Shown here: in pieces, positions 1-50,445 of the stretch
How the letters are laid out: every line of letters starts with the position of its first letter
Position numbering within the stretch: the stretch's first letter is position 1
Source of the DNA: a virus
Lineage: Duplodnaviria; Caudoviricetes
DNA: 50,445 bases
Virus record (IMG/VR): IMGVR_UViG_3300037258_000061
Coordinates: 1 to 50,445 of that record
Direction: 5' to 3' (one strand)
Translations under genes and position numbers: made by a program
The notes under the pieces: generated by a model
What the model was told of the DNA's origin: nothing
The model's input: the letters and a program-made list of their open reading frames with translations, nothing else
The model's database searches: none

Positions 1-113
1 GCAGGTGTCATACCAGACCAAACTCCACCTCTAATCTTGATATTAGACTTAATCAGAGGTGTAGTTTGAGGTCCAGTGAAGGTAGCTTGATGACCATAAA
101 ACACGTTTGCCAT
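1..113 (-). CDS. 5' part of the 88-aa hypothetical virion gene (duplicate of 50021-50287)
   Basis: ATG at 113 with upstream GAGG; same sequence as 50175-50287. Confidence 0.8.
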   Translation of the reverse strand, partial: MANVFYGHQATFTGPQTTPLIKSNIKIRGGVWSGMTP

Positions 114-166
114 TTAAATATCCTCTCTACAATAATTCAAATTTAGATTGAGTTAAATGGCTAGTT
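1..166. repeat. Terminal direct repeat, copy 1 (matches 50175-50340)
   Basis: Identical to 50175-50340 except one C/T mismatch at 127/50301; offset 50,174 bp. Confidence 0.97.
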
Positions 167-964
167 AAAGTTAAAGTCGCAACCAAGAATAATTCCAAGC
201 AAGTTAACAGTACTACCGGCAGGGGTTACAGCTATCAGAACTGCTGTCAATAAAGTTCCATCCACAGTTAAAAACTGAGTTGTAGGATTGCCTGATAAAT
301 CTGTTATCAAGCACCGCTCTCTATGAGCTTTATGAACTGTAGAATTTATAGCCAAAGCTGCACTAGGAAGATTTACATCGGAATAACCACCATTCCACTG
401 GATAGGTACATCATGACCACTTCCAAATGTAAAGTTAACTAGTTCTAATCCCAATGATGTAAGTGCTACACCATTTACTACATAAATAAGATCAATCCAT
501 TTAATTCTAATTCCCTTTGGCAATGCATTGGGAAACGGTCCTAGAAGAGTCGGCAGCAGTTGAGATTGAATTGGAGGAAGAGTATTGCTTCCTGCTATTA
601 CATTATCACCATCTGGGATACCTTGATCGTAACCAAAACCAGAGGGATCGGAAGTTCCTTCGACAAGACTAGGACCAGGACCATTCGCAGTACCAAATGC
701 TTGCTGCATAGTATTTGTAGCAAAGTTATTGCTTTGTAAAATACCTGTACGCACAAACAATTTAGAAAGATTAAATTGAATTTGAGTGGAAGCTGAGGCT
801 GGAATTAAAATTGAACTTATTGGAGTAGTTCCAGCTCCACCCTGGGGTTCAATAACTGGAAAACTGGCAACAGCAGCATTAGCTACAATAGCATCTGTAG
901 CAGGTAAAAACAACTGAAGATCAGTATTTGGTGTATCTGCAAGGAGAGGTCCAGCAGTTCTCAT
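161..964 (-). CDS. Hypothetical virion structural protein (beta-rich)
   Basis: ORF 161-976; ATG at 964 preceded by GGAGG is the likelier start; lies between capsid and tail genes on the circular map. Confidence 0.7.
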   Translation of the reverse strand: MRTAGPLLADTPNTDLQLFLPATDAIVANAAVASFPVIEPQGGAGTTPISSILIPASASTQIQFNLSKLFVRTGILQSNNFATNTMQQAFGTANGPGPSLVEGTSDPSGFGYDQGIPDGDNVIAGSNTLPPIQSQLLPTLLGPFPNALPKGIRIKWIDLIYVVNGVALTSLGLELVNFTFGSGHDVPIQWNGGYSDVNLPSAALAINSTVHKAHRERCLITDLSGNPTTQFLTVDGTLLTAVLIAVTPAGSTVNLLGIILGCDFNFN

Positions 965-1034
965 GATTTCCTCCACCCGAGAGGTTTACAATGCGTCGGG
1001 CCGCGGTTGCTAGGAACGTTAAGTTTAAATAGGA

Positions 1035-1325
1035 TTAGAATCCTACTATTTGGACATCATTATCATCCTTGTCGATATTATTATCGGGGTTGGTAATCTT
1101 AGGATCAGGCATAAATTCAATTTGACCGTCATCCAAGCGCTGAACTATCATACGCTCTCTAATTCCAGGAGACTGAGGAAATTGATCTAAGCATGTGTTG
1201 CATAGCAAAACTCCATTTTGCCATGTCATTTCGTGAATCTTAAGTTTATCATCGCACCGGCCACAATAATGCCAAGGTCCACCGGGTACTTGATAGATAT
1301 TCCTTGTCATAATTGCCTTCCCCAA
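1035..1325 (-). CDS. Small zinc-finger protein of the head module
   Basis: CGRC...CNTC motif; downstream of the capsid gene. Confidence 0.7.
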   Translation of the reverse strand: MGKAIMTRNIYQVPGGPWHYCGRCDDKLKIHEMTWQNGVLLCNTCLDQFPQSPGIRERMIVQRLDDGQIEFMPDPKITNPDNNIDKDDNDVQIVGF

Positions 1326-1371
1326 GGTATCATTCCAGATAAACGACAGAACGATGCGATGATAAAATTAA

Positions 1372-1421
1372 GTGGGAGAGAAGCGGAGTCACCTAAGAAA
1401 ACGCTTTTTAAACTCTCCCAC
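1372..1421 (-). terminator. Intergenic stem-loop
   Basis: GTGGGAGAG...CTCTCCCAC 9-bp inverted repeat with inner AAGCG/CGCTT. Confidence 0.45.
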
Positions 1422-1428
1422 AGTGCCC

Positions 1429-1992
1429 CTACTTTGACTCGGTAGGAGTTGCAGGGGCAGCTTTAGCAGGCTTTGCAGCTTCAACTGGCTTAACTTCTTC
1501 AGTTTTAACTGGATCAGCAGGCTTTGGTGTCTGAGTTGGCACAGGTGTCTGTGCCGGCTTAGGTACAATAGGAACAGCAGGCTGTAGAGTTGCCGGAGTT
1601 ACTGCAGGTGAAGTTACTGGCAACTTAGGAGCAGGCTGAACAATTGCCTTCGGGGGAATAGATTGACCAGTTCCTGCAGTAGAAACTGCAGATTTAACTG
1701 CAGTTGTATTTACAGCTGCTGCTTCTTTCTTTTGACGCCTGGTAACTCGCAGAACGTTTCCCTCTACATCTGCGTCCTGAAAGGTCTGCCACGGCGAGGT
1801 CTTAATCGTAACTGTCAAAAGCTGCTGATTACGATTATATGCGCCTGTAAGATAAGTAAGTGAGCCAATATGACCTGAAACTGTATCAATTGTGCTCTGA
1901 GTTACTTGAAAACCATCCTGCATAACTGCGGCGCGGAACTGTTCAAACTCCGCAGGACTGTAACTTGCGAATTGAAACTGCTGAGATTTCAT
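1429..1992 (-). CDS. Hypothetical protein with Pro/Ala/Lys-rich C-terminal tail
   Basis: 187-aa ORF, GGAG RBS, co-oriented with the head genes. Confidence 0.7.
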   Translation of the reverse strand: MKSQQFQFASYSPAEFEQFRAAVMQDGFQVTQSTIDTVSGHIGSLTYLTGAYNRNQQLLTVTIKTSPWQTFQDADVEGNVLRVTRRQKKEAAAVNTTAVKSAVSTAGTGQSIPPKAIVQPAPKLPVTSPAVTPATLQPAVPIVPKPAQTPVPTQTPKPADPVKTEEVKPVEAAKPAKAAPATPTESK

Positions 1993-2021
1993 GATAGCTC
2001 CGAGAAACTGTAGTTTAAGTT

Positions 2022-2063
2022 AAAAAGTGGGAGTAGTTCGGTTCTCTCTAGAAACTACTCCCA
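2022..2063 (-). terminator. Intrinsic terminator after the capsid gene
   Basis: TGGGAGTAGTT...AACTACTCCCA 11-bp stem followed by CTTTTT on the minus strand. Confidence 0.7.
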
Positions 2064-2077
2064 AAATTTAAATTTAA

Positions 2078-3034
2078 CTACGGCCCCATCGACCCCCAGG
2101 TTCCCTGCCACTGTGGGCATCCAGCACTAACTCTGAAACGAACCTTCTGCTTAATTGCATCCGTATCGAAGTCGTTGTCGAATGTGGTAGTTTCACGCTC
2201 ACGATTGTAGAATGTGAGAGCCGTGTCCATCTTATCTGCAGTCAAGAACCAACTAGAAGCAGACGTAAAGTAATGGCACTGCATAACATCGAGATTCTCA
2301 GGAAGAATAGAGTTGATCTCGTTGTCAGACGTGTACGGTTTGCCCGGTGAGCCAAGAATCTCACGAGCAATGAAGATTAACTCAGGCGGAATCAATAGAT
2401 GCTTCCAGCGTGATGCAGTTGGAAAGCCTCTATTATCAACCATACGATTTGCCTGGTTGATTGCAAGTTGTAGACCAGCGATTGATAGATCAATATCAGT
2501 CTCTGGACGGTTGGGATAAGTACCAGCAGCAGTGATGATATTGCCCAAACCCGGAGCAATAGCAGTTGCCTGTGAACCACCAAGCAATGCGTGCTGATTG
2601 TAGAACAGCGGATTGCCGTCAAACGTTACGACGTTAGAGCTGAAGCCCTGATTAAAGATGCTCCAAGCAATAACTTCGCGTGTGAAACGAGAGCTGCGAG
2701 CAAGTGTACGAGGACCTTGACGAATAAGACCATACTGGTCATCATCCATCAGTTCCTTTGATGTACGAATGCCCAAGCTATAAGTCAAGTGCAGGAAACG
2801 ATACGAACCGCCCTGAATCATAGCTGTATACTGCGTGGGTGTATTCTCAGGTTTCTCTTGAAGCGGCCCAACACCTGCCATTTCAAGTTCCTGTTCATAC
2901 ATTGCGTCAGATCCCTTTACGTTAAACACCGTAGGGTACTCTTCTGCGCGCTGTTCCATGTCTTGCCAGTCTTTGTAAATCTTCTTAAGACCGGGAGCCA
3001 TGAGCTGATAAAACATTCCGCGTACTTGGCTCAT
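2078..3034 (-). CDS. Major capsid protein (HK97 fold, Mu gpT-like family)
   Basis: 318 aa; N-terminal LMAPGLKKIY, ELMDDDQYG, DGNPLF, LLIPPEL and C-terminal WQGTWGS resemble this capsid family; lies downstream of scaffold and decoration genes. Confidence 0.88.
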   Translation of the reverse strand: MSQVRGMFYQLMAPGLKKIYKDWQDMEQRAEEYPTVFNVKGSDAMYEQELEMAGVGPLQEKPENTPTQYTAMIQGGSYRFLHLTYSLGIRTSKELMDDDQYGLIRQGPRTLARSSRFTREVIAWSIFNQGFSSNVVTFDGNPLFYNQHALLGGSQATAIAPGLGNIITAAGTYPNRPETDIDLSIAGLQLAINQANRMVDNRGFPTASRWKHLLIPPELIFIAREILGSPGKPYTSDNEINSILPENLDVMQCHYFTSASSWFLTADKMDTALTFYNRERETTTFDNDFDTDAIKQKVRFRVSAGCPQWQGTWGSMGP

Positions 3035-3093
3035 TGCTATATCCTCATTTTGAATTTAATTACAAAATTGTTGCTCAGTTATTCAAACTGAGG

Positions 3094-3729
3094 TTAGCTA
3101 AGCTGACGCGCTGCAGTGATGAACTTGCCAATTACATGACCATTGACAAGATTACCATCTACAGAGTCGTAGTCAAGCACCTGAAATACAGTGTTTGTGC
3201 CCGGCGTATCTTTGTTTGCGTCGAGATAGCAAGTTCCACCGGAATCAAACGTAATTCCGTAAGACTTACCAAGCATCTCTAGCAAAGTTGGAATATAATC
3301 TGCAGGCACTGCACCGGCAGAATTATCTACCTGAATGTTAAAACGAGTATCTCCATTTGCAACGAAGAACAAAGTACGTCCATCAATTGCAGGAGTACCC
3401 AAAGCAATGTTAACCGCGTTTGGCTCATTTACAACGTTGCCATAGGTCTGTAGTGCTTTATTTCCAGTTACCTGTTGATAGCCAGGCTGAGGTGCTCCAG
3501 CGCCATCTGTACCAAGATTCTGGCCAAATGAAGATGAGATTCCTGAAATACCAGCCGTGATAGTTGTACCATCCCACTTCTGAATGAAACCCGCACCAGT
3601 AAGTTGAACGGGTACACCACCTAGAAATGTCTGGCCTGCGAGTTCCGGAATTGCTTGAGTACGATCGGTGTTTCCGGAATCCGTTTCGACAGGAAAGACA
3701 GGCGTGTGAACTGCAATATTCGCTGCCAT
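3094..3729 (-). CDS. Capsid decoration/cement-like protein
   Basis: 211 aa, Gly-rich beta protein immediately upstream of the capsid gene; strong AAGGAG RBS. Confidence 0.6.
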   Translation of the reverse strand: MAANIAVHTPVFPVETDSGNTDRTQAIPELAGQTFLGGVPVQLTGAGFIQKWDGTTITAGISGISSSFGQNLGTDGAGAPQPGYQQVTGNKALQTYGNVVNEPNAVNIALGTPAIDGRTLFFVANGDTRFNIQVDNSAGAVPADYIPTLLEMLGKSYGITFDSGGTCYLDANKDTPGTNTVFQVLDYDSVDGNLVNGHVIGKFITAARQLS

Positions 3730-3828
3730 TTTTCTGTATCTCCTTCAATTTAACTACTTTGTGATGCACCCTTTTCAACTGGCGTCAGCTTTTATACTAA
3801 AGCTAATCTATTTTTAAACTCTAAAAAC

Positions 3829-4668
3829 TTAACCGAGTGGCGAATACGTTGTCATCTTTCCCTCAGAGTTATACTTATTCCAAGCATCTCCAAGAGGCAA
3901 ACCCGTTCTATCGTCGAGTGATTTCTCAATCTCACCTTCGATTGTTCTTTTCATCTGTTCGTGCAACTTAGACTGCTGTGTCATTGCAATTGCACGCAGA
4001 TAATTACTGCGAAGCTGCGTGTACAAGCGCTTCTTTGGAATCTTCATTGCAACTGCGTCAATATAAACAAAATGACCTTGAGCATCTGCTTCAATTTCAA
4101 CCTTCAACTCTTCTGCAAGATCTTCTCTTGTTATATACTGCCAGCCCTGTGCGCGCTTCTGTCCAAGATTCTTAGATGAAGTCTGAACCCAGCGAGGTGA
4201 AAAGTTAGAATCCTTCAATTTGATATTAAGAAACTCAGGAATTTGATGGTCGATTGCCTGAATTGGTACGTTAACATCAAAAATAGAACTTTCTTGCAGA
4301 TTTTCAAAGTCAGTTATGTACTGAAGCTTTGGTTTTTTAATCTCTTGTGTTGCAACTGCATCTGCTTGAATTGTTTCTTGAACTCTGCGTGCAAATTGAG
4401 CAAGCAAATCATCAGGTAGATGCTTAATAAACTCAACTTGCTGTTCATACGTGAGCTTTTTTCCAGTTGAATCAGCTGCAACCTGACTTACAACGTTAGG
4501 TGGGGCATCTGCTGGAATAGTATCACGTTTAATTCCTTCGGTGAATGTGTTCGGCGCGGTTTTAACTTCGTTAATCGGCCGTGTTACTTTCTCCGCATTG
4601 GTTTCTTCCACGCCAGATGGCATAGAAGTCGGAGTTTTGACAGGAGGAACAATAGGATTGTTTGGCAT
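3829..4668 (-). CDS. Hypothetical head-module protein
   Basis: 279-aa ORF between scaffold and decoration genes; RWV...GWQY motif. Confidence 0.65.
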   Translation of the reverse strand: MPNNPIVPPVKTPTSMPSGVEETNAEKVTRPINEVKTAPNTFTEGIKRDTIPADAPPNVVSQVAADSTGKKLTYEQQVEFIKHLPDDLLAQFARRVQETIQADAVATQEIKKPKLQYITDFENLQESSIFDVNVPIQAIDHQIPEFLNIKLKDSNFSPRWVQTSSKNLGQKRAQGWQYITREDLAEELKVEIEADAQGHFVYIDAVAMKIPKKRLYTQLRSNYLRAIAMTQQSKLHEQMKRTIEGEIEKSLDDRTGLPLGDAWNKYNSEGKMTTYSPLG

Positions 4669-4669
4669 G

Positions 4670-5386
4670 TTAGTCTATTTCTCCCGTCAACTGCAATTCC
4701 TGCATTGCTGTGGCATATTCCTCTGGTTTCATACCCATCTTCGCAGCAACTTCTTTCATTTGCTGTGTGAGTACAGGAGTTTTAGAACCACCATCTCCAG
4801 CAGGAGCACCTGTTCCAGTACCAGAAGAACTAGCTGAAGAGAAACGAGACTTAATCTTATTCTCAGCTATGTCTTTCTGGAAGTCAAAGACAATAAGTTT
4901 GTATGCATTCCTAATAACTTCGGGATTTGCACGTTGTTCTGGTGATTGAGCATCGAGGAGAGCGTCAATTTTTCCTCGTACAGCCCCGGTGTAGTAAGGA
5001 AACTCCTCTTCATTATCAAAGATTGATCTGCGCTGCTCGTTTCCTTGCTGAAGCAAGGTTGCGATAGCAAGCGGCCTGAGAGTTTCGCTGACATAATTCC
5101 TCGTAGCATCGTCAACATTTTCAAACTGTTTGTTATGCTCTGTCTGTTGCTGTTGTTGACGCTGCTGCTCTACACGCTGGCGAGCTGCAGTCTGCTCATC
5201 CAAGAAAGTTTGCATCGCTTTCAGAGTTGGATGCTCATCAATCTTAGAACCAAGAGCATCAAGTTTCGTTTGAAACTCTGTTTTCTGTTCAGTTATAGCT
5301 TTGTTAATTGTTTCAGGCGTGACCTCTGGAACTTGGTCACCCTCCGTTTTGGACTTTACTCCGCCCATCTGCAACCAGTTTGGCAT
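4670..5386 (-). CDS. Putative head scaffolding protein
   Basis: Coiled-coil, Q/E-rich; C-terminal LTQQMKEVAAKMGMKPEEY helix-turn typical of scaffolds; AAGGAG RBS. Confidence 0.75.
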   Translation of the reverse strand: MPNWLQMGGVKSKTEGDQVPEVTPETINKAITEQKTEFQTKLDALGSKIDEHPTLKAMQTFLDEQTAARQRVEQQRQQQQQTEHNKQFENVDDATRNYVSETLRPLAIATLLQQGNEQRRSIFDNEEEFPYYTGAVRGKIDALLDAQSPEQRANPEVIRNAYKLIVFDFQKDIAENKIKSRFSSASSSGTGTGAPAGDGGSKTPVLTQQMKEVAAKMGMKPEEYATAMQELQLTGEID

Positions 5387-5397
5387 TTCCGTACTCC

Positions 5398-5760
5398 TTA
5401 ATTTGACTTAGATGGTTCAGTTTTAATACCTTCTTGCGCTCTCATTGCTTTTAGTTGTTCTTCTTTAAAATCATGATGTTTCTTTGCAGTTTGAGGGAGA
5501 AGTATAGCTTGATCTACTTCATGTAAAGCTCCGCGATGCTTATTTATCTCATCTAGTGTGAGATTGCTATTGTACAGTATCTCCTGTATTAGGAATACCC
5601 TGCGGAAGTTGAGGTATTCCAGAATTGCCTGCATTTCCACCGAATGGTATTGAACCGCCAGCGCTTGGTGATTGCTGATTAGTTTGGGCCACGGGTTTTG
5701 TAGTTCCACCACTCCCGCCGCTCCGGATACCTGCTGAGTTGACTCCTGCTTCGAGTTCAT
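5398..5760 (-). CDS. Hypothetical protein downstream of and overlapping the portal gene
   Basis: 120 aa; AGGAG RBS; small helical protein in the usual post-portal position; overlaps the portal's low-complexity tail. Confidence 0.65.
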   Translation of the reverse strand: MNSKQESTQQVSGAAGVVELQNPWPKLISNHQALAVQYHSVEMQAILEYLNFRRVFLIQEILYNSNLTLDEINKHRGALHEVDQAILLPQTAKKHHDFKEEQLKAMRAQEGIKTEPSKSN

Positions 5761-7579
5761 TTTGCTCCTGTTCTAACAACTGTTGTACTCCTTGAGGCAA
5801 TGGTGCAAGTCTTTCTACGTCTGGATGCTCAAAGTTACGTAGAATTCTACGAACTAAAGCATTTTTTGCTATCAAACACTCCATCATATATTGTTTTAAC
5901 TCAGGTGGCATTTGCTGAGTTGTAACAATGGCTGCTACAGTTTGCTGATCTGACTGTTGAATCCGTTCTAGAGTTGAAAGCAGAAGCATATCATTCTGCT
6001 TTTCAAGTTCTTTGTTGTTGCTTGCTGTAGCTGGCTTAATCAGAAGACCAAGCTTTCCATTCTTATAGTTTTCAAGTGCTGCTTTAAGAATTTGAGCTTT
6101 ATCACCATAGCTACGCAGTCGATTACCACTAATACCATAAGTTGCGTATTGTGTAAGAATCTTTCGACCCATACGAACGTGAGCCGAGCGCATATCACTC
6201 ATGCGCAAGTTGTTCCGATTGTTAGAAGCCTGCATTGCTATTGCAGTTCCCTGCGCTGAATAGTTACCACGCTTCGGATTTACAATTCCACCTCCTGCAC
6301 CACCCACTGCAGGATCAACACCTGATCTATCTTTCGCAAGAGAGAGTGTAAGCATCTCATCTTCAGATGTAATAGTTGCGCCGGGCGCTCCAAGAGTCAA
6401 TAGTTCTAGATCATCCTTCGGTGCTGGGATAACTGCGCCAGGATAAATTTGAATTACAGATGATAAGGAACTCCCTGTGTTAATTCTGACAACCCCAGTA
6501 TTTGCGAGGTCACGATTATCAACACGTTGATTATGAATTCTCGAAACTTCTCGTTGGTACATCTCCAACATTTCCATGAATCCATAACCATAGTACTGGT
6601 CGTCATCATAGGCAAGTTTCGCATCTTCAAATGGAACCTCATTCTTTGGATAGGGATTAAATATACCACCCAAAAGAGATTTAGACTTATGATGCCAGTG
6701 AGCAATGATTCTGTACTTCTTACCACCCATCCACCAAGAGAACCAGCACTCGTGAAAGTCCCACTCACCTCCAACATTACTCCAATTGTTGTTCATTCCC
6801 TTAGATTCTTCTTGCATGGCCTGCATATAGTCAGGGCCTTGTCTATCAGGACCAAGATCCAAGAGCGTTTGCAACTTTGCTTTGTCGTAAATATGAAGGT
6901 CTTCGTTCTTTTCGATCAAATCACGTAGCTGTGGCTTCTTGTATGGCACAATATGAGCCATGAAGTCACAATTACGCAAGTTTGAGGTCTGGGGATCGAC
7001 TAGAAAACGATTGAGTGGCACATTCTCAGGACGAGGATTATCAAAAATCGTCTCTGTTTCGAATCTTGATGAACCTTCCCCGCCTGTGTACACTTGTTCT
7101 TGAGTAAAGAGCCAGGGAAATTTAGCAATTCCAGTGCCATAACGACCTGCGGAGGCAAATACAACTTCCTCGACGCGGTATAAATCTAATTCCATCGGAT
7201 CGAGAGATACATCTGACATGAAAGCTTCGATCATAGCTCTCTGATCGTCTCCAACACCCTTCTTCCAATCACCAAGGATCGAAGCTACAAATAGCTGATC
7301 GCTTTGGTAGATCGACATTATTCGAGATAGCAGCTCGTCAGAATGAGTAGCGGCTAACTGTACGACTAAGTTGCTTGCCATAGGCCAAGGAAATGTTTTT
7401 TCCTTAACTTCTGGTATACCTTTGTAAGTCTTAACCCACTTCGGTAAAAGGTCTTCACGCAGATTCTGAGTTTTCGCCATCAAATACGAAATCTGATTGA
7501 AGATGTAACTCTTCAAATCATCCAACTCTTGCGTATTTGAAATCTCTTTTTCTAGCGAAAGAACTTTAGGAAAGGGCAT
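5567..7579 (-). CDS. Portal protein (podovirus/P22-like)
   Basis: 670 aa downstream of TerL; PWPMASNLVV, YGTGIAK, YYGYGFMEML and IYPGAVIP motifs. Confidence 0.88.
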   Translation of the reverse strand: MPFPKVLSLEKEISNTQELDDLKSYIFNQISYLMAKTQNLREDLLPKWVKTYKGIPEVKEKTFPWPMASNLVVQLAATHSDELLSRIMSIYQSDQLFVASILGDWKKGVGDDQRAMIEAFMSDVSLDPMELDLYRVEEVVFASAGRYGTGIAKFPWLFTQEQVYTGGEGSSRFETETIFDNPRPENVPLNRFLVDPQTSNLRNCDFMAHIVPYKKPQLRDLIEKNEDLHIYDKAKLQTLLDLGPDRQGPDYMQAMQEESKGMNNNWSNVGGEWDFHECWFSWWMGGKKYRIIAHWHHKSKSLLGGIFNPYPKNEVPFEDAKLAYDDDQYYGYGFMEMLEMYQREVSRIHNQRVDNRDLANTGVVRINTGSSLSSVIQIYPGAVIPAPKDDLELLTLGAPGATITSEDEMLTLSLAKDRSGVDPAVGGAGGGIVNPKRGNYSAQGTAIAMQASNNRNNLRMSDMRSAHVRMGRKILTQYATYGISGNRLRSYGDKAQILKAALENYKNGKLGLLIKPATASNNKELEKQNDMLLLSTLERIQQSDQQTVAAIVTTQQMPPELKQYMMECLIAKNALVRRILRNFEHPDVERLAPLPQGVQQLLEQEQNELEAGVNSAGIRSGGSGGTTKPVAQTNQQSPSAGGSIPFGGNAGNSGIPQLPQGIPNTGDTVQ

Positions 7580-7580
7580 C

Positions 7581-7808
7581 TTAATTTCCAGTCTTTACAG
7601 TCGTGGTTGCTTGATCTGTATTGATTGTTGTAGATGGTTGAGATGGTGTCAACTGACGAATACCCATTAAAGCTGAACCAATGTAACTAAAAGCCTGAGC
7701 TGCTTCGTTATTCTTCTGATAAAAAAAGAAGGCTGCTATGAGTAAGAGTAAAAATCCGTAAAAATTCTGATTTAGAAAATTTGTGGCGGCATTTACAGCA
7801 GTACTCAT
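7581..7808 (-). CDS. Putative holin (two hydrophobic segments)
   Basis: 75 aa; FYGFLLLLIAAFFFY and AFSYIGSALMGI; GGAGG RBS. Confidence 0.55.
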   Translation of the reverse strand: MSTAVNAATNFLNQNFYGFLLLLIAAFFFYQKNNEAAQAFSYIGSALMGIRQLTPSQPSTTINTDQATTTVKTGN

Positions 7809-7822
7809 AGCAACCTCCTATT

Positions 7823-8200
7823 TTAAACTTTAGCAGGAACTGCAGCAGCAGCGACGGGAGTGGCAACAACTGGAGCGACAGCAGCAGGCGTAGCTTTCTG
7901 TGCTTCGTAATCTTTATAAGCTTTCTCAATAGCTGCATCTGCAACTTTAAATTGAGCAAGCCAAGTTTTAGCATCATCGTATGCTGTGGTGTCCGCAGGA
8001 ATGTTAATTCCCTTATCATCTACAGCAACTGCAATAGCTGCAGCGAGAGGAATACTAGCTTTCCAGAGCGGTACAATAGCCTCTGTAATTGCTGGAGCAT
8101 CCTTAACTGCAACTTCAAGTACTGATTGAACTTTCTTTTCATCGGCAAAGAGTTTCACGGCGAAACCCTTGATATCGTTAAACACTGACGTAAGACTCAT
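7823..8200 (-). CDS. Hypothetical Ala-rich protein
   Basis: ORF 7823-8401; likely start ATG 8200 (MSLTSVFNDIK) after GAGGGAG. Confidence 0.6.
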   Translation of the reverse strand: MSLTSVFNDIKGFAVKLFADEKKVQSVLEVAVKDAPAITEAIVPLWKASIPLAAAIAVAVDDKGINIPADTTAYDDAKTWLAQFKVADAAIEKAYKDYEAQKATPAAVAPVVATPVAAAAVPAKV

Positions 8201-8225
8201 GGTGACTCCCTCTTGAACAACTGGT

Positions 8226-8561
8226 TTATTCGGTACTATCATCTGTTCTGTGATTGCGGGTGTGGGACTCAACTCCGGGGCGACGTTTGATAGTTGTGAG
8301 ACTTTTTTTTCTACGGCCACTGGGGAGACGTGAGAAGTAGTTGGGGTATGAGTCAAGCTCTTCCGGATGCCGCCGTAGATAGTCGTCAACAAGTTTTTCA
8401 TGTTCTTCTATAAACACCATGAATGCATTTTTATACTTCTTATAGTTCTTCCAACCATACCGGAGTATTAAACCAAGAAGTCCTGTATTACCACCAAGAA
8501 GTATAGTTATGAAGAACTTGAATAGAGACACTTTAAGTTCAATTGTCCCTGGTGTAAACAT
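8226..8561 (-). CDS. Small membrane protein (holin/antiholin-like)
   Basis: N-terminal hydrophobic stretch and basic C-terminus; GAGG RBS. Confidence 0.5.
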   Translation of the reverse strand: MFTPGTIELKVSLFKFFITILLGGNTGLLGLILRYGWKNYKKYKNAFMVFIEEHEKLVDDYLRRHPEELDSYPNYFSRLPSGRRKKSLTTIKRRPGVESHTRNHRTDDSTE

Positions 8562-8570
8562 GACCCGCCT

Positions 8571-10451
8571 CTAGTTTTGAATCCCCTGCATAGCTCTCTG
8601 GAAGTTAAGAGCACGCTGCTGAAATGCTGCAGCCATTTCTTTATCTGAAACCGCATTAAACTTCCAGACTTGAGGCCCATAACCAAGCGTGTCCAGAACA
8701 TCTATCAAACCGTTTTTGTTTCCGTAAGCTTCATACTCTTCAAGGAAGATTCTGGAAGAGTTATCGTCACTGCGCACAAAGAACTGCCCGCGATTGTAAA
8801 TAGGTTGCATTGACTCAATGCGAGTTTTCTTAGCATCCTCTTTATTGTCATACTTTAAATCCTTGATCTTGATATGCTGAATCTCGGGCATCTTTTCAGC
8901 ATTTACTTTTTTGAAGTATTCAAGGTGGTATTTGAGATATTTCTGTGCACCAACTGTTTCAAGCCAGATTTCGTTGAGTCTCCACTGGACTGCTTTACGA
9001 AACATGACATCGACGAACTCTGCAGGATCGGTTGACTTTGCCCACACGTCAAGTAGGTAGATAAAATTAGTTGATTGGTTGACCCCGGTAACAGTGATAG
9101 CATGTCTGCAACGACCTTTTTTGCCTGAGTGATTCGGATCAACTATCATGTACCGATCAAGTGTAGTTGGATATACATCTTTCTTGACCGGCATCCCTTC
9201 TTTAACTTCGTGCTTAATAATTACACGATAGGTCTTCTGAAGAGTTGATGCAACTTCCCTCGTCGGTCCAACTAAATGATGGTGAGGAAGAACTCCACCT
9301 GTCTGCGCGCTATAGTCTTTCTCGAAGTGGAAGTGCCCAAGGTCTTTAACTTCAAACTTACATAGCTCGGGATTGATAGGAAAGTTAAGGAACTGACACG
9401 AGAATAGATACGGTCCAAGTCTTTTTTTCCAGCGAGCAAGTTTCTCAACTGTGAAAGCTTCAGGGAAGATAGGTGTGCCATAAGGATGTAAGTCGCAACA
9501 TCCTCCCAACGCGGAATGGGTAATAAACTTAAAGTAGGGTTCATTCTCTCGAACCCAACTGTTAAGGTCTTTGAAGCTCCATCTGTTTCCGACGATGATT
9601 TCATTGTTATCTCTTCCACCGTTTCCTGCATGACTATCAAATGCTCCTACAAGAAGTCTGTGATAGTCAATCGTATCATTCATTACAACTTCAGATTTTA
9701 AAGCTTTCCGTCCAACCAGATCATCTTGAACAACATCATCGTAATGCCTAGATTGAAGAGCAGCGCCAACGCCAATAAGATCAAAAGTCCCTTCGCCGTG
9801 CTGCCTGCCTTTCGCAGTTCGTTTCTGATGAAGAGACTCGTTAGTCCAGGTACATGATGCGTCAGGAATAATTTCGGGGAAGATATACTTGAAGAGATCG
9901 TTTGATTCGTAGTGGTTTTTGAGTTTAGTCCCAAGCTTAATAGCATTGTTTTGAGTCTCCGATGCGAGCAATACACGCACATCTTGATCGTGTGCGCGAT
10001 GCATCCAAGCTATAAATGTATCTCCGTAGCCCAACTTTCTCATCAACTCTTCATCTTTTTCTAAGAATGGAAGAGCCCTAAATATGGGAAATGCCTGGCT
10101 AAAGATTGTAGATTTATAGTGGTCGCGGGGGATTTCAATACATTCTTTAAGCCCATCCTTCATCACGCAGGCGCACATATTAAAGTGCAAGTTCTTCGTG
10201 ATATCTGGATTTGTTTGAAGCCGATCAAAACCTAAAACGTATCGTGCGAGATAAAAGAGATTTGCTAGACAGTTGAGTCGAATAGCAACTCGCTTCGATT
10301 CTCCTGTCAAATCTTGCGTGCGAAGAATTGTCCAGCTATTGATGATTTCTTGTGAAACATAAACTCCACCAAGTTCATCGACGTAGTAATCTTGATGACG
10401 ATTTGCTTCGTCTATAACAGCTTCGATTACGCGCTGGTCAAGTATCTCCAA
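8571..10451 (-). CDS. terL: Terminase large subunit
   Basis: Walker A variant IPRDHYKST, Walker B VVQDDLVG, coupling motif IVGNRW, nuclease motifs IVDP, WLETVG and DVLDTLGY. Confidence 0.93.
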   Translation of the reverse strand: MEILDQRVIEAVIDEANRHQDYYVDELGGVYVSQEIINSWTILRTQDLTGESKRVAIRLNCLANLFYLARYVLGFDRLQTNPDITKNLHFNMCACVMKDGLKECIEIPRDHYKSTIFSQAFPIFRALPFLEKDEELMRKLGYGDTFIAWMHRAHDQDVRVLLASETQNNAIKLGTKLKNHYESNDLFKYIFPEIIPDASCTWTNESLHQKRTAKGRQHGEGTFDLIGVGAALQSRHYDDVVQDDLVGRKALKSEVVMNDTIDYHRLLVGAFDSHAGNGGRDNNEIIVGNRWSFKDLNSWVRENEPYFKFITHSALGGCCDLHPYGTPIFPEAFTVEKLARWKKRLGPYLFSCQFLNFPINPELCKFEVKDLGHFHFEKDYSAQTGGVLPHHHLVGPTREVASTLQKTYRVIIKHEVKEGMPVKKDVYPTTLDRYMIVDPNHSGKKGRCRHAITVTGVNQSTNFIYLLDVWAKSTDPAEFVDVMFRKAVQWRLNEIWLETVGAQKYLKYHLEYFKKVNAEKMPEIQHIKIKDLKYDNKEDAKKTRIESMQPIYNRGQFFVRSDDNSSRIFLEEYEAYGNKNGLIDVLDTLGYGPQVWKFNAVSDKEMAAAFQQRALNFQRAMQGIQN

Positions 10452-11147
10452 TTAGTTCACTGTATGTGAATCAAAATCTTCAAGCTTGATAAATTCTTTC
10501 ATGCGCTTCTGCGCATCTTCATTACCACCTGAACTTACAAAAGCTTCAAGTGTGATAGTTTGCTCGCTACGTTTAACTTTGTTTGTAGAACCATCCTGAG
10601 CAGTCTCTTCCCTTTCGCGCTCAGATTGAGCACGCTGCAGCAATGCAAGCAAATCGTCTTCAACCTTTTCCTGTCCTGAAAAGGATGGCATCTCTTTAAC
10701 TTTGATTTCGGATTTAGAAACCTTGGTAAAGGTTCCTTCGCGGTCCATGATTTCTTTAGATGCTTCTACACCGAGCTTGATATCTTGAATAGGTGCATTG
10801 TTAACTGCACCGCGCTCTACTGCATTTCGTAGAGTTCTCAAAGCTGCTGGGAGCATCTCACGAATCTCTGCACGGATATTCTCTTCATCTACGCGCAGAC
10901 CATTCTCTAAACCAACTACAACTCCTGTTGAAAGCTCTGCACGTTTCTGCAGATATTCTGTTTGAGCTTTCATCTGATGTAGGGTGCAGAGTTTTACACC
11001 CAAGATTTTGGCTATTTCATTGTTTGTGTATTGACCAGAAGATTCTAAACGAACAGCTTGTTCCATTCGCAGGTGACGACGAAAGTAACGACCCTTGCGA
11101 GGTTTGACAGATATATTGCCCGGTTTAACTTGAGCTGCATTACTCAT
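10452..11147 (-). CDS. Putative terminase small subunit (N-terminal HTH)
   Basis: TNNEIAKILGVKLCTLHQM HTH; ASKEIMDREG motif; abuts terL. Confidence 0.75.
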   Translation of the reverse strand: MSNAAQVKPGNISVKPRKGRYFRRHLRMEQAVRLESSGQYTNNEIAKILGVKLCTLHQMKAQTEYLQKRAELSTGVVVGLENGLRVDEENIRAEIREMLPAALRTLRNAVERGAVNNAPIQDIKLGVEASKEIMDREGTFTKVSKSEIKVKEMPSFSGQEKVEDDLLALLQRAQSEREREETAQDGSTNKVKRSEQTITLEAFVSSGGNEDAQKRMKEFIKLEDFDSHTVN

Positions 11148-11386
11148 GCTGCTACCTCTGAATCAGTCTCTTTAATTACTGAACTTCCCTTAAATTTCAA
11201 ACTAGGATCATTAGGAGCCCAGTTTTTAAAATAAGAAAATAGAGCACTCAAACTTTCAGATTTAGCGATCTTTTCAGAATCAATCCGCACGTCTGCAGTT
11301 AACACATGAGGGGCTTCTGATAGTCGTGGCGTAGTCATAGTTGAGTGCTCATGAAAGTCAGTTGTTAGGGAGCTATGCCAGCTCAA
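11144..11386 (-). CDS. Hypothetical protein, first gene of the late arm
   Basis: 80 aa; 4-bp overlap with the terS start. Confidence 0.55.
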   Translation of the reverse strand: MSWHSSLTTDFHEHSTMTTPRLSEAPHVLTADVRIDSEKIAKSESLSALFSYFKNWAPNDPSLKFKGSSVIKETDSEVAA

Positions 11387-11535
11387 AGTGTGACATATAT
11401 ATAAGGTAGGCGCAAGCTATAAAAAGCCCCCTTTTTGCATTTCCGCCCCCTAAAATACGCAGCGCGCCCGCGAGAGCAGAATGCGTTACCCCGCGCGAAA
11501 CGATACAAGTGATAGTTGAATACTTGCTTGCGTTC

Positions 11536-11614
11536 ATTAAGAATAGAATTATATTAAGAATAAAATTATGTTCTTGATGCAATTAAATATAACTATGCAA
11601 TTAAATATAACTAT
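11536..11614. repeat. Two AT-rich tandem duplications
   Basis: ATTAAGAATA(G/A)AATTAT x2 (11536-11569) and ATGCAATTAAATATAACT x2 (11577-11612). Confidence 0.85.
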
Positions 11615-11850
11615 AAAAGATGCGTTACCCCAAAAGTAAATTTTGTAAAAATTTATTGTGAGCTCCCCCCGCGGAGCCCGGCGAGAAAACGTTTTTTAGA
11701 GCCTGAGCGATCCGTTACTGAGTAGTAACTATGTTAACGTTATCATCACTCATGAGTGCGCAGTGCTTGTCAATACAACTAATGATGTATTGTAGTAACC
11801 ATGCGTGTGAGTTACTATGGCTATAGTTAATCCTAACTATGAGGTTGATT

Positions 11851-11991
11851 ATGTATACATACATCCTGTCTTGGTTTGATAGCTATGGCTCTACATGCTG
11901 CGCGCTCTTCTCTCAGCAGTGGGAAGCTATGCAGCACCTATCTAATCTTATTGACATGGGCCGAGTTGTTATAGCCGTGGAGGTTGTATAG
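11851..11991 (+). CDS. Small early protein, 46 aa (not in the ORF track)
   Basis: GAGG-6nt-ATG; MYTYILSWFDSYGSTCCALFSQQWEAMQHLSNLIDMGRVVIAVEVV. Confidence 0.65.
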   Translation: MYTYILSWFDSYGSTCCALFSQQWEAMQHLSNLIDMGRVVIAVEVV

Positions 11992-12153
11992 ATGCCTACT
12001 CTCATACTGCCGGGCGTTGCTATACTTGCTCTCAGTTATCACATGGTCGCAGCTACCAAGAGCGCTCGCGCTCGCTCAGAGCGCTGTGCGTTGTATGCCT
12101 CTGCACTGCGCGCAAGTGACTTAGAACAATGGCATTCGATCGATTCAGAATGA
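11992..12153 (+). CDS. Small early membrane-anchored protein, 53 aa (not in the ORF track)
   Basis: GGAGG RBS; starts right after the previous stop; MPTLILPGVAILALSYHMVAATKSARARSERC...; followed by a terminator. Confidence 0.6.
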   Translation: MPTLILPGVAILALSYHMVAATKSARARSERCALYASALRASDLEQWHSIDSE

Positions 12154-12172
12154 TGTAACTGTAATTGATAGC

Positions 12173-12207
12173 TAACCCGCTCATTATGGGCGGGTTATCT
12201 GTTTTTC
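12173..12207 (+). terminator. Intrinsic terminator
   Basis: TAACCCGCTCA-TTA-TGGGCGGGTTA stem followed by TCTGTTTTT. Confidence 0.75.
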
Positions 12208-12519
12208 CGTGCGGTCACCCATTCTGAGAGATAGGGGGGCTATGGGGCTATGATAGTTCGCTTGTTCTTCGCTTTAGCTGATAGTTAGTGTTCTCTTAGT
12301 TATAAATTTTTTTTTTTCTTAAAGAGAACGAAAGGCGAACATCCCAAACACACCCACCCCCCTACTTTCTAGACGACGTGACCCCGCTCGAATCTACCTA
12401 AAGCCTTTATAATCTGTCACTTACCTACTCATTATGGATATAACCCATTCGACACAATTATCTTGTGCATTATCAATGGCTTGTGCTACCCTACTAGAGA
12501 TGCACCCCAGGTTATCTAT

Positions 12520-13182
12520 ATGAGCAATGAACAGACTATCAATAGCGACTTTGCTATAGTTATCGCTGCCAAGTATCGCAGTGCTCGGAACATAACAGAG
12601 TTACAGGCGCTGTTAGTCATGGCGCAGCAACTTGAAATTAGCTTGAAAGAGTTATCACCTACGCTCAGTAATCGTGCCCGCATTAAAACAATCAAGCTAC
12701 ATATACGTGAGATATCAAAGCGTATGACTAACGTTGAGCAAATGAATAACAAGAAGAATAGTGAGCGCTCGAAGTTAGTTAAGCAAGGCGAGTTTATGAA
12801 TAGTCTAGTTCAGTCTGGACTAATACCTCAGCTAGTGTCAGAATCACGTAGCGCTCGCAGTGAAGCGTTACATGATAGCAAGCAAGCAGCGCAGATAGTG
12901 CGTACTGCGAGTGTGCCAGCTATCAAGGCACAGTTTGCAGAAGTTGGTTATGATCCCACTGCGAGCAAAGAAGACCGCGAGATATGGGAGAACAAACAAT
13001 TAAAACTTAAAGAGGGATTACCTGATACAGACCTATCAGGACAAGGCGATTTTATGCTGCGTAGGATGCAGCAAGCTGAAGATGAGCGCAGCATAGAAAA
13101 ACGCGAGTTAGGTAATACGGGTTTAACTACACTCGAAGATGGTACTGATAAACTCGGCAGTGTGGAGGATTGGTTAAAATGA
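12520..13182 (+). CDS. Hypothetical early protein (helical)
   Basis: ORF 12463-13182; first ATG at 12520. Confidence 0.65.
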   Translation: MSNEQTINSDFAIVIAAKYRSARNITELQALLVMAQQLEISLKELSPTLSNRARIKTIKLHIREISKRMTNVEQMNNKKNSERSKLVKQGEFMNSLVQSGLIPQLVSESRSARSEALHDSKQAAQIVRTASVPAIKAQFAEVGYDPTASKEDREIWENKQLKLKEGLPDTDLSGQGDFMLRRMQQAEDERSIEKRELGNTGLTTLEDGTDKLGSVEDWLK

Positions 13183-13529
13183 TAATTCGTGTATGCAAAT
13201 TCTGTATCAATTGTGAAGAGCCTATATCTAGCGAGTTAGCCGATGATTTTTGCAGCGCCGAGTGCGCGGCGGAATTTATCAGCGGTGCAGATGTAGATAT
13301 ACTGGCGCGTGAGACTAACTCGAATCCTAATGCGTTGACTGTAGGCCAGCAAAGAACTATAACTGGTATGGATCAGATGATCAAAAATCAAGAGTCAAAA
13401 CACGGTATCTTACCGCCTAATAGCTTCGATGCTATTACTGCGTTGTTACAGACTAGCAGCACTCAGAGTATTAAGGATGCTGTCAAGCATTTAACTCCCA
13501 ATTCCCAGAATAAAACAGAACCGGAGTAA
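13179..13529 (+). CDS. Zinc-finger protein (TRASH/MYM-like CxxC...FCSxxC)
   Basis: CKFCINC...FCSAEC; GGAGG RBS and ATGA overlap with the upstream gene. Confidence 0.65.
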   Translation: MIIRVCKFCINCEEPISSELADDFCSAECAAEFISGADVDILARETNSNPNALTVGQQRTITGMDQMIKNQESKHGILPPNSFDAITALLQTSSTQSIKDAVKHLTPNSQNKTEPE

Positions 13530-13730
13530 TGCTCGCAGCAGTTACCTTTTGGGAGATTGCGCAGTTACGTTTGGGGGATGCCCATTTTGCTCCCATCTGT
13601 TAGGATCATGACTGGCAGCGCTCTTGCCGCTTGAGTTTGAGTTACAGTGCAGCTATCACGCTAACGTTAGCTGTCAAACCTTTCACTGAGTCACCTAACC
13701 CCGCGCATTGCGCAGAAACGAGCAACTATC

Positions 13731-14264
13731 ATGGGAACCGCCGTTGTCTCCACTGAAGTACCTGTCAAGTCTGAGAACGTTGTCTACGAGCGCTATTCTA
13801 AAGTCACGATGAGTGAGGATCAGACTAAGGTTGTCGATACTGAAGTCGCACTCCTCACTAACGCGAAGGATGACGAGCGCAAGCTGCTGACTGACAAAGG
13901 CTATAAGCTGGAGTTTACGCAGACTGTACGCGTGGACAAAGCGGGCACTTGGGACGGTTGCGCATCTATTATCAGTGACGAGGATGAACGCGTCATTGTT
14001 TGGAATCGCGGCTTGCAGTCGAAGTTGAATCAGAAGTTAAATAGCAAGTTCCGCGAGACAAACGAAGATGGAACTGCAACGTTCCAGAGCACTGAGGAAG
14101 TGTTTGACCCGTCTGAGTTGGTTAACGAAGCGACACAGCGCAAGAACCTTTCCCCGATTGAGAAAGCATTCAAGGGACTGGAGAAATCTGGCGTTAGCGC
14201 TGAAGCGATTGCAGCTGCAATGGCTGCGATTCAAGCGGCGCAAGCGGGATCACAGGGACAGTAA
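13731..14264 (+). CDS. Hypothetical protein, probably its own transcription unit
   Basis: 177 aa; 200-bp intergenic leader upstream and terminator downstream. Confidence 0.75.
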   Translation: MGTAVVSTEVPVKSENVVYERYSKVTMSEDQTKVVDTEVALLTNAKDDERKLLTDKGYKLEFTQTVRVDKAGTWDGCASIISDEDERVIVWNRGLQSKLNQKLNSKFRETNEDGTATFQSTEEVFDPSELVNEATQRKNLSPIEKAFKGLEKSGVSAEAIAAAMAAIQAAQAGSQGQ

Positions 14265-14283
14265 CACTGCACCAATTGAATAT

Positions 14284-14324
14284 CAGAGTAGAGCCCACCT
14301 AAAAAATGGGCTCTCTCTGTTTTA
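14284..14324 (+). terminator. Intrinsic terminator
   Basis: AGAGCCCA-CCTAAAAAA-TGGGCTCT stem followed by CTCTGTTTT. Confidence 0.65.
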
Positions 14325-14417
14325 TCAATCTATCAGCCTATATCATCCCGCCCGTATCATCGTGATACGAGTTGTATGTGATAGGAGTCTGGATAGATTG
14401 AGAAAGCAGAGAAGTCT

Positions 14418-15050
14418 ATGCCCCACGCATACATCCATTACTTTGTGGATTCAGTGAACGGATTAGCGAAGATACATTTCAGTGCTAGTCAGTTCAAAGC
14501 AAAAGTACATATCAAGAACAAAACCATTTTTACCTGCTGTCTCGCAGGTATGCAACAAATCCCATCGGGAGATAAAATCTGGAACCCCGATACAAAGACG
14601 TGGAATGTACACTCGCAGGTATGGATTACTCTCATGCCATACTATACTGTCGCGCCTGAAGTATACGGCATGGTGACATATGCGACGCGCGCGCAGTGGG
14701 AAGGTTTTATTACTGGCAAAGTTAACTATGATCCCTCGCAGGTATACGCAGACGGGTTTACTCGTACTGCAGTTACAGATGCGGAGAAAGCTGCGCAATT
14801 CTTTGGAACTGCCGCATTTAATAGCGCAGTGTATGCGACCGCGAGCGTTAACAATGACCGCGAGGAGTTGCTATCGTTACTCGGATTGAATAGCTGGGGT
14901 CAGCTTGATACCATTCTCAGTGATAAGAATGGCGCAGCAAAGAAGCTATATCGCAGTGCAGCTATCAAGTACCATCCCGACAAGAATAACGGTGATGGCT
15001 CAAAGATGTCGAAGCTGAATGAATTGTGGGGTATCTATGGCGCCCGCTGA
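14418..15050 (+). CDS. Protein with C-terminal DnaJ J-domain
   Basis: AKKLYRSAAIKYHPDKNNGDGSKMSKLNELW with intact HPD motif; N-terminal WNPDTKTW motif. Confidence 0.85.
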   Translation: MPHAYIHYFVDSVNGLAKIHFSASQFKAKVHIKNKTIFTCCLAGMQQIPSGDKIWNPDTKTWNVHSQVWITLMPYYTVAPEVYGMVTYATRAQWEGFITGKVNYDPSQVYADGFTRTAVTDAEKAAQFFGTAAFNSAVYATASVNNDREELLSLLGLNSWGQLDTILSDKNGAAKKLYRSAAIKYHPDKNNGDGSKMSKLNELWGIYGAR

Positions 15051-15675
15051 CGATCCAAACGCATTACTCTATACACGCTGTCAGCATACTCCTGTTGATA
15101 GTAAGAAGTATGATTGTCTAAATGAGGGCTGGATGTTTTGCACGCTCTGTCACGCATACTTCTGCGAGGATCATGCTTGCATCCATCTGGCATCGCAGGT
15201 TAACGCAGATGCAGTGCGCGAAGTGTCCTCTACTCAGCCAGGACAAACTGAGGACATGACTCCGCTGGAGTCTGAGAGCAAATCATTCTTTCGAGAATTA
15301 AGCACGTCACAGCTAGCGGATGCTGGCGACATTGCACTGCGCTCATACTTTCGTCGTTTGCTATCTGAGGCAAAGCGTATCCAACGTGAGATTGAGCGGC
15401 GGATGATCTATGCGACCGAGATGCAGGGCGGCCCAGACTATCGCCGTAAACGTCATCTATCACAGGATGAGATAGACGCAGCCCGCGATCGCGCAAAGCG
15501 TAAGCTCGATTTAACTCCACTCGGTCTACTTGAGAGGGAGCAGCGAGAGTTACGTGCGAAGGAACTGCAACGCAAGAAACAAGCTGATATACAGGCGCAC
15601 ATCGCAGTGCTCGCAGAGCAAATCAAACTCGGCAATTTAACTATTGACCAACTTAACAAGTTGGGAAAGAGATAG
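15037..15675 (+). CDS. B-box-like zinc-finger/coiled-coil protein
   Basis: CTLCHAYFCEDHACIH followed by a charged coiled coil; ORF track start 15019, ATG 15037 likelier. Confidence 0.7.
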   Translation: MAPADDPNALLYTRCQHTPVDSKKYDCLNEGWMFCTLCHAYFCEDHACIHLASQVNADAVREVSSTQPGQTEDMTPLESESKSFFRELSTSQLADAGDIALRSYFRRLLSEAKRIQREIERRMIYATEMQGGPDYRRKRHLSQDEIDAARDRAKRKLDLTPLGLLEREQRELRAKELQRKKQADIQAHIAVLAEQIKLGNLTIDQLNKLGKR

Positions 15676-15750
15676 TAGCAAGCCACCAACGGGTGGCACA
15701 TAGCACTAAATCGCTACAGCATTTTTCATATATTAAACTCGGAGAATAAA

Positions 15751-16602
15751 ATGAGCAAATCAATTGGTGGTTTCGATGGTCCTCCACGTAAGGATAGTTT
15801 CGCTGCGAAAGTTGCTCGCAGTGATAATCCTGACGCAGCCGTAGATGTTAGCGAACTAACTGAGAATGAAAAGACTCAGTTACGCAGAGCATCTGAGATT
15901 GATAAAGCCGCAGCATCATTTAGCTTTATCAAGCCTGAGTTAGCTACAGAACGTGTTGAAATTATCTTCGACAATTCTGGCTCGATGCAAGGCCAGGAGA
16001 TTAAAGATGCAAAAGAGGGCGTGACTGAGTTTATGAAAGCTTGCACGCCAAACGAAACAGCTATTAGAGTTGTGCCAGTGGATTCGACACGTTCAAGTGT
16101 AACTCTTGCATTTACGTGTGATTTGCCTGCAGTTGCTATGCGCGTGCAAGAGTTTAAAGCTGAGGGCGGTACTCCACTTTACTCTAAACTCTTGAATGCA
16201 CTTGGCAAAGGTAATCGCAATGATTTATATCCGACTCGTATCATTGCATTTTCAGATGGGCAAGCTGGAGACGGTTATGCGCGTCGTCAACACAGTTATG
16301 GCGATATTATATTAGCTGATTCTCCTACTCATACTGAAATGGTACAACTCGCAAAACAGCACAATGTGCCTATTGATACATGTTACATTGCAGATCGTAT
16401 CGCAGCCGATGAAGAACATCTGCGTCAAGATGGCGCGTATCAAACAATGAAAGCAATCGCAGAAGATACGGGCGGCATCTTTCTGGTATTTGAGAAAGGA
16501 AAATGTGATTTTAAACGTGGATTCAAATACCTTACAAAAGGCAATCGTCTTTTTCTTATGGACTCTTCTTTCAAAGCGAAGTTGGAAGCGGGACAGATTT
16601 AG
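15751..16602 (+). CDS. von Willebrand factor A (vWA) domain protein
   Basis: MIDAS DNSGSM, GGTPL, FSDG, IAEDTGG; GGAG RBS. Confidence 0.9.
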   Translation: MSKSIGGFDGPPRKDSFAAKVARSDNPDAAVDVSELTENEKTQLRRASEIDKAAASFSFIKPELATERVEIIFDNSGSMQGQEIKDAKEGVTEFMKACTPNETAIRVVPVDSTRSSVTLAFTCDLPAVAMRVQEFKAEGGTPLYSKLLNALGKGNRNDLYPTRIIAFSDGQAGDGYARRQHSYGDIILADSPTHTEMVQLAKQHNVPIDTCYIADRIAADEEHLRQDGAYQTMKAIAEDTGGIFLVFEKGKCDFKRGFKYLTKGNRLFLMDSSFKAKLEAGQI

Positions 16603-16715
16603 TTAGATAGCAGGTTGTATACTGCTATGGATGCATTCTTAGTCATTATGCGGAAATAGCGAGTAAAGGCATAGTGTTAATTACTAGTTAGAATGCATCC
16701 ATAGGAGTATACAAA

Positions 16716-16925
16716 ATGAATCCATTCTTAGCAAGCGGTCTTTTACTCATAATTAGATTCCTGATGTTCCTAGCAGCGAATCAAGTTATGCCAACTCGTG
16801 CAGATCAATACAACAAACTTGATGAGTTACTTGACGCTGCACAGCGTTATTCAACTCAACTTTCAAATCACACACTCAACGCTCACCAGATGGATGACAG
16901 CAACAGCGGAAAGCAGGTTATGTAA
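16716..16925 (+). CDS. Small protein with hydrophobic N-terminus
   Basis: 69 aa; AGGAG RBS. Confidence 0.65.
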   Translation: MNPFLASGLLLIIRFLMFLAANQVMPTRADQYNKLDELLDAAQRYSTQLSNHTLNAHQMDDSNSGKQVM

Positions 16926-17209
16926 TGGATATTGAAGATCCGCATGGCGTGACTAATATCATGCCTGCGTTAACTCAAGATCAGCGAGACTCAGAAGAAT
17001 GCGAGTTTCGTATTTTATCTTGTTCTTATATGGTGCAGATGTATGGAACACAGTTACAGATGCATCTTTCAGTTCCTTATGGACAGCGCGACAACGGCAT
17101 GGTTGACATGCTCAAGTTTAATATGAATGCAATGCAGCGTTTCGCAGTTCGCATGAACAAGCGTTACGAGTATTTGCAGAACAAAATGAAGCTTGGCAAA
17201 CTATCTTAA
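16925..17209 (+). CDS. Hypothetical protein
   Basis: 94 aa; TAATG coupling to the upstream gene. Confidence 0.65.
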   Translation: MDIEDPHGVTNIMPALTQDQRDSEECEFRILSCSYMVQMYGTQLQMHLSVPYGQRDNGMVDMLKFNMNAMQRFAVRMNKRYEYLQNKMKLGKLS

Positions 17210-17226
17210 CTGCAACTCAGGATGCT

Positions 17227-18441
17227 ATGACAAAGAACGCTAACAATGACGTTGCTATGATTGCGTTAAAATGCCAGGGATTAGGATTTCCTGTCTTTTA
17301 CAAACGTAGCGAAACAGGTCCACGTGTAACTACACACTTCTTTACGCAGCAAATGGGATCATCTGCACCACTTAACAAAGTTATAAATAAAGCTGAAGAT
17401 ATCGCATTCGCGTGCGGAGTTCCATCTGTAATGATAACTCGTGTATTAAACGAGATTGCATTTCAAGTCCCGCTTGATCCTGAAGATGTGAAGCTGATTC
17501 CATTCGATGCAGGTATTCATAACTTGATGCTCGAAGCTGTTAAAACTCAACAGCTACCCATAGTTATGGGTCAAACAGTGCAGGGGCAGAACTTCACAGT
17601 AGATTTAGTAGAGCAACCCCACTTACTCATAGCTGGATCAACGGGTGGTGGTAAATCTGTATTTCAGGGCTCAGTTGTATGCGGCTTGCTCCTAGCTAAA
17701 TCTCCCGCTGAATTAGAGATGTATCTAGTCGATACCAAACAACTAGATTTGCCTCTATTCAAAGGTGCAGCGCAAGTTAAGAATATAGTTGATAAGATTG
17801 AGAAAGTTCACGATCTAATCGACAATATGATTCTCAACGTAAGACGGCGCACTGAGAGAATGAAAGGCATAGCCAGGAATATAGCTGAGTATAATGCGCT
17901 GCAAGGTACTTTTATAAATCAGCATCTAGCGCCACCTGCTATCAAGTATAAAGTGGTAGTAATTGACGAACTGGCAGATGTTATTTCACTCGACAAAGAC
18001 TTAGCTGTAAAAGAAGCGGGTGAGATTGAAGCTGGACTGCGCAGCGAGAAACGTACACGCATTGTTAATAAACTTCAGACACTAACTCAAATCTCGCGCG
18101 CATCTGGTATTCACGTTATCGCGGCTACTCAGCGCCCGAGTGTTAAACTTATGTCGGGAGATATCAAAGCTAACTTTCCGATGCGGCTTACTTTCAGACT
18201 CCCAACTTCTGCAGACTCTCGCGTGATATTAGGTGAGGGCGGCGCAGAGAATCTTCTTGGCAAGGGAGATTATCTCTACCAGACTTTTGATATGCCATCC
18301 CCTGTAAGATCGCACGGCGCATATGTAAGTACAACGGACATCGCAAGGATTGTAGATCAATCTCAGATGATAAGGGAGAGTTATGAACAACTCAGAGCAA
18401 CAGCCGATGATGTTAAAGCCGAAACTGAAACTGAAGTATAG
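17227..18441 (+). CDS. FtsK/SpoIIIE-family ATPase (alpha and beta domains only)
   Basis: PHLLIAGSTGGGKS, LVDTK, VVVIDELAD, RASGIHVIAATQRPS, IKANFPMR, GAENLLGKGD. Confidence 0.95.
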   Translation: MTKNANNDVAMIALKCQGLGFPVFYKRSETGPRVTTHFFTQQMGSSAPLNKVINKAEDIAFACGVPSVMITRVLNEIAFQVPLDPEDVKLIPFDAGIHNLMLEAVKTQQLPIVMGQTVQGQNFTVDLVEQPHLLIAGSTGGGKSVFQGSVVCGLLLAKSPAELEMYLVDTKQLDLPLFKGAAQVKNIVDKIEKVHDLIDNMILNVRRRTERMKGIARNIAEYNALQGTFINQHLAPPAIKYKVVVIDELADVISLDKDLAVKEAGEIEAGLRSEKRTRIVNKLQTLTQISRASGIHVIAATQRPSVKLMSGDIKANFPMRLTFRLPTSADSRVILGEGGAENLLGKGDYLYQTFDMPSPVRSHGAYVSTTDIARIVDQSQMIRESYEQLRATADDVKAETETEV

Positions 18442-18628
18442 CGTAGAATTCTTAGTCCCTGTAAGTGCTAGTCATTACTATTTTCCTCAGTATCAATATG
18501 CTACAGTTGATACCAGAGATAAAGTCAGTAAAGACTTTTATCTGAATTGGTTTAAAAATAACATTGTAGATATTCCAATGACAGATACTAAAGCTTGCTG
18601 GATTCTTATAGGTATTCGACGCGCCTAG
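18383..18628 (+). CDS. Hypothetical protein
   Basis: 81-aa ORF filling the gap after the FtsK-like gene; start may be ATG 18407 or 18410. Confidence 0.5.
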   Translation: MNNSEQQPMMLKPKLKLKYSVEFLVPVSASHYYFPQYQYATVDTRDKVSKDFYLNWFKNNIVDIPMTDTKACWILIGIRRA

Positions 18629-18815
18629 GCGGGGTAATCCACAACCCCCTGTGGGAAGGGCGCAAAACGCGCCAACTTGCTCATTCTAGGGGGTTTAATG
18701 GCCTCTGTTAGCCACTAGACAGAGCGGGTAACGCAGAGTAGGCTTAGGACTGGTTTTGTAGCTGCGAGCGCTTAGAGAGGCACCTACGCAAAGAGATTTT
18801 TAGGAATTAACTATA

Positions 18816-19046
18816 ATGCCCAGCACTAAATACACTTACAACAAATCGATTCGATTCACTTATCTACAACTAGCATGGCTAGATCAACCACGGCTGCGTG
18901 GCAAATCTGGTCATATTATGAGATTTTTTATTGATAAATGGATCGCGGGCCAACTATCGCCTGAAATGATCCAGGAATTGGAGAATGTCATTGCCAGAGT
19001 TCCAAGTATCACAACCGGAACCACCGGATCAACCACCACAGGATGA
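18816..19046 (+). CDS. Putative ribbon-helix-helix DNA-binding protein
   Basis: KSIRFT strand followed by two helices (LAWLD; SGHIMRFFIDKWI). Confidence 0.55.
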   Translation: MPSTKYTYNKSIRFTYLQLAWLDQPRLRGKSGHIMRFFIDKWIAGQLSPEMIQELENVIARVPSITTGTTGSTTTG

Positions 19047-19875
19047 AATAGAAAACAAAAATGCTACAGCATTTTCGGATTTGGAGAATCAAAATGAACG
19101 ATCAACAAATAGTAGTATGGTATCGAATATTCGAGAAAGTAGCAGTGGTAGCTATAATAATATTGGGATTGATATACCTTTTAAAACGGAGATAACCTCT
19201 TCAGAACTTCCAGACAAAGTCTGCACCCAGTGCTTAGAAGACAACTTAATTAAAAAAGGTATTATAGAAACCTTTACTCCGTGTCAGAAATGCGGCGAAG
19301 AATTTTGCATCCACGGAGTTTCAAAGCTTGATCCACAGTATTGTATTCACTGCTGCAATGATTTCAAGATCGTTGATGTAATTGAACAAGAGCAACGACC
19401 GATCTTTAATAAAGACGGCGCTCTCATTGCAGTCCGCCAGTTTAAAGTGCGGCACATAACTCTTTCAGGATTGCACTGGCTATTTTTCAACCGTGCGATA
19501 ACAAATCTTTCAGACATTGAGTTGGAACACGCGATAGAATACCACCAGAGTATCTATCATGGGATGATCTATGAGAGAGAAGCTCGCAGAGTTCAGAAAG
19601 CTCATCGCAACAAAGGTAAAGTTGCGGGCAATGAGAATCACAGTATTACGCAAAATCCGTTTGAGTCTACTCAAGATGGAGTTAGATTCGTCACAGGAAC
19701 AGGAACTCCTACTCAGAAAAAAGTTAGAACTCGCACGGTTAAAGTATCTCAATCTTCTACAGGAATTACAGGAACTAAAAAAGGTCTCTCTCCAGAAGCA
19801 CTCCAAGCTTTAGTTGCAGAGTTAATGAAAGCTGGCTTGAGCCAGGAACAGATACTTGCGATAGGAAAAAAATGA
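18985..19875 (+). CDS. Zinc-finger protein, paralogue of 15037-15675
   Basis: CTQC...CQKCGEEFCIH...YCIHCC; GGAG RBS. Confidence 0.7.
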   Translation: MSLPEFQVSQPEPPDQPPQDEIENKNATAFSDLENQNERSTNSSMVSNIRESSSGSYNNIGIDIPFKTEITSSELPDKVCTQCLEDNLIKKGIIETFTPCQKCGEEFCIHGVSKLDPQYCIHCCNDFKIVDVIEQEQRPIFNKDGALIAVRQFKVRHITLSGLHWLFFNRAITNLSDIELEHAIEYHQSIYHGMIYEREARRVQKAHRNKGKVAGNENHSITQNPFESTQDGVRFVTGTGTPTQKKVRTRTVKVSQSSTGITGTKKGLSPEALQALVAELMKAGLSQEQILAIGKK

Positions 19876-20612
19876 CTTTACGTAAAACTGATGGTCAAAT
19901 AGCGAGAGCTAGAAAAGAGTGGAAACTAATGTCAAACGTTGATTTTAACATGATTGAAGCTTTAATCGCACAGGAACCAATTGGTAATCTCATGCAAATT
20001 AAAGACATTGTTGATAAAGAGATACAGTTTTGCAGAAATAACATGGCGAAACAAGCTGTACAGCAAGAAACAGCAGCAAAACGTGCAATTCCTCGCATGG
20101 AAGGACAGTTGCGAAGAGCAGATCGAACTGATGAGTTTGATAACTTGAAAACGCAGGCGGGAATTGGTGCAGTTGATCCTCGTATTCAAACTGTACTTGG
20201 TACAGGTCTTAGCGACGTTGGACAAGAATCATTGAAAGCAAATTATCAAGAAAGCTTGCACAGAGATGTTTCTGGAGCTACCAGCGGAGAGAAAAAAATC
20301 CGTTATGATCTAATGCTGCGCAGTGTTTTAGAAGCCTACTCTCGTAGACTCACAGCGGGCGCAAATAAACATGGTGATAACAACTACCTGAAGGGATTGG
20401 ACTCTCCAACTTTTATTCGAGAGCGTATCAATCATCTTTATCATCATGTATTAGCTTTGAATAATATTCACAGCTCGGACATAGAAACTCCCCAGGACAA
20501 TTTGGATGCGATTTTGTGGAATGCAGGATTCCTGTGTGAAGTTCTGTGTACCGAAAATGGTATGAAGCTTTTTTACGAAGTTGTAACTAAGCCAAACTAT
20601 ACCAGACGCTAA
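19872..20612 (+). CDS. dATP/dGTP diphosphohydrolase-like protein (DUF5664-type domain) with N-terminal extension
   Basis: KIRYDLM...GANKHGDNNYLKG...HLYHH...DNLDAILWNAGFL pattern. Confidence 0.75.
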   Translation: MTLRKTDGQIARARKEWKLMSNVDFNMIEALIAQEPIGNLMQIKDIVDKEIQFCRNNMAKQAVQQETAAKRAIPRMEGQLRRADRTDEFDNLKTQAGIGAVDPRIQTVLGTGLSDVGQESLKANYQESLHRDVSGATSGEKKIRYDLMLRSVLEAYSRRLTAGANKHGDNNYLKGLDSPTFIRERINHLYHHVLALNNIHSSDIETPQDNLDAILWNAGFLCEVLCTENGMKLFYEVVTKPNYTRR

Positions 20613-20894
20613 ACAATTTTGTAGTTAAATCCAAAAGAAAGTGACTGCCTGTGAGTGTGCATGAACCTGAAGATTTAGTTGTGGACAATTAAATATTGGA
20701 GACGTTCAAAGTAAAAAGGCGAAAGATAACATTCAGCATCATATCTTAATTTTAGCTACGGTCAAAGTTAAGAATGGTAGTTGAATGTTAGAGCCCCACA
20801 CAGTATAGTTTGACCTGCGAATTATACAAGGTAATCTCGTTTAGAGATGGGGCTCTAAGATTCAACTAACTTTAACTCTAGAAGAGAGGGTAAA

Positions 20895-21137
20895 ATGCGA
20901 CATATAGAAGAATCATTTGCAAATTTTAAAAAGAAAGTTCTTGATCCTTTACAACTCCCTGAAAACCATACTCAAATCATTGAGATGCGCAGAGCTTTTT
21001 ATGCTGGCGCTGCTGATATGTTTATGGCAATAAACAAGATTACTGAAGCAGAAGAAGATTCTGCTTGTAAAGAACTAGATTCAATCAGAGGTGAGATAGC
21101 TGATTGGATGATAGCTTTGATGTCGGGGAGGGCGTGA
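20895..21137 (+). CDS. Hypothetical phage protein
   Basis: 80 aa; EMRRAFYAGA motif; GAGGG RBS. Confidence 0.7.
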   Translation: MRHIEESFANFKKKVLDPLQLPENHTQIIEMRRAFYAGAADMFMAINKITEAEEDSACKELDSIRGEIADWMIALMSGRA

Positions 21138-22216
21138 TGACAATCAATCTCGATCCAGAAATATTCATGCGCGCTTGTATACTTGAGAAACAGCTGCATT
21201 GGTTCTCAATCAATCCTGAAGATCAAGTGATAGAGATGGTCCTAGATCATCACATGCTATCAACTTTCAGGATGTGTCCTTCTCGTTTTAAGCTTGAGAT
21301 GGTAGATGGCTGGGCACCAAAGGGATCATTTTGGTTCTTAGAGTTCGGTGCTTTACTTCACAAGTGTCTTGAGTATTATTACCAATATTTCAGGACGCCC
21401 GAGTTTACTATAGAACGCTGGTTTGCTTATGCAACCAACTTCTGGGCAAAGGGAAACTTTGATAAATACAGCGAAATTCCAGGCTACAAGAACATGGGAG
21501 GACGCATCGGTTTCCTAACAATGCTGCAAGAGTATTATCTCCGTTTCAGTGCAGAGAATGAACGTCTTCGCATAATTGGAACCGAGCTATACTTTGGCAA
21601 AGGCAAAGAAGTCCCACTTCTTGCAGAACCACTTAATAATCGCATTCCGTTCCGTCTATACTTGAGCGGCAAGATTGATATCCTCTGCGATACATCTTCA
21701 CATATAGCACCAATGGATCATAAATCTCACGGCGATTTTCGTGGACAAAATCCCAATAAATCTTATGAAATTCAAGAGGGCATGACTGGCTATATTTATG
21801 CCACGCGTGAGTTAGTAAAGCATTTTATTGATTTAGAAGTTTTTGAACCTGGTTCACGTCAAACTAACATGATTCTCATGAATCATATTCAAGTTAAACC
21901 CGGCAAGACTTCATTTCAAGATCGTTTCTCGCGCATCCCAATGCGTCGCACAGATGCCGATCTAGAAGAATATCGCTGGCGTCAGGTAGCAACTGCGCGC
22001 GATATCTTTAACATGCTAATTGATAGCATGGAAGGTATTCCAGCGCAGTATAACGCAGGAGTTTGTAGTAATTGGTGGCACAATGAATGTCAATTTCATA
22101 AAGTTCATCGCCAGCACTCGGGAGATTCTCAGCTCTTTGTGTTACAGAATGAATACATTAAGAAACCTATCTGGGATCCAGAGAACAGAGATAACGACGG
22201 AAGTTCTGCAAATTAA
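21137..22216 (+). CDS. PD-(D/E)XK exonuclease (RecB/Cas4-like)
   Basis: FRMCP, FGALLH, GKID, DHKS, Q..GY and C-terminal CSNW...CQF; GGAGGG RBS before ATG 21137. Confidence 0.85.
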   Translation: MTINLDPEIFMRACILEKQLHWFSINPEDQVIEMVLDHHMLSTFRMCPSRFKLEMVDGWAPKGSFWFLEFGALLHKCLEYYYQYFRTPEFTIERWFAYATNFWAKGNFDKYSEIPGYKNMGGRIGFLTMLQEYYLRFSAENERLRIIGTELYFGKGKEVPLLAEPLNNRIPFRLYLSGKIDILCDTSSHIAPMDHKSHGDFRGQNPNKSYEIQEGMTGYIYATRELVKHFIDLEVFEPGSRQTNMILMNHIQVKPGKTSFQDRFSRIPMRRTDADLEEYRWRQVATARDIFNMLIDSMEGIPAQYNAGVCSNWWHNECQFHKVHRQHSGDSQLFVLQNEYIKKPIWDPENRDNDGSSAN

Positions 22217-22231
22217 CTAAAGGAGAAATAA

Positions 22232-22507
22232 ATGGCAAGCGAAGTCTACTTCAGAGATTTACCTGCATCTTCAGCTTATAAATGCAATGTAATGCTTGAA
22301 AACAAGATGCAGTGCCAAGAACGTGCTTCAGTTGAATATTTTACGGCACAGGAAAGAACTAATATTTCACGTAATCATATATGCAAGCATCACTTTGCAG
22401 TTGAACGTCAGCTAAATGAAGCTGAAGGAACTAAATACCTTTTGTATACTTCTGAGGGTAAGCTGATGGATGAAACAAAGGAAGAGTTTAAACCACCCCA
22501 AAAATAA
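22232..22507 (+). CDS. Small zinc-finger protein
   Basis: C-x9-C...ICKHH; AAGGAG RBS. Confidence 0.7.
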   Translation: MASEVYFRDLPASSAYKCNVMLENKMQCQERASVEYFTAQERTNISRNHICKHHFAVERQLNEAEGTKYLLYTSEGKLMDETKEEFKPPQK

Positions 22508-22582
22508 ACCTGAGAAAACCTGACCAATACAGCATTTTTGACTATTTGACTATAAAATCTATTTATTTAAAGGTAGGGAGTT

Positions 22583-23458
22583 ATGCCAACAACAGAAGAA
22601 CACGGGATAAATAAAACGACTCAAGTTATAGATGATGCGTTCGGCGGTTTGACCGGCGGTGTCAAAGCTGATACAATTGTGCCCGGCAAGACCAAGAATT
22701 ATGCGCTCGCTATAGTTGGAAGACAGAAATCAGGTAAGTCTTTCTTTGCAACTAGCGATAACGAGACTAAAAAAGTTTGGGTTGCAGACTTTGACAATCG
22801 CAGCGAATCAGTCTCAGGTAAGAAGAATGTTTATATCAAGACGTTCATTGATATAAATCAACAGTCTCCCCAGGCGATTAAAAATCTTGAGATTGATCTT
22901 GAATTATTCAAGTATCGCAAAGTTAAAGGCCAACCCATTCCCGATGTATTCGTCTTAGACTCCATTACTTATATGAAGAAAGTATTGGAGAATGAGATTA
23001 TCTCTGCAATGACCAAGAGCAAAGGTGATAACAATTTCTCGCGGCAAGTTGGATCTGGCTCTCGCAAAGTTTTAATTGCTCAGGGCTGGGATATGATTAA
23101 CGCAGTGAGGGGGTATCTTGAGTATTTCATCGCAGAGTTCAGAGAACTCGGTAACCTTATCTGTGTATTTCACGAGAGACCTGAAAAAGATACAATCCAT
23201 TCAACTAAAGACAACACGGTATTTACCGGACAATACTCCGTCGATCCGTTCTATCTTAATTCCCTCTTATCTGTTTTCTCCGAAGTCATGCGAATTACTG
23301 TTGACGGTTATGGGAAGTACACTGTTAATACAACCAGCAACAACGAGTTCAATGGTGCAACTACATGGAAAGTTGACGCCAAAGAAGAACCAAATATCAG
23401 TGCTATGCTCAAGAAACACTTCATACATCTTGAAAAAGGCACTAAACCAGTTCGCTAG
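22583..23458 (+). CDS. Sak4-like/AAA_24 P-loop ATPase (single-strand annealing recombinase)
   Basis: GRQKSGKS, DFD, VLDSIT, ICVFHE; between the exonuclease and SSB-like genes. Confidence 0.8.
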   Translation: MPTTEEHGINKTTQVIDDAFGGLTGGVKADTIVPGKTKNYALAIVGRQKSGKSFFATSDNETKKVWVADFDNRSESVSGKKNVYIKTFIDINQQSPQAIKNLEIDLELFKYRKVKGQPIPDVFVLDSITYMKKVLENEIISAMTKSKGDNNFSRQVGSGSRKVLIAQGWDMINAVRGYLEYFIAEFRELGNLICVFHERPEKDTIHSTKDNTVFTGQYSVDPFYLNSLLSVFSEVMRITVDGYGKYTVNTTSNNEFNGATTWKVDAKEEPNISAMLKKHFIHLEKGTKPVR

Positions 23459-23527
23459 TCACTGACTATCGAAGATGTAAAATAACCTGAACCTGAACCC
23501 ACAAATAAACCTGAAAGAGAGATAAAT

Positions 23528-24034
23528 ATGGCACATCAGATGGATTTCGGCAAAGAAGAACTCAAAGGTCTACAACCAATTCCTGCGGGGATTTACGAAG
23601 TGCGCTTGATTGGTTTTGAACCAAAGTCTTCTAAAGCTGGAGACAGTGTAAACCTGAATCCTATCTTCAGTGTTGTAAACAACCCTGAGTTTGAGGGACG
23701 TACACTGAAGTATGTATTTGTAGGTAACTCGAAAATTCCCTCATTCTTGCAGGATATGTGTCACTGCTTTGGGATGGAGATGGAAGAGTATGATTCCGAT
23801 CGCCCAAGGATTCCTGGTATCTGGGATACAGACAAGAATAAGTTCAAGGTAGGTGCTTATGACACTTACGTTTATTCAGGACCACTTCTGAATAAAGTTG
23901 GCAAGATTGAACTGATTGAGTCTGAGTATCAGGGAAAGAAGAACAATAAGATTCGTAAGTTCTTCTGCAATGTACCGCAGTGCGCAGAGCGTTTTCCGGA
24001 TATTAATCACTCGGATAACGTAGCAGGTAAGTAG
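23528..24034 (+). CDS. DUF669-like single-stranded DNA-binding protein
   Basis: PIPAGIYEVRL...SKAG...EFEGRTL...EYQGKKNNKI; follows the Sak4-like gene. Confidence 0.75.
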   Translation: MAHQMDFGKEELKGLQPIPAGIYEVRLIGFEPKSSKAGDSVNLNPIFSVVNNPEFEGRTLKYVFVGNSKIPSFLQDMCHCFGMEMEEYDSDRPRIPGIWDTDKNKFKVGAYDTYVYSGPLLNKVGKIELIESEYQGKKNNKIRKFFCNVPQCAERFPDINHSDNVAGK

Positions 24035-24111
24035 TAGTTGTTAGTTCCTTATTGCTCCGCAGTTTAAATATTGCGGAGCAATTGGGAGTTAACAAATCCT
24101 AGGAGAATCAA

Positions 24112-24348
24112 ATGGCATTGACTCAAGAACAAGAAGACGCAATTGATACAAAACTCAGCGAAATGAACCTCGATGAGATGAATAAGCGTTATGATGAACT
24201 CGACGAGAAAGTTGATCTCGACGAAGTTGAACAGTACGAGTATGACGAACTTGAAGAACGAATAAATGCATTGACAGATGATGAAGATGAAGACGAAGAT
24301 GAAGACATTGGTCCTCATGATGCTGATGTAGCAGATAAAGACAATTAA
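24112..24348 (+). CDS. Small, extremely acidic protein (DNA-mimic candidate)
   Basis: 78 aa with about 34 D/E versus 6 K/R; AGGAG RBS. Confidence 0.75.
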   Translation: MALTQEQEDAIDTKLSEMNLDEMNKRYDELDEKVDLDEVEQYEYDELEERINALTDDEDEDEDEDIGPHDADVADKDN

Positions 24349-24371
24349 ATAAAAGCAGCGCTTGTTTGCTG

Positions 24372-24447
24372 CTAGCTACCTATATAGCTCAGATTGGAGA
24401 GCGCTGAAAAGAGGTCGGGGGAGTAAATACCCTCTATAGGTAGCTAG
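24372..24447 (+). ncRNA. tRNA-like RNA or pseudo-tRNA-Phe lacking the anticodon stem
   Basis: ACCTATA/TATAGGT acceptor stem extended to 13 bp; TA; D-arm GCTC-AGATTGGA-GAGC; CTGAAAA loop; AGGTC variable region; GGGGG/CCCTC T-stem with non-canonical loop. Confidence 0.6.
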
Positions 24448-24481
24448 GATCAAATAAACCTGAACCTGACAAGGAGTAAGT

Positions 24482-25189
24482 ATGGTAATTACAAATTCAA
24501 TTGACTATGTGCGTTGGACTCAGACCACAGCTCTTTATATTGATAAAGTTGATAGTACAAGAGAAGCAGCATTATATGAAATGCTTGGTGTGCTTGACGA
24601 AGTGGGCGAAATTGCAGGGATGCTTAAGCGTCAAATTCGCGATTCACTTGCATTTGATCGTGAGAAGTTTGGGCTTGAACTTGGAGATTTAGCTTGGTAT
24701 CTTGCTCGCATTCATTATAATCATGCAGACTTGCCTCTTGACATAGAGAACAATACTTATCCTCTTATCAAAGAGTTAAACTGGATTGAAGAGATTAAAG
24801 GTTTAACTTGCTTTGATATCGCAATTAAGATATCTGAGCATATGAAACCTCACTGCATCTCTAAAGATGCAGCTTCGAGATTTATCTTTGGTGGTAAACC
24901 CAAAGATATAATCGAGTACTTCAATCAAGTTCATCAAGGAATGTCTAACGAAAGTCCTCTCAATAACTTTGTAACTTCAATGTACAGAAGAATTTCCAGC
25001 GACGTTGACACAGTCGGTATTCTTATGCACATTGCAGCGGAAGCATATTCGATGGAAGCTGTTTTCGACTGGTGTACTCTATGCTACAAATACAATTACG
25101 ATATTCTCGATGTTCTACAGAACAACGTAATTAAACTTGAATCAAGAAAGGATAGAGGTACTCTTCATGGCAAGGGCTCGGAACGTTAA
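24482..25189 (+). CDS. MazG-like NTP pyrophosphohydrolase with internal insertion
   Basis: LGVLDEVGEIAGMLKRQIRD...ELGDLAWY and C-terminal NVIKLESRKDRGTLHGKGSER. Confidence 0.85.
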   Translation: MVITNSIDYVRWTQTTALYIDKVDSTREAALYEMLGVLDEVGEIAGMLKRQIRDSLAFDREKFGLELGDLAWYLARIHYNHADLPLDIENNTYPLIKELNWIEEIKGLTCFDIAIKISEHMKPHCISKDAASRFIFGGKPKDIIEYFNQVHQGMSNESPLNNFVTSMYRRISSDVDTVGILMHIAAEAYSMEAVFDWCTLCYKYNYDILDVLQNNVIKLESRKDRGTLHGKGSER

Positions 25190-25361
25190 AGAGATGAATG
25201 AAGTTGATGCAGCTCCAAAGCAATTTATGCCCTCACAGAGATATCCTGTGAGTTGCCCTGGCTGTGGTACTAACTCTCGTATCACAGTAGCTACTGCGGG
25301 AGCGTTCAAAGGCAACAAGCTTGACTGTGATAACTGCAGCATGACTTTTACTTGGAGCTAA
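25167..25361 (+). CDS. Small zinc-ribbon protein
   Basis: CPGC...CDNC; GAGG RBS before ATG 25167. Confidence 0.7.
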   Translation: MARARNVKEMNEVDAAPKQFMPSQRYPVSCPGCGTNSRITVATAGAFKGNKLDCDNCSMTFTWS

Positions 25362-25362
25362 A

Positions 25363-25569
25363 ATGAGCGGACCCCCAGCAATCGTTTGGCCGCAGTTCAA
25401 ATGTCGTTATGTAGATTCACACGGCACTGAGTGTAACGTAATTGCGGCCAAACGTATTCACTTCAGTACAGATCATCCCTTCGATCATATGGACCTATGT
25501 AATCAGCATCTGATCGAATATCAAAATTGGGTGTGGGCTCAACCTTTAACAGATGGGAGAGTGATGTGA
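25363..25569 (+). CDS. Small zinc-finger protein
   Basis: C-x9-C...LCNQH; GGAG RBS. Confidence 0.65.
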   Translation: MSGPPAIVWPQFKCRYVDSHGTECNVIAAKRIHFSTDHPFDHMDLCNQHLIEYQNWVWAQPLTDGRVM

Positions 25570-25886
25570 GTATTCTTAGAAAATCTGTTGACAATCAACC
25601 GTTGTATAAGATTAGACCGGGACAGATAGGTGAAAGAATTAAATTATTTCCCGGCATGGTTTTTCCTGGGGAGGTAGAACTTCTTAACATACCTGAACCA
25701 CATAAACATTGCTTTAATTCTGAAGTAGGAATTGTATTTGGTTCTAGTATTTGGTGGATTTATGATCCAAAACAAAGATTGATGGCCACCCATACTAGAA
25801 TTGCAGGTTTGCTTTGTTCCTGCGGCAGTGTTCTAATGCTTGATAACCCTGACGAGAAAAATGGCATATATCAAACCTCAAGGTAG
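25566..25886 (+). CDS. Hypothetical protein (HKHC...CSCG)
   Basis: GTG 25566 overlaps the upstream stop; GGGAG RBS. Confidence 0.55.
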   Translation: MSILRKSVDNQPLYKIRPGQIGERIKLFPGMVFPGEVELLNIPEPHKHCFNSEVGIVFGSSIWWIYDPKQRLMATHTRIAGLLCSCGSVLMLDNPDEKNGIYQTSR

Positions 25887-26991
25887 CCCCACTGCAAAAG
25901 TGTGGGTAGTTGTAGAGCAACCGTATCCTCAAGATGCGCAAGCGGGTTACGTCTGGTCTGCGGGATATGGGCGCATGTTTAACTCTATGATGCAGGCCGT
26001 AGGTATACGAGACTACTATGTATTACCACGCCGTCCTGATCTAGATCATCCGGATACCTATACCATAATCGAGACTGATATTAACCAATATCAACCACCA
26101 ATCATTATTCCTATCGAGGAAGCTGGAACATTTTTCTGTCGTGAATTGATTAAGAATGAATTTTCAAAGCGTAAACTCTCTCAAGGAGAGTCTGAGATAT
26201 CAAAGTACGCTGGGTCGATTTTAACATCGCCCTTTTTTAATTACCCACACTACATTATACCAACGCTTGCCCCCGATACTGTGATGAAACAGTATAAGTT
26301 AAAGGATATTGTAACTTACCTCGATTTGGGAAAGGTATCCGATGAACTTACATATTTCACCACCAATGGAACTCTCCAGCCGCTACCAGCGCGCACTCTT
26401 AAATATAACATTACGGAGTTTGACGAACTTATCGGATACCTTGAAACGTTTAGCTCCCACTCCATTTTATCGAATGATATTGAAACTATCTATCCAAAGA
26501 ATAAAAACTCCCAATATTGGGGTCATCCAGGTTTGCCAACTTGCGTTGGCCTCGCTACTTCTAAAAACTTTGGTATATCTTTTGAACTCTTCCAAGGTGA
26601 CGATAAACTTGGAATCAAGAGAACTGCACAACTCTGGAGAAAACTTCAAAGCGTATTCGACCGTGTCGATCAATTAGGACAGAACTTTTTTAACTTTGAT
26701 CTTCCACGTTACGAGATGTTAGGTTTTCGCATTGATAGATTTAGATGTCACGATACACTAATTCGCCAGCATATATTGTGGCCAGAGTTAGAAAAATCGC
26801 TGCAGTTTATGACACGTCAGTACACTCGTGAACCTTATTACAAAGATGAAGGACACGGTTGGTCATTTAAAGATATGCGTAGACTTAAACGCTACAATTG
26901 TCTTGACGTATGTGTAACAATGGAAGTCTTTGAGGCACAGCAAAAAGAGTTTGAGAAACGCCCATACCTACTAGGAGAAAAAACAGCATGA
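25861..26991 (+). CDS. Uracil-DNA-glycosylase-like domain fused to DnaQ-type 3'-5' exonuclease (N-terminal half of a split PolA)
   Basis: UDG family-4-like N-terminus (PQGSPTAKVWVVVEQP...GRMFNSMMQAVGI); ExoI DIET, ExoII QNFFNFD, HDTL, ExoIII YNCLD. Confidence 0.85.
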   Translation: MAYIKPQGSPTAKVWVVVEQPYPQDAQAGYVWSAGYGRMFNSMMQAVGIRDYYVLPRRPDLDHPDTYTIIETDINQYQPPIIIPIEEAGTFFCRELIKNEFSKRKLSQGESEISKYAGSILTSPFFNYPHYIIPTLAPDTVMKQYKLKDIVTYLDLGKVSDELTYFTTNGTLQPLPARTLKYNITEFDELIGYLETFSSHSILSNDIETIYPKNKNSQYWGHPGLPTCVGLATSKNFGISFELFQGDDKLGIKRTAQLWRKLQSVFDRVDQLGQNFFNFDLPRYEMLGFRIDRFRCHDTLIRQHILWPELEKSLQFMTRQYTREPYYKDEGHGWSFKDMRRLKRYNCLDVCVTMEVFEAQQKEFEKRPYLLGEKTA

Positions 26992-27755
26992 CAACTACAC
27001 CATCCGGTATCTTTCTAGATACCATGAATAACAAGTATAACATTCCCGGCGCAGTTCCGATTCCGCCGCAACCAGTTGCACCACTTATTCCAGCTACAGC
27101 TACCACTGTAGCTAATATATGTTCACTTGCTGGCTGGAAGATGGAGAAAGATTCTGGAACTCCAGGAACTGCAAAAAATATTACAATGACTTATAACGCT
27201 ACTACCAAAGCCTGTCTATTTTCAGCTAATCAGACTGGTAAGGGTGGCGTTCGTTGGTCGCGGACTATTGCAACAGGTGTGCCTGATACCGTAGCAAATT
27301 ACGTCTACGATATTACGTATGAATTTCCTGATCCTATGCAGCAAGCTTGCGTTGAGATGGATATCAATCATGTTGACTCTAAGGGAGATACCTATCTTCT
27401 TTGTGTTCAGGCATCCGAATACTCTGACTCCTACGAGTATACTCTGCTTAAAGCTGCAGGGAGTTACGGTTGGAATCCTTCCACCATTAAAGTAAATCCT
27501 ACACTTTGGCCTAAGAATACTCCAAAGCACATTCGTATCTTCACGCAGCGGAATCTAGCTAACGGTAAAGTTGTATATGTGGGAGTTGAAGAGGATGCAG
27601 TTTATAATCCATTTGCAGCTACTTGCACTGGTGTTAGCGATTCTCCTATGGGTTGGACTAAACAAATAATTCTGCCCAACTTTCAACTCGACGGGGCAAA
27701 TGCCAGTGGCCTCATGCAGTGTAACGTACTTGCGTTTGATATCATCTATTGGTAA
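26988..27755 (+). CDS. Beta-sandwich (concanavalin/polysaccharide-lyase-like) protein
   Basis: NYVYDI...EMDINH...W...HIRI...NFQLDG pattern; ATGA overlap with the exonuclease gene. Confidence 0.55.
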   Translation: MTTTPSGIFLDTMNNKYNIPGAVPIPPQPVAPLIPATATTVANICSLAGWKMEKDSGTPGTAKNITMTYNATTKACLFSANQTGKGGVRWSRTIATGVPDTVANYVYDITYEFPDPMQQACVEMDINHVDSKGDTYLLCVQASEYSDSYEYTLLKAAGSYGWNPSTIKVNPTLWPKNTPKHIRIFTQRNLANGKVVYVGVEEDAVYNPFAATCTGVSDSPMGWTKQIILPNFQLDGANASGLMQCNVLAFDIIYW

Positions 27756-27763
27756 AACGGTTT

Positions 27764-27943
27764 ATGAAAAAAGAAGAGTTTGACAAGCAACGTGAATCTC
27801 TGTACCGAGAGCTACTTTCAGCTCTCGGTACAATTTCACGTCATCCTACGGTACAGGCGCATCCAATATTGCAGGATTGCGCTGTAGCTATTGCTAAGAA
27901 CTATCGCAGTCTTAACCAGATCATTGATGAGGTTGTGCGATGA
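27764..27943 (+). CDS. Small hypothetical protein
   Basis: ORF 27749-27943, first ATG at 27764. Confidence 0.55.
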   Translation: MKKEEFDKQRESLYRELLSALGTISRHPTVQAHPILQDCAVAIAKNYRSLNQIIDEVVR

Positions 27944-28092
27944 GTCAAGAAAGAGATATAAATCTTAAACTCTCAATCTATGAACTTGTTATGGTTCTTG
28001 AACGAATCATGAAAAAAGATACTAGTTTATCATCAGCAACTTCATATAGTATTGTTGAAGAAGCAAGAAAGTTTGCTCGCAAAGATGATTGA
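27940..28092 (+). CDS. Small hypothetical protein, 50 aa (not in the ORF track)
   Basis: GAGG RBS, ATGA overlap; MSQERDINLKLSIYELVMVLERIMKKDTSLSSATSYSIVEEARKFARKDD. Confidence 0.55.
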   Translation: MSQERDINLKLSIYELVMVLERIMKKDTSLSSATSYSIVEEARKFARKDD

Positions 28093-29575
28093 ACCCCGCA
28101 TAACTTACGACTATGAGCGAAAGCTCCAAGCTGTCTATAATGAGATAGCTAACAGAGGTATACGTGTCGATGAAACAAGACTTAAAGAAGCTAAAGTTTT
28201 TGTTGATCGAGAAATCCAGAGAAATTTGGCGATTGCTTCTTCTCAGTGGAATATCAAACTTTTTGTTGGTGTGGAGAATGATCCCAACAAAGGTAAAAAG
28301 AAGGGTGATCCCACACTCATTGAATCACAGAATCTTGGTAGTACTTCTGGAGAAAAGAGTTTCCTTAATCTTCTCAAAACACTGGGCTACACAGTTCCAA
28401 AAATAGCTAAACGCAATAGCGAAGGAGAGTATGAGACTAACTATTCGACGGGAGAACTCGCTCTGCAACGAATCTTACGTGATAACCAGTTTGGATACCC
28501 AACTGGTGATCCAGCGATTAAAGCGGTACTTGCTATACGTGAACTTGCTAAGCTCAGATCTTCCTATCTCAACGCAAATTTCTATAGAGATGTTTCATCA
28601 AACTTGTTCTTTCTCAGCCTCTATAATGCAGCAGGAACTCTTACAGGACGTAGATCATCGAGAAAACATACTTTCGGTTTTGGAAACAATGGTCAGAACC
28701 ACCCAAAACATTCTAGAATTGCCGAGCAGTGGAGAAGATGTCTAGTAGCTAGACCAGGAAATATCTTCTTAATGGTCGATCAGAAGTCTGCAGAGGAATG
28801 GCCTGTCTGCGCTCTATCTCAAAATCATCTTGGAATTGAGCAGATGACTAAAGGTATTAACCGCCACATCTGGCGTGCGTCATTTATCTTTAACATCGCA
28901 GAAGGTGCTCGCAGCAAGAAAGAATGGAAGGAATCGATCGAGTATTATCTGGGAAAGAAGACCGGACATGCAAATAACTATAACATGCAGCCACCTAGAA
29001 TGTCTGAGTCTCTTATTCAAGAAGGACATTATGTTAGCGTTGATGCGTGTGCAGGGATGCTTGCGCGGCTTAATAGTTTGGAGCCTAACATACGAGGTGT
29101 TTTCCATAAATGGGTGCGCGATACTATTAACCATTGCAGAGTTCTCAAAACTCCGTTCGGGCGTGAAAGACAATTTCTCGGATTGCGTCCTAACGATGCG
29201 AACAATAAGATATTTAATGAAGCATTCGCTTTCGTACCGCAGTCGTCCGTTGGCGATAATACTGGTTTTGCAGTTGCTCATATCGAAAACAGTGATCTTG
29301 ATCCAGTCTGTCGCTATATTGTACAAGAAGGCCACGATTCGATCGTTCAAGACATCCCGGACAACCTTACGTGCCTTGATATTGGTCTTTCTAATGCTGT
29401 CGCAGCCTTTGATAGAAAAATGCGATTTGACAATGGAATCGAAGTTCAAGTCCCTGTGGAAGCGGAAATTGGCTACGATTTTAACACTACCGTAACTGTG
29501 GACGATTTGTCCTATGAAGGTTTGCGTATCGCAAAGCAAAAACTGCTCGAAGAGATAAATAAGAAAGCTGCCTAA
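28085..29575 (+). CDS. polA: DNA polymerase family A, polymerase domain only
   Basis: GIRVD, TGRRSS, NGQNHP, motif A DQKSAE, motif B KKTGHANNY, TPFGRER, PQSS, motif C HDS. Confidence 0.92.
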   Translation: MIEPRITYDYERKLQAVYNEIANRGIRVDETRLKEAKVFVDREIQRNLAIASSQWNIKLFVGVENDPNKGKKKGDPTLIESQNLGSTSGEKSFLNLLKTLGYTVPKIAKRNSEGEYETNYSTGELALQRILRDNQFGYPTGDPAIKAVLAIRELAKLRSSYLNANFYRDVSSNLFFLSLYNAAGTLTGRRSSRKHTFGFGNNGQNHPKHSRIAEQWRRCLVARPGNIFLMVDQKSAEEWPVCALSQNHLGIEQMTKGINRHIWRASFIFNIAEGARSKKEWKESIEYYLGKKTGHANNYNMQPPRMSESLIQEGHYVSVDACAGMLARLNSLEPNIRGVFHKWVRDTINHCRVLKTPFGRERQFLGLRPNDANNKIFNEAFAFVPQSSVGDNTGFAVAHIENSDLDPVCRYIVQEGHDSIVQDIPDNLTCLDIGLSNAVAAFDRKMRFDNGIEVQVPVEAEIGYDFNTTVTVDDLSYEGLRIAKQKLLEEINKKAA

Positions 29576-30894
29576 TGCCCCACAGAGCACTCTCAAAGAA
29601 CTGGATACTTGCGTATAATGAAGCTATATCTAAAATCTCGGAAGCGCCGGGACAGTATAACATCTGGGCTGCTATTGCAGTTGTATCTGCTGTGTTGAAG
29701 AACCACGTAAGAATGGCACGCGGCCCATATGTCGTAAATCCTAACCAATACATAATTCTGGTAGGTCCACCCGGCGTTGGTAAAGGCACTGCGATTCATC
29801 CTGCGTTTGATATTCCAAAGAAACTAGGTTTAATTAACACAATCTCTGATCGTGTAACTGCGCAGAAGATAGTTGAGAGGTTATCCAATGGATTTGACGC
29901 GCCTCCAAAGATTATATACGGTACTACAAACGGTCATGGACCCTTACCAACTAATACTGTCGCAGGAGGACATCTCTTTAATACTTCAAGCACTCCAACT
30001 ATTGTTGCTACAAGAGAATCAGCAGCAACAATTATGTCCACCGAACTCCAAACCCTCCTCTCCAGTTCAGAATGGATGACGCAATTTCTCTGCGATGCTT
30101 GGGATAGAAAAGACTTTGAATATGATACCAAGAATAAAGGAACTCACATAGTTAAAGATATGTGTGTTTCTATGATCGGTGCTTGTGTTCCAGCCTATAT
30201 TCAGAGCATTAATAAGAGTACGGAAGCTGCAGTCAATGGTGGATTCACAGCTCGTGCAGTGTTTGTGTATGCAGATAAAAAAGCCCAAGATATCGTATGG
30301 CCCAGGAATCTAGAAGAAACTATGGGGGCAGAGTTTATCAAGAAGCTTGAAGAAGATTTAGTTTCCATCTCAAATCTAGAGGGCGAATTTACATTCAGTC
30401 CCGAGGCTAAAAATCTCTTTGAGACGTTTTACAAAACTTCACCTATAGTTCGCCAGCACGAAGCAGATTCAGAAGTCATGCTATACTTCAAATCACGCGT
30501 GCATGTTCACTTTTTCAAAGTGGCTATGGCATTTAGCGCTGCACGAGATGACTCTCGAATAATAGATCGGATTGATACTCTAGTATCTATTGATCTATTA
30601 AAACAGATTCAACAGAATCTAGATCGTGCATTTAGAGGAGTTGGCAACTCTCCTCTTGCAGATGCTACCCAAAAAGTTCTAGGTTATATTGAACGCATGG
30701 GCGCAGCTAATCGCAGACAGATTCTGAAACACAACTACATGCACGTCACTAATGACGATCTATCCAGGGTTCTATTCACGCTCTGTGAGATGGGAACTGT
30801 AAGAGAAGATTCAATCGGTGGCGAAAAAATCTTTGTCTACTGTGAAACTCAAAAGACAGTAGATACAAACGTCAAACAAATCAATAAGACATAG
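29575..30894 (+). CDS. DUF3987-like P-loop NTPase (putative replicative helicase) with C-terminal winged helix
   Basis: SEAP...W, PNQYIILVGPPGVGKG, GGFTAR; translationally coupled to polA. Confidence 0.8.
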   Translation: MPHRALSKNWILAYNEAISKISEAPGQYNIWAAIAVVSAVLKNHVRMARGPYVVNPNQYIILVGPPGVGKGTAIHPAFDIPKKLGLINTISDRVTAQKIVERLSNGFDAPPKIIYGTTNGHGPLPTNTVAGGHLFNTSSTPTIVATRESAATIMSTELQTLLSSSEWMTQFLCDAWDRKDFEYDTKNKGTHIVKDMCVSMIGACVPAYIQSINKSTEAAVNGGFTARAVFVYADKKAQDIVWPRNLEETMGAEFIKKLEEDLVSISNLEGEFTFSPEAKNLFETFYKTSPIVRQHEADSEVMLYFKSRVHVHFFKVAMAFSAARDDSRIIDRIDTLVSIDLLKQIQQNLDRAFRGVGNSPLADATQKVLGYIERMGAANRRQILKHNYMHVTNDDLSRVLFTLCEMGTVREDSIGGEKIFVYCETQKTVDTNVKQINKT

Positions 30895-30903
30895 GGAGAA
30901 GAG

Positions 30904-31689
30904 ATGCCGTCAAATCCACCATTTAATGATGATTTTGAAGTTCAACCTGCAGATGCAGATTTGTGGGCCAAAGTTGAAGAAGATAAAAAGCAAGAAAAGA
31001 TTGACGAAGGTGGTGTGCAGCCAGAAGTTGGTCCTATAGCTACTTTCAAGCAAGTAGAAAATGCAATGGTGAATGTCGAAGCGGGCGAAGATAACATCGT
31101 CGGTTTAATTGAGTTAGGTGTTGGTCTGGAGGCAGTTGGTGACAATATCATTGTGCTTATTGATAACTATCGCTCTGGTTATGAATGCACTGCTTGCAAA
31201 GGGACGGGTAAATTACGGAGGTTTGTTCGGTGTGTCTGCGATCCGGATATTCCAGATTCTGATCTGGACTTCCCTCGCGGTACTCGCAATCGCTTTAAGG
31301 CTGTCTGTGAGGCTTGCTCTGGCGAATATCTCACCGTGCGGATAGATGACGTAGTTACTTGCCATAAATGCAATGGTAGAGGAGCAACTCTAGTTATCCC
31401 CGAAAATGCTCAATCTCTGCCAACTACAGGAATTATTCTAAGTATGGGTCCAGAGGTTACTCGCAAGGGAATTGCTATAAACAAGCGAGTTATCTGCACT
31501 CCGCACGCAGGTGTATTTCTTCCGATGAAGGGAAATATTCCTGTGAAAGTTTATCGCCAGCATGAACCTCTCTGCAATATGTATAACATTAAAAAAGATG
31601 GAACTGCAGATAAGGAAAAACCTGGCGAATTAGTTACAAATCAATTCGTTGAACATGATACACCGCTTGGCACACAACACAATGCTTAG
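30904..31689 (+). CDS. GroES/cpn10-like co-chaperonin with inserted DnaJ-type zinc finger
   Basis: [10 protein letters not shown] and [24 protein letters not shown] match the GroES pattern LKPLGDRVLV / [31 protein letters not shown]...CHKCNGRG lies between them. Confidence 0.75.
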   Translation: [261 protein letters not shown]

Positions 31690-32299
31690 TAACGAAGTTC
31701 TCTACTTAGAAAAGGGTGGGAAGCCTATGTCACTTCAACAAACAGATGTGGGAAATATTCAACAAAGAGGTACTTCAGTACTTGCGAATCCTCAACTCGT
31801 CTCATTCGACATTGCATATAAACAACTAATCGAACGCTGGGAAGATCCACATCTCACAGGTAAAATTACTCATGATGCAGGTGGTGCAACTAAATATGGA
31901 ATTTCACAGAATGCTTATCCATCTTTAGATATTTCTACTATTACTGCCTCAACTGCAAAAGAGATAACTTTTAAAGATTATTGGATGTATTCTAAGTGGA
32001 ATATATCAAAATTACAAGCTGCCTATCAACCTCTTGCAAATAAGTTATTTCAGTTTGGATTTAATGTGGGAGTTGGTACAGTAATTCAAATTGCAAATAT
32101 GTGTGTATTCTCGGCTGAGATAGGCGATCAAATACCAAAGTTAGGTGATCCCTTAGATATTACAAGCCGTAGCCCAGAAACATTAAGTGATTTGAGACTA
32201 ATGATGGTTGCAGCTCAACTTTCAAGATATGTAGTTGATTATCATGGTTTAAGTCGCGTTCCGCACTCCCTAATGGACCGCGCTCTTTGTATAGAGTAA
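31682..32299 (+). CDS. Endolysin, glycoside hydrolase family 108-like
   Basis: WE...HDAGGATKYGIS...DYW...LFQFGFNVGVG; start at 31682 or 31727. Confidence 0.8.
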   Translation: MLSNEVLYLEKGGKPMSLQQTDVGNIQQRGTSVLANPQLVSFDIAYKQLIERWEDPHLTGKITHDAGGATKYGISQNAYPSLDISTITASTAKEITFKDYWMYSKWNISKLQAAYQPLANKLFQFGFNVGVGTVIQIANMCVFSAEIGDQIPKLGDPLDITSRSPETLSDLRLMMVAAQLSRYVVDYHGLSRVPHSLMDRALCIE

Positions 32300-32336
32300 T
32301 TGCGAATTACACAGGGTTGATTACTCTATACGAAGA

Positions 32337-32373
32337 AATGCCCCTGATATTGCCTATCAGGGGCATTCTTTTG
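32337..32373. terminator. Terminator between the convergent arms (likely bidirectional)
   Basis: AATGCCCCTGATA-TTGCC-TATCAGGGGCATT perfect 13-bp stem with T-rich tails on both strands; a second hairpin lies at 32289-32331. Confidence 0.85.
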
Positions 32374-32396
32374 CTTTAAATTAACTACAAATTAAA

Positions 32397-32885
32397 TTAC
32401 GAACCCGCAGGCGTGGTTGTAACCGGCGGAGTTGTATCAGCAGGCGAAATCTGTTCAAGATTACCAAGACCACCAGTAATCTGTGATGCAGATGCCGTAA
32501 CTGCAGCAGTTGCAGAGTTAATATTACTTGTATTGGTATTGATCTGAGCAACCTGTGCTTCGATCGCTGCGATAGCTGCGCTTTCATCCGGAGTTGTAGC
32601 AACCGGCAGATTTGCAAGTGCAGTTGTAATAGCTGCAGTTGCTGCAGTAATCTCAGACGTTTCAGCCTGAACTGCAGTTCCATTAGCTGTAACTGCATTT
32701 GCGAGGTCAGTTGTTGCCTGTGCGAGTGTGGTAGCGGCTGTTCCCAAGGTATGAATCTCCTCTGCCAGTATAAGCGTGGCGGCTATTATTAGCAGTCCAA
32801 ACTTTTCTTCCGAATCAAACTTACCTCTTTGAAGATCGTTGGAAAGTTGTTCTGCTAAATTCTTAAGTTTATCTGCAAACATCAA
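32397..32885 (-). CDS. Ala/Thr-rich coiled-coil protein
   Basis: GGAGGA RBS; short hydrophobic stretch followed by long A/T-rich heptads. Confidence 0.65.
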   Translation of the reverse strand: MMFADKLKNLAEQLSNDLQRGKFDSEEKFGLLIIAATLILAEEIHTLGTAATTLAQATTDLANAVTANGTAVQAETSEITAATAAITTALANLPVATTPDESAAIAAIEAQVAQINTNTSNINSATAAVTASASQITGGLGNLEQISPADTTPPVTTTPAGS

Positions 32886-32894
32886 ATCCTCCTA

Positions 32895-34493
32895 TTAAAC
32901 TGTCCACCAATTTGTGCCGTCATACTCTATGGTCATTTTTGAATATTGTGTTATCAAAGTTGGATTAGCTGCTCCATCTATAGTTCCGACTATAGTTAGA
33001 ACAGTAGTTCCATCTGACTTTTTAAAAGTATGTCTCTGGCCAGCATAAGCCTGAGTTGAAAGTGTTACAGAGAATGTGCCAGTGGTTACAATCATTCCAT
33101 CGGTGGGCAGAAGAGTATAGTTAGCACTCTTAGCAGCTACCTGCGAGCTAGGAAATACTCCGGCTCCTCTCATAGAAGTTATAGCAGCATACGAGTCTGC
33201 GAGTTTGGCAATATTAGCGGGGTCTAAGGCGGCGATATATAATTCTGCAATTCCGATGTTAGTCATTGCAAGTGCAGCAGTAATAGCTGCGTAACTCTCG
33301 CCTTGCTCATTTACTACATAGAACCCGTTGATAGTCATTCGCTCAAGAGTTAGAGCCGCAGTCGCAGATAGCAACGGAGTACCGGTATTATTACCAGCCA
33401 TAGTTCTGGAAATTCGACAGTTATTCAGTGTGATCGCAGAGATAGTGGCAGCAAAATTACAGAGCAAGAATGAGCCAGCCCCTGTGGGACTTAGCCAGGT
33501 ACAGTTAGAAAACTCGATGTCTCCTAGACCACCTTGTAGTTGTACGTAATTTCCGGCAGTACTAAATACATTATTACTTGCAATCAGTTTACGTACTAGA
33601 TCGCCAGTGTTAGGCACAGTAGTACTACCAAGAATGAACACACTAGTGGTTGTGCTACCAGCGTTGTCTGCAATTACTACTTTGCCAACTTGTCCTTCGA
33701 CGTTGCCATATACTCTAAATGCGTTCAAACAATTGAATATTGTGTTATTGCTAACTACTGCATCGTCTATCAAACCGCCGTAGCCCTCAAACGCATTAAG
33801 TGCAATAGCATCATCAGAACCATTGTTATCAATATAATTACCCTTGATTCGTATAGCAGATGCAGGACCATCAATGTGAACACCATCTTGATTGAAAGTA
33901 TCTGTCACATTTGGATTTATGATCGTATTGTTCTGAACTACAGCATCAGAACAGTTATTCAATCTAATCTCATAGGCTGCTGAATCGTAGAGATACATAT
34001 CCTCAATACGAACGCCGTTAAGATTTGCTAGATTGATATTGCAATACCAATATGTACCAGTTACTCCACGGGGATCACCTGAAGTTGAATTTCCAGTTGT
34101 TCCATCTCCACGATTGCCATTTATCATGAAGTTTCGCAGGCATACATTCTCACCGCTGGCTGGAGGAGTGGTATCTTGATCGAACGGAAGAATTTTTCCG
34201 TTATTAATCGGATCGGCATTAGAACCTGACGCTATCCAGATACCAGAATCCCACCCTATTCCTTCGATAGTAGTATGGCCAGCTACTGCAACTACTAAAC
34301 CAGTTACTAATGAAGGACCGTCTAGAATTAACTTAAGCGGATTTGTAGCAGAAGCACCAGCTAGAAATTTATTAAGCGCAACAGTGTTATCGGTGGCCGT
34401 TCCGCCACCAATCTTGGCTCCAGTCGCTAAGTCACAATCCAGCACAACACCAGCTATAGAAGATGCTTTTACTTCATTGAATGGCTGATTCAT
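32895..34493 (-). CDS. Tailspike/depolymerase, pectate-lyase-like right-handed beta-helix
   Basis: TDNTVALN, DGVHIDG, DDAIAL and Asn-ladder repeats; C-terminal YDGTNW domain. Confidence 0.85.
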   Translation of the reverse strand: MNQPFNEVKASSIAGVVLDCDLATGAKIGGGTATDNTVALNKFLAGASATNPLKLILDGPSLVTGLVVAVAGHTTIEGIGWDSGIWIASGSNADPINNGKILPFDQDTTPPASGENVCLRNFMINGNRGDGTTGNSTSGDPRGVTGTYWYCNINLANLNGVRIEDMYLYDSAAYEIRLNNCSDAVVQNNTIINPNVTDTFNQDGVHIDGPASAIRIKGNYIDNNGSDDAIALNAFEGYGGLIDDAVVSNNTIFNCLNAFRVYGNVEGQVGKVVIADNAGSTTTSVFILGSTTVPNTGDLVRKLIASNNVFSTAGNYVQLQGGLGDIEFSNCTWLSPTGAGSFLLCNFAATISAITLNNCRISRTMAGNNTGTPLLSATAALTLERMTINGFYVVNEQGESYAAITAALAMTNIGIAELYIAALDPANIAKLADSYAAITSMRGAGVFPSSQVAAKSANYTLLPTDGMIVTTGTFSVTLSTQAYAGQRHTFKKSDGTTVLTIVGTIDGAANPTLITQYSKMTIEYDGTNWWTV

Positions 34494-36259
34494 CGAGCCC
34501 CCGCGGCTGTGTAATTGGTTTCATCCGTTTGAGATAACAAACGGTTATAGATACGTGTATAGGCTATAACACCAGCAATCAAAGGTTGAGTGCCATCTGT
34601 GCGAGCGCCAAGACTTACACTCTTAGTGTTGACAAGGCTTCCAGTAAGTGTATCTTCAACAGGACTATTGTTGGTACACAATATTCCATCGATATAGAAA
34701 GCCACTCCGGCTGCTGTCTTACTTCCATCATAAGCCATAGTAACTCTATGAGTAGTTGCTGTGGTCAATACTGTAGTAGTTCCAACTTCTATGGCATTAG
34801 ACGGGTAGTCATTTACTAGAAAAGCATGAAGGTGAAATGCAGTTCCACCTGTAGCATCGATGGTAAATTCCCAGCCAATAAAATTATTATTTGGATCAAG
34901 CGTACTTGCTATAGTACGTTCGGATGTAGCGGCACCAGTGATATTAACATAAGCTGATACACTAAATGGAGTTGCGCCGTTGAAATTGGTAGCGGTCTGA
35001 TTCACGCCTGTAGTGTAGGCAGTGGCACTAAATAACGGAGTAAGTCCGGGTAAAGAAGAAGTAGACTGCCAAGTCAATGTACCAGTCTGCAACGTTTCTA
35101 TATTACTAGTACCACATCCGTCAGCAAAAGTAGTTCCTGTACCATCAGTCATTGGCCAGCATTCAACCATTCCTTGATTGATAGTACCTACAGTTAGAGT
35201 AGGACTAGTTGAATGCGAATTAGTTCCGTCATTACCAGTCACACTAAATGTAGTACTTGCAGGAGTCTGGCTGAATGGAAAACTTATTGTAAGAGTATTA
35301 CTGCCAGCCCCAGTAATAGTCGTGGGACTAAAAACTCCTGTCATTCCAGAAGCTAATCCGCTATCAGTATACGAAGCTGTTCCACTATAACCACCGGATA
35401 TAGATTGATTTATAGTGAAAGTAGGAGATTGAGTCCCACTCATAGTGGGCTCGTAAATCTGAGTCGAGGGACTAGAAGATACACTGAAAGCAGCAGCAAT
35501 AGCTGAAGTAGCAGTAAATGTACAAATATAAGTACCAGCTGAAGGTACTGTAATACTTGTATCGTTAGCATCTACTGATGTAGCAGTCCAGACCGCAAAA
35601 CTAGAGCTAGTGTAGCAGGTTACCTGTGGATAGAGAGAATTTAGATTATGCTGGAAAGTAAAAGAACCTGCACCAGAATAAATGTTTTCGAGTGTGACAG
35701 AAGTTCCACCGCTTCCACCACCACTGTTATTCCAAGTAGTGCCATTCCAAGTTCTACTCACACCGCTTATCAGATTGAAATAAGTTCCACCGATAGGTGG
35801 ATTTACAATCTCAACATCTGCATAAGCTCGCGTACCAAAAGCTATCGGAATACGAATAGCTTTAATCAGCCCATTGATATATGTGCTAAGACTCTGGCTT
35901 GAACCACTTATTGTTGTTGGAGTTATAGTTTGGGCGGGTGCTGTAGCTGCACTGGTAATTGTAATTGCCCACTGAGTATTTACAGGAGTAACAGAAGCAT
36001 TAGGGCAGAGCGTAGTTGAAAATGCTCCACTACTGTTTAAACTGGCAGTAACTGTAGTTTGAGCAGGAGTCATCAAAGTTCCACTGCAAAAATAACTTTG
36101 ACCCCCATTTCCAACTAAGTGAAATGTTATACTTCCGTTTGCCCAAGCAATGTTATCTGGATCAGTTACAGTTCCAGTAACAGTTGTTGATGCTGCATTA
36201 GCTGCAACTGCGAAGCCCAATATCAAAGGCAGCAAGCAAAATTTCATGAATTTAGACAT
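34490..36259 (-). CDS. Tail-fibre-like protein with signal peptide and C-terminal LamG/concanavalin domain
   Basis: MSKFMKFCLLPLILGFAVAANA/A signal; FSVSAYV, YDGS, FYIDG and RIYNRLLS LamG motifs; GAGGAG RBS. Confidence 0.8.
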   Translation of the reverse strand: MSKFMKFCLLPLILGFAVAANAASTTVTGTVTDPDNIAWANGSITFHLVGNGGQSYFCSGTLMTPAQTTVTASLNSSGAFSTTLCPNASVTPVNTQWAITITSAATAPAQTITPTTISGSSQSLSTYINGLIKAIRIPIAFGTRAYADVEIVNPPIGGTYFNLISGVSRTWNGTTWNNSGGGSGGTSVTLENIYSGAGSFTFQHNLNSLYPQVTCYTSSSFAVWTATSVDANDTSITVPSAGTYICTFTATSAIAAAFSVSSSPSTQIYEPTMSGTQSPTFTINQSISGGYSGTASYTDSGLASGMTGVFSPTTITGAGSNTLTISFPFSQTPASTTFSVTGNDGTNSHSTSPTLTVGTINQGMVECWPMTDGTGTTFADGCGTSNIETLQTGTLTWQSTSSLPGLTPLFSATAYTTGVNQTATNFNGATPFSVSAYVNITGAATSERTIASTLDPNNNFIGWEFTIDATGGTAFHLHAFLVNDYPSNAIEVGTTTVLTTATTHRVTMAYDGSKTAAGVAFYIDGILCTNNSPVEDTLTGSLVNTKSVSLGARTDGTQPLIAGVIAYTRIYNRLLSQTDETNYTAAGAR

Positions 36260-36276
36260 CGCAGTTCTCCTCGAAA

Positions 36277-37617
36277 TTAGTTATGAACCCCTATACATTC
36301 AATGCTTCCGAAAGAAGCATTACCATCAGAACCTTTTGATACAGTCAGGGTGTTTATTGTAGTAGCTGTTTTAGAACCCCAACCAGTTAAATCTATAGCA
36401 TTTGCTTCTGTACTTGAACCAGAATTAAAAGGTGTTCCTCCCATACAAGTAACTTGATAATTTGTATCAGCAAAACCTCCCCCAGACCACGTTAAAGTAT
36501 CAGAACAAGAAGCACCTGTGGGTGGACCAGAGGGTGTAGTACAACCCGGGGTTATTACAGCAGTTCTAATTACTTGGGTAGATGGAGCAGTTCCATTTGT
36601 ACAAGCTGTAACTCTACCATACGCATCAATAACTTGCGAAGAAGGAGAGGTGCAGGTTTTATTAGCACCTACTTGAGCAGCATCAATCTCAGTTGAATCC
36701 ATACCTGAATCAACAACATTGAAAAAACTAGTAAATGTAAAAATTGGTTCTTGAGGCAACGAAGTTCCAGGAGGAAAATGTATATTCTGATAATATATAC
36801 TAGTACCGACTGGAAGATAAGGTAACGCAGGAATCATTGCTGCAGTTAGCGAGCAAAAGTTAGGTGTAGCTGTAGAAGTAGTACAGTTAGCAAATACCTT
36901 ATTTGCTGCTGCAGTATCTAGAGTAAAAGTTAAATCTGGATTTGTAGGATCACCTCCAAGTGAAGTAGTAAATAGAGGAGGTAAATCACCCGCACTAAGA
37001 GATGCAACTCCAGATAGAAAATTGTGCCAAGCTTGATCTTGTCCCCAATATCTGGGACATCCAATACTTGCACACGAACCACCAACGTTAAGATAAAAAT
37101 AACCTGCGAAACTTGGGTTCGGAGCTACTTCGCTATCATTATAGGCACGATATAAAAACGTTGAAGTAATTTTTAATCCGAGAGTATTCGCAGTGAAATT
37201 TGAACTAAAGTCTATCGAAGATCCCGTAATCGTAAGTGACCTAATGACAGAACATGGTGCTGTTGCGTTAGGACAAATAGTAAGAGTATAAGTACTACCA
37301 GCAGGAGTAATAAAGTTGTTGGATTGAACCCCACTCTGCGAAAAAGCACCGGAGCCGTCCAGACTTCCCTGTGTAAGCCATTCTGACGTAGGAAAAGGAG
37401 CGCCATTCCAATGCACATTATTAGTAGGATTATTAGGATTAGGAACGAATTGTAATGTCCATGTGCCATTTGACCATACCTGTGATGATTGATCTACAGC
37501 AGTTGTAGTTACAGTAGTTGATTGTGCTCCTGCAGGGAGACACATTAACATGAATGCGATAGCTATAGCTATGAAAATCATCCAAGGACTAACTTCAGAG
37601 CGCATTAACTGCCGCAT
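36277..37617 (-). CDS. Tail-fibre-like protein with signal peptide, paralogue of 34490-36259
   Basis: Start ATG 37617 after GGGAGG; IFIAIAIAFMLMCLPAGA/Q signal; IDAYGRVT fibre motif; Cys pairs. Confidence 0.78.
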   Translation of the reverse strand: MRQLMRSEVSPWMIFIAIAIAFMLMCLPAGAQSTTVTTTAVDQSSQVWSNGTWTLQFVPNPNNPTNNVHWNGAPFPTSEWLTQGSLDGSGAFSQSGVQSNNFITPAGSTYTLTICPNATAPCSVIRSLTITGSSIDFSSNFTANTLGLKITSTFLYRAYNDSEVAPNPSFAGYFYLNVGGSCASIGCPRYWGQDQAWHNFLSGVASLSAGDLPPLFTTSLGGDPTNPDLTFTLDTAAANKVFANCTTSTATPNFCSLTAAMIPALPYLPVGTSIYYQNIHFPPGTSLPQEPIFTFTSFFNVVDSGMDSTEIDAAQVGANKTCTSPSSQVIDAYGRVTACTNGTAPSTQVIRTAVITPGCTTPSGPPTGASCSDTLTWSGGGFADTNYQVTCMGGTPFNSGSSTEANAIDLTGWGSKTATTINTLTVSKGSDGNASFGSIECIGVHN

Positions 37618-38011
37618 CGTATTCCTCCCAGTTAACTCCAAGTTCACTAGCCATGAATCTTTCAATACGAGTTGCCGTTTGATGCTGCTTAAAATAGGGA
37701 GCGTTTGGATCATCGCCAGGTTCGTCACACTCGCCGTGCATTCCTTTTGCACGTTCGTCTTCAAACTTGATATCAAAATCAGTTACAGCTTGCTCTTCAA
37801 CTCCATCAAGCCAGCAGAGGAGAGCTTCAACTTGTTCATGCACTGATACGAGCAAATTATACTTATAATTACCCATATCGCTAATGCGAATATGAAGAGT
37901 TGTGTAACGCCAAAACCAGTCGCCAACTGTGGGATAACGTTGGCAGCGATGTGCGATGAATCTAATACTAAGTGCAACTAAATCCTTGCGCGAACCTTTT
38001 CTAACTGGCAT
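37595..38011 (-). CDS. HExxE metal-binding protein (putative metallopeptidase/hydrolase)
   Basis: RYPTVGDW...VHEQVEALLC...EPGDDPNAPYFKQHQTATRIE; TAATG coupling with the ATP-grasp gene. Confidence 0.7.
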   Translation of the reverse strand: MPVRKGSRKDLVALSIRFIAHRCQRYPTVGDWFWRYTTLHIRISDMGNYKYNLLVSVHEQVEALLCWLDGVEEQAVTDFDIKFEDERAKGMHGECDEPGDDPNAPYFKQHQTATRIERFMASELGVNWEEYDAAVNAL

Positions 38012-39318
38012 TAGATCCATCCCATCTCTTTGAGTTTGAAAAATCTCTTCATAATACTTTTTTGTAAATCTGTTCGGTGTTGCATGTCAGGAATCTCAAT
38101 CTTTTCAATGCGAGCATCTAATTGAGCGAATGCACCTTGAGGAGTTGCGCTAACTTCAATAGGACAACAAATCAATCCATTGACGCCAGCGCATACTAGT
38201 TCCGCACTCTTGCCCGAGCCCTGCATCATTACATCATAAAAATAGGTCTTCATTAACTCTTCTTCTGAGTTAATATCAATACCTTTAACTGGAATACCTT
38301 TAACTTTAGCTAACCTGATTTCTGTTGGGTAAGGTGGTATAGTGATTCTTGCCGATACGCCATACTCCGCTTTCCACTTTTGTTCAGGAATTCCACCAGT
38401 TGCCACCCGCTTGAGAAGTTCGCCAAAATCACCACCATACATATTAAACAAAGTAGCTGAAGCATCATAGCCGAAACGAGGAGTCCATTCCAGACCATAT
38501 AGTTTTTCCTCCGTTGCTATCGTATTTAGATCGATCATGCCACGATAACCGAGAGCAGAAAGTACCTCACGAGCTTTAGCTAGACCTTCTGTAAATACAC
38601 GCGAGCCAGGATTTAGAGTAAACACTAAATTACCTGAACATCCTGTATTTGGGCCTATTCCGTCATTCATAAACTTTTTTTCTTCTAGTGTGCAATTCAA
38701 GCAGTAGAAGTCATTTCCGTTAAACCATCCTTCTACGGAAACTTCAATACCGGGCTTAAATTCTTGAAGAATGAAGGGAGAACCTTTAGATAGAAGAAAT
38801 AGTTTATCAATATACTCCAGCATATCAGTATCAGAATAGCTAACATAAGTTGTCCCAGCATCCTGATCTTGCCCACCGTTTGGTTTGTAGACGTATCTTT
38901 TTTTGGTTTCCTTGATAAAAGATTTCGCAGTGGATACATCTGTGAACACCTCCCAGGCGGGCACATCTATACCAGCGTTCTCCATCATTTCTATGCCGAA
39001 GAGTCTATCTTCTTCGAGCATTTTGTGAGTTGAACCATCACCGATTGTAGGTGTTTGGTTGGAACTATGATCGGCTTGTCTCTCTCTTCCAGTAAGATCA
39101 AACACTGAGACATCATACTTAGAGTAATCGGGAAATCCGATGTTTTCATCACTCTTCCTGTTGTCATGAAACTTAACAAATGGAGTGGGAGCTATGCCTT
39201 GCATTACATCAGCATATTTGTTCATACTAAGGTAATAGTCTACAGAATGGCCCTGCATTCGCATAACCGCAGCAAACCAAGCACCATAGCCTGCATAACT
39301 TGACAAGGCAATCTTCAT
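38011..39318 (-). CDS. PurD/GARS-like ATP-grasp ligase
   Basis: YVYKP, ILQEFKPGIEVS, EEKKFMNDGIGPNTG, GMIDLN and LEWTPRFG align with PurD ATP-grasp motifs. Confidence 0.88.
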   Translation of the reverse strand: MKIALSSYAGYGAWFAAVMRMQGHSVDYYLSMNKYADVMQGIAPTPFVKFHDNRKSDENIGFPDYSKYDVSVFDLTGRERQADHSSNQTPTIGDGSTHKMLEEDRLFGIEMMENAGIDVPAWEVFTDVSTAKSFIKETKKRYVYKPNGGQDQDAGTTYVSYSDTDMLEYIDKLFLLSKGSPFILQEFKPGIEVSVEGWFNGNDFYCLNCTLEEKKFMNDGIGPNTGCSGNLVFTLNPGSRVFTEGLAKAREVLSALGYRGMIDLNTIATEEKLYGLEWTPRFGYDASATLFNMYGGDFGELLKRVATGGIPEQKWKAEYGVSARITIPPYPTEIRLAKVKGIPVKGIDINSEEELMKTYFYDVMMQGSGKSAELVCAGVNGLICCPIEVSATPQGAFAQLDARIEKIEIPDMQHRTDLQKSIMKRFFKLKEMGWI

Positions 39319-39356
39319 AGCTCCAACCCCATTTTAATTTTCACTTCGGGTTTTAA

Positions 39357-39503
39357 TTACTTCTTAGGTACGCAAACATCCATACCTTTAGGACCACTGT
39401 TAGGACTACCAGAACCCTTTGGTGTTGCACCGGGTCCGCGCTCAATCTTTTTCTGCATCGAGATTGACTCACTGCGTGACATATTTGCTGACTGTCCAGA
39501 CAT
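39357..39503 (-). CDS. 48-aa Gly/Ser/Pro/Lys-rich peptide (not in the ORF track)
   Basis: TAAGGAGGAAGT-ATG; MSGQSANMSRSESISMQKKIERGPGATPKGSGSPNSGPKGMDVCVPKK. Confidence 0.75.
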   Translation of the reverse strand: MSGQSANMSRSESISMQKKIERGPGATPKGSGSPNSGPKGMDVCVPKK

Positions 39504-39512
39504 ACTTCCTCC

Positions 39513-41336
39513 TTATTGAAAAGTCATTTTCTTCAAGCCACTCATCTTCAATCGCTTGAGTTTGTGAGATTGAGAAGCAGCCTCTTTCTCTTTCTTTGTT
39601 GGAACAAGCGCATGTTTTGCATAACGGCCTAGACCATATGGAAGACCAATTTCAAGAGCATCTCGTTCCGCAGCTTCAGGATGTATTTTCTTTCCTTCGA
39701 TTGCTCTGAATCCAAGTCCACCAAAGTCTTGTAGATATTTTGCTCCAGTTCCCAGCAATGGACCTGCCATCTGCTGAAGTAAAAACCCACGTTGTATACC
39801 TTGAATCAACTCAAATCCAACACCAAATGCACCAAGATGTGCATATGCATCTAGATAAACTCCAGCAAAATCTCTGGCTTTACCAGCAATTGATTCTGAC
39901 TTTTGTCCTGAGAGTTCTTCCCAGTCGTTATGTGCTTCAGCATGAATTGAACTCCACTGTCCACGTCCTACCATTTCAAGCATCTTCAAAGCTTCGCCAG
40001 CGGCTGGAAATAGAACGCCCATAATAGCAATTGACTTTGCTATCTGAGCTACATCTCCAGACTTAAATGCAATTGAAGCTTCATCTCGCATGAACTTAGC
40101 TTGAGATGAGATATATCCATGATACATAGTAAATGCGCGAGTCCAAGCATTCGACTGTGCCTTGTATGAGCGATTCATACTTGTATCTAAAAATATCTTC
40201 TTGTTGACTCCATTCCAGACTGCACGCTCTATTTGATCTGGAGTTAATTTTCCAGTTTCAGCTATCATTTGAAAGTCAGTTGGCTTCATACCATACTGCT
40301 CAAGTCTTGCTCTAGCTAACTTATTTGAAGGGTCGCGAGCAAGCTTATCAGCGTAATCAATAGCACTATGATAAGTAGCAGAACCTGTAAAAGCCATTTG
40401 CCAGTCGCGTACATAGTTGAAACCTGGAGTTGAAGTAACTTTTTGAATTACGTTTTGAAGAGTTCCTGGCAGATGTTTGACAATGGCCCCGTTTCTGCTA
40501 TCTTCAAACGCTCGCATAGCCCTGAGCGCACCTTCTGCTGTGATTCCACTTGCGATATGCTGTTGTTTAAGCTCTGCAAGAGATTTAAGATTTGTTGTTT
40601 CTCCCAATGCCTTAATAAGAGCTGACGTTTGAGTACTTTGAACTGTATTAAAAATAGTACCCAAGTGAGGAAGAGCAATAAGGGGACTAAAGCGAGAAGA
40701 GATAAAATTAGTAGCGGACTTTTCAATTTGGTCCGGTCTGCGATAGTCAGAACTAGTATTATAGTGCTGAACACCCAACTGATCCATAGCGCTATCAAGA
40801 GATATCTCAGATTTCTTTGCAAGCTCTTTAGCTTGTTTATATCTTGGATCGTTTTTCTCAATAACTTGCGAAGCGTTAGTTTTGAATCTACTCTCATGTC
40901 CATGAGTTCCAATTTTCTGATCTTCGTGCAAATACAGAGCAATGTTATCCATCATGTTCTGAGTTGCTATGTGACCATTATTTTGGTGAGATTGATGGGC
41001 AAGGAAAGTTAAAGCAGCATCATGAGAACCAAAGGTAGCTGTGCGAGCAGCAGTTCTTGCTTGACCCAGCAACTCTTGCGACTCAGGCATTTTTGTAATG
41101 ACTTTAGTTGCAAGATCATTTGTTGCTTTGGTATGCAAGCCTGCAAAGATTTGATCACTCTTTTGTCTGTAGCTAGTGAGTAATCCAGCTACATCTCTAC
41201 CTTCTTCAGTCTGGGATAGAGAATGACCTATAGAACGGATATAAGGTTCAGCTTTTTGAGTTGCTTTCGCAAGAAATTCCTTAGCCTGTGGGGCTAAGTC
41301 TTGCAGCAAGTCTCTAACTACGGGAGCACCTGCCAT
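39513..41336 (-). CDS. Putative internal virion/ejection protein
   Basis: 607 aa, helical with C-terminal hydrophobic segments; last of four large genes after the tail genes. Confidence 0.7.
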   Translation of the reverse strand: MAGAPVVRDLLQDLAPQAKEFLAKATQKAEPYIRSIGHSLSQTEEGRDVAGLLTSYRQKSDQIFAGLHTKATNDLATKVITKMPESQELLGQARTAARTATFGSHDAALTFLAHQSHQNNGHIATQNMMDNIALYLHEDQKIGTHGHESRFKTNASQVIEKNDPRYKQAKELAKKSEISLDSAMDQLGVQHYNTSSDYRRPDQIEKSATNFISSRFSPLIALPHLGTIFNTVQSTQTSALIKALGETTNLKSLAELKQQHIASGITAEGALRAMRAFEDSRNGAIVKHLPGTLQNVIQKVTSTPGFNYVRDWQMAFTGSATYHSAIDYADKLARDPSNKLARARLEQYGMKPTDFQMIAETGKLTPDQIERAVWNGVNKKIFLDTSMNRSYKAQSNAWTRAFTMYHGYISSQAKFMRDEASIAFKSGDVAQIAKSIAIMGVLFPAAGEALKMLEMVGRGQWSSIHAEAHNDWEELSGQKSESIAGKARDFAGVYLDAYAHLGAFGVGFELIQGIQRGFLLQQMAGPLLGTGAKYLQDFGGLGFRAIEGKKIHPEAAERDALEIGLPYGLGRYAKHALVPTKKEKEAASQSHKLKRLKMSGLKKMTFQ

Positions 41337-44300
41337 TATTTCCGCCCTTCGGAATCTTCAAGAATTTTCTTGATCTTAGCATGGGCTTTAAAGAAATCCT
41401 CATCTGTCTTTGAATTCTTTCTAAGACTCTGAAGTTTAGCCAATTGCTTGAGTCCCTCATCGTATTCATCTGCGAAATTCTTTTTGTAAGGCCCCATAGT
41501 GGTCTTATAGTTCTGTATTTCTGCGAGCGCTGCTTCTTTTTCGGCTTCACGCTGCCACCTAGTGCGGCCTACAAATGAAGTGCTAATTGTAGAACGGAAT
41601 ACGTTACCTTCAGTATCAAGTCTTCCAGACATTGCCAGCATATCTATATGGGCAGATAAACGCTTGGCTTCGTCTTTCCATTCAGCTGTGGTTCCGTTAG
41701 GGTCCGCATCGTGGAGAACTTTTTTAATTCTGGATACGATAGGCACTGGAATATCTTCACTATGATGCAATCCCCAAAGAAGCATATCATGGGGCTTCTC
41801 GAATTTAATTCGATTTCCCATTTGATCCCCGATTTCCTGGACAAAATCAGTATCGTCCATTCCGTCCAGAAACGATGCGAGAGATTTATTCTGCTTCTTA
41901 GCACCGGAGGTAAAGGGATTTGTAAAGTGCGACAGCGCAGATTGCTTAAACGATACGTAACTCTTAGGTAAGTCTTCATGGACTGCTCCCGTCAACTTAT
42001 GGATATTTGCTATATCAATAGTGTTTCCTGCAGGATGTTCATTGGCCAACCACTTAGGGTCAGCTCTGCGCAGTGCAATCTGACTATCGATCTGAGTCTT
42101 TATAGTTGTGGCTAAGTCTTTAATTTCACTATCTGATTTCTCAGGAAAGTACTGTCTCAACTTTCGCATTGAGTTATCATGCGAGCGAAGTCTAGCTTTA
42201 GTTTCAGGACCACCAAAACGTTGTGGTTCACTTGAAACTCTATAAAGAGCTTTGTCTGCTTTACTAGCAAACTTAAGATCAAAACTCTCGTCTTTGCGAT
42301 TGTATTTAACGTTGCCAGTATCGCTTAGTTCGTTAAAGACCTCATCCTCTTTAGATTTCGACGCCTTTGGAGTTTCTTTCCTTGGACTTCCCAACTCAGC
42401 ATTTTTGTCAGCCAGAACCTTTTCGTTTCGCCCAACTCGTTCTGTAGCTCCCTGAGTAGATTTGACTCCGTTTTCGACAGCAATTGAATCTTGCTCTTCT
42501 TTGACGACCGCATCGACAATCTTCGCGCCATATTTTTGCTCCAAGGTCTGAAATGTTTGTGCTAACTGAGGATTAACTTTTACATCTTCTGAAAGCTTTG
42601 TTGTAACTTCATGCTGTGCTACATCTGGAACATGAATTGGCATTTCAGTTGTTGCTTCTGCAGCCATTTTAGCCATGTTAATTCTAACACGACGGCGCTG
42701 CAACTGTGATAGTTGATTCAGAGGTTTGCCATAAAGCTGACGTGCCATAGCATTCTGCGAGATTTTCTCAGCAGTTACTGCAGCATGTTTAATAGGATCA
42801 GCTTGATGGGCAGCTTCCATTTGTGCTGCATAAATCTTATCTTGCTCTGGATGAGCTTTATGCTCATCTGTATGAACAATTGGATTACCTGCAGCATCCG
42901 TACCAACTATATCATGTTCAATCTCAAAAGCAGCTTGGTCAGCTACAGTTTCATGGAATACTTTACCCCCGACAGCGATATTATTTGCAGCGACTCTCTT
43001 CATAGCTGCGCGAGATATAGGCTTGACTAGTGTTCCAAGACCTTCACCTGCTGCACCTAAGCCCATAAATGTAAGCATAGCGCCTGCGCGATCACCTTGG
43101 GGAGTTTCAGAGAAAATATCTCCTATATATGCAGAAGCGGCTTCTTTAAGTCTGCGACCTGCAAATTGACCAGTTTTGCTAGTTGCTAATCTGCGAGTAA
43201 AGTTGGCCGCTTTACCAATTGAACCAGTTGATTCAACAGCTTTTCCTGCACCAAGCAAGGCTTCACCAGTAGCCCCGAGTGCTTCTAAAGGACCATTGAT
43301 GGCTTCATACAAGGGAAGTTGAACAATTGCCTCTCCAACAAAACTACCAGCTTTCTCTGTGTAGTTTTTAGTTGGATGAGTATCTAGCCAAAATGTCTGA
43401 CGATCTATAACATCCTGAGATAACTTGAGAGCTGCGTCAGCGACTCTGGCATCATTATCAGATCGTTCGGTTGCCCAGGTATGAAGAGCGCTACCCGGGA
43501 AGAAATTGGCAACCCCGAGTATCTTTCTATCGACTTTAATTCCCGCCATAAATATAGAATGGACAAGGTGTCCGTTAAGCTGAATTGCACTAGCTTCGGT
43601 GTGTGCCACTCCGGCTTGGAAGTCTGAGAATGCGTCTTTGTTTGTAGCCTCACTATACTCATAGAAGTCTGAGGTTTTAAACGAGCCCTTCTGAACTTGG
43701 CCGACCCAAAGATCCTTCGGGGGAGGTTCTATTTTGGAGTTTTTGTAAATTGGTACGACATACTTATCGTAGTAATTATCGAGAACGTGGGTTTTTTGGT
43801 CACTAGGCAAGGCAGCAAAACGAGGATTTTTAATGATACGTTCGGCTTTTGCATAGGTAGCGGCCTGCCGATCTAACGGATGCGTGAAGTTAAAAGGATT
43901 CTTATTCGCAGGATTTTCGACTGAAGCAATTCTGCTCTTGATTAACTGTTGGCGATAATCCCGAGGAATGTTTTGCTCTTCACCAGTTTTCTCATCTTCT
44001 AAATTAGTTGGAGCAAAGTGATGCTCACCAGTTTTAGCTGCTGGTTTAGCTGCAGGTTGAGCTTGCTGTCTGGATGGACGTGGAGATACAACAGGTTTTT
44101 CAGCACCTGCATCCTTCGCGTATGAATGTCCTTTTTTCATCCAATCTACAGGAGTTGCTAACTTAGCTAATGCTGGATCAGTTCCTTCAGTTCCAGTTGA
44201 AGCTGTAGGTATAGTGGAATCTGACATAGTATCAAACGTTCCAGTAACTTGCTGTAAATTAACCGGCGGTAAAGGCGCGCGCGGAGTTGTATTGATAGTA

Positions 44301-44926
44301 CCAAAGAATTTTTGTTTTACTGCATCAAGTATTCCCGAGGGATTCGGATCGGTAGATTCAATAGTTGATAACTTAGCTTTTTCCCAATCCTTAGACCAAG
44401 GTTCATAGATAGCTTTATACTGATCCATCTCTTTCTGAGTAATATATCCTTTTGCAAATGCCTGTTTCTTAGAATGATAATACTGCATCAGATGAGATTG
44501 CTGTTCAAACGGCAACTGTAAAATGGTCTTTCCAGCTTTACGTTGCGCTGCAAGATACTTAGGATCAGTAACTACTAAAGGATTACCAGTGTCAGGAGGA
44601 ATAGCTTTGCGTTGCTCTGGAGTTAGATTATTCTGAACCAGATGAATAGATTCATGCAGTGCAACTTGTTCTGGATCTTTCAAAAACTCTGGTACGTCAG
44701 TTACAGAAATATGATTAGGACTTCCAGGTATAACTCCAGCAATAGGATCACGATCAGTAGGTTGAGGACCAATTCCTTGAGTTTTTCCAGTTTCGATAGA
44801 AAAAGAAGGATCAATAGCCGATATTAAGCGGCTCAGTGAGGCGGGTGTAGCTTTTTGCAAAGCTTGACGACCAATTGAATTTATATCTGTACTATTGGTC
44901 GTAGTCGTCGGGATCGTCGTCGCCAT
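41336..44926 (-). CDS. Large internal virion/ejection protein with zincin HExxH motif
   Basis: ORF 41336-45004, ATG 44926 likelier; ALHESIHLVQ near the N-terminus; Gly/Ala-rich central helices. Confidence 0.75.
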   Translation of the reverse strand: MATTIPTTTTNSTDINSIGRQALQKATPASLSRLISAIDPSFSIETGKTQGIGPQPTDRDPIAGVIPGSPNHISVTDVPEFLKDPEQVALHESIHLVQNNLTPEQRKAIPPDTGNPLVVTDPKYLAAQRKAGKTILQLPFEQQSHLMQYYHSKKQAFAKGYITQKEMDQYKAIYEPWSKDWEKAKLSTIESTDPNPSGILDAVKQKFFGTINTTPRAPLPPVNLQQVTGTFDTMSDSTIPTASTGTEGTDPALAKLATPVDWMKKGHSYAKDAGAEKPVVSPRPSRQQAQPAAKPAAKTGEHHFAPTNLEDEKTGEEQNIPRDYRQQLIKSRIASVENPANKNPFNFTHPLDRQAATYAKAERIIKNPRFAALPSDQKTHVLDNYYDKYVVPIYKNSKIEPPPKDLWVGQVQKGSFKTSDFYEYSEATNKDAFSDFQAGVAHTEASAIQLNGHLVHSIFMAGIKVDRKILGVANFFPGSALHTWATERSDNDARVADAALKLSQDVIDRQTFWLDTHPTKNYTEKAGSFVGEAIVQLPLYEAINGPLEALGATGEALLGAGKAVESTGSIGKAANFTRRLATSKTGQFAGRRLKEAASAYIGDIFSETPQGDRAGAMLTFMGLGAAGEGLGTLVKPISRAAMKRVAANNIAVGGKVFHETVADQAAFEIEHDIVGTDAAGNPIVHTDEHKAHPEQDKIYAAQMEAAHQADPIKHAAVTAEKISQNAMARQLYGKPLNQLSQLQRRRVRINMAKMAAEATTEMPIHVPDVAQHEVTTKLSEDVKVNPQLAQTFQTLEQKYGAKIVDAVVKEEQDSIAVENGVKSTQGATERVGRNEKVLADKNAELGSPRKETPKASKSKEDEVFNELSDTGNVKYNRKDESFDLKFASKADKALYRVSSEPQRFGGPETKARLRSHDNSMRKLRQYFPEKSDSEIKDLATTIKTQIDSQIALRRADPKWLANEHPAGNTIDIANIHKLTGAVHEDLPKSYVSFKQSALSHFTNPFTSGAKKQNKSLASFLDGMDDTDFVQEIGDQMGNRIKFEKPHDMLLWGLHHSEDIPVPIVSRIKKVLHDADPNGTTAEWKDEAKRLSAHIDMLAMSGRLDTEGNVFRSTISTSFVGRTRWQREAEKEAALAEIQNYKTTMGPYKKNFADEYDEGLKQLAKLQSLRKNSKTDEDFFKAHAKIKKILEDSEGRK

Positions 44927-46175
44927 CTGAGATGTAGTTGGGTCCGGCACTTGTTCCACCTGCTCCAGGTTTATTATCTGAAACTGTAGGAGTTTCGCCT
45001 GCACTACTTAATCTATCAGCAAGTTCAGACTGTTTTGCTTCTAAGACTGAACCTTGAGATTCAAAGAACTGAATCTGTTTATCATACTTATCGCGCTGCG
45101 AAGGATCAGCATTCTTTCTATTTTGCTCAAGCATGTTAATTTGCTGCTGATAAGTTCCAAGAGTTTTTGTAATAGAATCAAAGGCTCTTTGAGCTTCTTG
45201 CTGAGCTTTTGGAGACTTACCATTAACTCCATTTAAAGCATCAATCTTTGCCTGTGTTGTTGAAAGCAAAGTATCATCACGCATCCGAACAGCTTCAAGC
45301 ATACCTTTTACATGAATATTTGCGCCTTGAATAGCTGCCATATAATGCTGATTTGCTGTGTAAACTAGACCATCGTATCTTTTTTGAGCTGTATTTGCCT
45401 CTGAGGTGGCTTTAGTTGTAGCTGCATCCGTAACAGACTGAGCACGAACTATAGCAGGCGCGAGCTTATCTACAAGGTCATGTGTCGCTTTAGCTTCAGC
45501 CGTCGCACTCTGAGCCGCTGCAATAGCTTGCTGATTAGGTGCCATATTAGATGGAAGTTTATCTTGAAATTGTTTGGCATAAGAATCGGTCGCTTGTTTC
45601 ATGGCCGCATGTTCAGGAGTGTTGTTCTTGCTAGGATCAACAAAGTTAATATTGAATGCCTTAGCTATAGCTTTACGATTCTTATCATCATTCAAGACTT
45701 CGCCCTGAATTGCCTGCGCTTTAGCAAGCTGATCCTTAGCTGCTTGATTGTTTGGGTCTTGAGCTAGAACTTGTTTTGCTTGATCCTCAGAGTTAACAGC
45801 ACCCATCAAGTGTTCGATGTTAACACTTAATTCCTGTGTCTTCTTTGCATCACGCTGCTGTTGTACTTGACCAACTACATTTGCAACAGACTTAGATAGA
45901 TTAGCTAAGCCCTGCATTGTAGCTTGGTGTCTTCCATGAACCTGTGAAGTATCTAGAGGTTGCTGCGCATATGTACGACCAGCACCTGGTAGATTAACTG
46001 CAGTAGGCTGTTGATGACCACCAGCTATAGGAATTGAGGCCGCACGAGTAGCGGCTGCAGCTTTTTGATCAGCAGCAGTGGCAGCAGTTACTAACTGCGA
46101 TACGATATCAACTGCACCAGCGGCAGTACTTTGCTGTGCACCAGAACCACTCGAAATGGGAATTGCGTCAGCCAT
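44892..46175 (-). CDS. Putative internal virion/ejection protein (Ala/Gln-rich)
   Basis: 427 aa coiled coil; GAGG RBS; podovirus core-protein position. Confidence 0.7.
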   Translation of the reverse strand: MADAIPISSGSGAQQSTAAGAVDIVSQLVTAATAADQKAAAATRAASIPIAGGHQQPTAVNLPGAGRTYAQQPLDTSQVHGRHQATMQGLANLSKSVANVVGQVQQQRDAKKTQELSVNIEHLMGAVNSEDQAKQVLAQDPNNQAAKDQLAKAQAIQGEVLNDDKNRKAIAKAFNINFVDPSKNNTPEHAAMKQATDSYAKQFQDKLPSNMAPNQQAIAAAQSATAEAKATHDLVDKLAPAIVRAQSVTDAATTKATSEANTAQKRYDGLVYTANQHYMAAIQGANIHVKGMLEAVRMRDDTLLSTTQAKIDALNGVNGKSPKAQQEAQRAFDSITKTLGTYQQQINMLEQNRKNADPSQRDKYDKQIQFFESQGSVLEAKQSELADRLSSAGETPTVSDNKPGAGGTSAGPNYISDGDDDPDDYDQ

Positions 46176-46189
46176 TTAAATCCTCAATT

Positions 46190-47149
46190 CTAGCCAATTG
46201 ATAGTGGCATTGGTCCAGCATAACCACCACTTACTGCACCAGGAAGCTGTGCTCCACTACCGGAACCTGATAGAGTTGGAATTGAACCTCCACCACCACC
46301 AAACAGAGAAGCAAGTCCACCTGTACCGGTGACTGCTCCTGCTACTTGACTACCAATTCCAACAACTTGAGATAGTGTATTTAGCCATGAAGTGCTATTC
46401 TCGGCTGCAGTTTCACCTTCAGTGCTCTCAGTTAAACCAATTGCTTCACCTTGCTGAGTCTGAAGTAACTGTTGCTCTTGCAGTCCTTCTTGAGAAGTAA
46501 CACCTGAGAGATAATCTCCCTGCTCAATAGCGGCTGCAGAACTATTAGCGCTCACGCCAGAATTACCTAAACTTGTAGCAATTGTCGATTGACCTTCAGC
46601 AGTTGACTTAGACATAGCAGCTTGATATGCTTGCATATAACTGCTATCATTAGAGCCAAGATTCTGCATTAGGGAGAATAACTCTCCACCTTCGCCTGCT
46701 CCATAGGTATCATTTAACTGTTTTTGGAGGGCTGCAGTTTGCTGTGGACTATAACCAGCAATTGGATTTCCATTATTTGCAGGTGCATTTGAACCTGCAG
46801 CGCCAGTTGCAGGAGCCCCAGTTCCTACAGCACCGCCAGCTTGAGCGGGAGCGGTATTTATAGGCTGTGGCTGTGCTCCATTCATAGCTCCAGGTACGGA
46901 AGTAGGTGTACCTATAGCACCGCGAGTTCCTCCAGAAGTAGGAACCGTACCTGTAACTGAAGCACTAGCTACAGGATTAGTCATAGGTGAAGATACACCA
47001 CCGTTTGGTCCCTGCGTTGGGCTCATACTTGGAATACCACTCGCAGGACTGTATTGATTCGTACCAAACTGGCCACCTAATACTGGCATTCCAGTATTCT
47101 TAGCTCCGGTTGCCATACCACCCGAAATGCCTGTAGGGACGGTTCCCAT
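46190..47149 (-). CDS. Putative DNA ejection (pilot) protein, Gly-rich
   Basis: ATG 47149 after GAGG; LGNSGVSANSS motif and C-terminal Gly-rich hydrophobic segment. Confidence 0.7.
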   Translation of the reverse strand: MGTVPTGISGGMATGAKNTGMPVLGGQFGTNQYSPASGIPSMSPTQGPNGGVSSPMTNPVASASVTGTVPTSGGTRGAIGTPTSVPGAMNGAQPQPINTAPAQAGGAVGTGAPATGAAGSNAPANNGNPIAGYSPQQTAALQKQLNDTYGAGEGGELFSLMQNLGSNDSSYMQAYQAAMSKSTAEGQSTIATSLGNSGVSANSSAAAIEQGDYLSGVTSQEGLQEQQLLQTQQGEAIGLTESTEGETAAENSTSWLNTLSQVVGIGSQVAGAVTGTGGLASLFGGGGGSIPTLSGSGSGAQLPGAVSGGYAGPMPLSIG

Positions 47150-47167
47150 ACTAAACCTCAATTCAAA

Positions 47168-47932
47168 TTAAGCTCTACGAATCTGAATGCTACGAGTGGC
47201 CGTAACGCTATCACGCTGATACTGAGATACGCGACCGAAGATTAGACCCGGCTGACCTTTAAGACCACCGCTACGCTGAAAATCTGGATCACCATACAAC
47301 AGCGTTTTGATAGCTGAAGCTATATCAAATAAACGCACTGAAAAAGCTGCCCGCATTGCAGCGCAGTATTCAACAATGTCCTGCCAATCATCATCGAGCA
47401 TGATTACATCATCGGCTGTAGGTGCAGGTTTATCATCTACGAGAGTCCAAGGATGCTGTTTTTGATAGCGCATGAAACAGAGAAAAGCTTGAACTGGATT
47501 CGGAGATATGAATACTTGACCTTGCCATCTACTCCAATAACTAGGAAAAGATTGAATGGCCATAGTATTTTCAGCGCTCGCAATCTCTCTATATTTGAGC
47601 TGAACTCCAGGATTTGTGTAACTCAAATCGATAGTAGAAGAGGTCAAACCCACTTGATAATACATAAAAAACGATACCACTTTGTTGATATCAAGTGCTG
47701 CATCTCCGGCTTGCTGAAAAAAACTTGGTTCATAGAGAAACTGGCCAGTTACAAAATTAACGTATGGTCCTGTAGCCTGTAACCCCTGAAACCAATAATC
47801 CTTTGAAAGTTCCAAAACAGAGCGATAAACCCACCGAATCATATTTGCATCAGGAAATTGTCTACCCGCGCAGTATTCCATGATCTGCGGAAACAAATCA
47901 CCAACTGTGAAATTTCCATAGCCTACGGGCAT
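47168..47932 (-). CDS. Putative head-tail adaptor (tail tubular protein A-like)
   Basis: 254 aa; P.YW...ISPNP...RYQK...DDWQDIVEYCAA pattern; position in the tail module. Confidence 0.65.
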   Translation of the reverse strand: MPVGYGNFTVGDLFPQIMEYCAGRQFPDANMIRWVYRSVLELSKDYWFQGLQATGPYVNFVTGQFLYEPSFFQQAGDAALDINKVVSFFMYYQVGLTSSTIDLSYTNPGVQLKYREIASAENTMAIQSFPSYWSRWQGQVFISPNPVQAFLCFMRYQKQHPWTLVDDKPAPTADDVIMLDDDWQDIVEYCAAMRAAFSVRLFDIASAIKTLLYGDPDFQRSGGLKGQPGLIFGRVSQYQRDSVTATRSIQIRRA

Positions 47933-47939
47933 TTTAACC

Positions 47940-48329
47940 TCAAAAGATATAAACAGTGATGTTTACTGTGTTATCAGAAGTTTGCAATTGCATGATGTCT
48001 TGAGTAGGTACTTGATAGCGCCAGATAGTAGCATTACCATCAAGATCGCATATAATAAAACCGATCGGTGGCCGTTTCAGCGCGTGATTTATAGTTACTT
48101 GTCCGCTAGAGTCCCACGCATATGTTAGACCTGATCCGTTGGCACCTACCCGAAACATTATACCATTGCCATTGTCAGTATTGAAAGTTGTATATATTCC
48201 GGTACTATCTTGTAAATTACCTTCAGCAAGCGCAGTCTTATTGACCAACGTATCAAATATAGACTGCGCCCAGCGTAAAATACCTGCAGGTGTATTGATC
48301 TGAGAAACTGTGGGATTGATTGGCTTCAT
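47940..48329 (-). CDS. Hypothetical tail protein
   Basis: 129 aa; TINHALKRPPIGFII motif; ATGA overlap with the upstream gene. Confidence 0.65.
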   Translation of the reverse strand: MKPINPTVSQINTPAGILRWAQSIFDTLVNKTALAEGNLQDSTGIYTTFNTDNGNGIMFRVGANGSGLTYAWDSSGQVTINHALKRPPIGFIICDLDGNATIWRYQVPTQDIMQLQTSDNTVNITVYIF

Positions 48330-49993
48330 GGTCTACGTCCCGGTCCAATAGTTCCATAGAGGCTAATCTCACCAAAAGCAATTGTACCACTTGCTTCAAC
48401 TACCAAAGCTGGCTGCAAACTAGTTGCAGCAACTTGATTGACTGGATATGCTGTATAAAGATTCTTTGCTGAATCTCTACCAGTTCCTAGAGTTTGTACA
48501 CCATAAGGAATACCATCAACTAAAGGTTGAAAAGTTGCTCCAGCTATTCCTTCAGCATAAAAACCCACTGCATCAATTGTTACATCTTTGAATGTCTGTA
48601 CTCTGGCAGGTGGAAATGTAAGTTGACTCTGGTTTGCATTTCCAAGTGCAGCAGTATTTGAAGGCAGAAGTGGAATATAAAACCACAGCGGAGATGCTCC
48701 GGGCACCTGCGTAGCTATAGCCACTCCATCACAGCTAACACTATCCGAGAATGTAGTTACAATGATATTAGACAACAAAAGAGAAGCAATTGAAACTAAA
48801 TTTGCTGTGGATGCAGTAGTAAAGGTAAGACGCATCCACTGTTTAGTCTCAAATCCATATACGTAGGTACGAACAATATAGGTTGAGGTAGTTGAATCTG
48901 TAATTTGAAAGGCCAAAATATAACAAAGTTCAGGTGCTCCATTTATAGTCAGCGCTACCATAGCGCTCTGCACTACTGAAGCGGCCTGCAAATCGCTATA
49001 AATGGCATTTTTAGCCACTCCACCTATAATTGAAAGGCCATCAAGACCTATCGAATAGATGTCATCTTTAGCTACAAATGCACCTTTAGGGCCATATTGT
49101 GAGATAGTTTCGGGAAATACAGTACCTACGCCTTTATGAGAGGCCCACATATGGTCAAAATTGAATGGAGAAATTCCATTATTTAAGGCTGTAATTTCCG
49201 TAATGCCTGCTCTTCGTATGCAATAAACAGTCGGGCCGATAAATAAACCGCCCGTAATTTCATCTTCCACGTCGGGTAGATTGTTGAATCCAGCACCAGT
49301 GGCATTACCCGACATATCCAACGGATTCCAGATAGCATACTGCTGTCCTGCAGCACTCCATGCAATTTGATATGGAAAGTTCTGCGCAAAATCTATCATT
49401 CCTCCTGTTTGCCACTGCGATACATTCATAGCTACAAGACGACCATTAAATTCACCGAGAAACTTGCAGCCTAGATATGAAGTTAATAAACTAAAAGTCA
49501 AATTGCCTGACATATCAGGACCAACTTGAAAAATTTGAGACATTCCTGGAGCAGACATAAAAGTTGTATTATTGATTGTCTTCCAAGTTAATGTCCCTTG
49601 AATTGGAGAACCAAGTGTTGCAATAGGCGCTCCTGGTAAATCTCCTCCGCTTGGAGCACCTATATAGTCTGCAACTCTCGCTGAGATATTACCTCCACTA
49701 TCAAGTACAACGTAGAAGAATTTATCTTCAACATTGGTCGCACCTGAGATTGCAAGTGGAAAACCTAATTCTCCAAAACCGATGAGAATTGTTGAACTCC
49801 AATCAAAGCCTGAGTCACCAAAGGGAATTGATTTCCAAGTTGATGCAACATAACTTTGGTTTTGAATTAAAAAGTTTTCTGCATCAACCAAACCATTGGT
49901 ATAGGGAGCAAGCGCAGATGTATCAAGCCCCGACATCGGAGCTGACCACTCCAGCTTCAAGTGCTGATCTTCTTGCTGAGATTTCCAAGCCAC
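48326..49993 (-). CDS. Putative tail nozzle/packaged-DNA stabilisation protein (beta-propeller)
   Basis: 555 aa; FNGRLV, IAWS, GVGT and YGFETKQW typical of P22 gp10/T7 gp12-like proteins; GTG start after GGGAG. Confidence 0.72.
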   Translation of the reverse strand: MAWKSQQEDQHLKLEWSAPMSGLDTSALAPYTNGLVDAENFLIQNQSYVASTWKSIPFGDSGFDWSSTILIGFGELGFPLAISGATNVEDKFFYVVLDSGGNISARVADYIGAPSGGDLPGAPIATLGSPIQGTLTWKTINNTTFMSAPGMSQIFQVGPDMSGNLTFSLLTSYLGCKFLGEFNGRLVAMNVSQWQTGGMIDFAQNFPYQIAWSAAGQQYAIWNPLDMSGNATGAGFNNLPDVEDEITGGLFIGPTVYCIRRAGITEITALNNGISPFNFDHMWASHKGVGTVFPETISQYGPKGAFVAKDDIYSIGLDGLSIIGGVAKNAIYSDLQAASVVQSAMVALTINGAPELCYILAFQITDSTTSTYIVRTYVYGFETKQWMRLTFTTASTANLVSIASLLLSNIIVTTFSDSVSCDGVAIATQVPGASPLWFYIPLLPSNTAALGNANQSQLTFPPARVQTFKDVTIDAVGFYAEGIAGATFQPLVDGIPYGVQTLGTGRDSAKNLYTAYPVNQVAATSLQPALVVEASGTIAFGEISLYGTIGPGRRP

Positions 49994-50020
49994 AACTTGC
50001 TCCCTTGTTATTGTTAAGTA

Positions 50021-50287
50021 CTACTTGTCAAGATAGAGATTCAGATTTCCCGATGGAAGTAGAGGAACTGTCAATCCTCTAATCCAGCCGAGAGGTCCAA
50101 TGATTACGTCATCTCCAGTTGGCGCTGTAAATGGAAAGGTTTTACCTGCAAGATCAACAATGGTCATAGTATCTGCAGGTGTCATACCAGACCAAACTCC
50201 ACCTCTAATCTTGATATTAGACTTAATCAGAGGTGTAGTTTGAGGTCCAGTGAAGGTAGCTTGATGACCATAAAACACGTTTGCCAT
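50021..50287 (-). CDS. Small hypothetical virion protein
   Basis: 88 aa; GAGG RBS. Confidence 0.7.
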   Translation of the reverse strand: MANVFYGHQATFTGPQTTPLIKSNIKIRGGVWSGMTPADTMTIVDLAGKTFPFTAPTGDDVIIGPLGWIRGLTVPLLPSGNLNLYLDK

Positions 50288-50340
50288 TTAAATATCCTCT
50301 TTACAATAATTCAAATTTAGATTGAGTTAAATGGCTAGTT
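50175..50340. repeat. Terminal direct repeat, copy 2
   Basis: Matches 1-166 with one mismatch. Confidence 0.97.
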
Positions 50341-50445
50341 CAGATTATAGTCGCAACCAAGAATAATTCCAACTACTTTTGCTGTGCTACCAGAGGGAGT
50401 TACTGCTGTAATAATTGCGCTAAGCATTGTACCATCTTCAAAAAG
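50335..50445 (-). CDS. 3' end of a divergent allele/paralogue of gene 161-964 (partial)
   Basis: Translates to ...LFEDGTMLSAIITAVTPSGSTAKVVGIILGCDYNLN*, versus ...LTVDGTLLTAVLIAVTPAGSTVNLLGIILGCDFNFN*. Confidence 0.85.
   Translation of the reverse strand, partial: LFEDGTMLSAIITAVTPSGSTAKVVGIILGCDYNLN

Follow-up and report, generated by a model that had tools for sequence, protein, structure and literature searches.

Does a phage encode a co-chaperonin whose GroEL-binding loop is in part a folded zinc module and, if so, what would such a protein do? The mobile loop of GroES is the textbook case of flexible binding, and the affinity and timing of the chaperonin cycle are believed to depend on its disorder. 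An earlier note on the 50,445-nucleotide stretch of soil phage DNA analyzed here (IMG/VR record IMGVR_UViG_3300037258_000061; hereafter the window) read one open reading frame as a GroES homologue carrying a DnaJ-type zinc finger in this loop. The features of the gene are collected in Table 1.

Table 1. Positions of the gene and its parts in the window
Feature	Position	Strand	Basis or remark
ORF, zinc-finger-bearing Cpn10/GroES homologue	30904..31689	+	ATG start, 261 aa + stop
Shine-Dalgarno-like GGGAGA	30894..30899	+	4 nt 5′ of ATG; read from sequence
Residues 1–44, acidic N-terminal extension, predicted disordered, strain-variable	30904..31035	+	Composition, pLDDT, alignment
Residues 45–72, extra N-terminal beta strands ahead of Cpn10 core	31036..31119	+	Model 2
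Residues 73–94, GroES N-terminal strands and linker into zinc module	31120..31185	+	Model 2, alignments
Residues 95–160, DnaJ-type cysteine-rich module, eight Cys	31186..31383	+	Profiles, Cys conservation, model 2
Residues 161–176, tip of the loop with its C-terminal arm, corresponding to the GroEL-binding 'GG-IVL-P...' of GroES	31384..31431	+	hhalign, conservation
Residues 177–228, remaining Cpn10 beta-barrel, roof hairpin shortened	31432..31587	+	Profile and structural alignments
Residues 229–261 and stop, C-terminal extension	31588..31689	+	Conserved in close relatives only (FVExDTPLG)

All of the motifs quoted in the earlier note occur in the ORF translation. The beta1 string corresponds to residues 75–87 and the GroES-like string after the insert to residues 161–183, and the gap from D87 to A161 is 73 residues, given previously as "about 70 aa". 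GGGAGA starts on the final base of the DUF3987 stop codon (the upstream ORF ends at 30894). The acidic nature of the N-terminal extension, also pointed out before, is seen in its composition (12 D/E vs. 4 K/R, pI 4.05); this segment has a pLDDT of 52–55 in the second predicted structure (model 2) and is occupied in only 25–30% of the aligned members. In contigs of other soil runs, 52–61 unrelated letters stand in place of most of it (from ~30900), and the replacement runs on to 31019/31038, into the start of the following segment. The extra N-terminal strands (45–50, 58–60, and 65–68 in model 2) are weakly conserved, with 13.5% pairwise identity in alignment A3, while the C-terminal extension (pLDDT 51–70 in model 2) has 42.4% identity in alignment A1 vs. 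15.2% in A3. Comparison with related strains in independent soil runs lists 28 substitutions inside the ORF, 21 of them at third codon positions; there are 81 further differences beyond these.

Taken on its own, the window protein is too diverged in sequence to establish any homology. BLASTP against a bacterial GroES gave an E-value of 2.6, leaving pairwise similarity undetectable; phmmer against the PDB found nothing relevant, a PHROGs search was uninformative, and the two Pfam Cpn10 scores (13.6 and 14.6 bits) lie below the cut-off of 21.1. Family profiles gave a clear signal. Of the 17 matches returned by a PDB search with a profile of 34 relatives, the top ten are Cpn10/Cpn20 chains (best 1.1e-7), and hhalign of a 45-member profile against bacterial GroES gave a probability of 97.2% and an E-value of 2.9e-11, aligning query residues 161–225 with GroES 22–92. 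Nine of 10 diverse members pass the Pfam Cpn10 cut-off (21.1 bits), scoring up to 38.2 bits. The NCBIfam GroES models are matched by 35 of the 45 members, phrog_3188 ("co-chaperonin GroES") by 20 and phrog_931 ("head morphogenesis") by six.

Structure prediction points the same way. A Foldseek search of the PDB with the first model gave no match at E<=0.001. Model 2, which is a predicted and not a solved structure (pLDDT 84.6, pTM 0.71), superimposes on GroES 8wuc_a with a Z score of 11.3 and an rmsd of 2.6 over 87 aligned residues of the 94-residue chain, spanning model residues 74–227. The structural alignment begins by pairing model residue 74 with GroES residue 2 and runs to model residue 227–228. 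Other Z scores are 10.3 for Hsp10, 9.3 for gp31, and 8.6 for Cpn20, the next being <=6.3; GroEL-bound gp31 (2cgt_O) gives Z 9.9 with an rmsd of 1.8 over 72 aligned residues. In a PDB-wide fold search with model 2, the top 16 entries are all GroES, Cpn10, or gp31, followed by entries with Z <=6.6, and all seven BFVD matches at E<=1e-3 are viral co-chaperonins. As judged from the predicted fold, the flanks of the insert are a Cpn10/GroES beta-barrel, including the N-terminal strand before the loop. The earlier proposal that these flanks fold as cpn10 thus stands, on the 97% profile match to GroES and the Z score of 11.3.

The window protein shares with bacterial GroES (PF00166; 8wuc, 1aon, 4v4o) the beta-barrel, the order of N-terminal strands, loop, and barrel, and a loop tip of Gly, three hydrophobic residues, and Pro followed by an "AK..P..G" arm. 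It differs in carrying a 66-residue eight-cysteine module in place of the N-terminal arm of the loop, in its shortened roof, seen as gaps of 7–9 residues at the roof hairpin position, and in its extensions of ~72 (N-terminal) and 33 (C-terminal) residues. A canonical GroES has a full roof hairpin and a mobile loop that is short, flexible, and metal-free; the shortened roof and the cysteine-rich module in the loop set the window protein apart from it within the Cpn10 family. Since only 87 of the 154 spanned model residues align, the GroES alignment skips ~67 residues, and the module itself, ~66 residues with eight cysteines, separates strand beta1 from the tip of the GroEL-binding loop. Upstream of it, model 2 places strands at residues 73–76 (GLEA) and 81–86 (NIIVLI, beta1), and the linker D-x-[YF]-[RK]-S-G-Y-E follows, with D87 kept in 140/140, G92 in 126/140, and E94 in 124/140 members; residues 73–94 have 43.0% pairwise identity.

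The ten cysteines of the window protein are at positions 95, 98, 110, 112, 135, 138, 153, 156, 198, and 224. Those of the module form four motifs, CTACKGTG (95–102), CVC (110–112), CEACSG (135–140), and CHKCNGRG (153–160), i.e. CxxCxGxG, CxC, CxxCxG, and CxxCxGxG, with all eight cysteines in the right order. CTAC(KGTG) and CHKC(NGRG) make up the outer pair and CVC and CEAC(SG) the inner pair, a pattern by which the module would be expected to hold two zinc ions. All 140 aligned members keep C95, C98, and C153, and 139 of them keep C156. With a pI of 8.5 the module is basic, and its pLDDT in model 2 is 92–96.

That the insert is a DnaJ-type cysteine-rich module, as read in the earlier note, is borne out by profile comparison. 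An insert-only profile of 35 sequences matched BSD2 (6.1e-7), EMB2737 (2.8e-5), BSD2 6ekb (3.4e-5), and DNAJA3 (3.7e-4), and aligned end to end with the cysteine-rich domain of E. coli DnaJ (1exk; 3.1e-5) with the four motifs in register; cysteine-rich repeats can inflate all of these scores. The Pfam DnaJ_CXXCXGXG model gave the window protein an E-value of 6.3e-4 and 20.4 bits, below the cut-off of 32.7 bits, which is passed by none of 10 diverse members (best 32.1); all 34 members of alignment A1 match it at E<=0.1. The ESM Atlas returned no usable feature match for the insert alone. Its structure rows for the insert all have TM <0.5, a few of them being DnaJ clusters, which we take as a lead only.

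The DnaJ cysteine-rich domain (PF00684; 1exk) and BSD2 (6ekb, 9ci1) likewise have CxxCxGxG repeats and outer and inner cysteine pairs arranged as a hairpin, which brings the N and C ends together and so makes insertion into a loop possible. The cysteine-rich domain of DnaJ is itself inserted into a beta domain. In contrast to DnaJ, the window protein has no J domain or DnaJ C-terminal domain (no Pfam match to J domain or DnaJ_C at E<=10) and contains only two perfect CxxCxGxG repeats, motif 2 being CxC and motif 3 CxxCxG. By its domain content, it is not a J-protein and carries the zinc module only.

Module size varies within the family. Four CxxC motifs are present in 77/140 members, three in 34/140, and the outer two only in 17/140; grouped into two-, four-, and six-CxxC versions, which may be interpreted as having one, two, or three zinc sites, the 140 members number 17, 111, and 12, respectively. 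A quick tree of these members gives 19 parsimony changes of zinc-site class, a figure of little weight without a shuffle control. Pairwise identity is higher in the module (36.4%) than in the barrel core (31.4%). This conservation, the match to BSD2 and DnaJ, and the existence of two-, four-, and six-CxxC versions, as if module size were tuned, would all suit a holdase or assembly chaperone that acts independently of GroEL, the Cpn10 ring being a scaffold that displays seven zinc fingers of the DnaJ/BSD2 kind, which would hold phage proteins that are unfolded or only partly assembled. We consider such a role improbable, as it leaves unexplained the best-conserved part of the protein, the GroES-type G-x-x-hydrophobic3-P tip that is kept directly after the module in nearly all members.

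This tip reads G160-A-T-L-V-I-P in the window protein, directly after the module, and the family consensus is G-x-x-[LI]-[IV]-[IVL]-P. G160 is kept in 123/140 members, L/I at 163 in 133/140, I/V at 164 in 108/140, I/V/L at 165 in 113/140, and P166 in 133/140; the hydrophobic tripeptide is interrupted by A, H, F, or T in some members. The tip arm (residues 161–176) is the most conserved region, with 45.6% pairwise identity vs. 31.4% for the barrel core. The tip and its "AK..P..G" arm are as in GroES, and the hhalign alignment starts here (query 161 = GroES 22). PMC5649160 defines the GroES mobile-loop tip as a conserved Gly with three small hydrophobic residues after it. The order of the loop differs between the models, with a pLDDT of 57 in the first and 91 in model 2. 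The module takes up the N-terminal arm of the mobile loop, immediately ahead of the GroES-like hydrophobic tip; hhalign and the conservation among 140 members agree with the earlier observation that the mobile-loop tip and the next strand resume after the insert.

The viral record, which has a completeness rating of 100%, encodes no Cpn60, and no GroEL match was found in the window or in 80 related loci (805 kb). A phage without its own GroEL and a loop tip that is the best-conserved region make it plausible, as had been suggested from the sequence, that the hybrid protein may reprogram host GroEL or deliver a substrate to it. We consider the protein to be, on balance, a phage co-chaperonin of the Cpn10/GroES family in which the mobile loop that binds GroEL has exchanged its flexible N-terminal arm for a rigid, zinc-stapled DnaJ-type module. 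It would form a GroES-like ring and cap host GroEL through the retained hydrophobic tip, and part of the host chaperonin pool would thereby be dedicated to phage proteins.

The closest functional analogue is probably the gp31 of T4 or the CocO of RB49 (1g31, 2cgt). Like the window protein, these are phage-encoded, have the Cpn10 fold (1g31_A Z 9.3), lack a full roof hairpin, and come without a phage GroEL; phrog_931, matched by 6/45 members, is a further likeness. The mobile loop of gp31 is lengthened, yet flexible and metal-free, whereas that of the window protein carries a folded, predicted zinc module. PMC5649160 describes both gp31 and CocO as required for capsid folding and as having no roof hairpin, and gives a "bigger cage" rationale for gp31. 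That rationale is not obviously applicable here, since the major head protein (2078..3034, minus strand) is small, at 317 aa, and an enlarged cage is not obviously needed.

Examination of the related loci shows two settings of the gene. In 28/80 loci, the large terminase and portal genes follow immediately after it, with no DUF3987 gene adjacent, and the window phage has a terminase and portal of the same families as those loci. The shortened roof, as in gp31 and CocO, together with this terminase/portal neighborhood, suggests a link to head assembly, and the clients of the preferred co-chaperonin would most likely be head-assembly proteins, as with T4 gp31. In 40/80 loci and in the window, the gene is directly 3′ of the DUF3987 replication gene, its start within a few bases of the DUF3987 stop and downstream of a split DNA polymerase. 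That a replication gene and not head genes adjoins it there stands against the link to head assembly. This placement and the basic module (pI 8.5) would also be compatible with a replication accessory factor in which the zinc finger and beta-barrel work with the adjacent DUF3987 helicase/primase-like protein (e.g. as a loader or DNA-binding subunit), the Cpn10 fold being reused. We regard this as very unlikely: it gives the conserved GroES-type loop tip no role, no nucleic-acid-binding family was matched at a significant level, and the loci at the head of the packaging module lack DUF3987 alongside. The window contains no tRNA, and an expression look-up listed no RNA holder of the sequence.

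A relative is encoded in only 3/29 candidate stretches in species genomes. Two family members' hosts carry their own groES-groEL operon, so that the phage gene supplements the host's and does not replace it. Such redundancy, with a zinc-clamped, pre-formed loop whose binding could be tighter than that of a flexible loop, might also fit a GroEL blocker or hijacker, i.e. a tight, unproductive lid that shuts down host proteostasis or a GroEL-dependent host response. This seems a very unlikely reading, because gp31 and CocO, the phage Cpn10 homologues already known, act as productive co-chaperonins and many phages need GroEL for their own assembly (both as stated in PMC5649160), and the terminase/portal adjacency suggests morphogenesis. 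One cluster member comes from a contig of 4.7 kb in the bin of a Saccharimonadales MAG, too weak a connection for a host call. Another copy, in a 638 kb gammaproteobacterial contig, is accompanied by a terminase with an internal stop and a split DUF3987 gene, with no integrase nearby, and may represent either the remnant of a prophage or a chimeric assembly.

What the module would add to a GroEL lid is a separate matter, with two candidate roles, of which substrate delivery is one. Our preferred reading of the module, a tentative one, is that the outer zinc site clamps both arms of the loop, presenting a pre-formed tip beside a basic surface that could face acidic GroEL, so that affinity or specificity rises and host GroES is outcompeted. 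A rigid 66-residue module next to the binding tip could hinder docking to GroEL as easily as help it. The cysteine-rich domains of DnaJ and BSD2 contact client proteins. It is conceivable, with lower confidence than the clamp, that seven fingers at the rim hold a client as the same type of domain does in DnaJ and BSD2. We would give about the same limited credence to an Hsp10-Hsp40 chimera, in which the lid fingers capture a specific phage protein and pass it to the cage of host GroEL or take it over from there. The captured protein would be, for example, a capsid subunit or another assembly intermediate, and the two-, four-, and six-CxxC versions would be adaptations to different clients.

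The pattern is found in 37 homologues and in 85 of 105 candidate IMG/VR stretches, and an exhaustive search of 1.84 billion representatives gave 221 clusters at E<=1e-10; family size is at least 107–221 clusters at 50% identity. Its recurrence in homologues, IMG/VR stretches, and clusters, with the cysteines kept, makes it more than chance. The short matches of the exhaustive search (103–114 aa), considered as insert-free forms, are really ORFs that start inside the zinc module. The family is apparently confined to uncultured, mostly soil, phages. In deposited phage genomes, tblastn with the window protein and a second family member found no match, and a further member query at E<=1 gave only three weak zinc-finger matches, in searches from which records very close to the window may be excluded. 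One of the three, a "heat shock protein binding" protein of Microcystis phage MACPNOA1, combines CxxCxGxG repeats with no Cpn10 core. A long "cpn10" that BFVD suggested, from Cellulophaga phage phi18:3 (gp096, 200 aa), resembles the window protein as a Cpn10 with extra parts, encoded just upstream of terminase and portal, and differs from it in lacking any cysteine motifs.

Helicobacter pylori HspA is a Cpn10 with a C-terminal His/Cys nickel-binding tail. Its metal site is thus in a tail, whereas that of the window protein would be in a folded module inside the GroEL-binding loop. HTVC023P-type pelagiphages are reported in PMC9599517 to have "GroES" among their core genes. A search of full-text literature, covering papers outside subscription-only access, found no description of a Cpn10 with a zinc finger. 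The earlier note had named an architecture both common and already characterized as grounds against its reading; the IMG/VR stretches and clusters bear out the first part, and the literature search turned up nothing for the second. The zinc-finger-in-loop Cpn10 layout is common in uncultured phages, with no description found in print.

In this phage family, half of the mobile loop has been replaced by a folded zinc module, and the tip is under the strongest constraint. The family is a natural experiment on changing loop rigidity, lid affinity, and cage geometry, and one that is easy to test in E. coli. If the preferred co-chaperonin reading is true, it would represent a second phage route to taking over host GroEL, distinct from that of T4 gp31. 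If the fingers bind clients, substrate selection would for the first time be seen as part of a co-chaperonin; in an Hsp10-Hsp40 chimera, the lid itself would take on a selection that in cells belongs to GroEL and separate chaperones.

Preceded by a GGGAGA ribosome-binding site, the ORF of Zn-Cpn10, a Cpn10/GroES homologue with a DnaJ-like cysteine-rich insert, lies in a 50,445-base viral record of 100% completeness (CheckV). Every sequence string quoted in the earlier note was recovered at its place in the translation, as was the acidic N-terminal extension that it described: residues 1–44 hold 12 D/E vs. 4 K/R (pI 4.05), and the region rich in cysteine has a basic pI of 8.5. A word-indexed search returned 37 homologues, several on contigs of 49–51 kb; informative names were limited to a single "co-chaperonin GroES" and a single "Zn-ribbon". 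When 1.84 billion cluster representatives were searched exhaustively with a profile, 107 proteins matched at E ≤ 1e-30 and 221 at E ≤ 1e-10. Lengths among the 150 matches listed run from 103 to 316 aa, the shortest being ORFs that begin inside the cysteine module. Relatives are present in 85 of 105 candidate stretches from an IMG/VR scan, and are encoded in only 3 of 29 candidate stretches from 185,579 species genomes, where both relative-bearing genomes examined also carry a normal groES-groEL operon. DNA of the window is present in soil metagenomes of several studies. In contigs from other soil studies the gene core carries 30–64 differences; of the 28 substitutions listed within the ORF, 21 affect third codon positions (own count). 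At window positions 30900–31040, covering the N-terminal extension, these contigs have 52–61 unrelated letters instead, with flanks ~93–96% identical. These comparisons show the ORF to be a genuine gene under selection, with numerous relatives, an acidic tail that varies between strains and a conserved remainder; the N-terminal swap between strains fits the poor alignment occupancy of the acidic stretch.

Taken alone, the window protein is too diverged to show its Cpn10 domain: it scored 13.6 bits against the Pfam Cpn10 cut-off of 21.1, BLASTP found no match to a bacterial GroES, and Foldseek of a first, weaker model gave no PDB match at E ≤ 0.001. Profiles settle the homology. The top ten PDB matches of a 34-member profile are all Cpn10/Cpn20 chains (best 1.1e-7), and hhalign of a 45-member profile against a bacterial GroES (probability 97.2%, E 2.9e-11) equated Zn-Cpn10 residues 161–225 with GroES 22–92. 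Nine of 10 diverse members passed the Pfam Cpn10 cut-off, and among 45 members, 35 matched NCBIfam GroES models, 20 the PHROG "co-chaperonin GroES" and six the PHROG "head morphogenesis". A model predicted from 140 relatives (pLDDT 84.6, pTM 0.71) resembles GroES (Z 11.3, rmsd 2.6, 87 residues aligned of the 94-residue chain), Hsp10 (Z 10.3), T4 gp31 (Z 9.3) and Cpn20 (Z 8.6); the next fold after the co-chaperonins, the ADH-type GroES-like domain, reached Z 6.3 at most. When all PDB chains were compared with this model, the top 16 entries were co-chaperonins, including GroEL-bound gp31 (Z 9.9, rmsd 1.8), and all seven BFVD matches at E ≤ 1e-3 were viral co-chaperonins. The PDB profile matches, the hhalign result and the model's similarity to GroES bear out the earlier assignment of the segments flanking the insert to a Cpn10/GroES domain. 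Homology, predicted fold and loop motif together place Zn-Cpn10 in the Cpn10 superfamily.

The insert was said to interrupt the GroES mobile loop and to be of DnaJ type, and both statements hold. Structural alignment spans model residues 74 (GroES residue 2) to 227, with only 87 of 154 residues aligned, and sequence alignment resumes at residue 161 (GroES 22, "GG-IVIP" of the mobile loop), which together put the module behind strand beta1 and ahead of the loop tip, within the N-terminal arm. An insert-only profile, in which the module was cut out of 35 sequences and aligned alone, found DnaJ-type cysteine-rich domains as its best PDB matches: BSD2 (6.1e-7), E. coli DnaJ 1exk (3.1e-5, end to end, with the four motifs in register), DNAJA3 and DNAJA2. 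The Pfam DnaJ_CXXCXGXG cut-off of 32.7 bits was missed by the window protein (20.4) and by all 10 members tested (best 32.1). Pfam detected no J domain in Zn-Cpn10, which is therefore not a J-protein.

Positions of the Zn-Cpn10 gene, its protein segments and other genes of the window
Feature	Position	Strand	Remark
Zn-Cpn10 ORF	30904-31689	+	261 residues
13-residue strand	Zn-Cpn10 residues 75-87		string of the earlier note
CTACKGTG	Zn-Cpn10 residues 95-102		cysteine motif
CVC	Zn-Cpn10 residues 110-112		cysteine motif
CEACSG	Zn-Cpn10 residues 135-140		cysteine motif
CHKCNGRG	Zn-Cpn10 residues 153-160		cysteine motif
23-residue stretch after module	Zn-Cpn10 residues 161-183		string of the earlier note
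Major head protein	2078-3034	-	head gene, 317 aa
Portal	5567-7579	-	head gene
Terminase	8571-10451	-	head gene
FtsK/SpoIIIE-like ATPase	17227-18441	+	phrog_1358, E 1.4e-64
Family A DNA polymerase, whole	25840-29575	+	two pieces
DNA polymerase, N part	25840-26991	+	
ORF between polymerase parts	26988-27755		255 aa, no PHROG match
DNA polymerase, C part	28052-29575	+	
GH108-type endolysin	31649-32299	+	listed TTG start
ATP-grasp protein	38011-39318	-	Pfam GARS_A 7.2e-10, ATP-grasp_3 1.7e-6

The outer cysteine pairs hardly vary across 140 members (140, 140, 140 and 139), but the count of CxxC motifs does; classed by that count, 17 members are one-site, 111 two-site and 12 have more, and 34 of the 111 have a CxC second motif like that of the window. 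The module is thus a hairpin closed at its two ends by the predicted outer zinc site, and this closure allows it to occupy a loop. Some relatives (L061:5061-5729, L066:2998-3768 and protein P0090) have additional CxxC pairs, bringing the total to six. The additional pair of L061 falls at the place of the GroES roof hairpin, so that each of the two exposed loops in the Cpn10 barrel can take putative zinc knuckles.

After the module comes a strongly conserved GroES-type tip, G-[GAS]-x-[LI]-[IV]-[IVL]-P-[DEQ]-x-[AS]-[KQE], with L/I and P each in 133 of 140 members. The 16-residue tip arm is the most conserved region (45.6% mean pairwise identity), followed by beta1 with the linker D-x-[YF]-[RK]-S-G-Y-E (43.0%), the module (36.4%) and, below all three, the barrel core (31.4%). 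Order of the tip differs between two predicted models (pLDDT 57 vs. 91). The roof hairpin is 7–9 residues shorter than in GroES; in the phage co-chaperonins gp31 (T4) and CocO (RB49) it is deleted, according to the main text of the main survey of viral GroES (PMC5649160), which mentions neither zinc, cysteine nor DnaJ. Canonical GroES has a full roof and a short, flexible mobile loop free of metal, and because of its roof and loop Zn-Cpn10 is not a canonical GroES; by analogy, its way of working would be closest to that of gp31 and CocO.

No Zn-Cpn10 member was found in 50,697 deposited phage records (three queries); two look-alikes from deposited phages each lacked one of the two parts, Cpn10 core or cysteine motifs. 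Full-text literature searches returned no description of a Cpn10 plus zinc-module layout. The cultured Cellulophaga phage phi18:3 (L093) has two Cpn10 genes, 31108-31362 (84 aa) and 41458-42060 (200 aa), the latter cysteine-free and just upstream of terminase and portal, the position of Zn-Cpn10 in 28 of 80 loci.

The complete phage genome encodes no Cpn60, and the 805 kb surrounding 80 relatives yielded no GroEL. We consider it probable that Zn-Cpn10, like T4 gp31, forms a GroES-like ring that would cap host GroEL for the benefit of phage proteins, probably head proteins. Downstream of the gene lie large terminase and then portal, directly, in 28 of 80 related loci; terminase lies elsewhere in 10, and two have neither the terminase nor the DUF3987 arrangement. 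One argument against a GroEL lid is that half of the loci tie the gene to replication: DUF3987 is directly upstream in 40 of 80, and in the window the gene ends the plus-strand replication block, facing the end of the tail genes, in the order split DNA polymerase, DUF3987 helicase/primase-like gene, Zn-Cpn10, GH108 endolysin. Two further arguments against the lid are that the small capsid protein needs no enlarged cage and that a rigid module might impede GroEL docking. Of the rival readings, a holdase ring working without GroEL appears unlikely, and an unproductive GroEL blocker or an accessory role in replication very improbable.

The split polymerase recurs, as two separate matches, in 39–40 of 80 related loci. 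The endolysin gene, directly 3′ of Zn-Cpn10, overlaps the last 41 bases of its ORF if the listed TTG start is used, and has no homologue at E ≤ 1e-5 in any of the 80 loci. The FtsK/SpoIIIE-like ATPase lies in the early/replication block. The ATP-grasp protein is unusually placed for an enzyme of its kind, within the tail/structural block. One relative, on a 638 kb gammaproteobacterial MAG contig (L083; G001 contig C2, about 189–215 kb), keeps this order of genes, with an internal TAA in the terminase, a split DUF3987 gene and no integrase nearby; the locus may represent either a prophage in decay or an assembly chimera.

The layout is well supported as an architecture by sequence and modelling, and the mechanism is a proposal. 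Seven 66-residue modules would add roughly 50 kDa (own estimate), and would therefore more probably lie outside or on the rim of the cage than inside. Client binding on that rim, as by DnaJ and BSD2, is a somewhat doubtful function for them. We tentatively prefer a structural role, in which the outer zinc site, only a few residues away from the tip, would join both loop arms. This would leave the tip pre-formed, beside a basic surface that could rest on acidic GroEL, and the resulting higher affinity or specificity may let the phage lid beat host GroES.

What the first reader, a model, noticed from the sequence alone, without database searches (positions are those of the whole stretch)
34490..37617. 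Two paralogous tail-fibre-position proteins carry Sec signal peptides and paired cysteines
Seen: both genes lie in the late operon next to the tailspike. They begin with classical signal peptides (MSKFMKFCLLPLILGFAVAANA/A and MRQLMRSEVSPWMIFIAIAIAFMLMCLPAGA/Q; the second appears only when the start is moved to ATG 37617, which has a GGGAGG RBS). They share a mature N-terminal domain (STTVT...D...W.NG...SL..SGAFS...TP...ATAP...TI.GSS...RAY.D.E), then diverge into a LamG domain or a fibre/lectin-like tail with many closely spaced Cys (CPNATAPC, CASIGC, CTTSTATPNFC). Known: tailed-phage virions assemble in the cytoplasm, so structural proteins normally lack signal peptides. Inference: these are either receptor-binding proteins that fold oxidatively in the periplasm and join the virion at lysis, or secreted lectins acting as receptor blockers or adhesins. 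Either would be an unusual morphogenesis or host-modification system.
Basis: partly seen in the sequence, partly recalled or inferred. Interest (0 to 1): 0.85.

Follow-up and report, generated by a model that had tools for sequence, protein, structure and literature searches.

The report
Phage tail fibres with export signals
Two neighbouring tail-fibre-type genes of an uncultured phage begin with bacterial export signals, a feature shared by a very large family of phage fibre proteins, which suggests that these fibres mature outside the cytoplasm, unlike those of any studied tailed phage.

Summary
Genes A (34490-36259, minus) and B (36277-37617, minus) share a ~165-residue N-terminal domain (30% identity, E 7e-14) placed directly behind leaders with a charged start, a hydrophobic core and small residues at -3/-1. 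Such leaders are present in 44 of 47 homologues of A, in 49 of 49 homologues of B, and in 145-146 of the best 150 of 2674 cluster representatives that match the domain. Mature parts hold an even number of cysteines in 135 of 145 (p 2e-29), and cysteines appear and vanish in pairs: the mark of disulfide-bonded, exported proteins. The domain is joined to swapped C-termini (LamG, beta-helix, GDSL esterase, K1-lyase_C, Gp53-like tail-fibre tip), lies where podophages keep their fibre genes, resembles the virion-docking N-termini of solved phage fibres, and B is predicted to trimerise. Four natural leaderless relatives start exactly at the predicted cleavage site. Best reading: Sec-exported, disulfide-bonded receptor-binding proteins. 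How they reach the virion is inferred, not shown. I found no precedent in seven full-text searches.

The parts
36277..37617 (-). Gene B, 446 aa: leader + shared N-domain + extended middle + Cys-rich C-terminal beta-sandwich
   Evidence: ORF and start. 49 homologues, all with leaders. AF2 model pLDDT 78.6, N-domain and C-terminal domain about 90. BFVD matches are tail-fibre-class proteins.
37525..37617 (-). B leader, residues 1-31 (MRQLMRSEVSPWMIFIAIAIAFMLMCLPAGA), predicted signal peptidase I cut before Q32
   Evidence: Hydrophobic core score 3.09, net positive start, A-G-A at -3..-1. Q32 is invariant in 27 of 27 aligned relatives.
37624..37629 (-). GGGAGG ribosome-binding site of B, 6 nt before ATG 37617
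   Evidence: Read directly. Shine-Dalgarno motifs lie before 20 of 42 genes, against 4.1 expected at random positions.
37018..37524 (-). B shared N-domain (residues 32-200), transthyretin/carboxypeptidase-regulatory-like beta-sandwich with the Cys pair CPNATAPC
36280..37017 (-). B middle and C-terminal part (residues 201-446). Residues 268-320 are of low confidence. The last ~125 residues form a confident beta-sandwich with conserved cysteines.
34490..36259 (-). Gene A, 589 aa: leader + shared N-domain + Gly linker + Ig-like middle + LamG-like C-terminus. Its stop overlaps the start of the next gene (ATGA).
36194..36259 (-). A leader, residues 1-22 (MSKFMKFCLLPLILGFAVAANA), predicted cut before A23
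   Evidence: The leaderless orthologue P0174 aligns from its residue 2 to A residue 23.
36267..36272 (-). GAGGAG ribosome-binding site of A
35708..36193 (-). A shared N-domain (residues 23-184)
   Evidence: AF2 pLDDT 95.1, pTM 0.87. VIA Z 8.7 to the N-termini of the A-1(L) neck fibre and of a chain of the Ur-lambda tail tip complex. The profile built from it finds 2674 representatives.
34493..35062 (-). A C-terminal LamG-like region (about residues 400-589)
   Evidence: PF13385 in 7 of 9 A-family proteins tested, over the matching region, E 1.7e-10 to 5.7e-16. No hit for A itself.
32895..34493 (-). Neighbouring beta-helix protein, 532 aa, with no leader and no N-domain. It corresponds to the C-terminal two thirds of N-domain fusions found elsewhere.
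   Evidence: PF13229 E 2.3e-7. 44% identity to residues 167-700 of P0201, E 2e-139.
37595..39318 (-). Upstream context kept in relatives: a 141-aa ORF and an ATP-grasp enzyme (38011-39318)
   Evidence: Pfam GARS_A / ATP-grasp_3. Same order in L003, L004 and L005.

Best explanation
A and B are receptor-binding proteins (tail fibres or adhesin-like fibres) of an uncultured podophage-like virus. They are made as Sec preproteins.

Proposed steps:
1. The leader takes the unfolded chain across the inner membrane.
2. Signal peptidase I cuts after A-N-A (A) or A-G-A (B), so that the first beta-strand of the shared N-domain becomes the new N-terminus. In B and most relatives this N-terminus is a glutamine that could cyclise.
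3. The chain folds, forms disulfides and, for B at least, trimerises in the periplasm.
4. The shared N-domain is the constant docking module, and the swapped C-termini bind or cut host surface glycans.
5. The fibres meet the DNA-filled, tailed particles only when the inner membrane is opened at the end of infection, and dock then.

What is shown, by comparison only: the leader, the cleavage-site pattern, the disulfide signature, the modular fibre architecture and the fibre position in the operon.

What is inferred: actual export and cleavage, presence in the virion, and the timing of docking.
For: Leaders:
- 44 of 47 homologues of A have leaders; the 3 exceptions look truncated at the N-terminus. 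All 49 homologues of B have them.
- Of the best 150 of 2674 profile hits, 145 pass my score and one more (P0169) passes by eye. The residue at -1 is A, G, S or C in 142 of 145, and +1 is Q in 134 of 145.
- 38 of 39 N-domain ORFs in 26 IMG/VR and metagenome loci have a hydrophobic stretch just upstream.
- About 20 homologues of A have a different mature N-terminus yet also carry leaders.

The leader is a detachable module: four relatives start M-S/A-T-T-T-V with no leader. One of them, P0174, is a full-length orthologue of A (46% identity) and aligns from its residue 2 to A residue 23.

Disulfides:
- 135 of 145 mature parts have an even cysteine count, and none has zero (binomial p 2e-29).
- Three N-domain cysteine pairs co-occur: 17 with both against 1 single, 34 against 3, and 8 against 0.
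- 3 of 4 leaderless forms have no cysteine in the N-domain, against 11 of 145 leader-bearing forms (Fisher p 0.0025).

Fibre nature:
- The genes follow the large internal-protein-like genes at the end of the late operon.
- In L004, a single 1388-aa leader + N-domain protein ends the operon. In L005, three such genes stand in tandem. 11 of 26 loci have 2-3 in tandem.
- C-termini of relatives include Gp53-like_C (E 4.5e-10 and 9.8e-18), K1-lyase_C, GDSL esterase and pectate-lyase-like domains.
- P0025 keeps 93% identity to A over the N-domain and then switches to another C-terminus.
- The N-domain's best structural matches are residues 1-9x of virion-bound fibre chains: 8keg_a and 9e7m_Ta at Z 8.7, 7kjk_A3 at 7.8, 9d93_Ka at 7.7. 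BFVD matches are tail fibre or minor tail N-termini.
- Three copies of B 32-266 give a score of 0.71 against a best control of 0.01. The runs agree in at least 93% of contacts and partner pLDDT is at least 88. The mark was reached by 20 of 30 proteins solved as pairs and 1 of 23 solved as single chains; these counts hold only roughly, because I used my own alignment and three copies.
Against: - No tool here predicts signal peptides; my scoring is crude.
- There is no proteomic, expression or export evidence.
- A itself has 7 cysteines in its mature part, an odd number.
- A's build (Gly linker, Ig-like middle, LamG) looks more like a monomeric adhesin than a trimeric fibre.
- The structural matches are middling: Z 8.7 where the tool gives 7-8 as a typical best Z for models without a clear Foldseek match, and Foldseek on the PDB gave nothing at E<=1e-3. 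The fold is also common in secreted bacterial proteins.
- The window's own beta-helix protein (32895-34493) has no leader, so the fibre module of this phage would be split between two compartments.
- Leaderless orthologues show that export is not needed for the protein family as such.
- The ~35-kb phage group that shares the N-domain shares no other protein with the window at BLASTP E<=1e-4, so no conserved docking partner was found.
- No case of a tailed-phage fibre that docks after export is known to me.
Confidence: 0.55

Rival explanations
1. The proteins are exported as above but never become part of the virion. They act in the periplasm or, after lysis, as free proteins: soluble glycan-binding or glycan-cutting factors that clear capsule or EPS, or that keep progeny from sticking to debris, or receptor blockers that exclude other phages.
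For: The leader and the disulfide signature fit any exported protein. A's Ig-like plus LamG build is adhesin-like. The fold of the N-domain is common in secreted bacterial proteins and in the periplasmic N-terminal extension of SusC-type transporters (9hfj_A, Z 7.3). No docking partner shared between phage groups was found. Phage proteins with Q-rule signal peptides have been read as host-envelope modifiers in Porphyromonas phages (PMC10367356, passages read).
Against: L004 would then show no receptor-binding protein in the fibre position of its late operon (only 20.5 kb of a 34-kb contig was seen). A conserved N-module with swapped C-termini is the usual pattern of virion-anchored fibres. Tail-fibre tip and tailspike domains occur in relatives. 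The predicted trimer has a fibre-like intertwined neck. These proteins reach 1871 aa and come 2-3 per genome, a large share of a 35-50 kb genome for accessory factors. A Sec leader alone reaches only the periplasm of a diderm host, not the receptor side of the outer membrane.
Confidence: 0.27
2. The hydrophobic N-terminus is not a cleaved export signal. It stays on the protein, as a membrane tether or an assembly helix, and the fibres stay on the cytoplasmic side and assemble in the ordinary way.
For: No experimental evidence of cleavage. Leaderless orthologues exist, so a cytoplasmic route is possible for this family.
Against: The positive charge lies at the N-terminal side of the hydrophobic core, which by the positive-inside rule (established knowledge) sends the C-terminal part outwards. 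Small residues at -1 in 142 of 145 and a sharply kept junction are not needed for a tether. The cores are rich in Leu, Ile and Phe, not weakly hydrophobic like SAR domains. The even cysteine counts point to an oxidising compartment. Leaderless forms start exactly at the junction.
Confidence: 0.1
3. Annotation artefact: the true starts lie downstream and the leaders are not translated.
For: B's start overlaps the upstream ORF by 23 nt. The Atlas record starts at residue 5.
Against: There is no start codon at or near the domain start. The next Met in A is residue 63, inside the conserved fold. Good ribosome-binding sites lie before both ATGs. Leader features are kept across proteins whose leader sequences have diverged completely.
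Confidence: 0.02

Closest known systems
N-terminal docking domains of phage fibres (chain Ta of the Ur-lambda tail tip complex 9e7m; cyanophage A-1(L) neck fibre gp5, 8keg; phage XM1 neck, 7kjk; Bxb1 tail tip, 9d93)
   Same: A small transthyretin/carboxypeptidase-regulatory-like beta-sandwich at the very N-terminus of a fibre protein, followed by variable distal parts. VIA Z 7.7-8.7, 81-92 residues aligned, 12-26% identity.
   Different: To my knowledge none of those proteins carries a signal peptide (recalled, not tested here). No sequence relation was found: PDB profile search, best E 0.086. The Z values are only slightly above the tool's usual background.
Modular tailspikes and tail fibres of podophages (T7 gp17 position; K1-lyase-type and SGNH-type tailspikes)
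   Same: Last genes of the late operon after the large internal proteins. Conserved N-module with exchanged C-terminal enzymatic or binding domains. Several per genome. Predicted trimer.
   Different: They have Sec-type leaders and a disulfide signature. [quoted passage not shown]
Bacteroidetes Q-rule substrates (signal peptidase I products with N-terminal Gln cyclised to pyroglutamate)
   Same: Gln directly after the predicted cut in B and in 134 of 145 relatives, and also in about 18 of 20 A homologues whose mature N-terminus is unrelated. The rule and its stabilising role are described in PMC5837995 (abstract and section 16 read) and PMC10653852 (abstract read).
   Different: A has Ala at +1. 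The host is unknown. Shine-Dalgarno use in the window and the 55-62% GC of most related phages do not fit typical Bacteroidota. That Bacteroidota rarely use Shine-Dalgarno sites is recalled, not tested here.
Exported phage proteins with known roles (signal-peptide or SAR endolysins, spanins, T5 Llp, lambda Bor/Lom)
   Same: Phage-encoded proteins that use the host Sec pathway.
   Different: Those are lysis or lysogenic-conversion proteins, small, and not built like fibres. Here the window's endolysin (GH108, 31649-32299) has no leader.

Membership tests
Sec / signal peptidase I signal peptide | Positively charged n-region followed by a hydrophobic h-region of about 7-15 residues | tested here: met
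   A: net +2, core score 2.65. B: net +1, core score 3.09. Same in 44 of 47, 49 of 49 and 145 of 150 relatives. This is my own scoring, not SignalP.
Sec / signal peptidase I signal peptide | Small uncharged residues at -1 and -3 before the cut | tested here: met
   A has A-N-A and B has A-G-A. At -1, A, G, S or C in 142 of 145. At -3, A in 81 and L, V, S, T, C, I or G in 57 of 145.
Sec / signal peptidase I signal peptide | Actual translocation and cleavage | not testable with these tools
   Indirect only: leaderless relatives start at the junction, and the cysteine count is even in 135 of 145.
Lipoprotein (signal peptidase II) signal | Lipobox [LVI][ASTVI][GAS]C with Cys at +1 | tested here: not met
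   By eye there is no such motif in A or B (B has L-M-C, with Met at -1). Some distant A homologues (P0012, P0014, P0018) have lipobox-like G-C before the A-F-A-Q site.
Phage tail fibre / tailspike (receptor-binding protein) | Gene at the distal end of the structural operon | tested here: met
   Order: portal, capsid ... 1222-aa, 607-aa, ATP-grasp, B, A, beta-helix. Same order in L004 and L005.
Phage tail fibre / tailspike (receptor-binding protein) | Conserved N-terminal module with exchangeable C-terminal binding or enzymatic domains | tested here: met
   Lengths range from 153 to 1871 aa behind one N-domain. Of 60 scanned, 6 carry K1-lyase_C, GDSL, Gp53-like_C or pectate-lyase-like domains. 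P0025 switches C-terminus after 93% identity to A.
Phage tail fibre / tailspike (receptor-binding protein) | Homotrimer | tested here: inconclusive
   Prediction only, for B 32-266 in three copies: score 0.71 against best control 0.01; 20 of 30 solved pairs and 1 of 23 single chains reach the mark; contacts agree at 93% or more; pLDDT 88 or more. A was not tested.
Phage tail fibre / tailspike (receptor-binding protein) | Physical presence in the virion and a role in adsorption | not testable with these tools
   No cultured relative: no match in 50,697 GenBank phage records.
Laminin_G_3 / concanavalin-like lectin (PF13385) | Match to the Pfam model above its cut-off | tested here: inconclusive
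   A itself has no hit at E<=1. 7 of 9 A-family proteins tested hit at 41.7-59.5 bits (cut-off 27.6) over the region homologous to A 400-589.
Carboxypeptidase-regulatory-like / transthyretin-like domain | Seven-stranded beta-sandwich of that topology | tested here: inconclusive
   Fold-level matches at Z 7.8-7.9 to carboxypeptidase D transthyretin-like domains. No Pfam match.
Bacteroidetes Q-rule substrate | Gln at +1 and a host of the phylum Bacteroidota | tested here: inconclusive
   Gln at +1 in B and in 134 of 145 relatives, but not in A. The host is unknown. Shine-Dalgarno use and the GC of relatives argue against Bacteroidota.

The most novel reading that the evidence does not exclude
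A very large, wholly uncultured group of tailed phages builds its virions in two compartments. Heads and tails form in the cytoplasm. All receptor-binding fibres are sent through Sec, processed by signal peptidase I, disulfide-bonded (and perhaps capped with pyroglutamate) in the periplasm, and dock onto the particles only in the short interval after the inner membrane is opened and before or as the cell bursts. This would be a morphogenetic pathway not described for any tailed phage.
Probability: 0.4. Interest if true: 0.92.

Novelty: new variant of a known kind. Interest (0 to 1): 0.8.

Why it matters
Textbook morphogenesis of tailed phages takes place entirely in the cytoplasm. Fibres that must pass through Sec would add a compartment and a timing problem to assembly. 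It would tie phage infectivity to host SecYEG, signal peptidase and disulfide machinery, which are new points for host resistance. It would also explain how soil phages obtain disulfide-stabilised adhesins.

In practice, annotation pipelines that treat a signal peptide as a sign of a non-structural protein would misfile this family (2674 clusters at 50% identity). Recombinant production of such fibres or depolymerases would need periplasmic expression.

The leader-bearing and leaderless orthologue pairs (A and P0174) offer a ready natural experiment.

Tried and rejected
Searches and checks that led nowhere:
- Pfam and PHROGs on A and B: no family.
- Megablast of 32000-46000 against GenBank phages: no match.
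- tblastn of B, A and a GC-rich relative against the same collection: no match. The portal finds only one distant record.
- Prophage or host search in one genome per species, with patterns from B relatives and from the QFTTV group: no relative. The host therefore stays unknown.
- The ATP-grasp protein and the leaderless proteins P0174 and P0201 as queries in viral contigs: nothing. I could not see a genome of the leaderless lineage.
- The metagenome scan gave one locus only.
- Foldseek of the N-domain against the PDB: nothing at E<=1e-3.
- PDB sequence searches with three tail-region proteins and with the N-domain profile: nothing usable. I could not name an adaptor or nozzle to test as docking partner.
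- BLASTP of the window's beta-helix, 162-aa and 141-aa proteins against the proteins held at that time: no hit. The later hit to P0201 came from the representative search.
- The Atlas search gave only sub-threshold look-alikes (0.81; Acidobacteriota the commonest taxon), a lead only.
- PHROGs on ten proteins of the ~35-kb phage group: one hit, a transglycosylase-like protein just before an N-domain gene.

Readings rejected:
- A T9SS C-terminal sorting domain: no Pfam hit in A or B.
- A Tat signal: no twin-arginine motif in A or B, by eye.
- A SAR domain: the cores are strongly hydrophobic and followed by a cut site.

Literature: seven full-text searches and passages in seven papers gave no report of a tail fibre or tailspike with a functional signal peptide. 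Subscription journals and supplements were not searchable, and supplementary annotation tables (for example of PMC10367356) might hold such cases.


Full report
**What the window is.** It is a complete 50,445-bp IMG/VR virus record (CheckV 100%) at 41-47% GC with no tRNA. One strand carries a family A DNA polymerase, a DUF3987 protein and a GH108 endolysin. The other carries a late operon that wraps round the record ends: a 626-aa ORF, an SU10-type portal, an HK97-type capsid protein, several unassigned structural genes, a 1222-aa and a 607-aa protein, an ATP-grasp enzyme, a 141-aa ORF, then B, A, a beta-helix protein and a 162-aa ORF. B and A therefore lie where T7-like podophages keep their fibre gene (gene order recalled). 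Nothing similar is in 50,697 GenBank phage records; the portal finds one distant record at 21% identity.

B's start is supported by the conserved MRQL.RS start of homologues and by the source's own 446-aa gene call. Behind the leaders the two proteins share about 165 residues (30% identity, E 7e-14). Of 61 non-overlapping ORFs in the window, only A and B among proteins over 100 aa have a charged start, a hydrophobic core and an A-x-A site; the other flagged ORFs are small membrane proteins or doubtful ORFs.

**The leader is a family trait, kept by type and not by sequence.**
- Of 47 homologues of A, 44 have such a leader. The three without (P0020, P0021, P0024) start inside conserved regions and look truncated.
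- All 49 homologues of B have one, and the residue after the junction, Q32, is invariant in 27 of 27 aligned sequences.
- A profile built only from mature N-domains (7 sequences) finds 2674 representatives of 50%-identity clusters at E<=1e-3, 1786 at 1e-10 and 542 at 1e-30.
- In the best 150, the domain starts at residue 14-34 in 144. 145 pass my leader score and one more (P0169) has a leader by eye. At -1, the residue is A, G, S or C in 142 of 145. At -3, it is A in 81. At +1, it is Q in 134.
- In 26 loci from IMG/VR and one metagenome, 38 of 39 N-domain ORFs have a hydrophobic stretch just upstream.
- About 20 homologues of A that carry a different mature N-terminus also have leaders, about 18 of them with Q after the junction. 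The leader therefore goes with the class of protein, not with one domain.

**Natural controls.** Four of the 150 (P0136, P0174, P0176, P0201) have no leader and begin M-S/A-T-T-T-V. P0174 is a full-length orthologue of A (46% identity, E 4e-144), and its residue 2 aligns with A residue 23, exactly the predicted cut. The leader thus behaves as a detachable targeting module whose boundary nature has marked.

**Disulfide signature.**
- The mature parts of 135 of 145 leader-bearing representatives hold an even number of cysteines, and none has zero (p 2e-29).
- As a control, the other proteins of the window give 26 of 41 even, many of them with zero. The 1222-, 607-, 427- and 323-aa structural proteins have none.
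- Within the N-domain, three cysteine pairs appear or vanish together. Positions 58/85: 17 with both, 1 with one, 34 with neither. Positions 102/109: 34, 3, 15. A third pair: 8, 0, 44.
- Three of the four leaderless forms have no cysteine in the N-domain, against 11 of 145 with a leader (Fisher p 0.0025).
- Against this, A itself has 7 cysteines, so at least one is unpaired.

This pattern is what is expected of proteins that fold in an oxidising compartment (established knowledge).

**Why these are fibre-type receptor-binding proteins.**
- The N-domain folds with high confidence (pLDDT 95.1, pTM 0.87) into a transthyretin/carboxypeptidase-regulatory-like sandwich.
- Without Foldseek pre-filtering, its best matches are residues 1-9x of chains resolved on virions: the cyanophage A-1(L) neck fibre and a chain of the Ur-lambda tail tip complex (Z 8.7), the XM1 neck (7.8) and the Bxb1 tail tip (7.7). 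BFVD gives 20 matches at E<=1e-3, mostly N-termini of tail fibre or minor tail proteins. These scores are only a little above background, Foldseek on the PDB found nothing at E<=1e-3, and the fold is frequent in secreted bacterial proteins.
- Behind the N-domain, relatives carry very different C-termini, with total lengths from 153 to 1871 aa. Where Pfam recognises them, they are tail-fibre or tailspike domains: Gp53-like_C, K1-lyase_C, GDSL esterase, pectate-lyase-like (6 of 60 scanned).
- P0025 is 93% identical to A through the N-domain and then switches to another C-terminus.
- In L004, the only gene in the fibre position is one 1388-aa leader + N-domain protein. In the close relative L005, three such genes follow each other. 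11 of 26 loci have two or three. In L013, a transglycosylase-like protein directly precedes one.
- B as a whole matches tail-fibre-class models.
- Three copies of B 32-266 are predicted to form a trimer through residues ~116-235 of the mature protein. The score is 0.71 against a best control of 0.01, the runs agree in at least 93% of contacts, and pLDDT is at least 88. The mark was reached by 20 of 30 solved pairs and 1 of 23 single chains, and holds only roughly here.

**Mechanism, and how sure each step is.** I take export and processing as likely (about 0.8), a role as virion receptor-binding proteins as more likely than not (about 0.65), and docking after the inner membrane opens as the only simple way to join the two (about 0.4 overall). 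The endolysin has no leader, which suggests holin-dependent lysis, but I did not identify a holin or spanin. Possible gains from export are disulfide-stabilised fibres, a protected N-terminus, and keeping glycan-cutting domains away from cytoplasmic precursors; all three are conjecture.

The main rival is export without virion attachment (free depolymerase or lectin, or blocker). It is weakened by the modular anchor pattern, the sole-fibre case in L004 and the fact that Sec alone reaches only the periplasm. It is helped by A's adhesin-like build and by my failure to find a docking partner shared between phage groups.

**An oddity inside the window.** The beta-helix protein next to A (32895-34493) has no leader and no N-domain. 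Yet it is 44% identical to residues 167-700 of P0201, a leaderless N-domain fusion. It looks like the distal part of a fibre gene that lost its head when the A-type cassette came in. Whether and how it is used is open.

**Host.** Gln after the cut recalls the Bacteroidetes Q-rule (PMC5837995, abstract and section 16; PMC10653852, abstract). A Porphyromonas phage study noted unknown phage proteins that obey it (PMC10367356, passages). But 20 of 42 genes here have Shine-Dalgarno motifs against 4.1 expected at random positions. Most related phages have 55-62% GC, and the weak Atlas look-alikes are mostly from Acidobacteriota. I therefore leave the host open. If the host is not Bacteroidota, the Q preference is itself worth a look.

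**Novelty.** Seven full-text searches found no report of a tail fibre or tailspike with a working signal peptide. One preprint's figure legend states the usual view, that the P22 tailspike has none because it needs no export. I file the finding as a new variant of a known kind: phage receptor-binding proteins, here with Sec leaders. Its most novel reading, two-compartment virion assembly, is at about 0.4.

Noticed in passing
window 32895-34493 (-): Beta-helix 'tailspike' without leader or N-domain. It is 44% identical to the C-terminal 534 residues of a leaderless N-domain fusion (P0201), as if it were a decapitated fibre gene left by cassette exchange. Its start overlaps A's stop (ATGA).
   Followed up: partly
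window 38011-39318 (-); also L003 8075-9349, L004 8087-9439, L005 1722-3029: An ATP-grasp enzyme (GARS_A / ATP-grasp_3) is kept just upstream of the fibre genes in this phage group. In L004 a GNAT-like 156-aa ORF follows it. A role in modifying a structural protein is conceivable.
   Followed up: no
proteins P0004-P0034 and P0101-P0231; L008-L028: Gln directly after the predicted signal-peptide cut in 134 of 145 N-domain proteins, and in about 18 of 20 proteins with unrelated mature N-termini. Meanwhile the phages use Shine-Dalgarno sites and mostly have 55-62% GC. This may be a Q-rule outside Bacteroidota.
   Followed up: partly
window 30904-31689 (+); L004 14361-14960: A conserved 261-aa protein with Cys-x-x-Cys motifs and a C-terminal part that looks GroES-like by eye (not tested), lying between the DUF3987 gene and the GH108 endolysin.
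   Followed up: no
L006 2652-11566 (IMG/VR contig of 48.6 kb): In this relative the order is large ORF, portal, capsid protein, and then directly a leader + N-domain gene. Here the N-domain protein follows the capsid gene rather than the internal-protein genes. This recalls the neck-fibre matches of the fold search.
   Followed up: no
L008-L031 (about 20 IMG/VR contigs of 33-38 kb): A GC-rich phage group shares only the N-domain proteins with the window at BLASTP E<=1e-4. It gave a PHROG hit for 1 of 10 proteins tested. It seems an almost wholly unannotated lineage.
   Followed up: partly
window 7581-7808 (-) and 16716-16925 (+): Small ORFs (75 and 69 aa) with one strongly hydrophobic segment each. 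They are possible holin candidates, but neither lies beside the endolysin.
   Followed up: no

What the first reader, a model, noticed from the sequence alone, without database searches (positions are those of the whole stretch)
37595..39503. Peptide + PurD-like ATP-grasp ligase + HExxE protein cassette inside the virion operon
Seen: between the last ejection protein and the fibre genes sit an unannotated 48-aa peptide with a very strong RBS (TAAGGAGG), a 435-aa ATP-grasp enzyme, and a translationally coupled ~138-aa protein with HEQVE and a distal H...E. The peptide has repeated PKG/GS motifs and several Lys. The enzyme keeps the PurD ATP-grasp core (GPNTG loop, E..PRFG) but lacks the PurD N-terminal GSGGREH motif, and no other purine genes are present. 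Known: ATP-grasp amidoligases occur with small substrate peptides and peptidases in peptide-tagging and graspetide systems. Inference: this is not a purine-synthesis gene but a ligase/hydrolase pair that modifies or cross-links the peptide or virion proteins, or makes a small molecule late in infection.
Basis: partly seen in the sequence, partly recalled or inferred. Interest (0 to 1): 0.82.

Follow-up and report, generated by a model that had tools for sequence, protein, structure and literature searches.

The report
Phage PurD-like ligase, not purine synthesis
An uncultured soil phage carries, inside its virion-gene block, a ligase that looks like the purine enzyme PurD but is not one, flanked by a conserved small basic protein and an optional metal-binding protein; what the ligase modifies is unknown.

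Summary
All three ORFs are real and lie at the stated coordinates on the minus strand.

- **The 435-aa enzyme.** It has a full-length PurD fold and keeps the ATP, Mg and carboxylate residues. It scores 59.5 bits against the purD model (cut-off 288). Its N-domain does not align to PurD by sequence. The CheckV-complete 50-kb genome has no PurA/PurZ, PurN or PurM/PurL-type (AIRS) gene.
- **Its family.** At least 1,151 proteins, mostly viral, are often named purD by pipelines. In every locus examined the gene lies among late or virion genes.
- **The 48-aa peptide.** It belongs to a small-protein family under purifying selection (dN/dS 0.04–0.27). It is found upstream of the ligase in 51 of 78 relatives. 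When a gene is inserted, the peptide stays with the upstream 607-aa gene.
- **The HExxE protein.** It is optional, present in 19 of 80 relatives. It recurs beside distant ligases in both gene orders, yet is common without any ligase, including in Nitrososphaerales chromosomes.

Verdict: this is not a purine gene, and it is not shown to be a fixed three-gene cassette. My best reading (0.35) is a late amide ligase acting on a phage-made protein or peptide, with a facultative hydrolase. Interest 0.6.

The parts
39513..41336 (-). 607-aa late protein of unknown family, directly upstream. Its TAA stop overlaps the peptide's ribosome-binding site.
   Evidence: ORF. No significant Pfam match and no PHROG match. 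tblastn found homologues upstream of the ligase in 47 of 80 related loci. Its role as an internal or ejection protein is inferred from size and position only.
39508..39514 (-). Shine-Dalgarno sequence AAGGAGG, 4 nt before the peptide's ATG.
   Evidence: Read directly from the sequence.
39357..39503 (-). 48-aa small basic protein. The N-terminus M-[SA]-G-Q-[SA]-A and a following helix are conserved; the rest is a variable Gly/Ser/Lys-rich tail.
   Evidence: Family found in 43 of 80 loci by jackhmmer. With the search limited to ORFs upstream of the ligase, it was found in 51 of 78 loci. dN/dS is 0.04-0.27 in 10 of the 12 close pairs scored. The profile found 89 stand-alone clusters of 36-79 aa. 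All 26 IMG/VR matches to the motif lie upstream of a ligase gene.
38011..39318 (-). 435-aa ATP-grasp carboxylate-amine ligase with a PurD fold that is not a PurD orthologue.
   Evidence: Pfam GARS_A 7.3e-10 and ATP-grasp_3; GARS_N was not among the matches. TIGR00877 scores 59.5 bits against a cut-off of 288. AF2 model pLDDT 88.6. Foldseek's best PDB matches are PurD: E 1.5e-26 for the top hit, TM 0.67-0.75. The catalytic residues are invariant across 24 homologues.
37595..38020 (-). 138/141-aa HExxE protein, translationally coupled to the ligase by a TAATG overlap. It is a small alpha/beta protein that probably binds metal.
   Evidence: 124 homologues, none with a Pfam family. Y29, T31, G33, H61, E62, E65, F82, D83, E100, G102, P108 and Y109 are invariant; H24, H113 and E120 are conserved in at least 90%. 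AF2 pLDDT 93.7. Weak fold likeness to minimal zincins: Z 4.3-5.0, TM about 0.5.
36277..37605 (-). First fibre-like protein. Its probable start, the ATG at 37605, overlaps the end of the HExxE gene. The N-terminus looks like a signal peptide.
   Evidence: ORF, junction. Its N-terminal domain is found downstream of the ligase in 71 of 80 loci.

Best explanation
**Shown**
- The 435-aa protein is a PurD-fold ATP-grasp ligase of a large, mostly viral family. It is not phosphoribosylamine-glycine ligase.
- It keeps the ATP, Mg and small-carboxylate site of PurD. The N-domain, which in PurD holds the amine substrate, has diverged beyond sequence recognition.
- The gene lies among late or virion genes in every lineage examined.

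**Inferred**
- Late in infection the enzyme activates a small, amino-acid-like carboxylate as an acyl phosphate. It then joins it by an amide bond to an amine on a phage-made macromolecule.
- The most likely acceptor is a Lys side chain or an N-terminus of a virion or ejected protein. The adjacent Lys-rich small protein is one candidate.
- Where present, the coupled HExxE protein is a facultative metal-dependent hydrolase that trims or reverses the product.
- The small protein is a genuine late protein. Its tie to the ligase is so far positional only.
For: **Not PurD**
- TIGR00877 scores 59.5 bits against a cut-off of 288.
- HMM alignments to solved PurDs start at residue 90-99, so the N-domain is not matched.
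- Of 30 nearest Atlas clusters, 28 are GARS_A-type or unnamed and lack GARS_N; the shown ones are 69-89% viral. Cellular PurD clusters carry GARS_N in 91-100% of members.
- The CheckV-100% genome has no PurA/PurZ, PurN or PurM/PurL-type (AIRS) gene.

**Probably active**
- The PurD residues listed in PMC8880213 (passages read) map onto family-invariant residues: E100>E102, K103>R105, K143>K145, E192>E192, D212>E212, K214>K214, R287>R281.
- E185>Q185 is not conserved in residue type, though Q185 is itself family-invariant. From the same alignment, E283 maps to invariant E277.
- The GPNTG loop is kept.
- The fold matches PurD over its full length: E 1.5e-26, TM 0.73.

**Late or virion setting**
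- The gene is on the same strand as the portal and capsid genes.
- A fibre-like gene lies downstream in 71 of 80 loci.
- Distant ligases sit beside scaffold-, capsid- or portal-like genes, as judged by eye from sequence and not tested.

**Partner**
- The HExxE gene lies within 4 genes of the ligase in 12 of 20 ligase lineages (under 55% identity).
- It lies upstream in 4 lineages and downstream in the others, often with overlapping stop and start codons.

**Importance**
- The only longer form found carries a LAGLIDADG insert.
Against: - No result identifies the acceptor.
- To my knowledge (recalled), characterised enzymes of the PurD/PurK/PurT/biotin-carboxylase lineage act on small molecules, not proteins.
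- The Mg-ligand Asn of PurD (my own identification, from the alignment and recall) is Thr279 in the whole family.
- PurD E292 aligns to A286, so the amino-group pocket is only partly kept.
- The HExxE gene is absent beside the ligase in 61 of 80 loci.
- It is present in 14 of 19 near-complete viral genomes that have no ligase.
- It is present in 44 Nitrososphaerales/Thaumarchaeota loci with no ligase nearby.
- Among lineages found through the ligase alone, only 4 of 12 have it. The 12-of-20 figure is therefore inflated by how the loci were found.
- In 9 loci a gene is inserted between the peptide and the ligase, and the peptide stays next to the 607-aa gene.
- A late-operon position would also fit a packaged enzyme.
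Confidence: 0.35

Rival explanations
1. The ligase acts on a small molecule or a host target, not on phage proteins. It could aminoacylate a polyamine or a nucleotide-derived amine, make a small amide metabolite late in infection, or be packaged and ejected to act early in the next cell. On this reading the peptide and the HExxE protein are unrelated neighbours.
For: PurD and biotin carboxylase, the closest folds, act on small substrates (recalled). The peptide follows the 607-aa gene, not the ligase, when genes are inserted. The HExxE family lives largely without the ligase.
Against: Ligase and HExxE genes recur side by side in both orders across distant lineages. No transport, nucleotide or polyamine gene is linked to the ligase in any locus examined. 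There is no evidence of packaging.
Confidence: 0.3
2. The three genes are a dedicated peptide system in which the 48-aa peptide is the substrate. It is either cross-linked or cyclised as in graspetides, or ligated as a tag to virion proteins as in pupylation, and the HExxE protein is the processing peptidase.
For: The peptide has a conserved N-terminal part and a variable tail. It is under purifying selection. All 26 IMG/VR motif matches lie upstream of a ligase gene. The triad of peptide-like ORF (alike by eye, homology not tested), ligase and HExxE gene is kept in L111 and L092, where the ligase is only 24-25% identical.
Against: The ligase is of PurD type, not RimK/MdnC or PafA type. The tail has no conserved Asp/Glu or Thr/Ser acceptor pattern and no Gly-Gly-Gln/Glu end. 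The HExxE gene is missing in 61 of 80 loci. The peptide is equally linked to the 607-aa gene. Ligases in L081, L110, L136, L143 and L160 have no such peptide upstream.
Confidence: 0.12
3. The enzyme is a true PurD auxiliary metabolic gene that boosts host purine synthesis.
For: It has a full-length PurD fold. Source pipelines name many homologues phosphoribosylamine-glycine ligase. Viral purD/GART genes are listed as AMGs in PMC11097641 and PMC11360552 (passages read).
Against: It scores 59.5 bits against a purD cut-off of 288. There is no GARS_N match and the GGREH loop is replaced. The genome has no other purine gene. The gene lies in the late virion block, not with the replication and nucleotide genes on the other strand.
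Confidence: 0.03
4. The protein is an inactive ATP-grasp shell re-used as a structural virion component.
For: It lies in the virion-gene block. The Mg-ligand Asn is replaced by Thr.
Against: The residues that bind ATP, Mg and carboxylate in PurD are invariant across 24 homologues of 52-83% identity.
Confidence: 0.05

Closest known systems
PurD (phosphoribosylamine-glycine ligase, GAR synthetase)
   Same: It has the same full-length multi-domain fold: E 1.5e-26 for the top PDB hit, TM 0.67-0.75, and TM 0.82-0.84 to Atlas models of true PurD. The GPNTG loop is kept, as are the E-x-x-x-R motif and the residues that bind ATP and the glycine carboxylate in PurD.
   Different: It is 15-20% identical to solved PurDs. 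It scores far below the equivalog cut-off. The N-domain does not align by HMM and the GGREH loop is replaced. The Mg-ligand Asn is Thr. There is no purine pathway context. The family is mostly viral and lies in late operons.
ATP-grasp ligase and hydrolase pairs (recalled examples: tubulin TTLL glutamylases with CCP metallocarboxypeptidases; glutathionylspermidine synthetase/amidase)
   Same: An ATP-dependent amide ligase is encoded with, and often translationally coupled to, a small protein that carries a metal-site-like His/Glu set.
   Different: The pairing is facultative. Hydrolase activity of the HExxE protein is not shown. The two proteins are not homologous to those enzymes. The comparison rests on recall, not on a test.
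Graspetide (microviridin-type) and Pup-type peptide systems
   Same: A small ribosomal peptide with a conserved N-terminal part is encoded next to an ATP-grasp ligase.
   Different: The ligase belongs to another ATP-grasp lineage. The peptide tail has no conserved acceptor or C-terminal motif. The peptide is just as tightly linked to the upstream late gene.
Minimal zincin metallopeptidases (selecase, IrrE/PprI, CapP, SprT/SPRTN), compared with the HExxE protein
   Same: A three-stranded sheet is followed by a helix carrying H-E-x-x-E and a later helix with conserved H and E. These proteins head the structure searches.
   Different: The motif is HExxE, not HExxH. The scores are weak (Z 4.3-5.0, TM about 0.5, Foldseek E 0.4 or worse). 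14 of 37 members also give a weak match to the DtxR-type metal-binding domain, best E 2.8e-4.

Membership tests
PurD (TIGR00877 equivalog) | Whole-protein score above the curated cut-off | tested here: not met
   59.5 bits against a cut-off of 288.
PurD (TIGR00877 equivalog) | GARS_N domain with the Gly-rich GGREH loop that holds phosphoribosylamine (the role of the loop is recalled) | tested here: not met
   GARS_N is not among the Pfam matches. HMM alignments to nine solved PurDs start at residue 90-99. The loop position reads YAGYGAWF. Viral clusters lack GARS_N, whereas 91-100% of cellular PurD cluster members carry it.
PurD (TIGR00877 equivalog) | ATP-grasp catalytic and glycine-carboxylate residues | tested here: met
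   E102, R105, K145, E192, E212, K214, E277 and R281 are invariant and align to PurD E100, K103, K143, E192, D212, K214, E283 and R287. Exceptions are E185>Q185, N285>T279 and E292>A286.
PurD (TIGR00877 equivalog) | Works in purine synthesis: pathway context, and complements purD | tested here: not met
   Context: the complete genome has no Adenylsucc_synt, Formyl_trans_N or AIRS match. Complementation cannot be tested with these tools.
ATP-grasp superfamily | ATP-grasp fold and domain match above threshold | tested here: met
   GARS_A 39.4 bits (cut-off 27) and ATP-grasp_3 28.7 bits (cut-off 23.2). The fold search agrees.
Graspetide / RiPP ATP-grasp system | RimK/MdnC-type ligase | tested here: not met
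   The closest sequences and folds are PurD, then biotin carboxylase. RimK-type viral proteins match only at TM 0.33-0.35.
Graspetide / RiPP ATP-grasp system | Precursor with a conserved core motif of acceptor and donor residues | tested here: not met
   Only M1, G3, Q4 and A6 are conserved in at least 90% of 38 sequences. The C-terminal two thirds are variable.
Graspetide / RiPP ATP-grasp system | Enzyme binds and modifies the peptide | not testable with these tools
   This needs co-expression and mass spectrometry.
Zincin metallopeptidases (for the HExxE protein) | HExxH zinc-binding motif | tested here: not met
   The invariant motif is H61-E62-x-x-E65 in 37 of 37 sequences.
Zincin metallopeptidases (for the HExxE protein) | Zincin fold | tested here: inconclusive
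   Best matches are selecase Z 5.0, CapP 4.7, PprI 4.6 and SPRTN 4.3. Foldseek E is 0.4 or worse. Atlas TM is 0.48-0.50 to Peptidase_M78 and SprT-like clusters.

The most novel reading that the evidence does not exclude
The small basic protein, the PurD-like ligase and the HExxE protein form a phage protein-modification system. The ligase either aminoacylates the small protein or attaches it to virion or ejected proteins. The HExxE protein acts as processing or erasing hydrolase. This would be a viral counterpart of pupylation or tubulin-type aminoacylation, built on a purine-enzyme scaffold.
Probability: 0.12. Interest if true: 0.85.

Novelty: new variant of a known kind. Interest (0 to 1): 0.6.

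Why it matters
- **Annotation.** More than a thousand viral proteins of this family are on record, and one Atlas cluster alone has 1,171 members. Pipelines often name them phosphoribosylamine-glycine ligase. Surveys count viral purD/GART genes as auxiliary purine genes. I did not check whether those surveys' proteins belong to this family. For this family that reading is very probably wrong.
- **Biology.** An ATP-dependent amide ligase fixed in the virion-gene block of a whole clade of uncultured soil phages points to late chemistry on a protein, peptide or small amine. That chemistry has no described counterpart among cultured phages. There is no PHROG match, only 5 distant hits in 50,697 phage records, and no close fold in BFVD.
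- **Testability.** The enzyme, the peptide and the HExxE protein are small and could be expressed and assayed directly.

Tried and rejected
- **Co-folding.** Ligase alignment, peptide alignment and ATP: no answer, score 0.01. This counts neither for nor against binding.
- **RNA evidence.** No RNA holder was listed; only soil DNA runs were found. Contigs from four runs were laid on the stretch. Related strains bridge the peptide and the start of the ligase, and no indel was listed in the peptide. Most differences were not printed, so I made no count of synonymous changes.
- **Peptide searches.** tblastn with the peptide found 0 of 80 loci, because the query is too short. The search for related loci with the peptide alignment returned nothing confirmed. 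I replaced it with a degenerate DNA pattern.
- **Relatives lacking the ligase.**
  - The 607-aa alignment had no block conserved enough to search with.
  - The portal search gave 27 loci, but only 3 contigs over 30 kb, and all 3 were already known to carry the ligase.
  - Whether the ligase is dispensable in the clade therefore stays open.
- **Family libraries.** PHROGs, NCBIfam for the peptide and the HExxE protein and PADLOC gave no match.
- **Fused forms.** Only one longer homologue was found, with a LAGLIDADG insert and no partner domain.
- **Literature.** Searches found no paper on a PurD-like ATP-grasp in a phage virion module. Iyer et al. 2009 on amidoligases is not held, so I could not check what it says about phages. 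Supplementary files of the AMG papers were not seen.
- **DNA hypermodification.** I considered this and dropped it. No known base-modification gene was found among the 36 proteins scanned. The exception is a dGTP_diPhyd_N-domain protein, and it has no PurZ partner.
Full report
**1. The observation**

All three ORFs are on the minus strand at the coordinates given.

- The 48-aa ORF (39357-39503) starts 4 nt after AAGGAGG, which overlaps the TAA stop of the upstream 607-aa gene.
- The 435-aa ORF (38011-39318) follows after 38 nt.
- The third ORF (37595-38020) overlaps the ligase stop codon.
- The next gene, which is fibre-like, most likely starts at an ATG (37605) that overlaps the end of the third ORF.

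**2. The setting**

- The window is a whole virus record of 50,445 bases, rated 100% complete by CheckV. GC is 42.4% and there is no exact terminal repeat.
- The minus strand carries a SU10-type portal (5567-7579), a capsid protein (2078-3034) and a beta-helix protein (32895-34493).
- The plus-strand block carries DNA polymerase A, FtsK-, PD-(D/E)XK-, AAA_24- and DUF3987-type proteins and a GH108 endolysin.
- The cassette therefore sits in the late, virion-gene block.
- The 607- and 1222-aa proteins upstream have no significant Pfam match and no PHROG match. Calling them ejection proteins is inference.
- No cultured relative exists in the phage collection. The portal matched 6 records at 21-23% identity. 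The ligase matched 5 records at 21-25%.

**3. The ligase**

*Sequence and fold*
- Pfam gives GARS_A (7.3e-10) and ATP-grasp_3, but not GARS_N.
- The purD equivalog model gives 59.5 bits against a cut-off of 288.
- A model built on 24 homologues (pLDDT 88.6) matches solved PurDs over its full length: E 1.5e-26 for the top hit, TM 0.67-0.75, 15-20% identity. Biotin carboxylases come next, at about 1e-18.
- HMM alignments to PurD begin only at residue 90-99.

*Active-site mapping*
- I mapped the residues listed for PurD in PMC8880213 (passages read) onto the alignment with chain 2yw2. All nine residue types fit that numbering.
- The family keeps, invariantly, E102, R105, K145, E192, E212, K214 and R281. 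E277, which aligns to PurD E283, and the GPNTG loop are also kept.
- PurD E185 is Q185 here, N285 is T279, and E292 aligns to A286.
- I read this as an active ligase with a PurD-like pocket for ATP and a small carboxylate, and a different amine site.

*The family*
- 1,151 proteins match at E ≤ 0.001. The best 120 are all at least 51% identical and cover at least 93% of the query (117 of them at least 99%). Many lie on 45-51 kb contigs, and source pipelines often name them phosphoribosylamine-glycine ligase.
- Atlas clusters of 50, 87, 1,171 and 173 members are 69-89% viral and lack GARS_N.
- BFVD has no close fold; the best match has TM 0.46.
- The only longer form carries a LAGLIDADG insert.
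- The genome has no PurA/PurZ, PurN or PurM/PurL-type (AIRS) gene.

**4. Synteny of the ligase**

- I took 80 IMG/VR loci found through the ligase (38-63% identity).
- tblastn found the fibre-like N-terminal domain downstream in 71 of 80, the 607-aa protein upstream in 47, the 1222-aa protein in 36 and the HExxE protein in 19.
- Ten MAG contigs also carry the ligase. One is a 638-kb contig binned as Gammaproteobacteria, and several are binned as Acidobacteriaceae or Terracidiphilus.

**5. The peptide**

*Detection*
- tblastn found nothing, because the query is too short.
- A jackhmmer search over 9,763 small ORFs of both strands hit exactly one ORF in each of 43 of 80 loci. Each was on the ligase strand, just after the 607-aa homologue.
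- I then limited the search to 308 ORFs upstream of the ligase and seeded it from a long form. The family now covers 51 of 78 loci, including forms of 80-97 aa.
- A second family covers 13 further loci. Fourteen loci are unassigned, and most of these hold a small ORF that looks similar.

*Properties*
- The 38 distinct short forms are 41-62 aa with mean net charge +4.4. They are rich in Lys, Ser, Gly and Ala.
- M1 and G3 are invariant, and Q4 and A6 are conserved in at least 90%.
- Twelve close pairs were scored. Ten give dN/dS 0.04-0.27. The pair L019/L017 gives 0.64, and L016/L018 has two non-synonymous and no synonymous changes.
- The profile finds 89 clusters among 1.84 billion representatives. 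All are 36-79 aa and none is part of a larger protein.
- It is a real gene.

*Link to the ligase*
- A DNA pattern for the motif found 26 places in IMG/VR. Twenty-four are in contigs already in the ligase set. The other two also have the ligase just downstream.
- All of these also have the 607-aa homologue upstream.
- In 9 loci (L004, L011, L016, L017, L018, L025, L026, L028, L050) an extra gene lies between the peptide and the ligase. There the peptide stays with the 607-aa gene.
- The link to the ligase therefore cannot be separated from plain synteny.
- Distant ligases are preceded by other small basic proteins. One of these is DUF3008. Such proteins are common in late modules, so this is weak support.

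**6. The HExxE protein**

*Family and fold*
- It has 124 homologues and no Pfam family.
- Y29, T31, G33, H61, E62, E65, F82, D83, E100, G102, P108 and Y109 are invariant. H24, H113 and E120 are nearly so.
- The model is confident (pLDDT 93.7): three strands and then four helices, with HExxE on the first helix.
- Structure searches give only weak matches, though minimal zincins head them: selecase Z 5.0, CapP 4.7, PprI 4.6, SPRTN 4.3, and TM about 0.5 to Peptidase_M78 and SprT-like clusters.
- Fourteen of 37 members also weakly match the DtxR-type metal-binding domain.
- I call it a probable metal-binding protein, possibly a hydrolase.

*Distribution*
- IMG/VR holds 324 relatives.
- Of the best 80 loci, 20 have a ligase within 5 kb. 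Eleven of those ligases are only 24-33% identical to the window's enzyme.
- The HExxE gene lies upstream of the ligase in L110, L136, L143 and L160. It lies on the opposite strand in L145, and downstream in the other 15. Stop and start codons often overlap.
- Clustering 90 distinct ligases at 55% identity gives 20 lineages. The HExxE gene is within four genes in 11 of them, or 12 counting L143, which my ORF caller missed. No other gene family reaches more than 4 lineages.
- Eight of those lineages were found through the HExxE gene itself. Among lineages found through the ligase alone, the figure is 4 of 12.
- Of 26 long viral contigs with the HExxE gene but no adjacent ligase, 7 have a ligase match elsewhere. 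One of those 7 is a weak 36-residue match (E 1.9e-4). Among contigs at least 90% complete, the figure is 5 of 19.
- In genome contigs, 44 of 52 hits are in Nitrososphaerales/Thaumarchaeota MAGs. There the gene lies in a conserved chromosomal neighbourhood with ParB_N, SelR and a xylose-isomerase-like TIM-barrel gene, and no ligase.
- A 1.59-Mb contig binned as Acidobacteriota (L212) has ligase and HExxE gene side by side.
- The two genes are linked more often than I would expect from independent placement, and the changes in gene order point to selection for linkage. Neither gene needs the other.

**7. Reading**

*Shown*
- The enzyme is not PurD.
- It is a probably active ATP-grasp ligase of a large, mostly viral family.
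- It lies among late genes.
- The peptide is a conserved small protein.
- The HExxE protein is an optional neighbour that probably binds metal.

*Inferred*
- The ligase joins a small carboxylate to an amine on a phage-made macromolecule late in infection. The HExxE protein would be an optional hydrolase.
- I put this at 0.35.
- A small-molecule or host target, possibly with packaging of the enzyme, is nearly as likely at 0.30.
- The dedicated peptide cassette gets 0.12, an inactive structural role 0.05 and true PurD 0.03.

**8. Novelty**

- The literature searches found no description of this family. Iyer et al. 2009 could not be read.
- Viral purD/GART genes are reported as purine AMGs (PMC11097641 and PMC11360552, passages read). 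I did not check whether those proteins belong to this family.
- I rate it a new variant of a known kind of enzyme, with interest 0.6.

Noticed in passing
window 36277-37605 and 34490-36259 (minus strand); also L162, L163, L166: The fibre-like proteins downstream of the cassette begin with a signal-peptide-like segment: a short charged start, about 15 hydrophobic residues, then a small-residue site. A shared Thr/Val-rich domain follows. Paralogues in relatives begin the same way. This is odd for tail fibres, which assemble in the cytoplasm. No signal-peptide predictor was on hand.
   Followed up: partly
L173-L218 (genome contigs): The HExxE protein family is a conserved chromosomal gene of Nitrososphaerales/Thaumarchaeota MAGs (44 of 52 hits). 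There it is 160-185 aa with a basic N-terminal extension. It lies next to ParB_N, SelR (MsrB) and xylose-isomerase-like TIM-barrel genes.
   Followed up: partly
window 19872-20612 (+): A 246-aa protein matches the N-terminal domain of dATP/dGTP diphosphohydrolase (PF18909, 1.1e-11). From recall, that domain is known from phages with 2-aminoadenine genomes. No PurZ/PurA-like gene is in the genome.
   Followed up: partly
P0241 (778 aa): One ligase homologue is interrupted by a LAGLIDADG_3 domain, which looks like an intein or homing-endonuclease insert.
   Followed up: no
L163 (638-kb contig) and L212 (1.59-Mb contig): Ligase-bearing late-gene blocks lie inside very long contigs binned as Gammaproteobacteria and Acidobacteriota. 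Some members of the wider group may therefore be prophages, and these bins hint at hosts.
   Followed up: no
L036, L048, L049, L143, L145: Other small basic proteins sit next to the ligase in some lineages. One is DUF3008, and others start with MPLKKG.
   Followed up: partly
window 39319-39356: The 38-nt spacer between the peptide and the ligase holds a short inverted repeat, AACCC ... GGGTT, with a 17-nt loop. It is too weak to call a structure.
   Followed up: no
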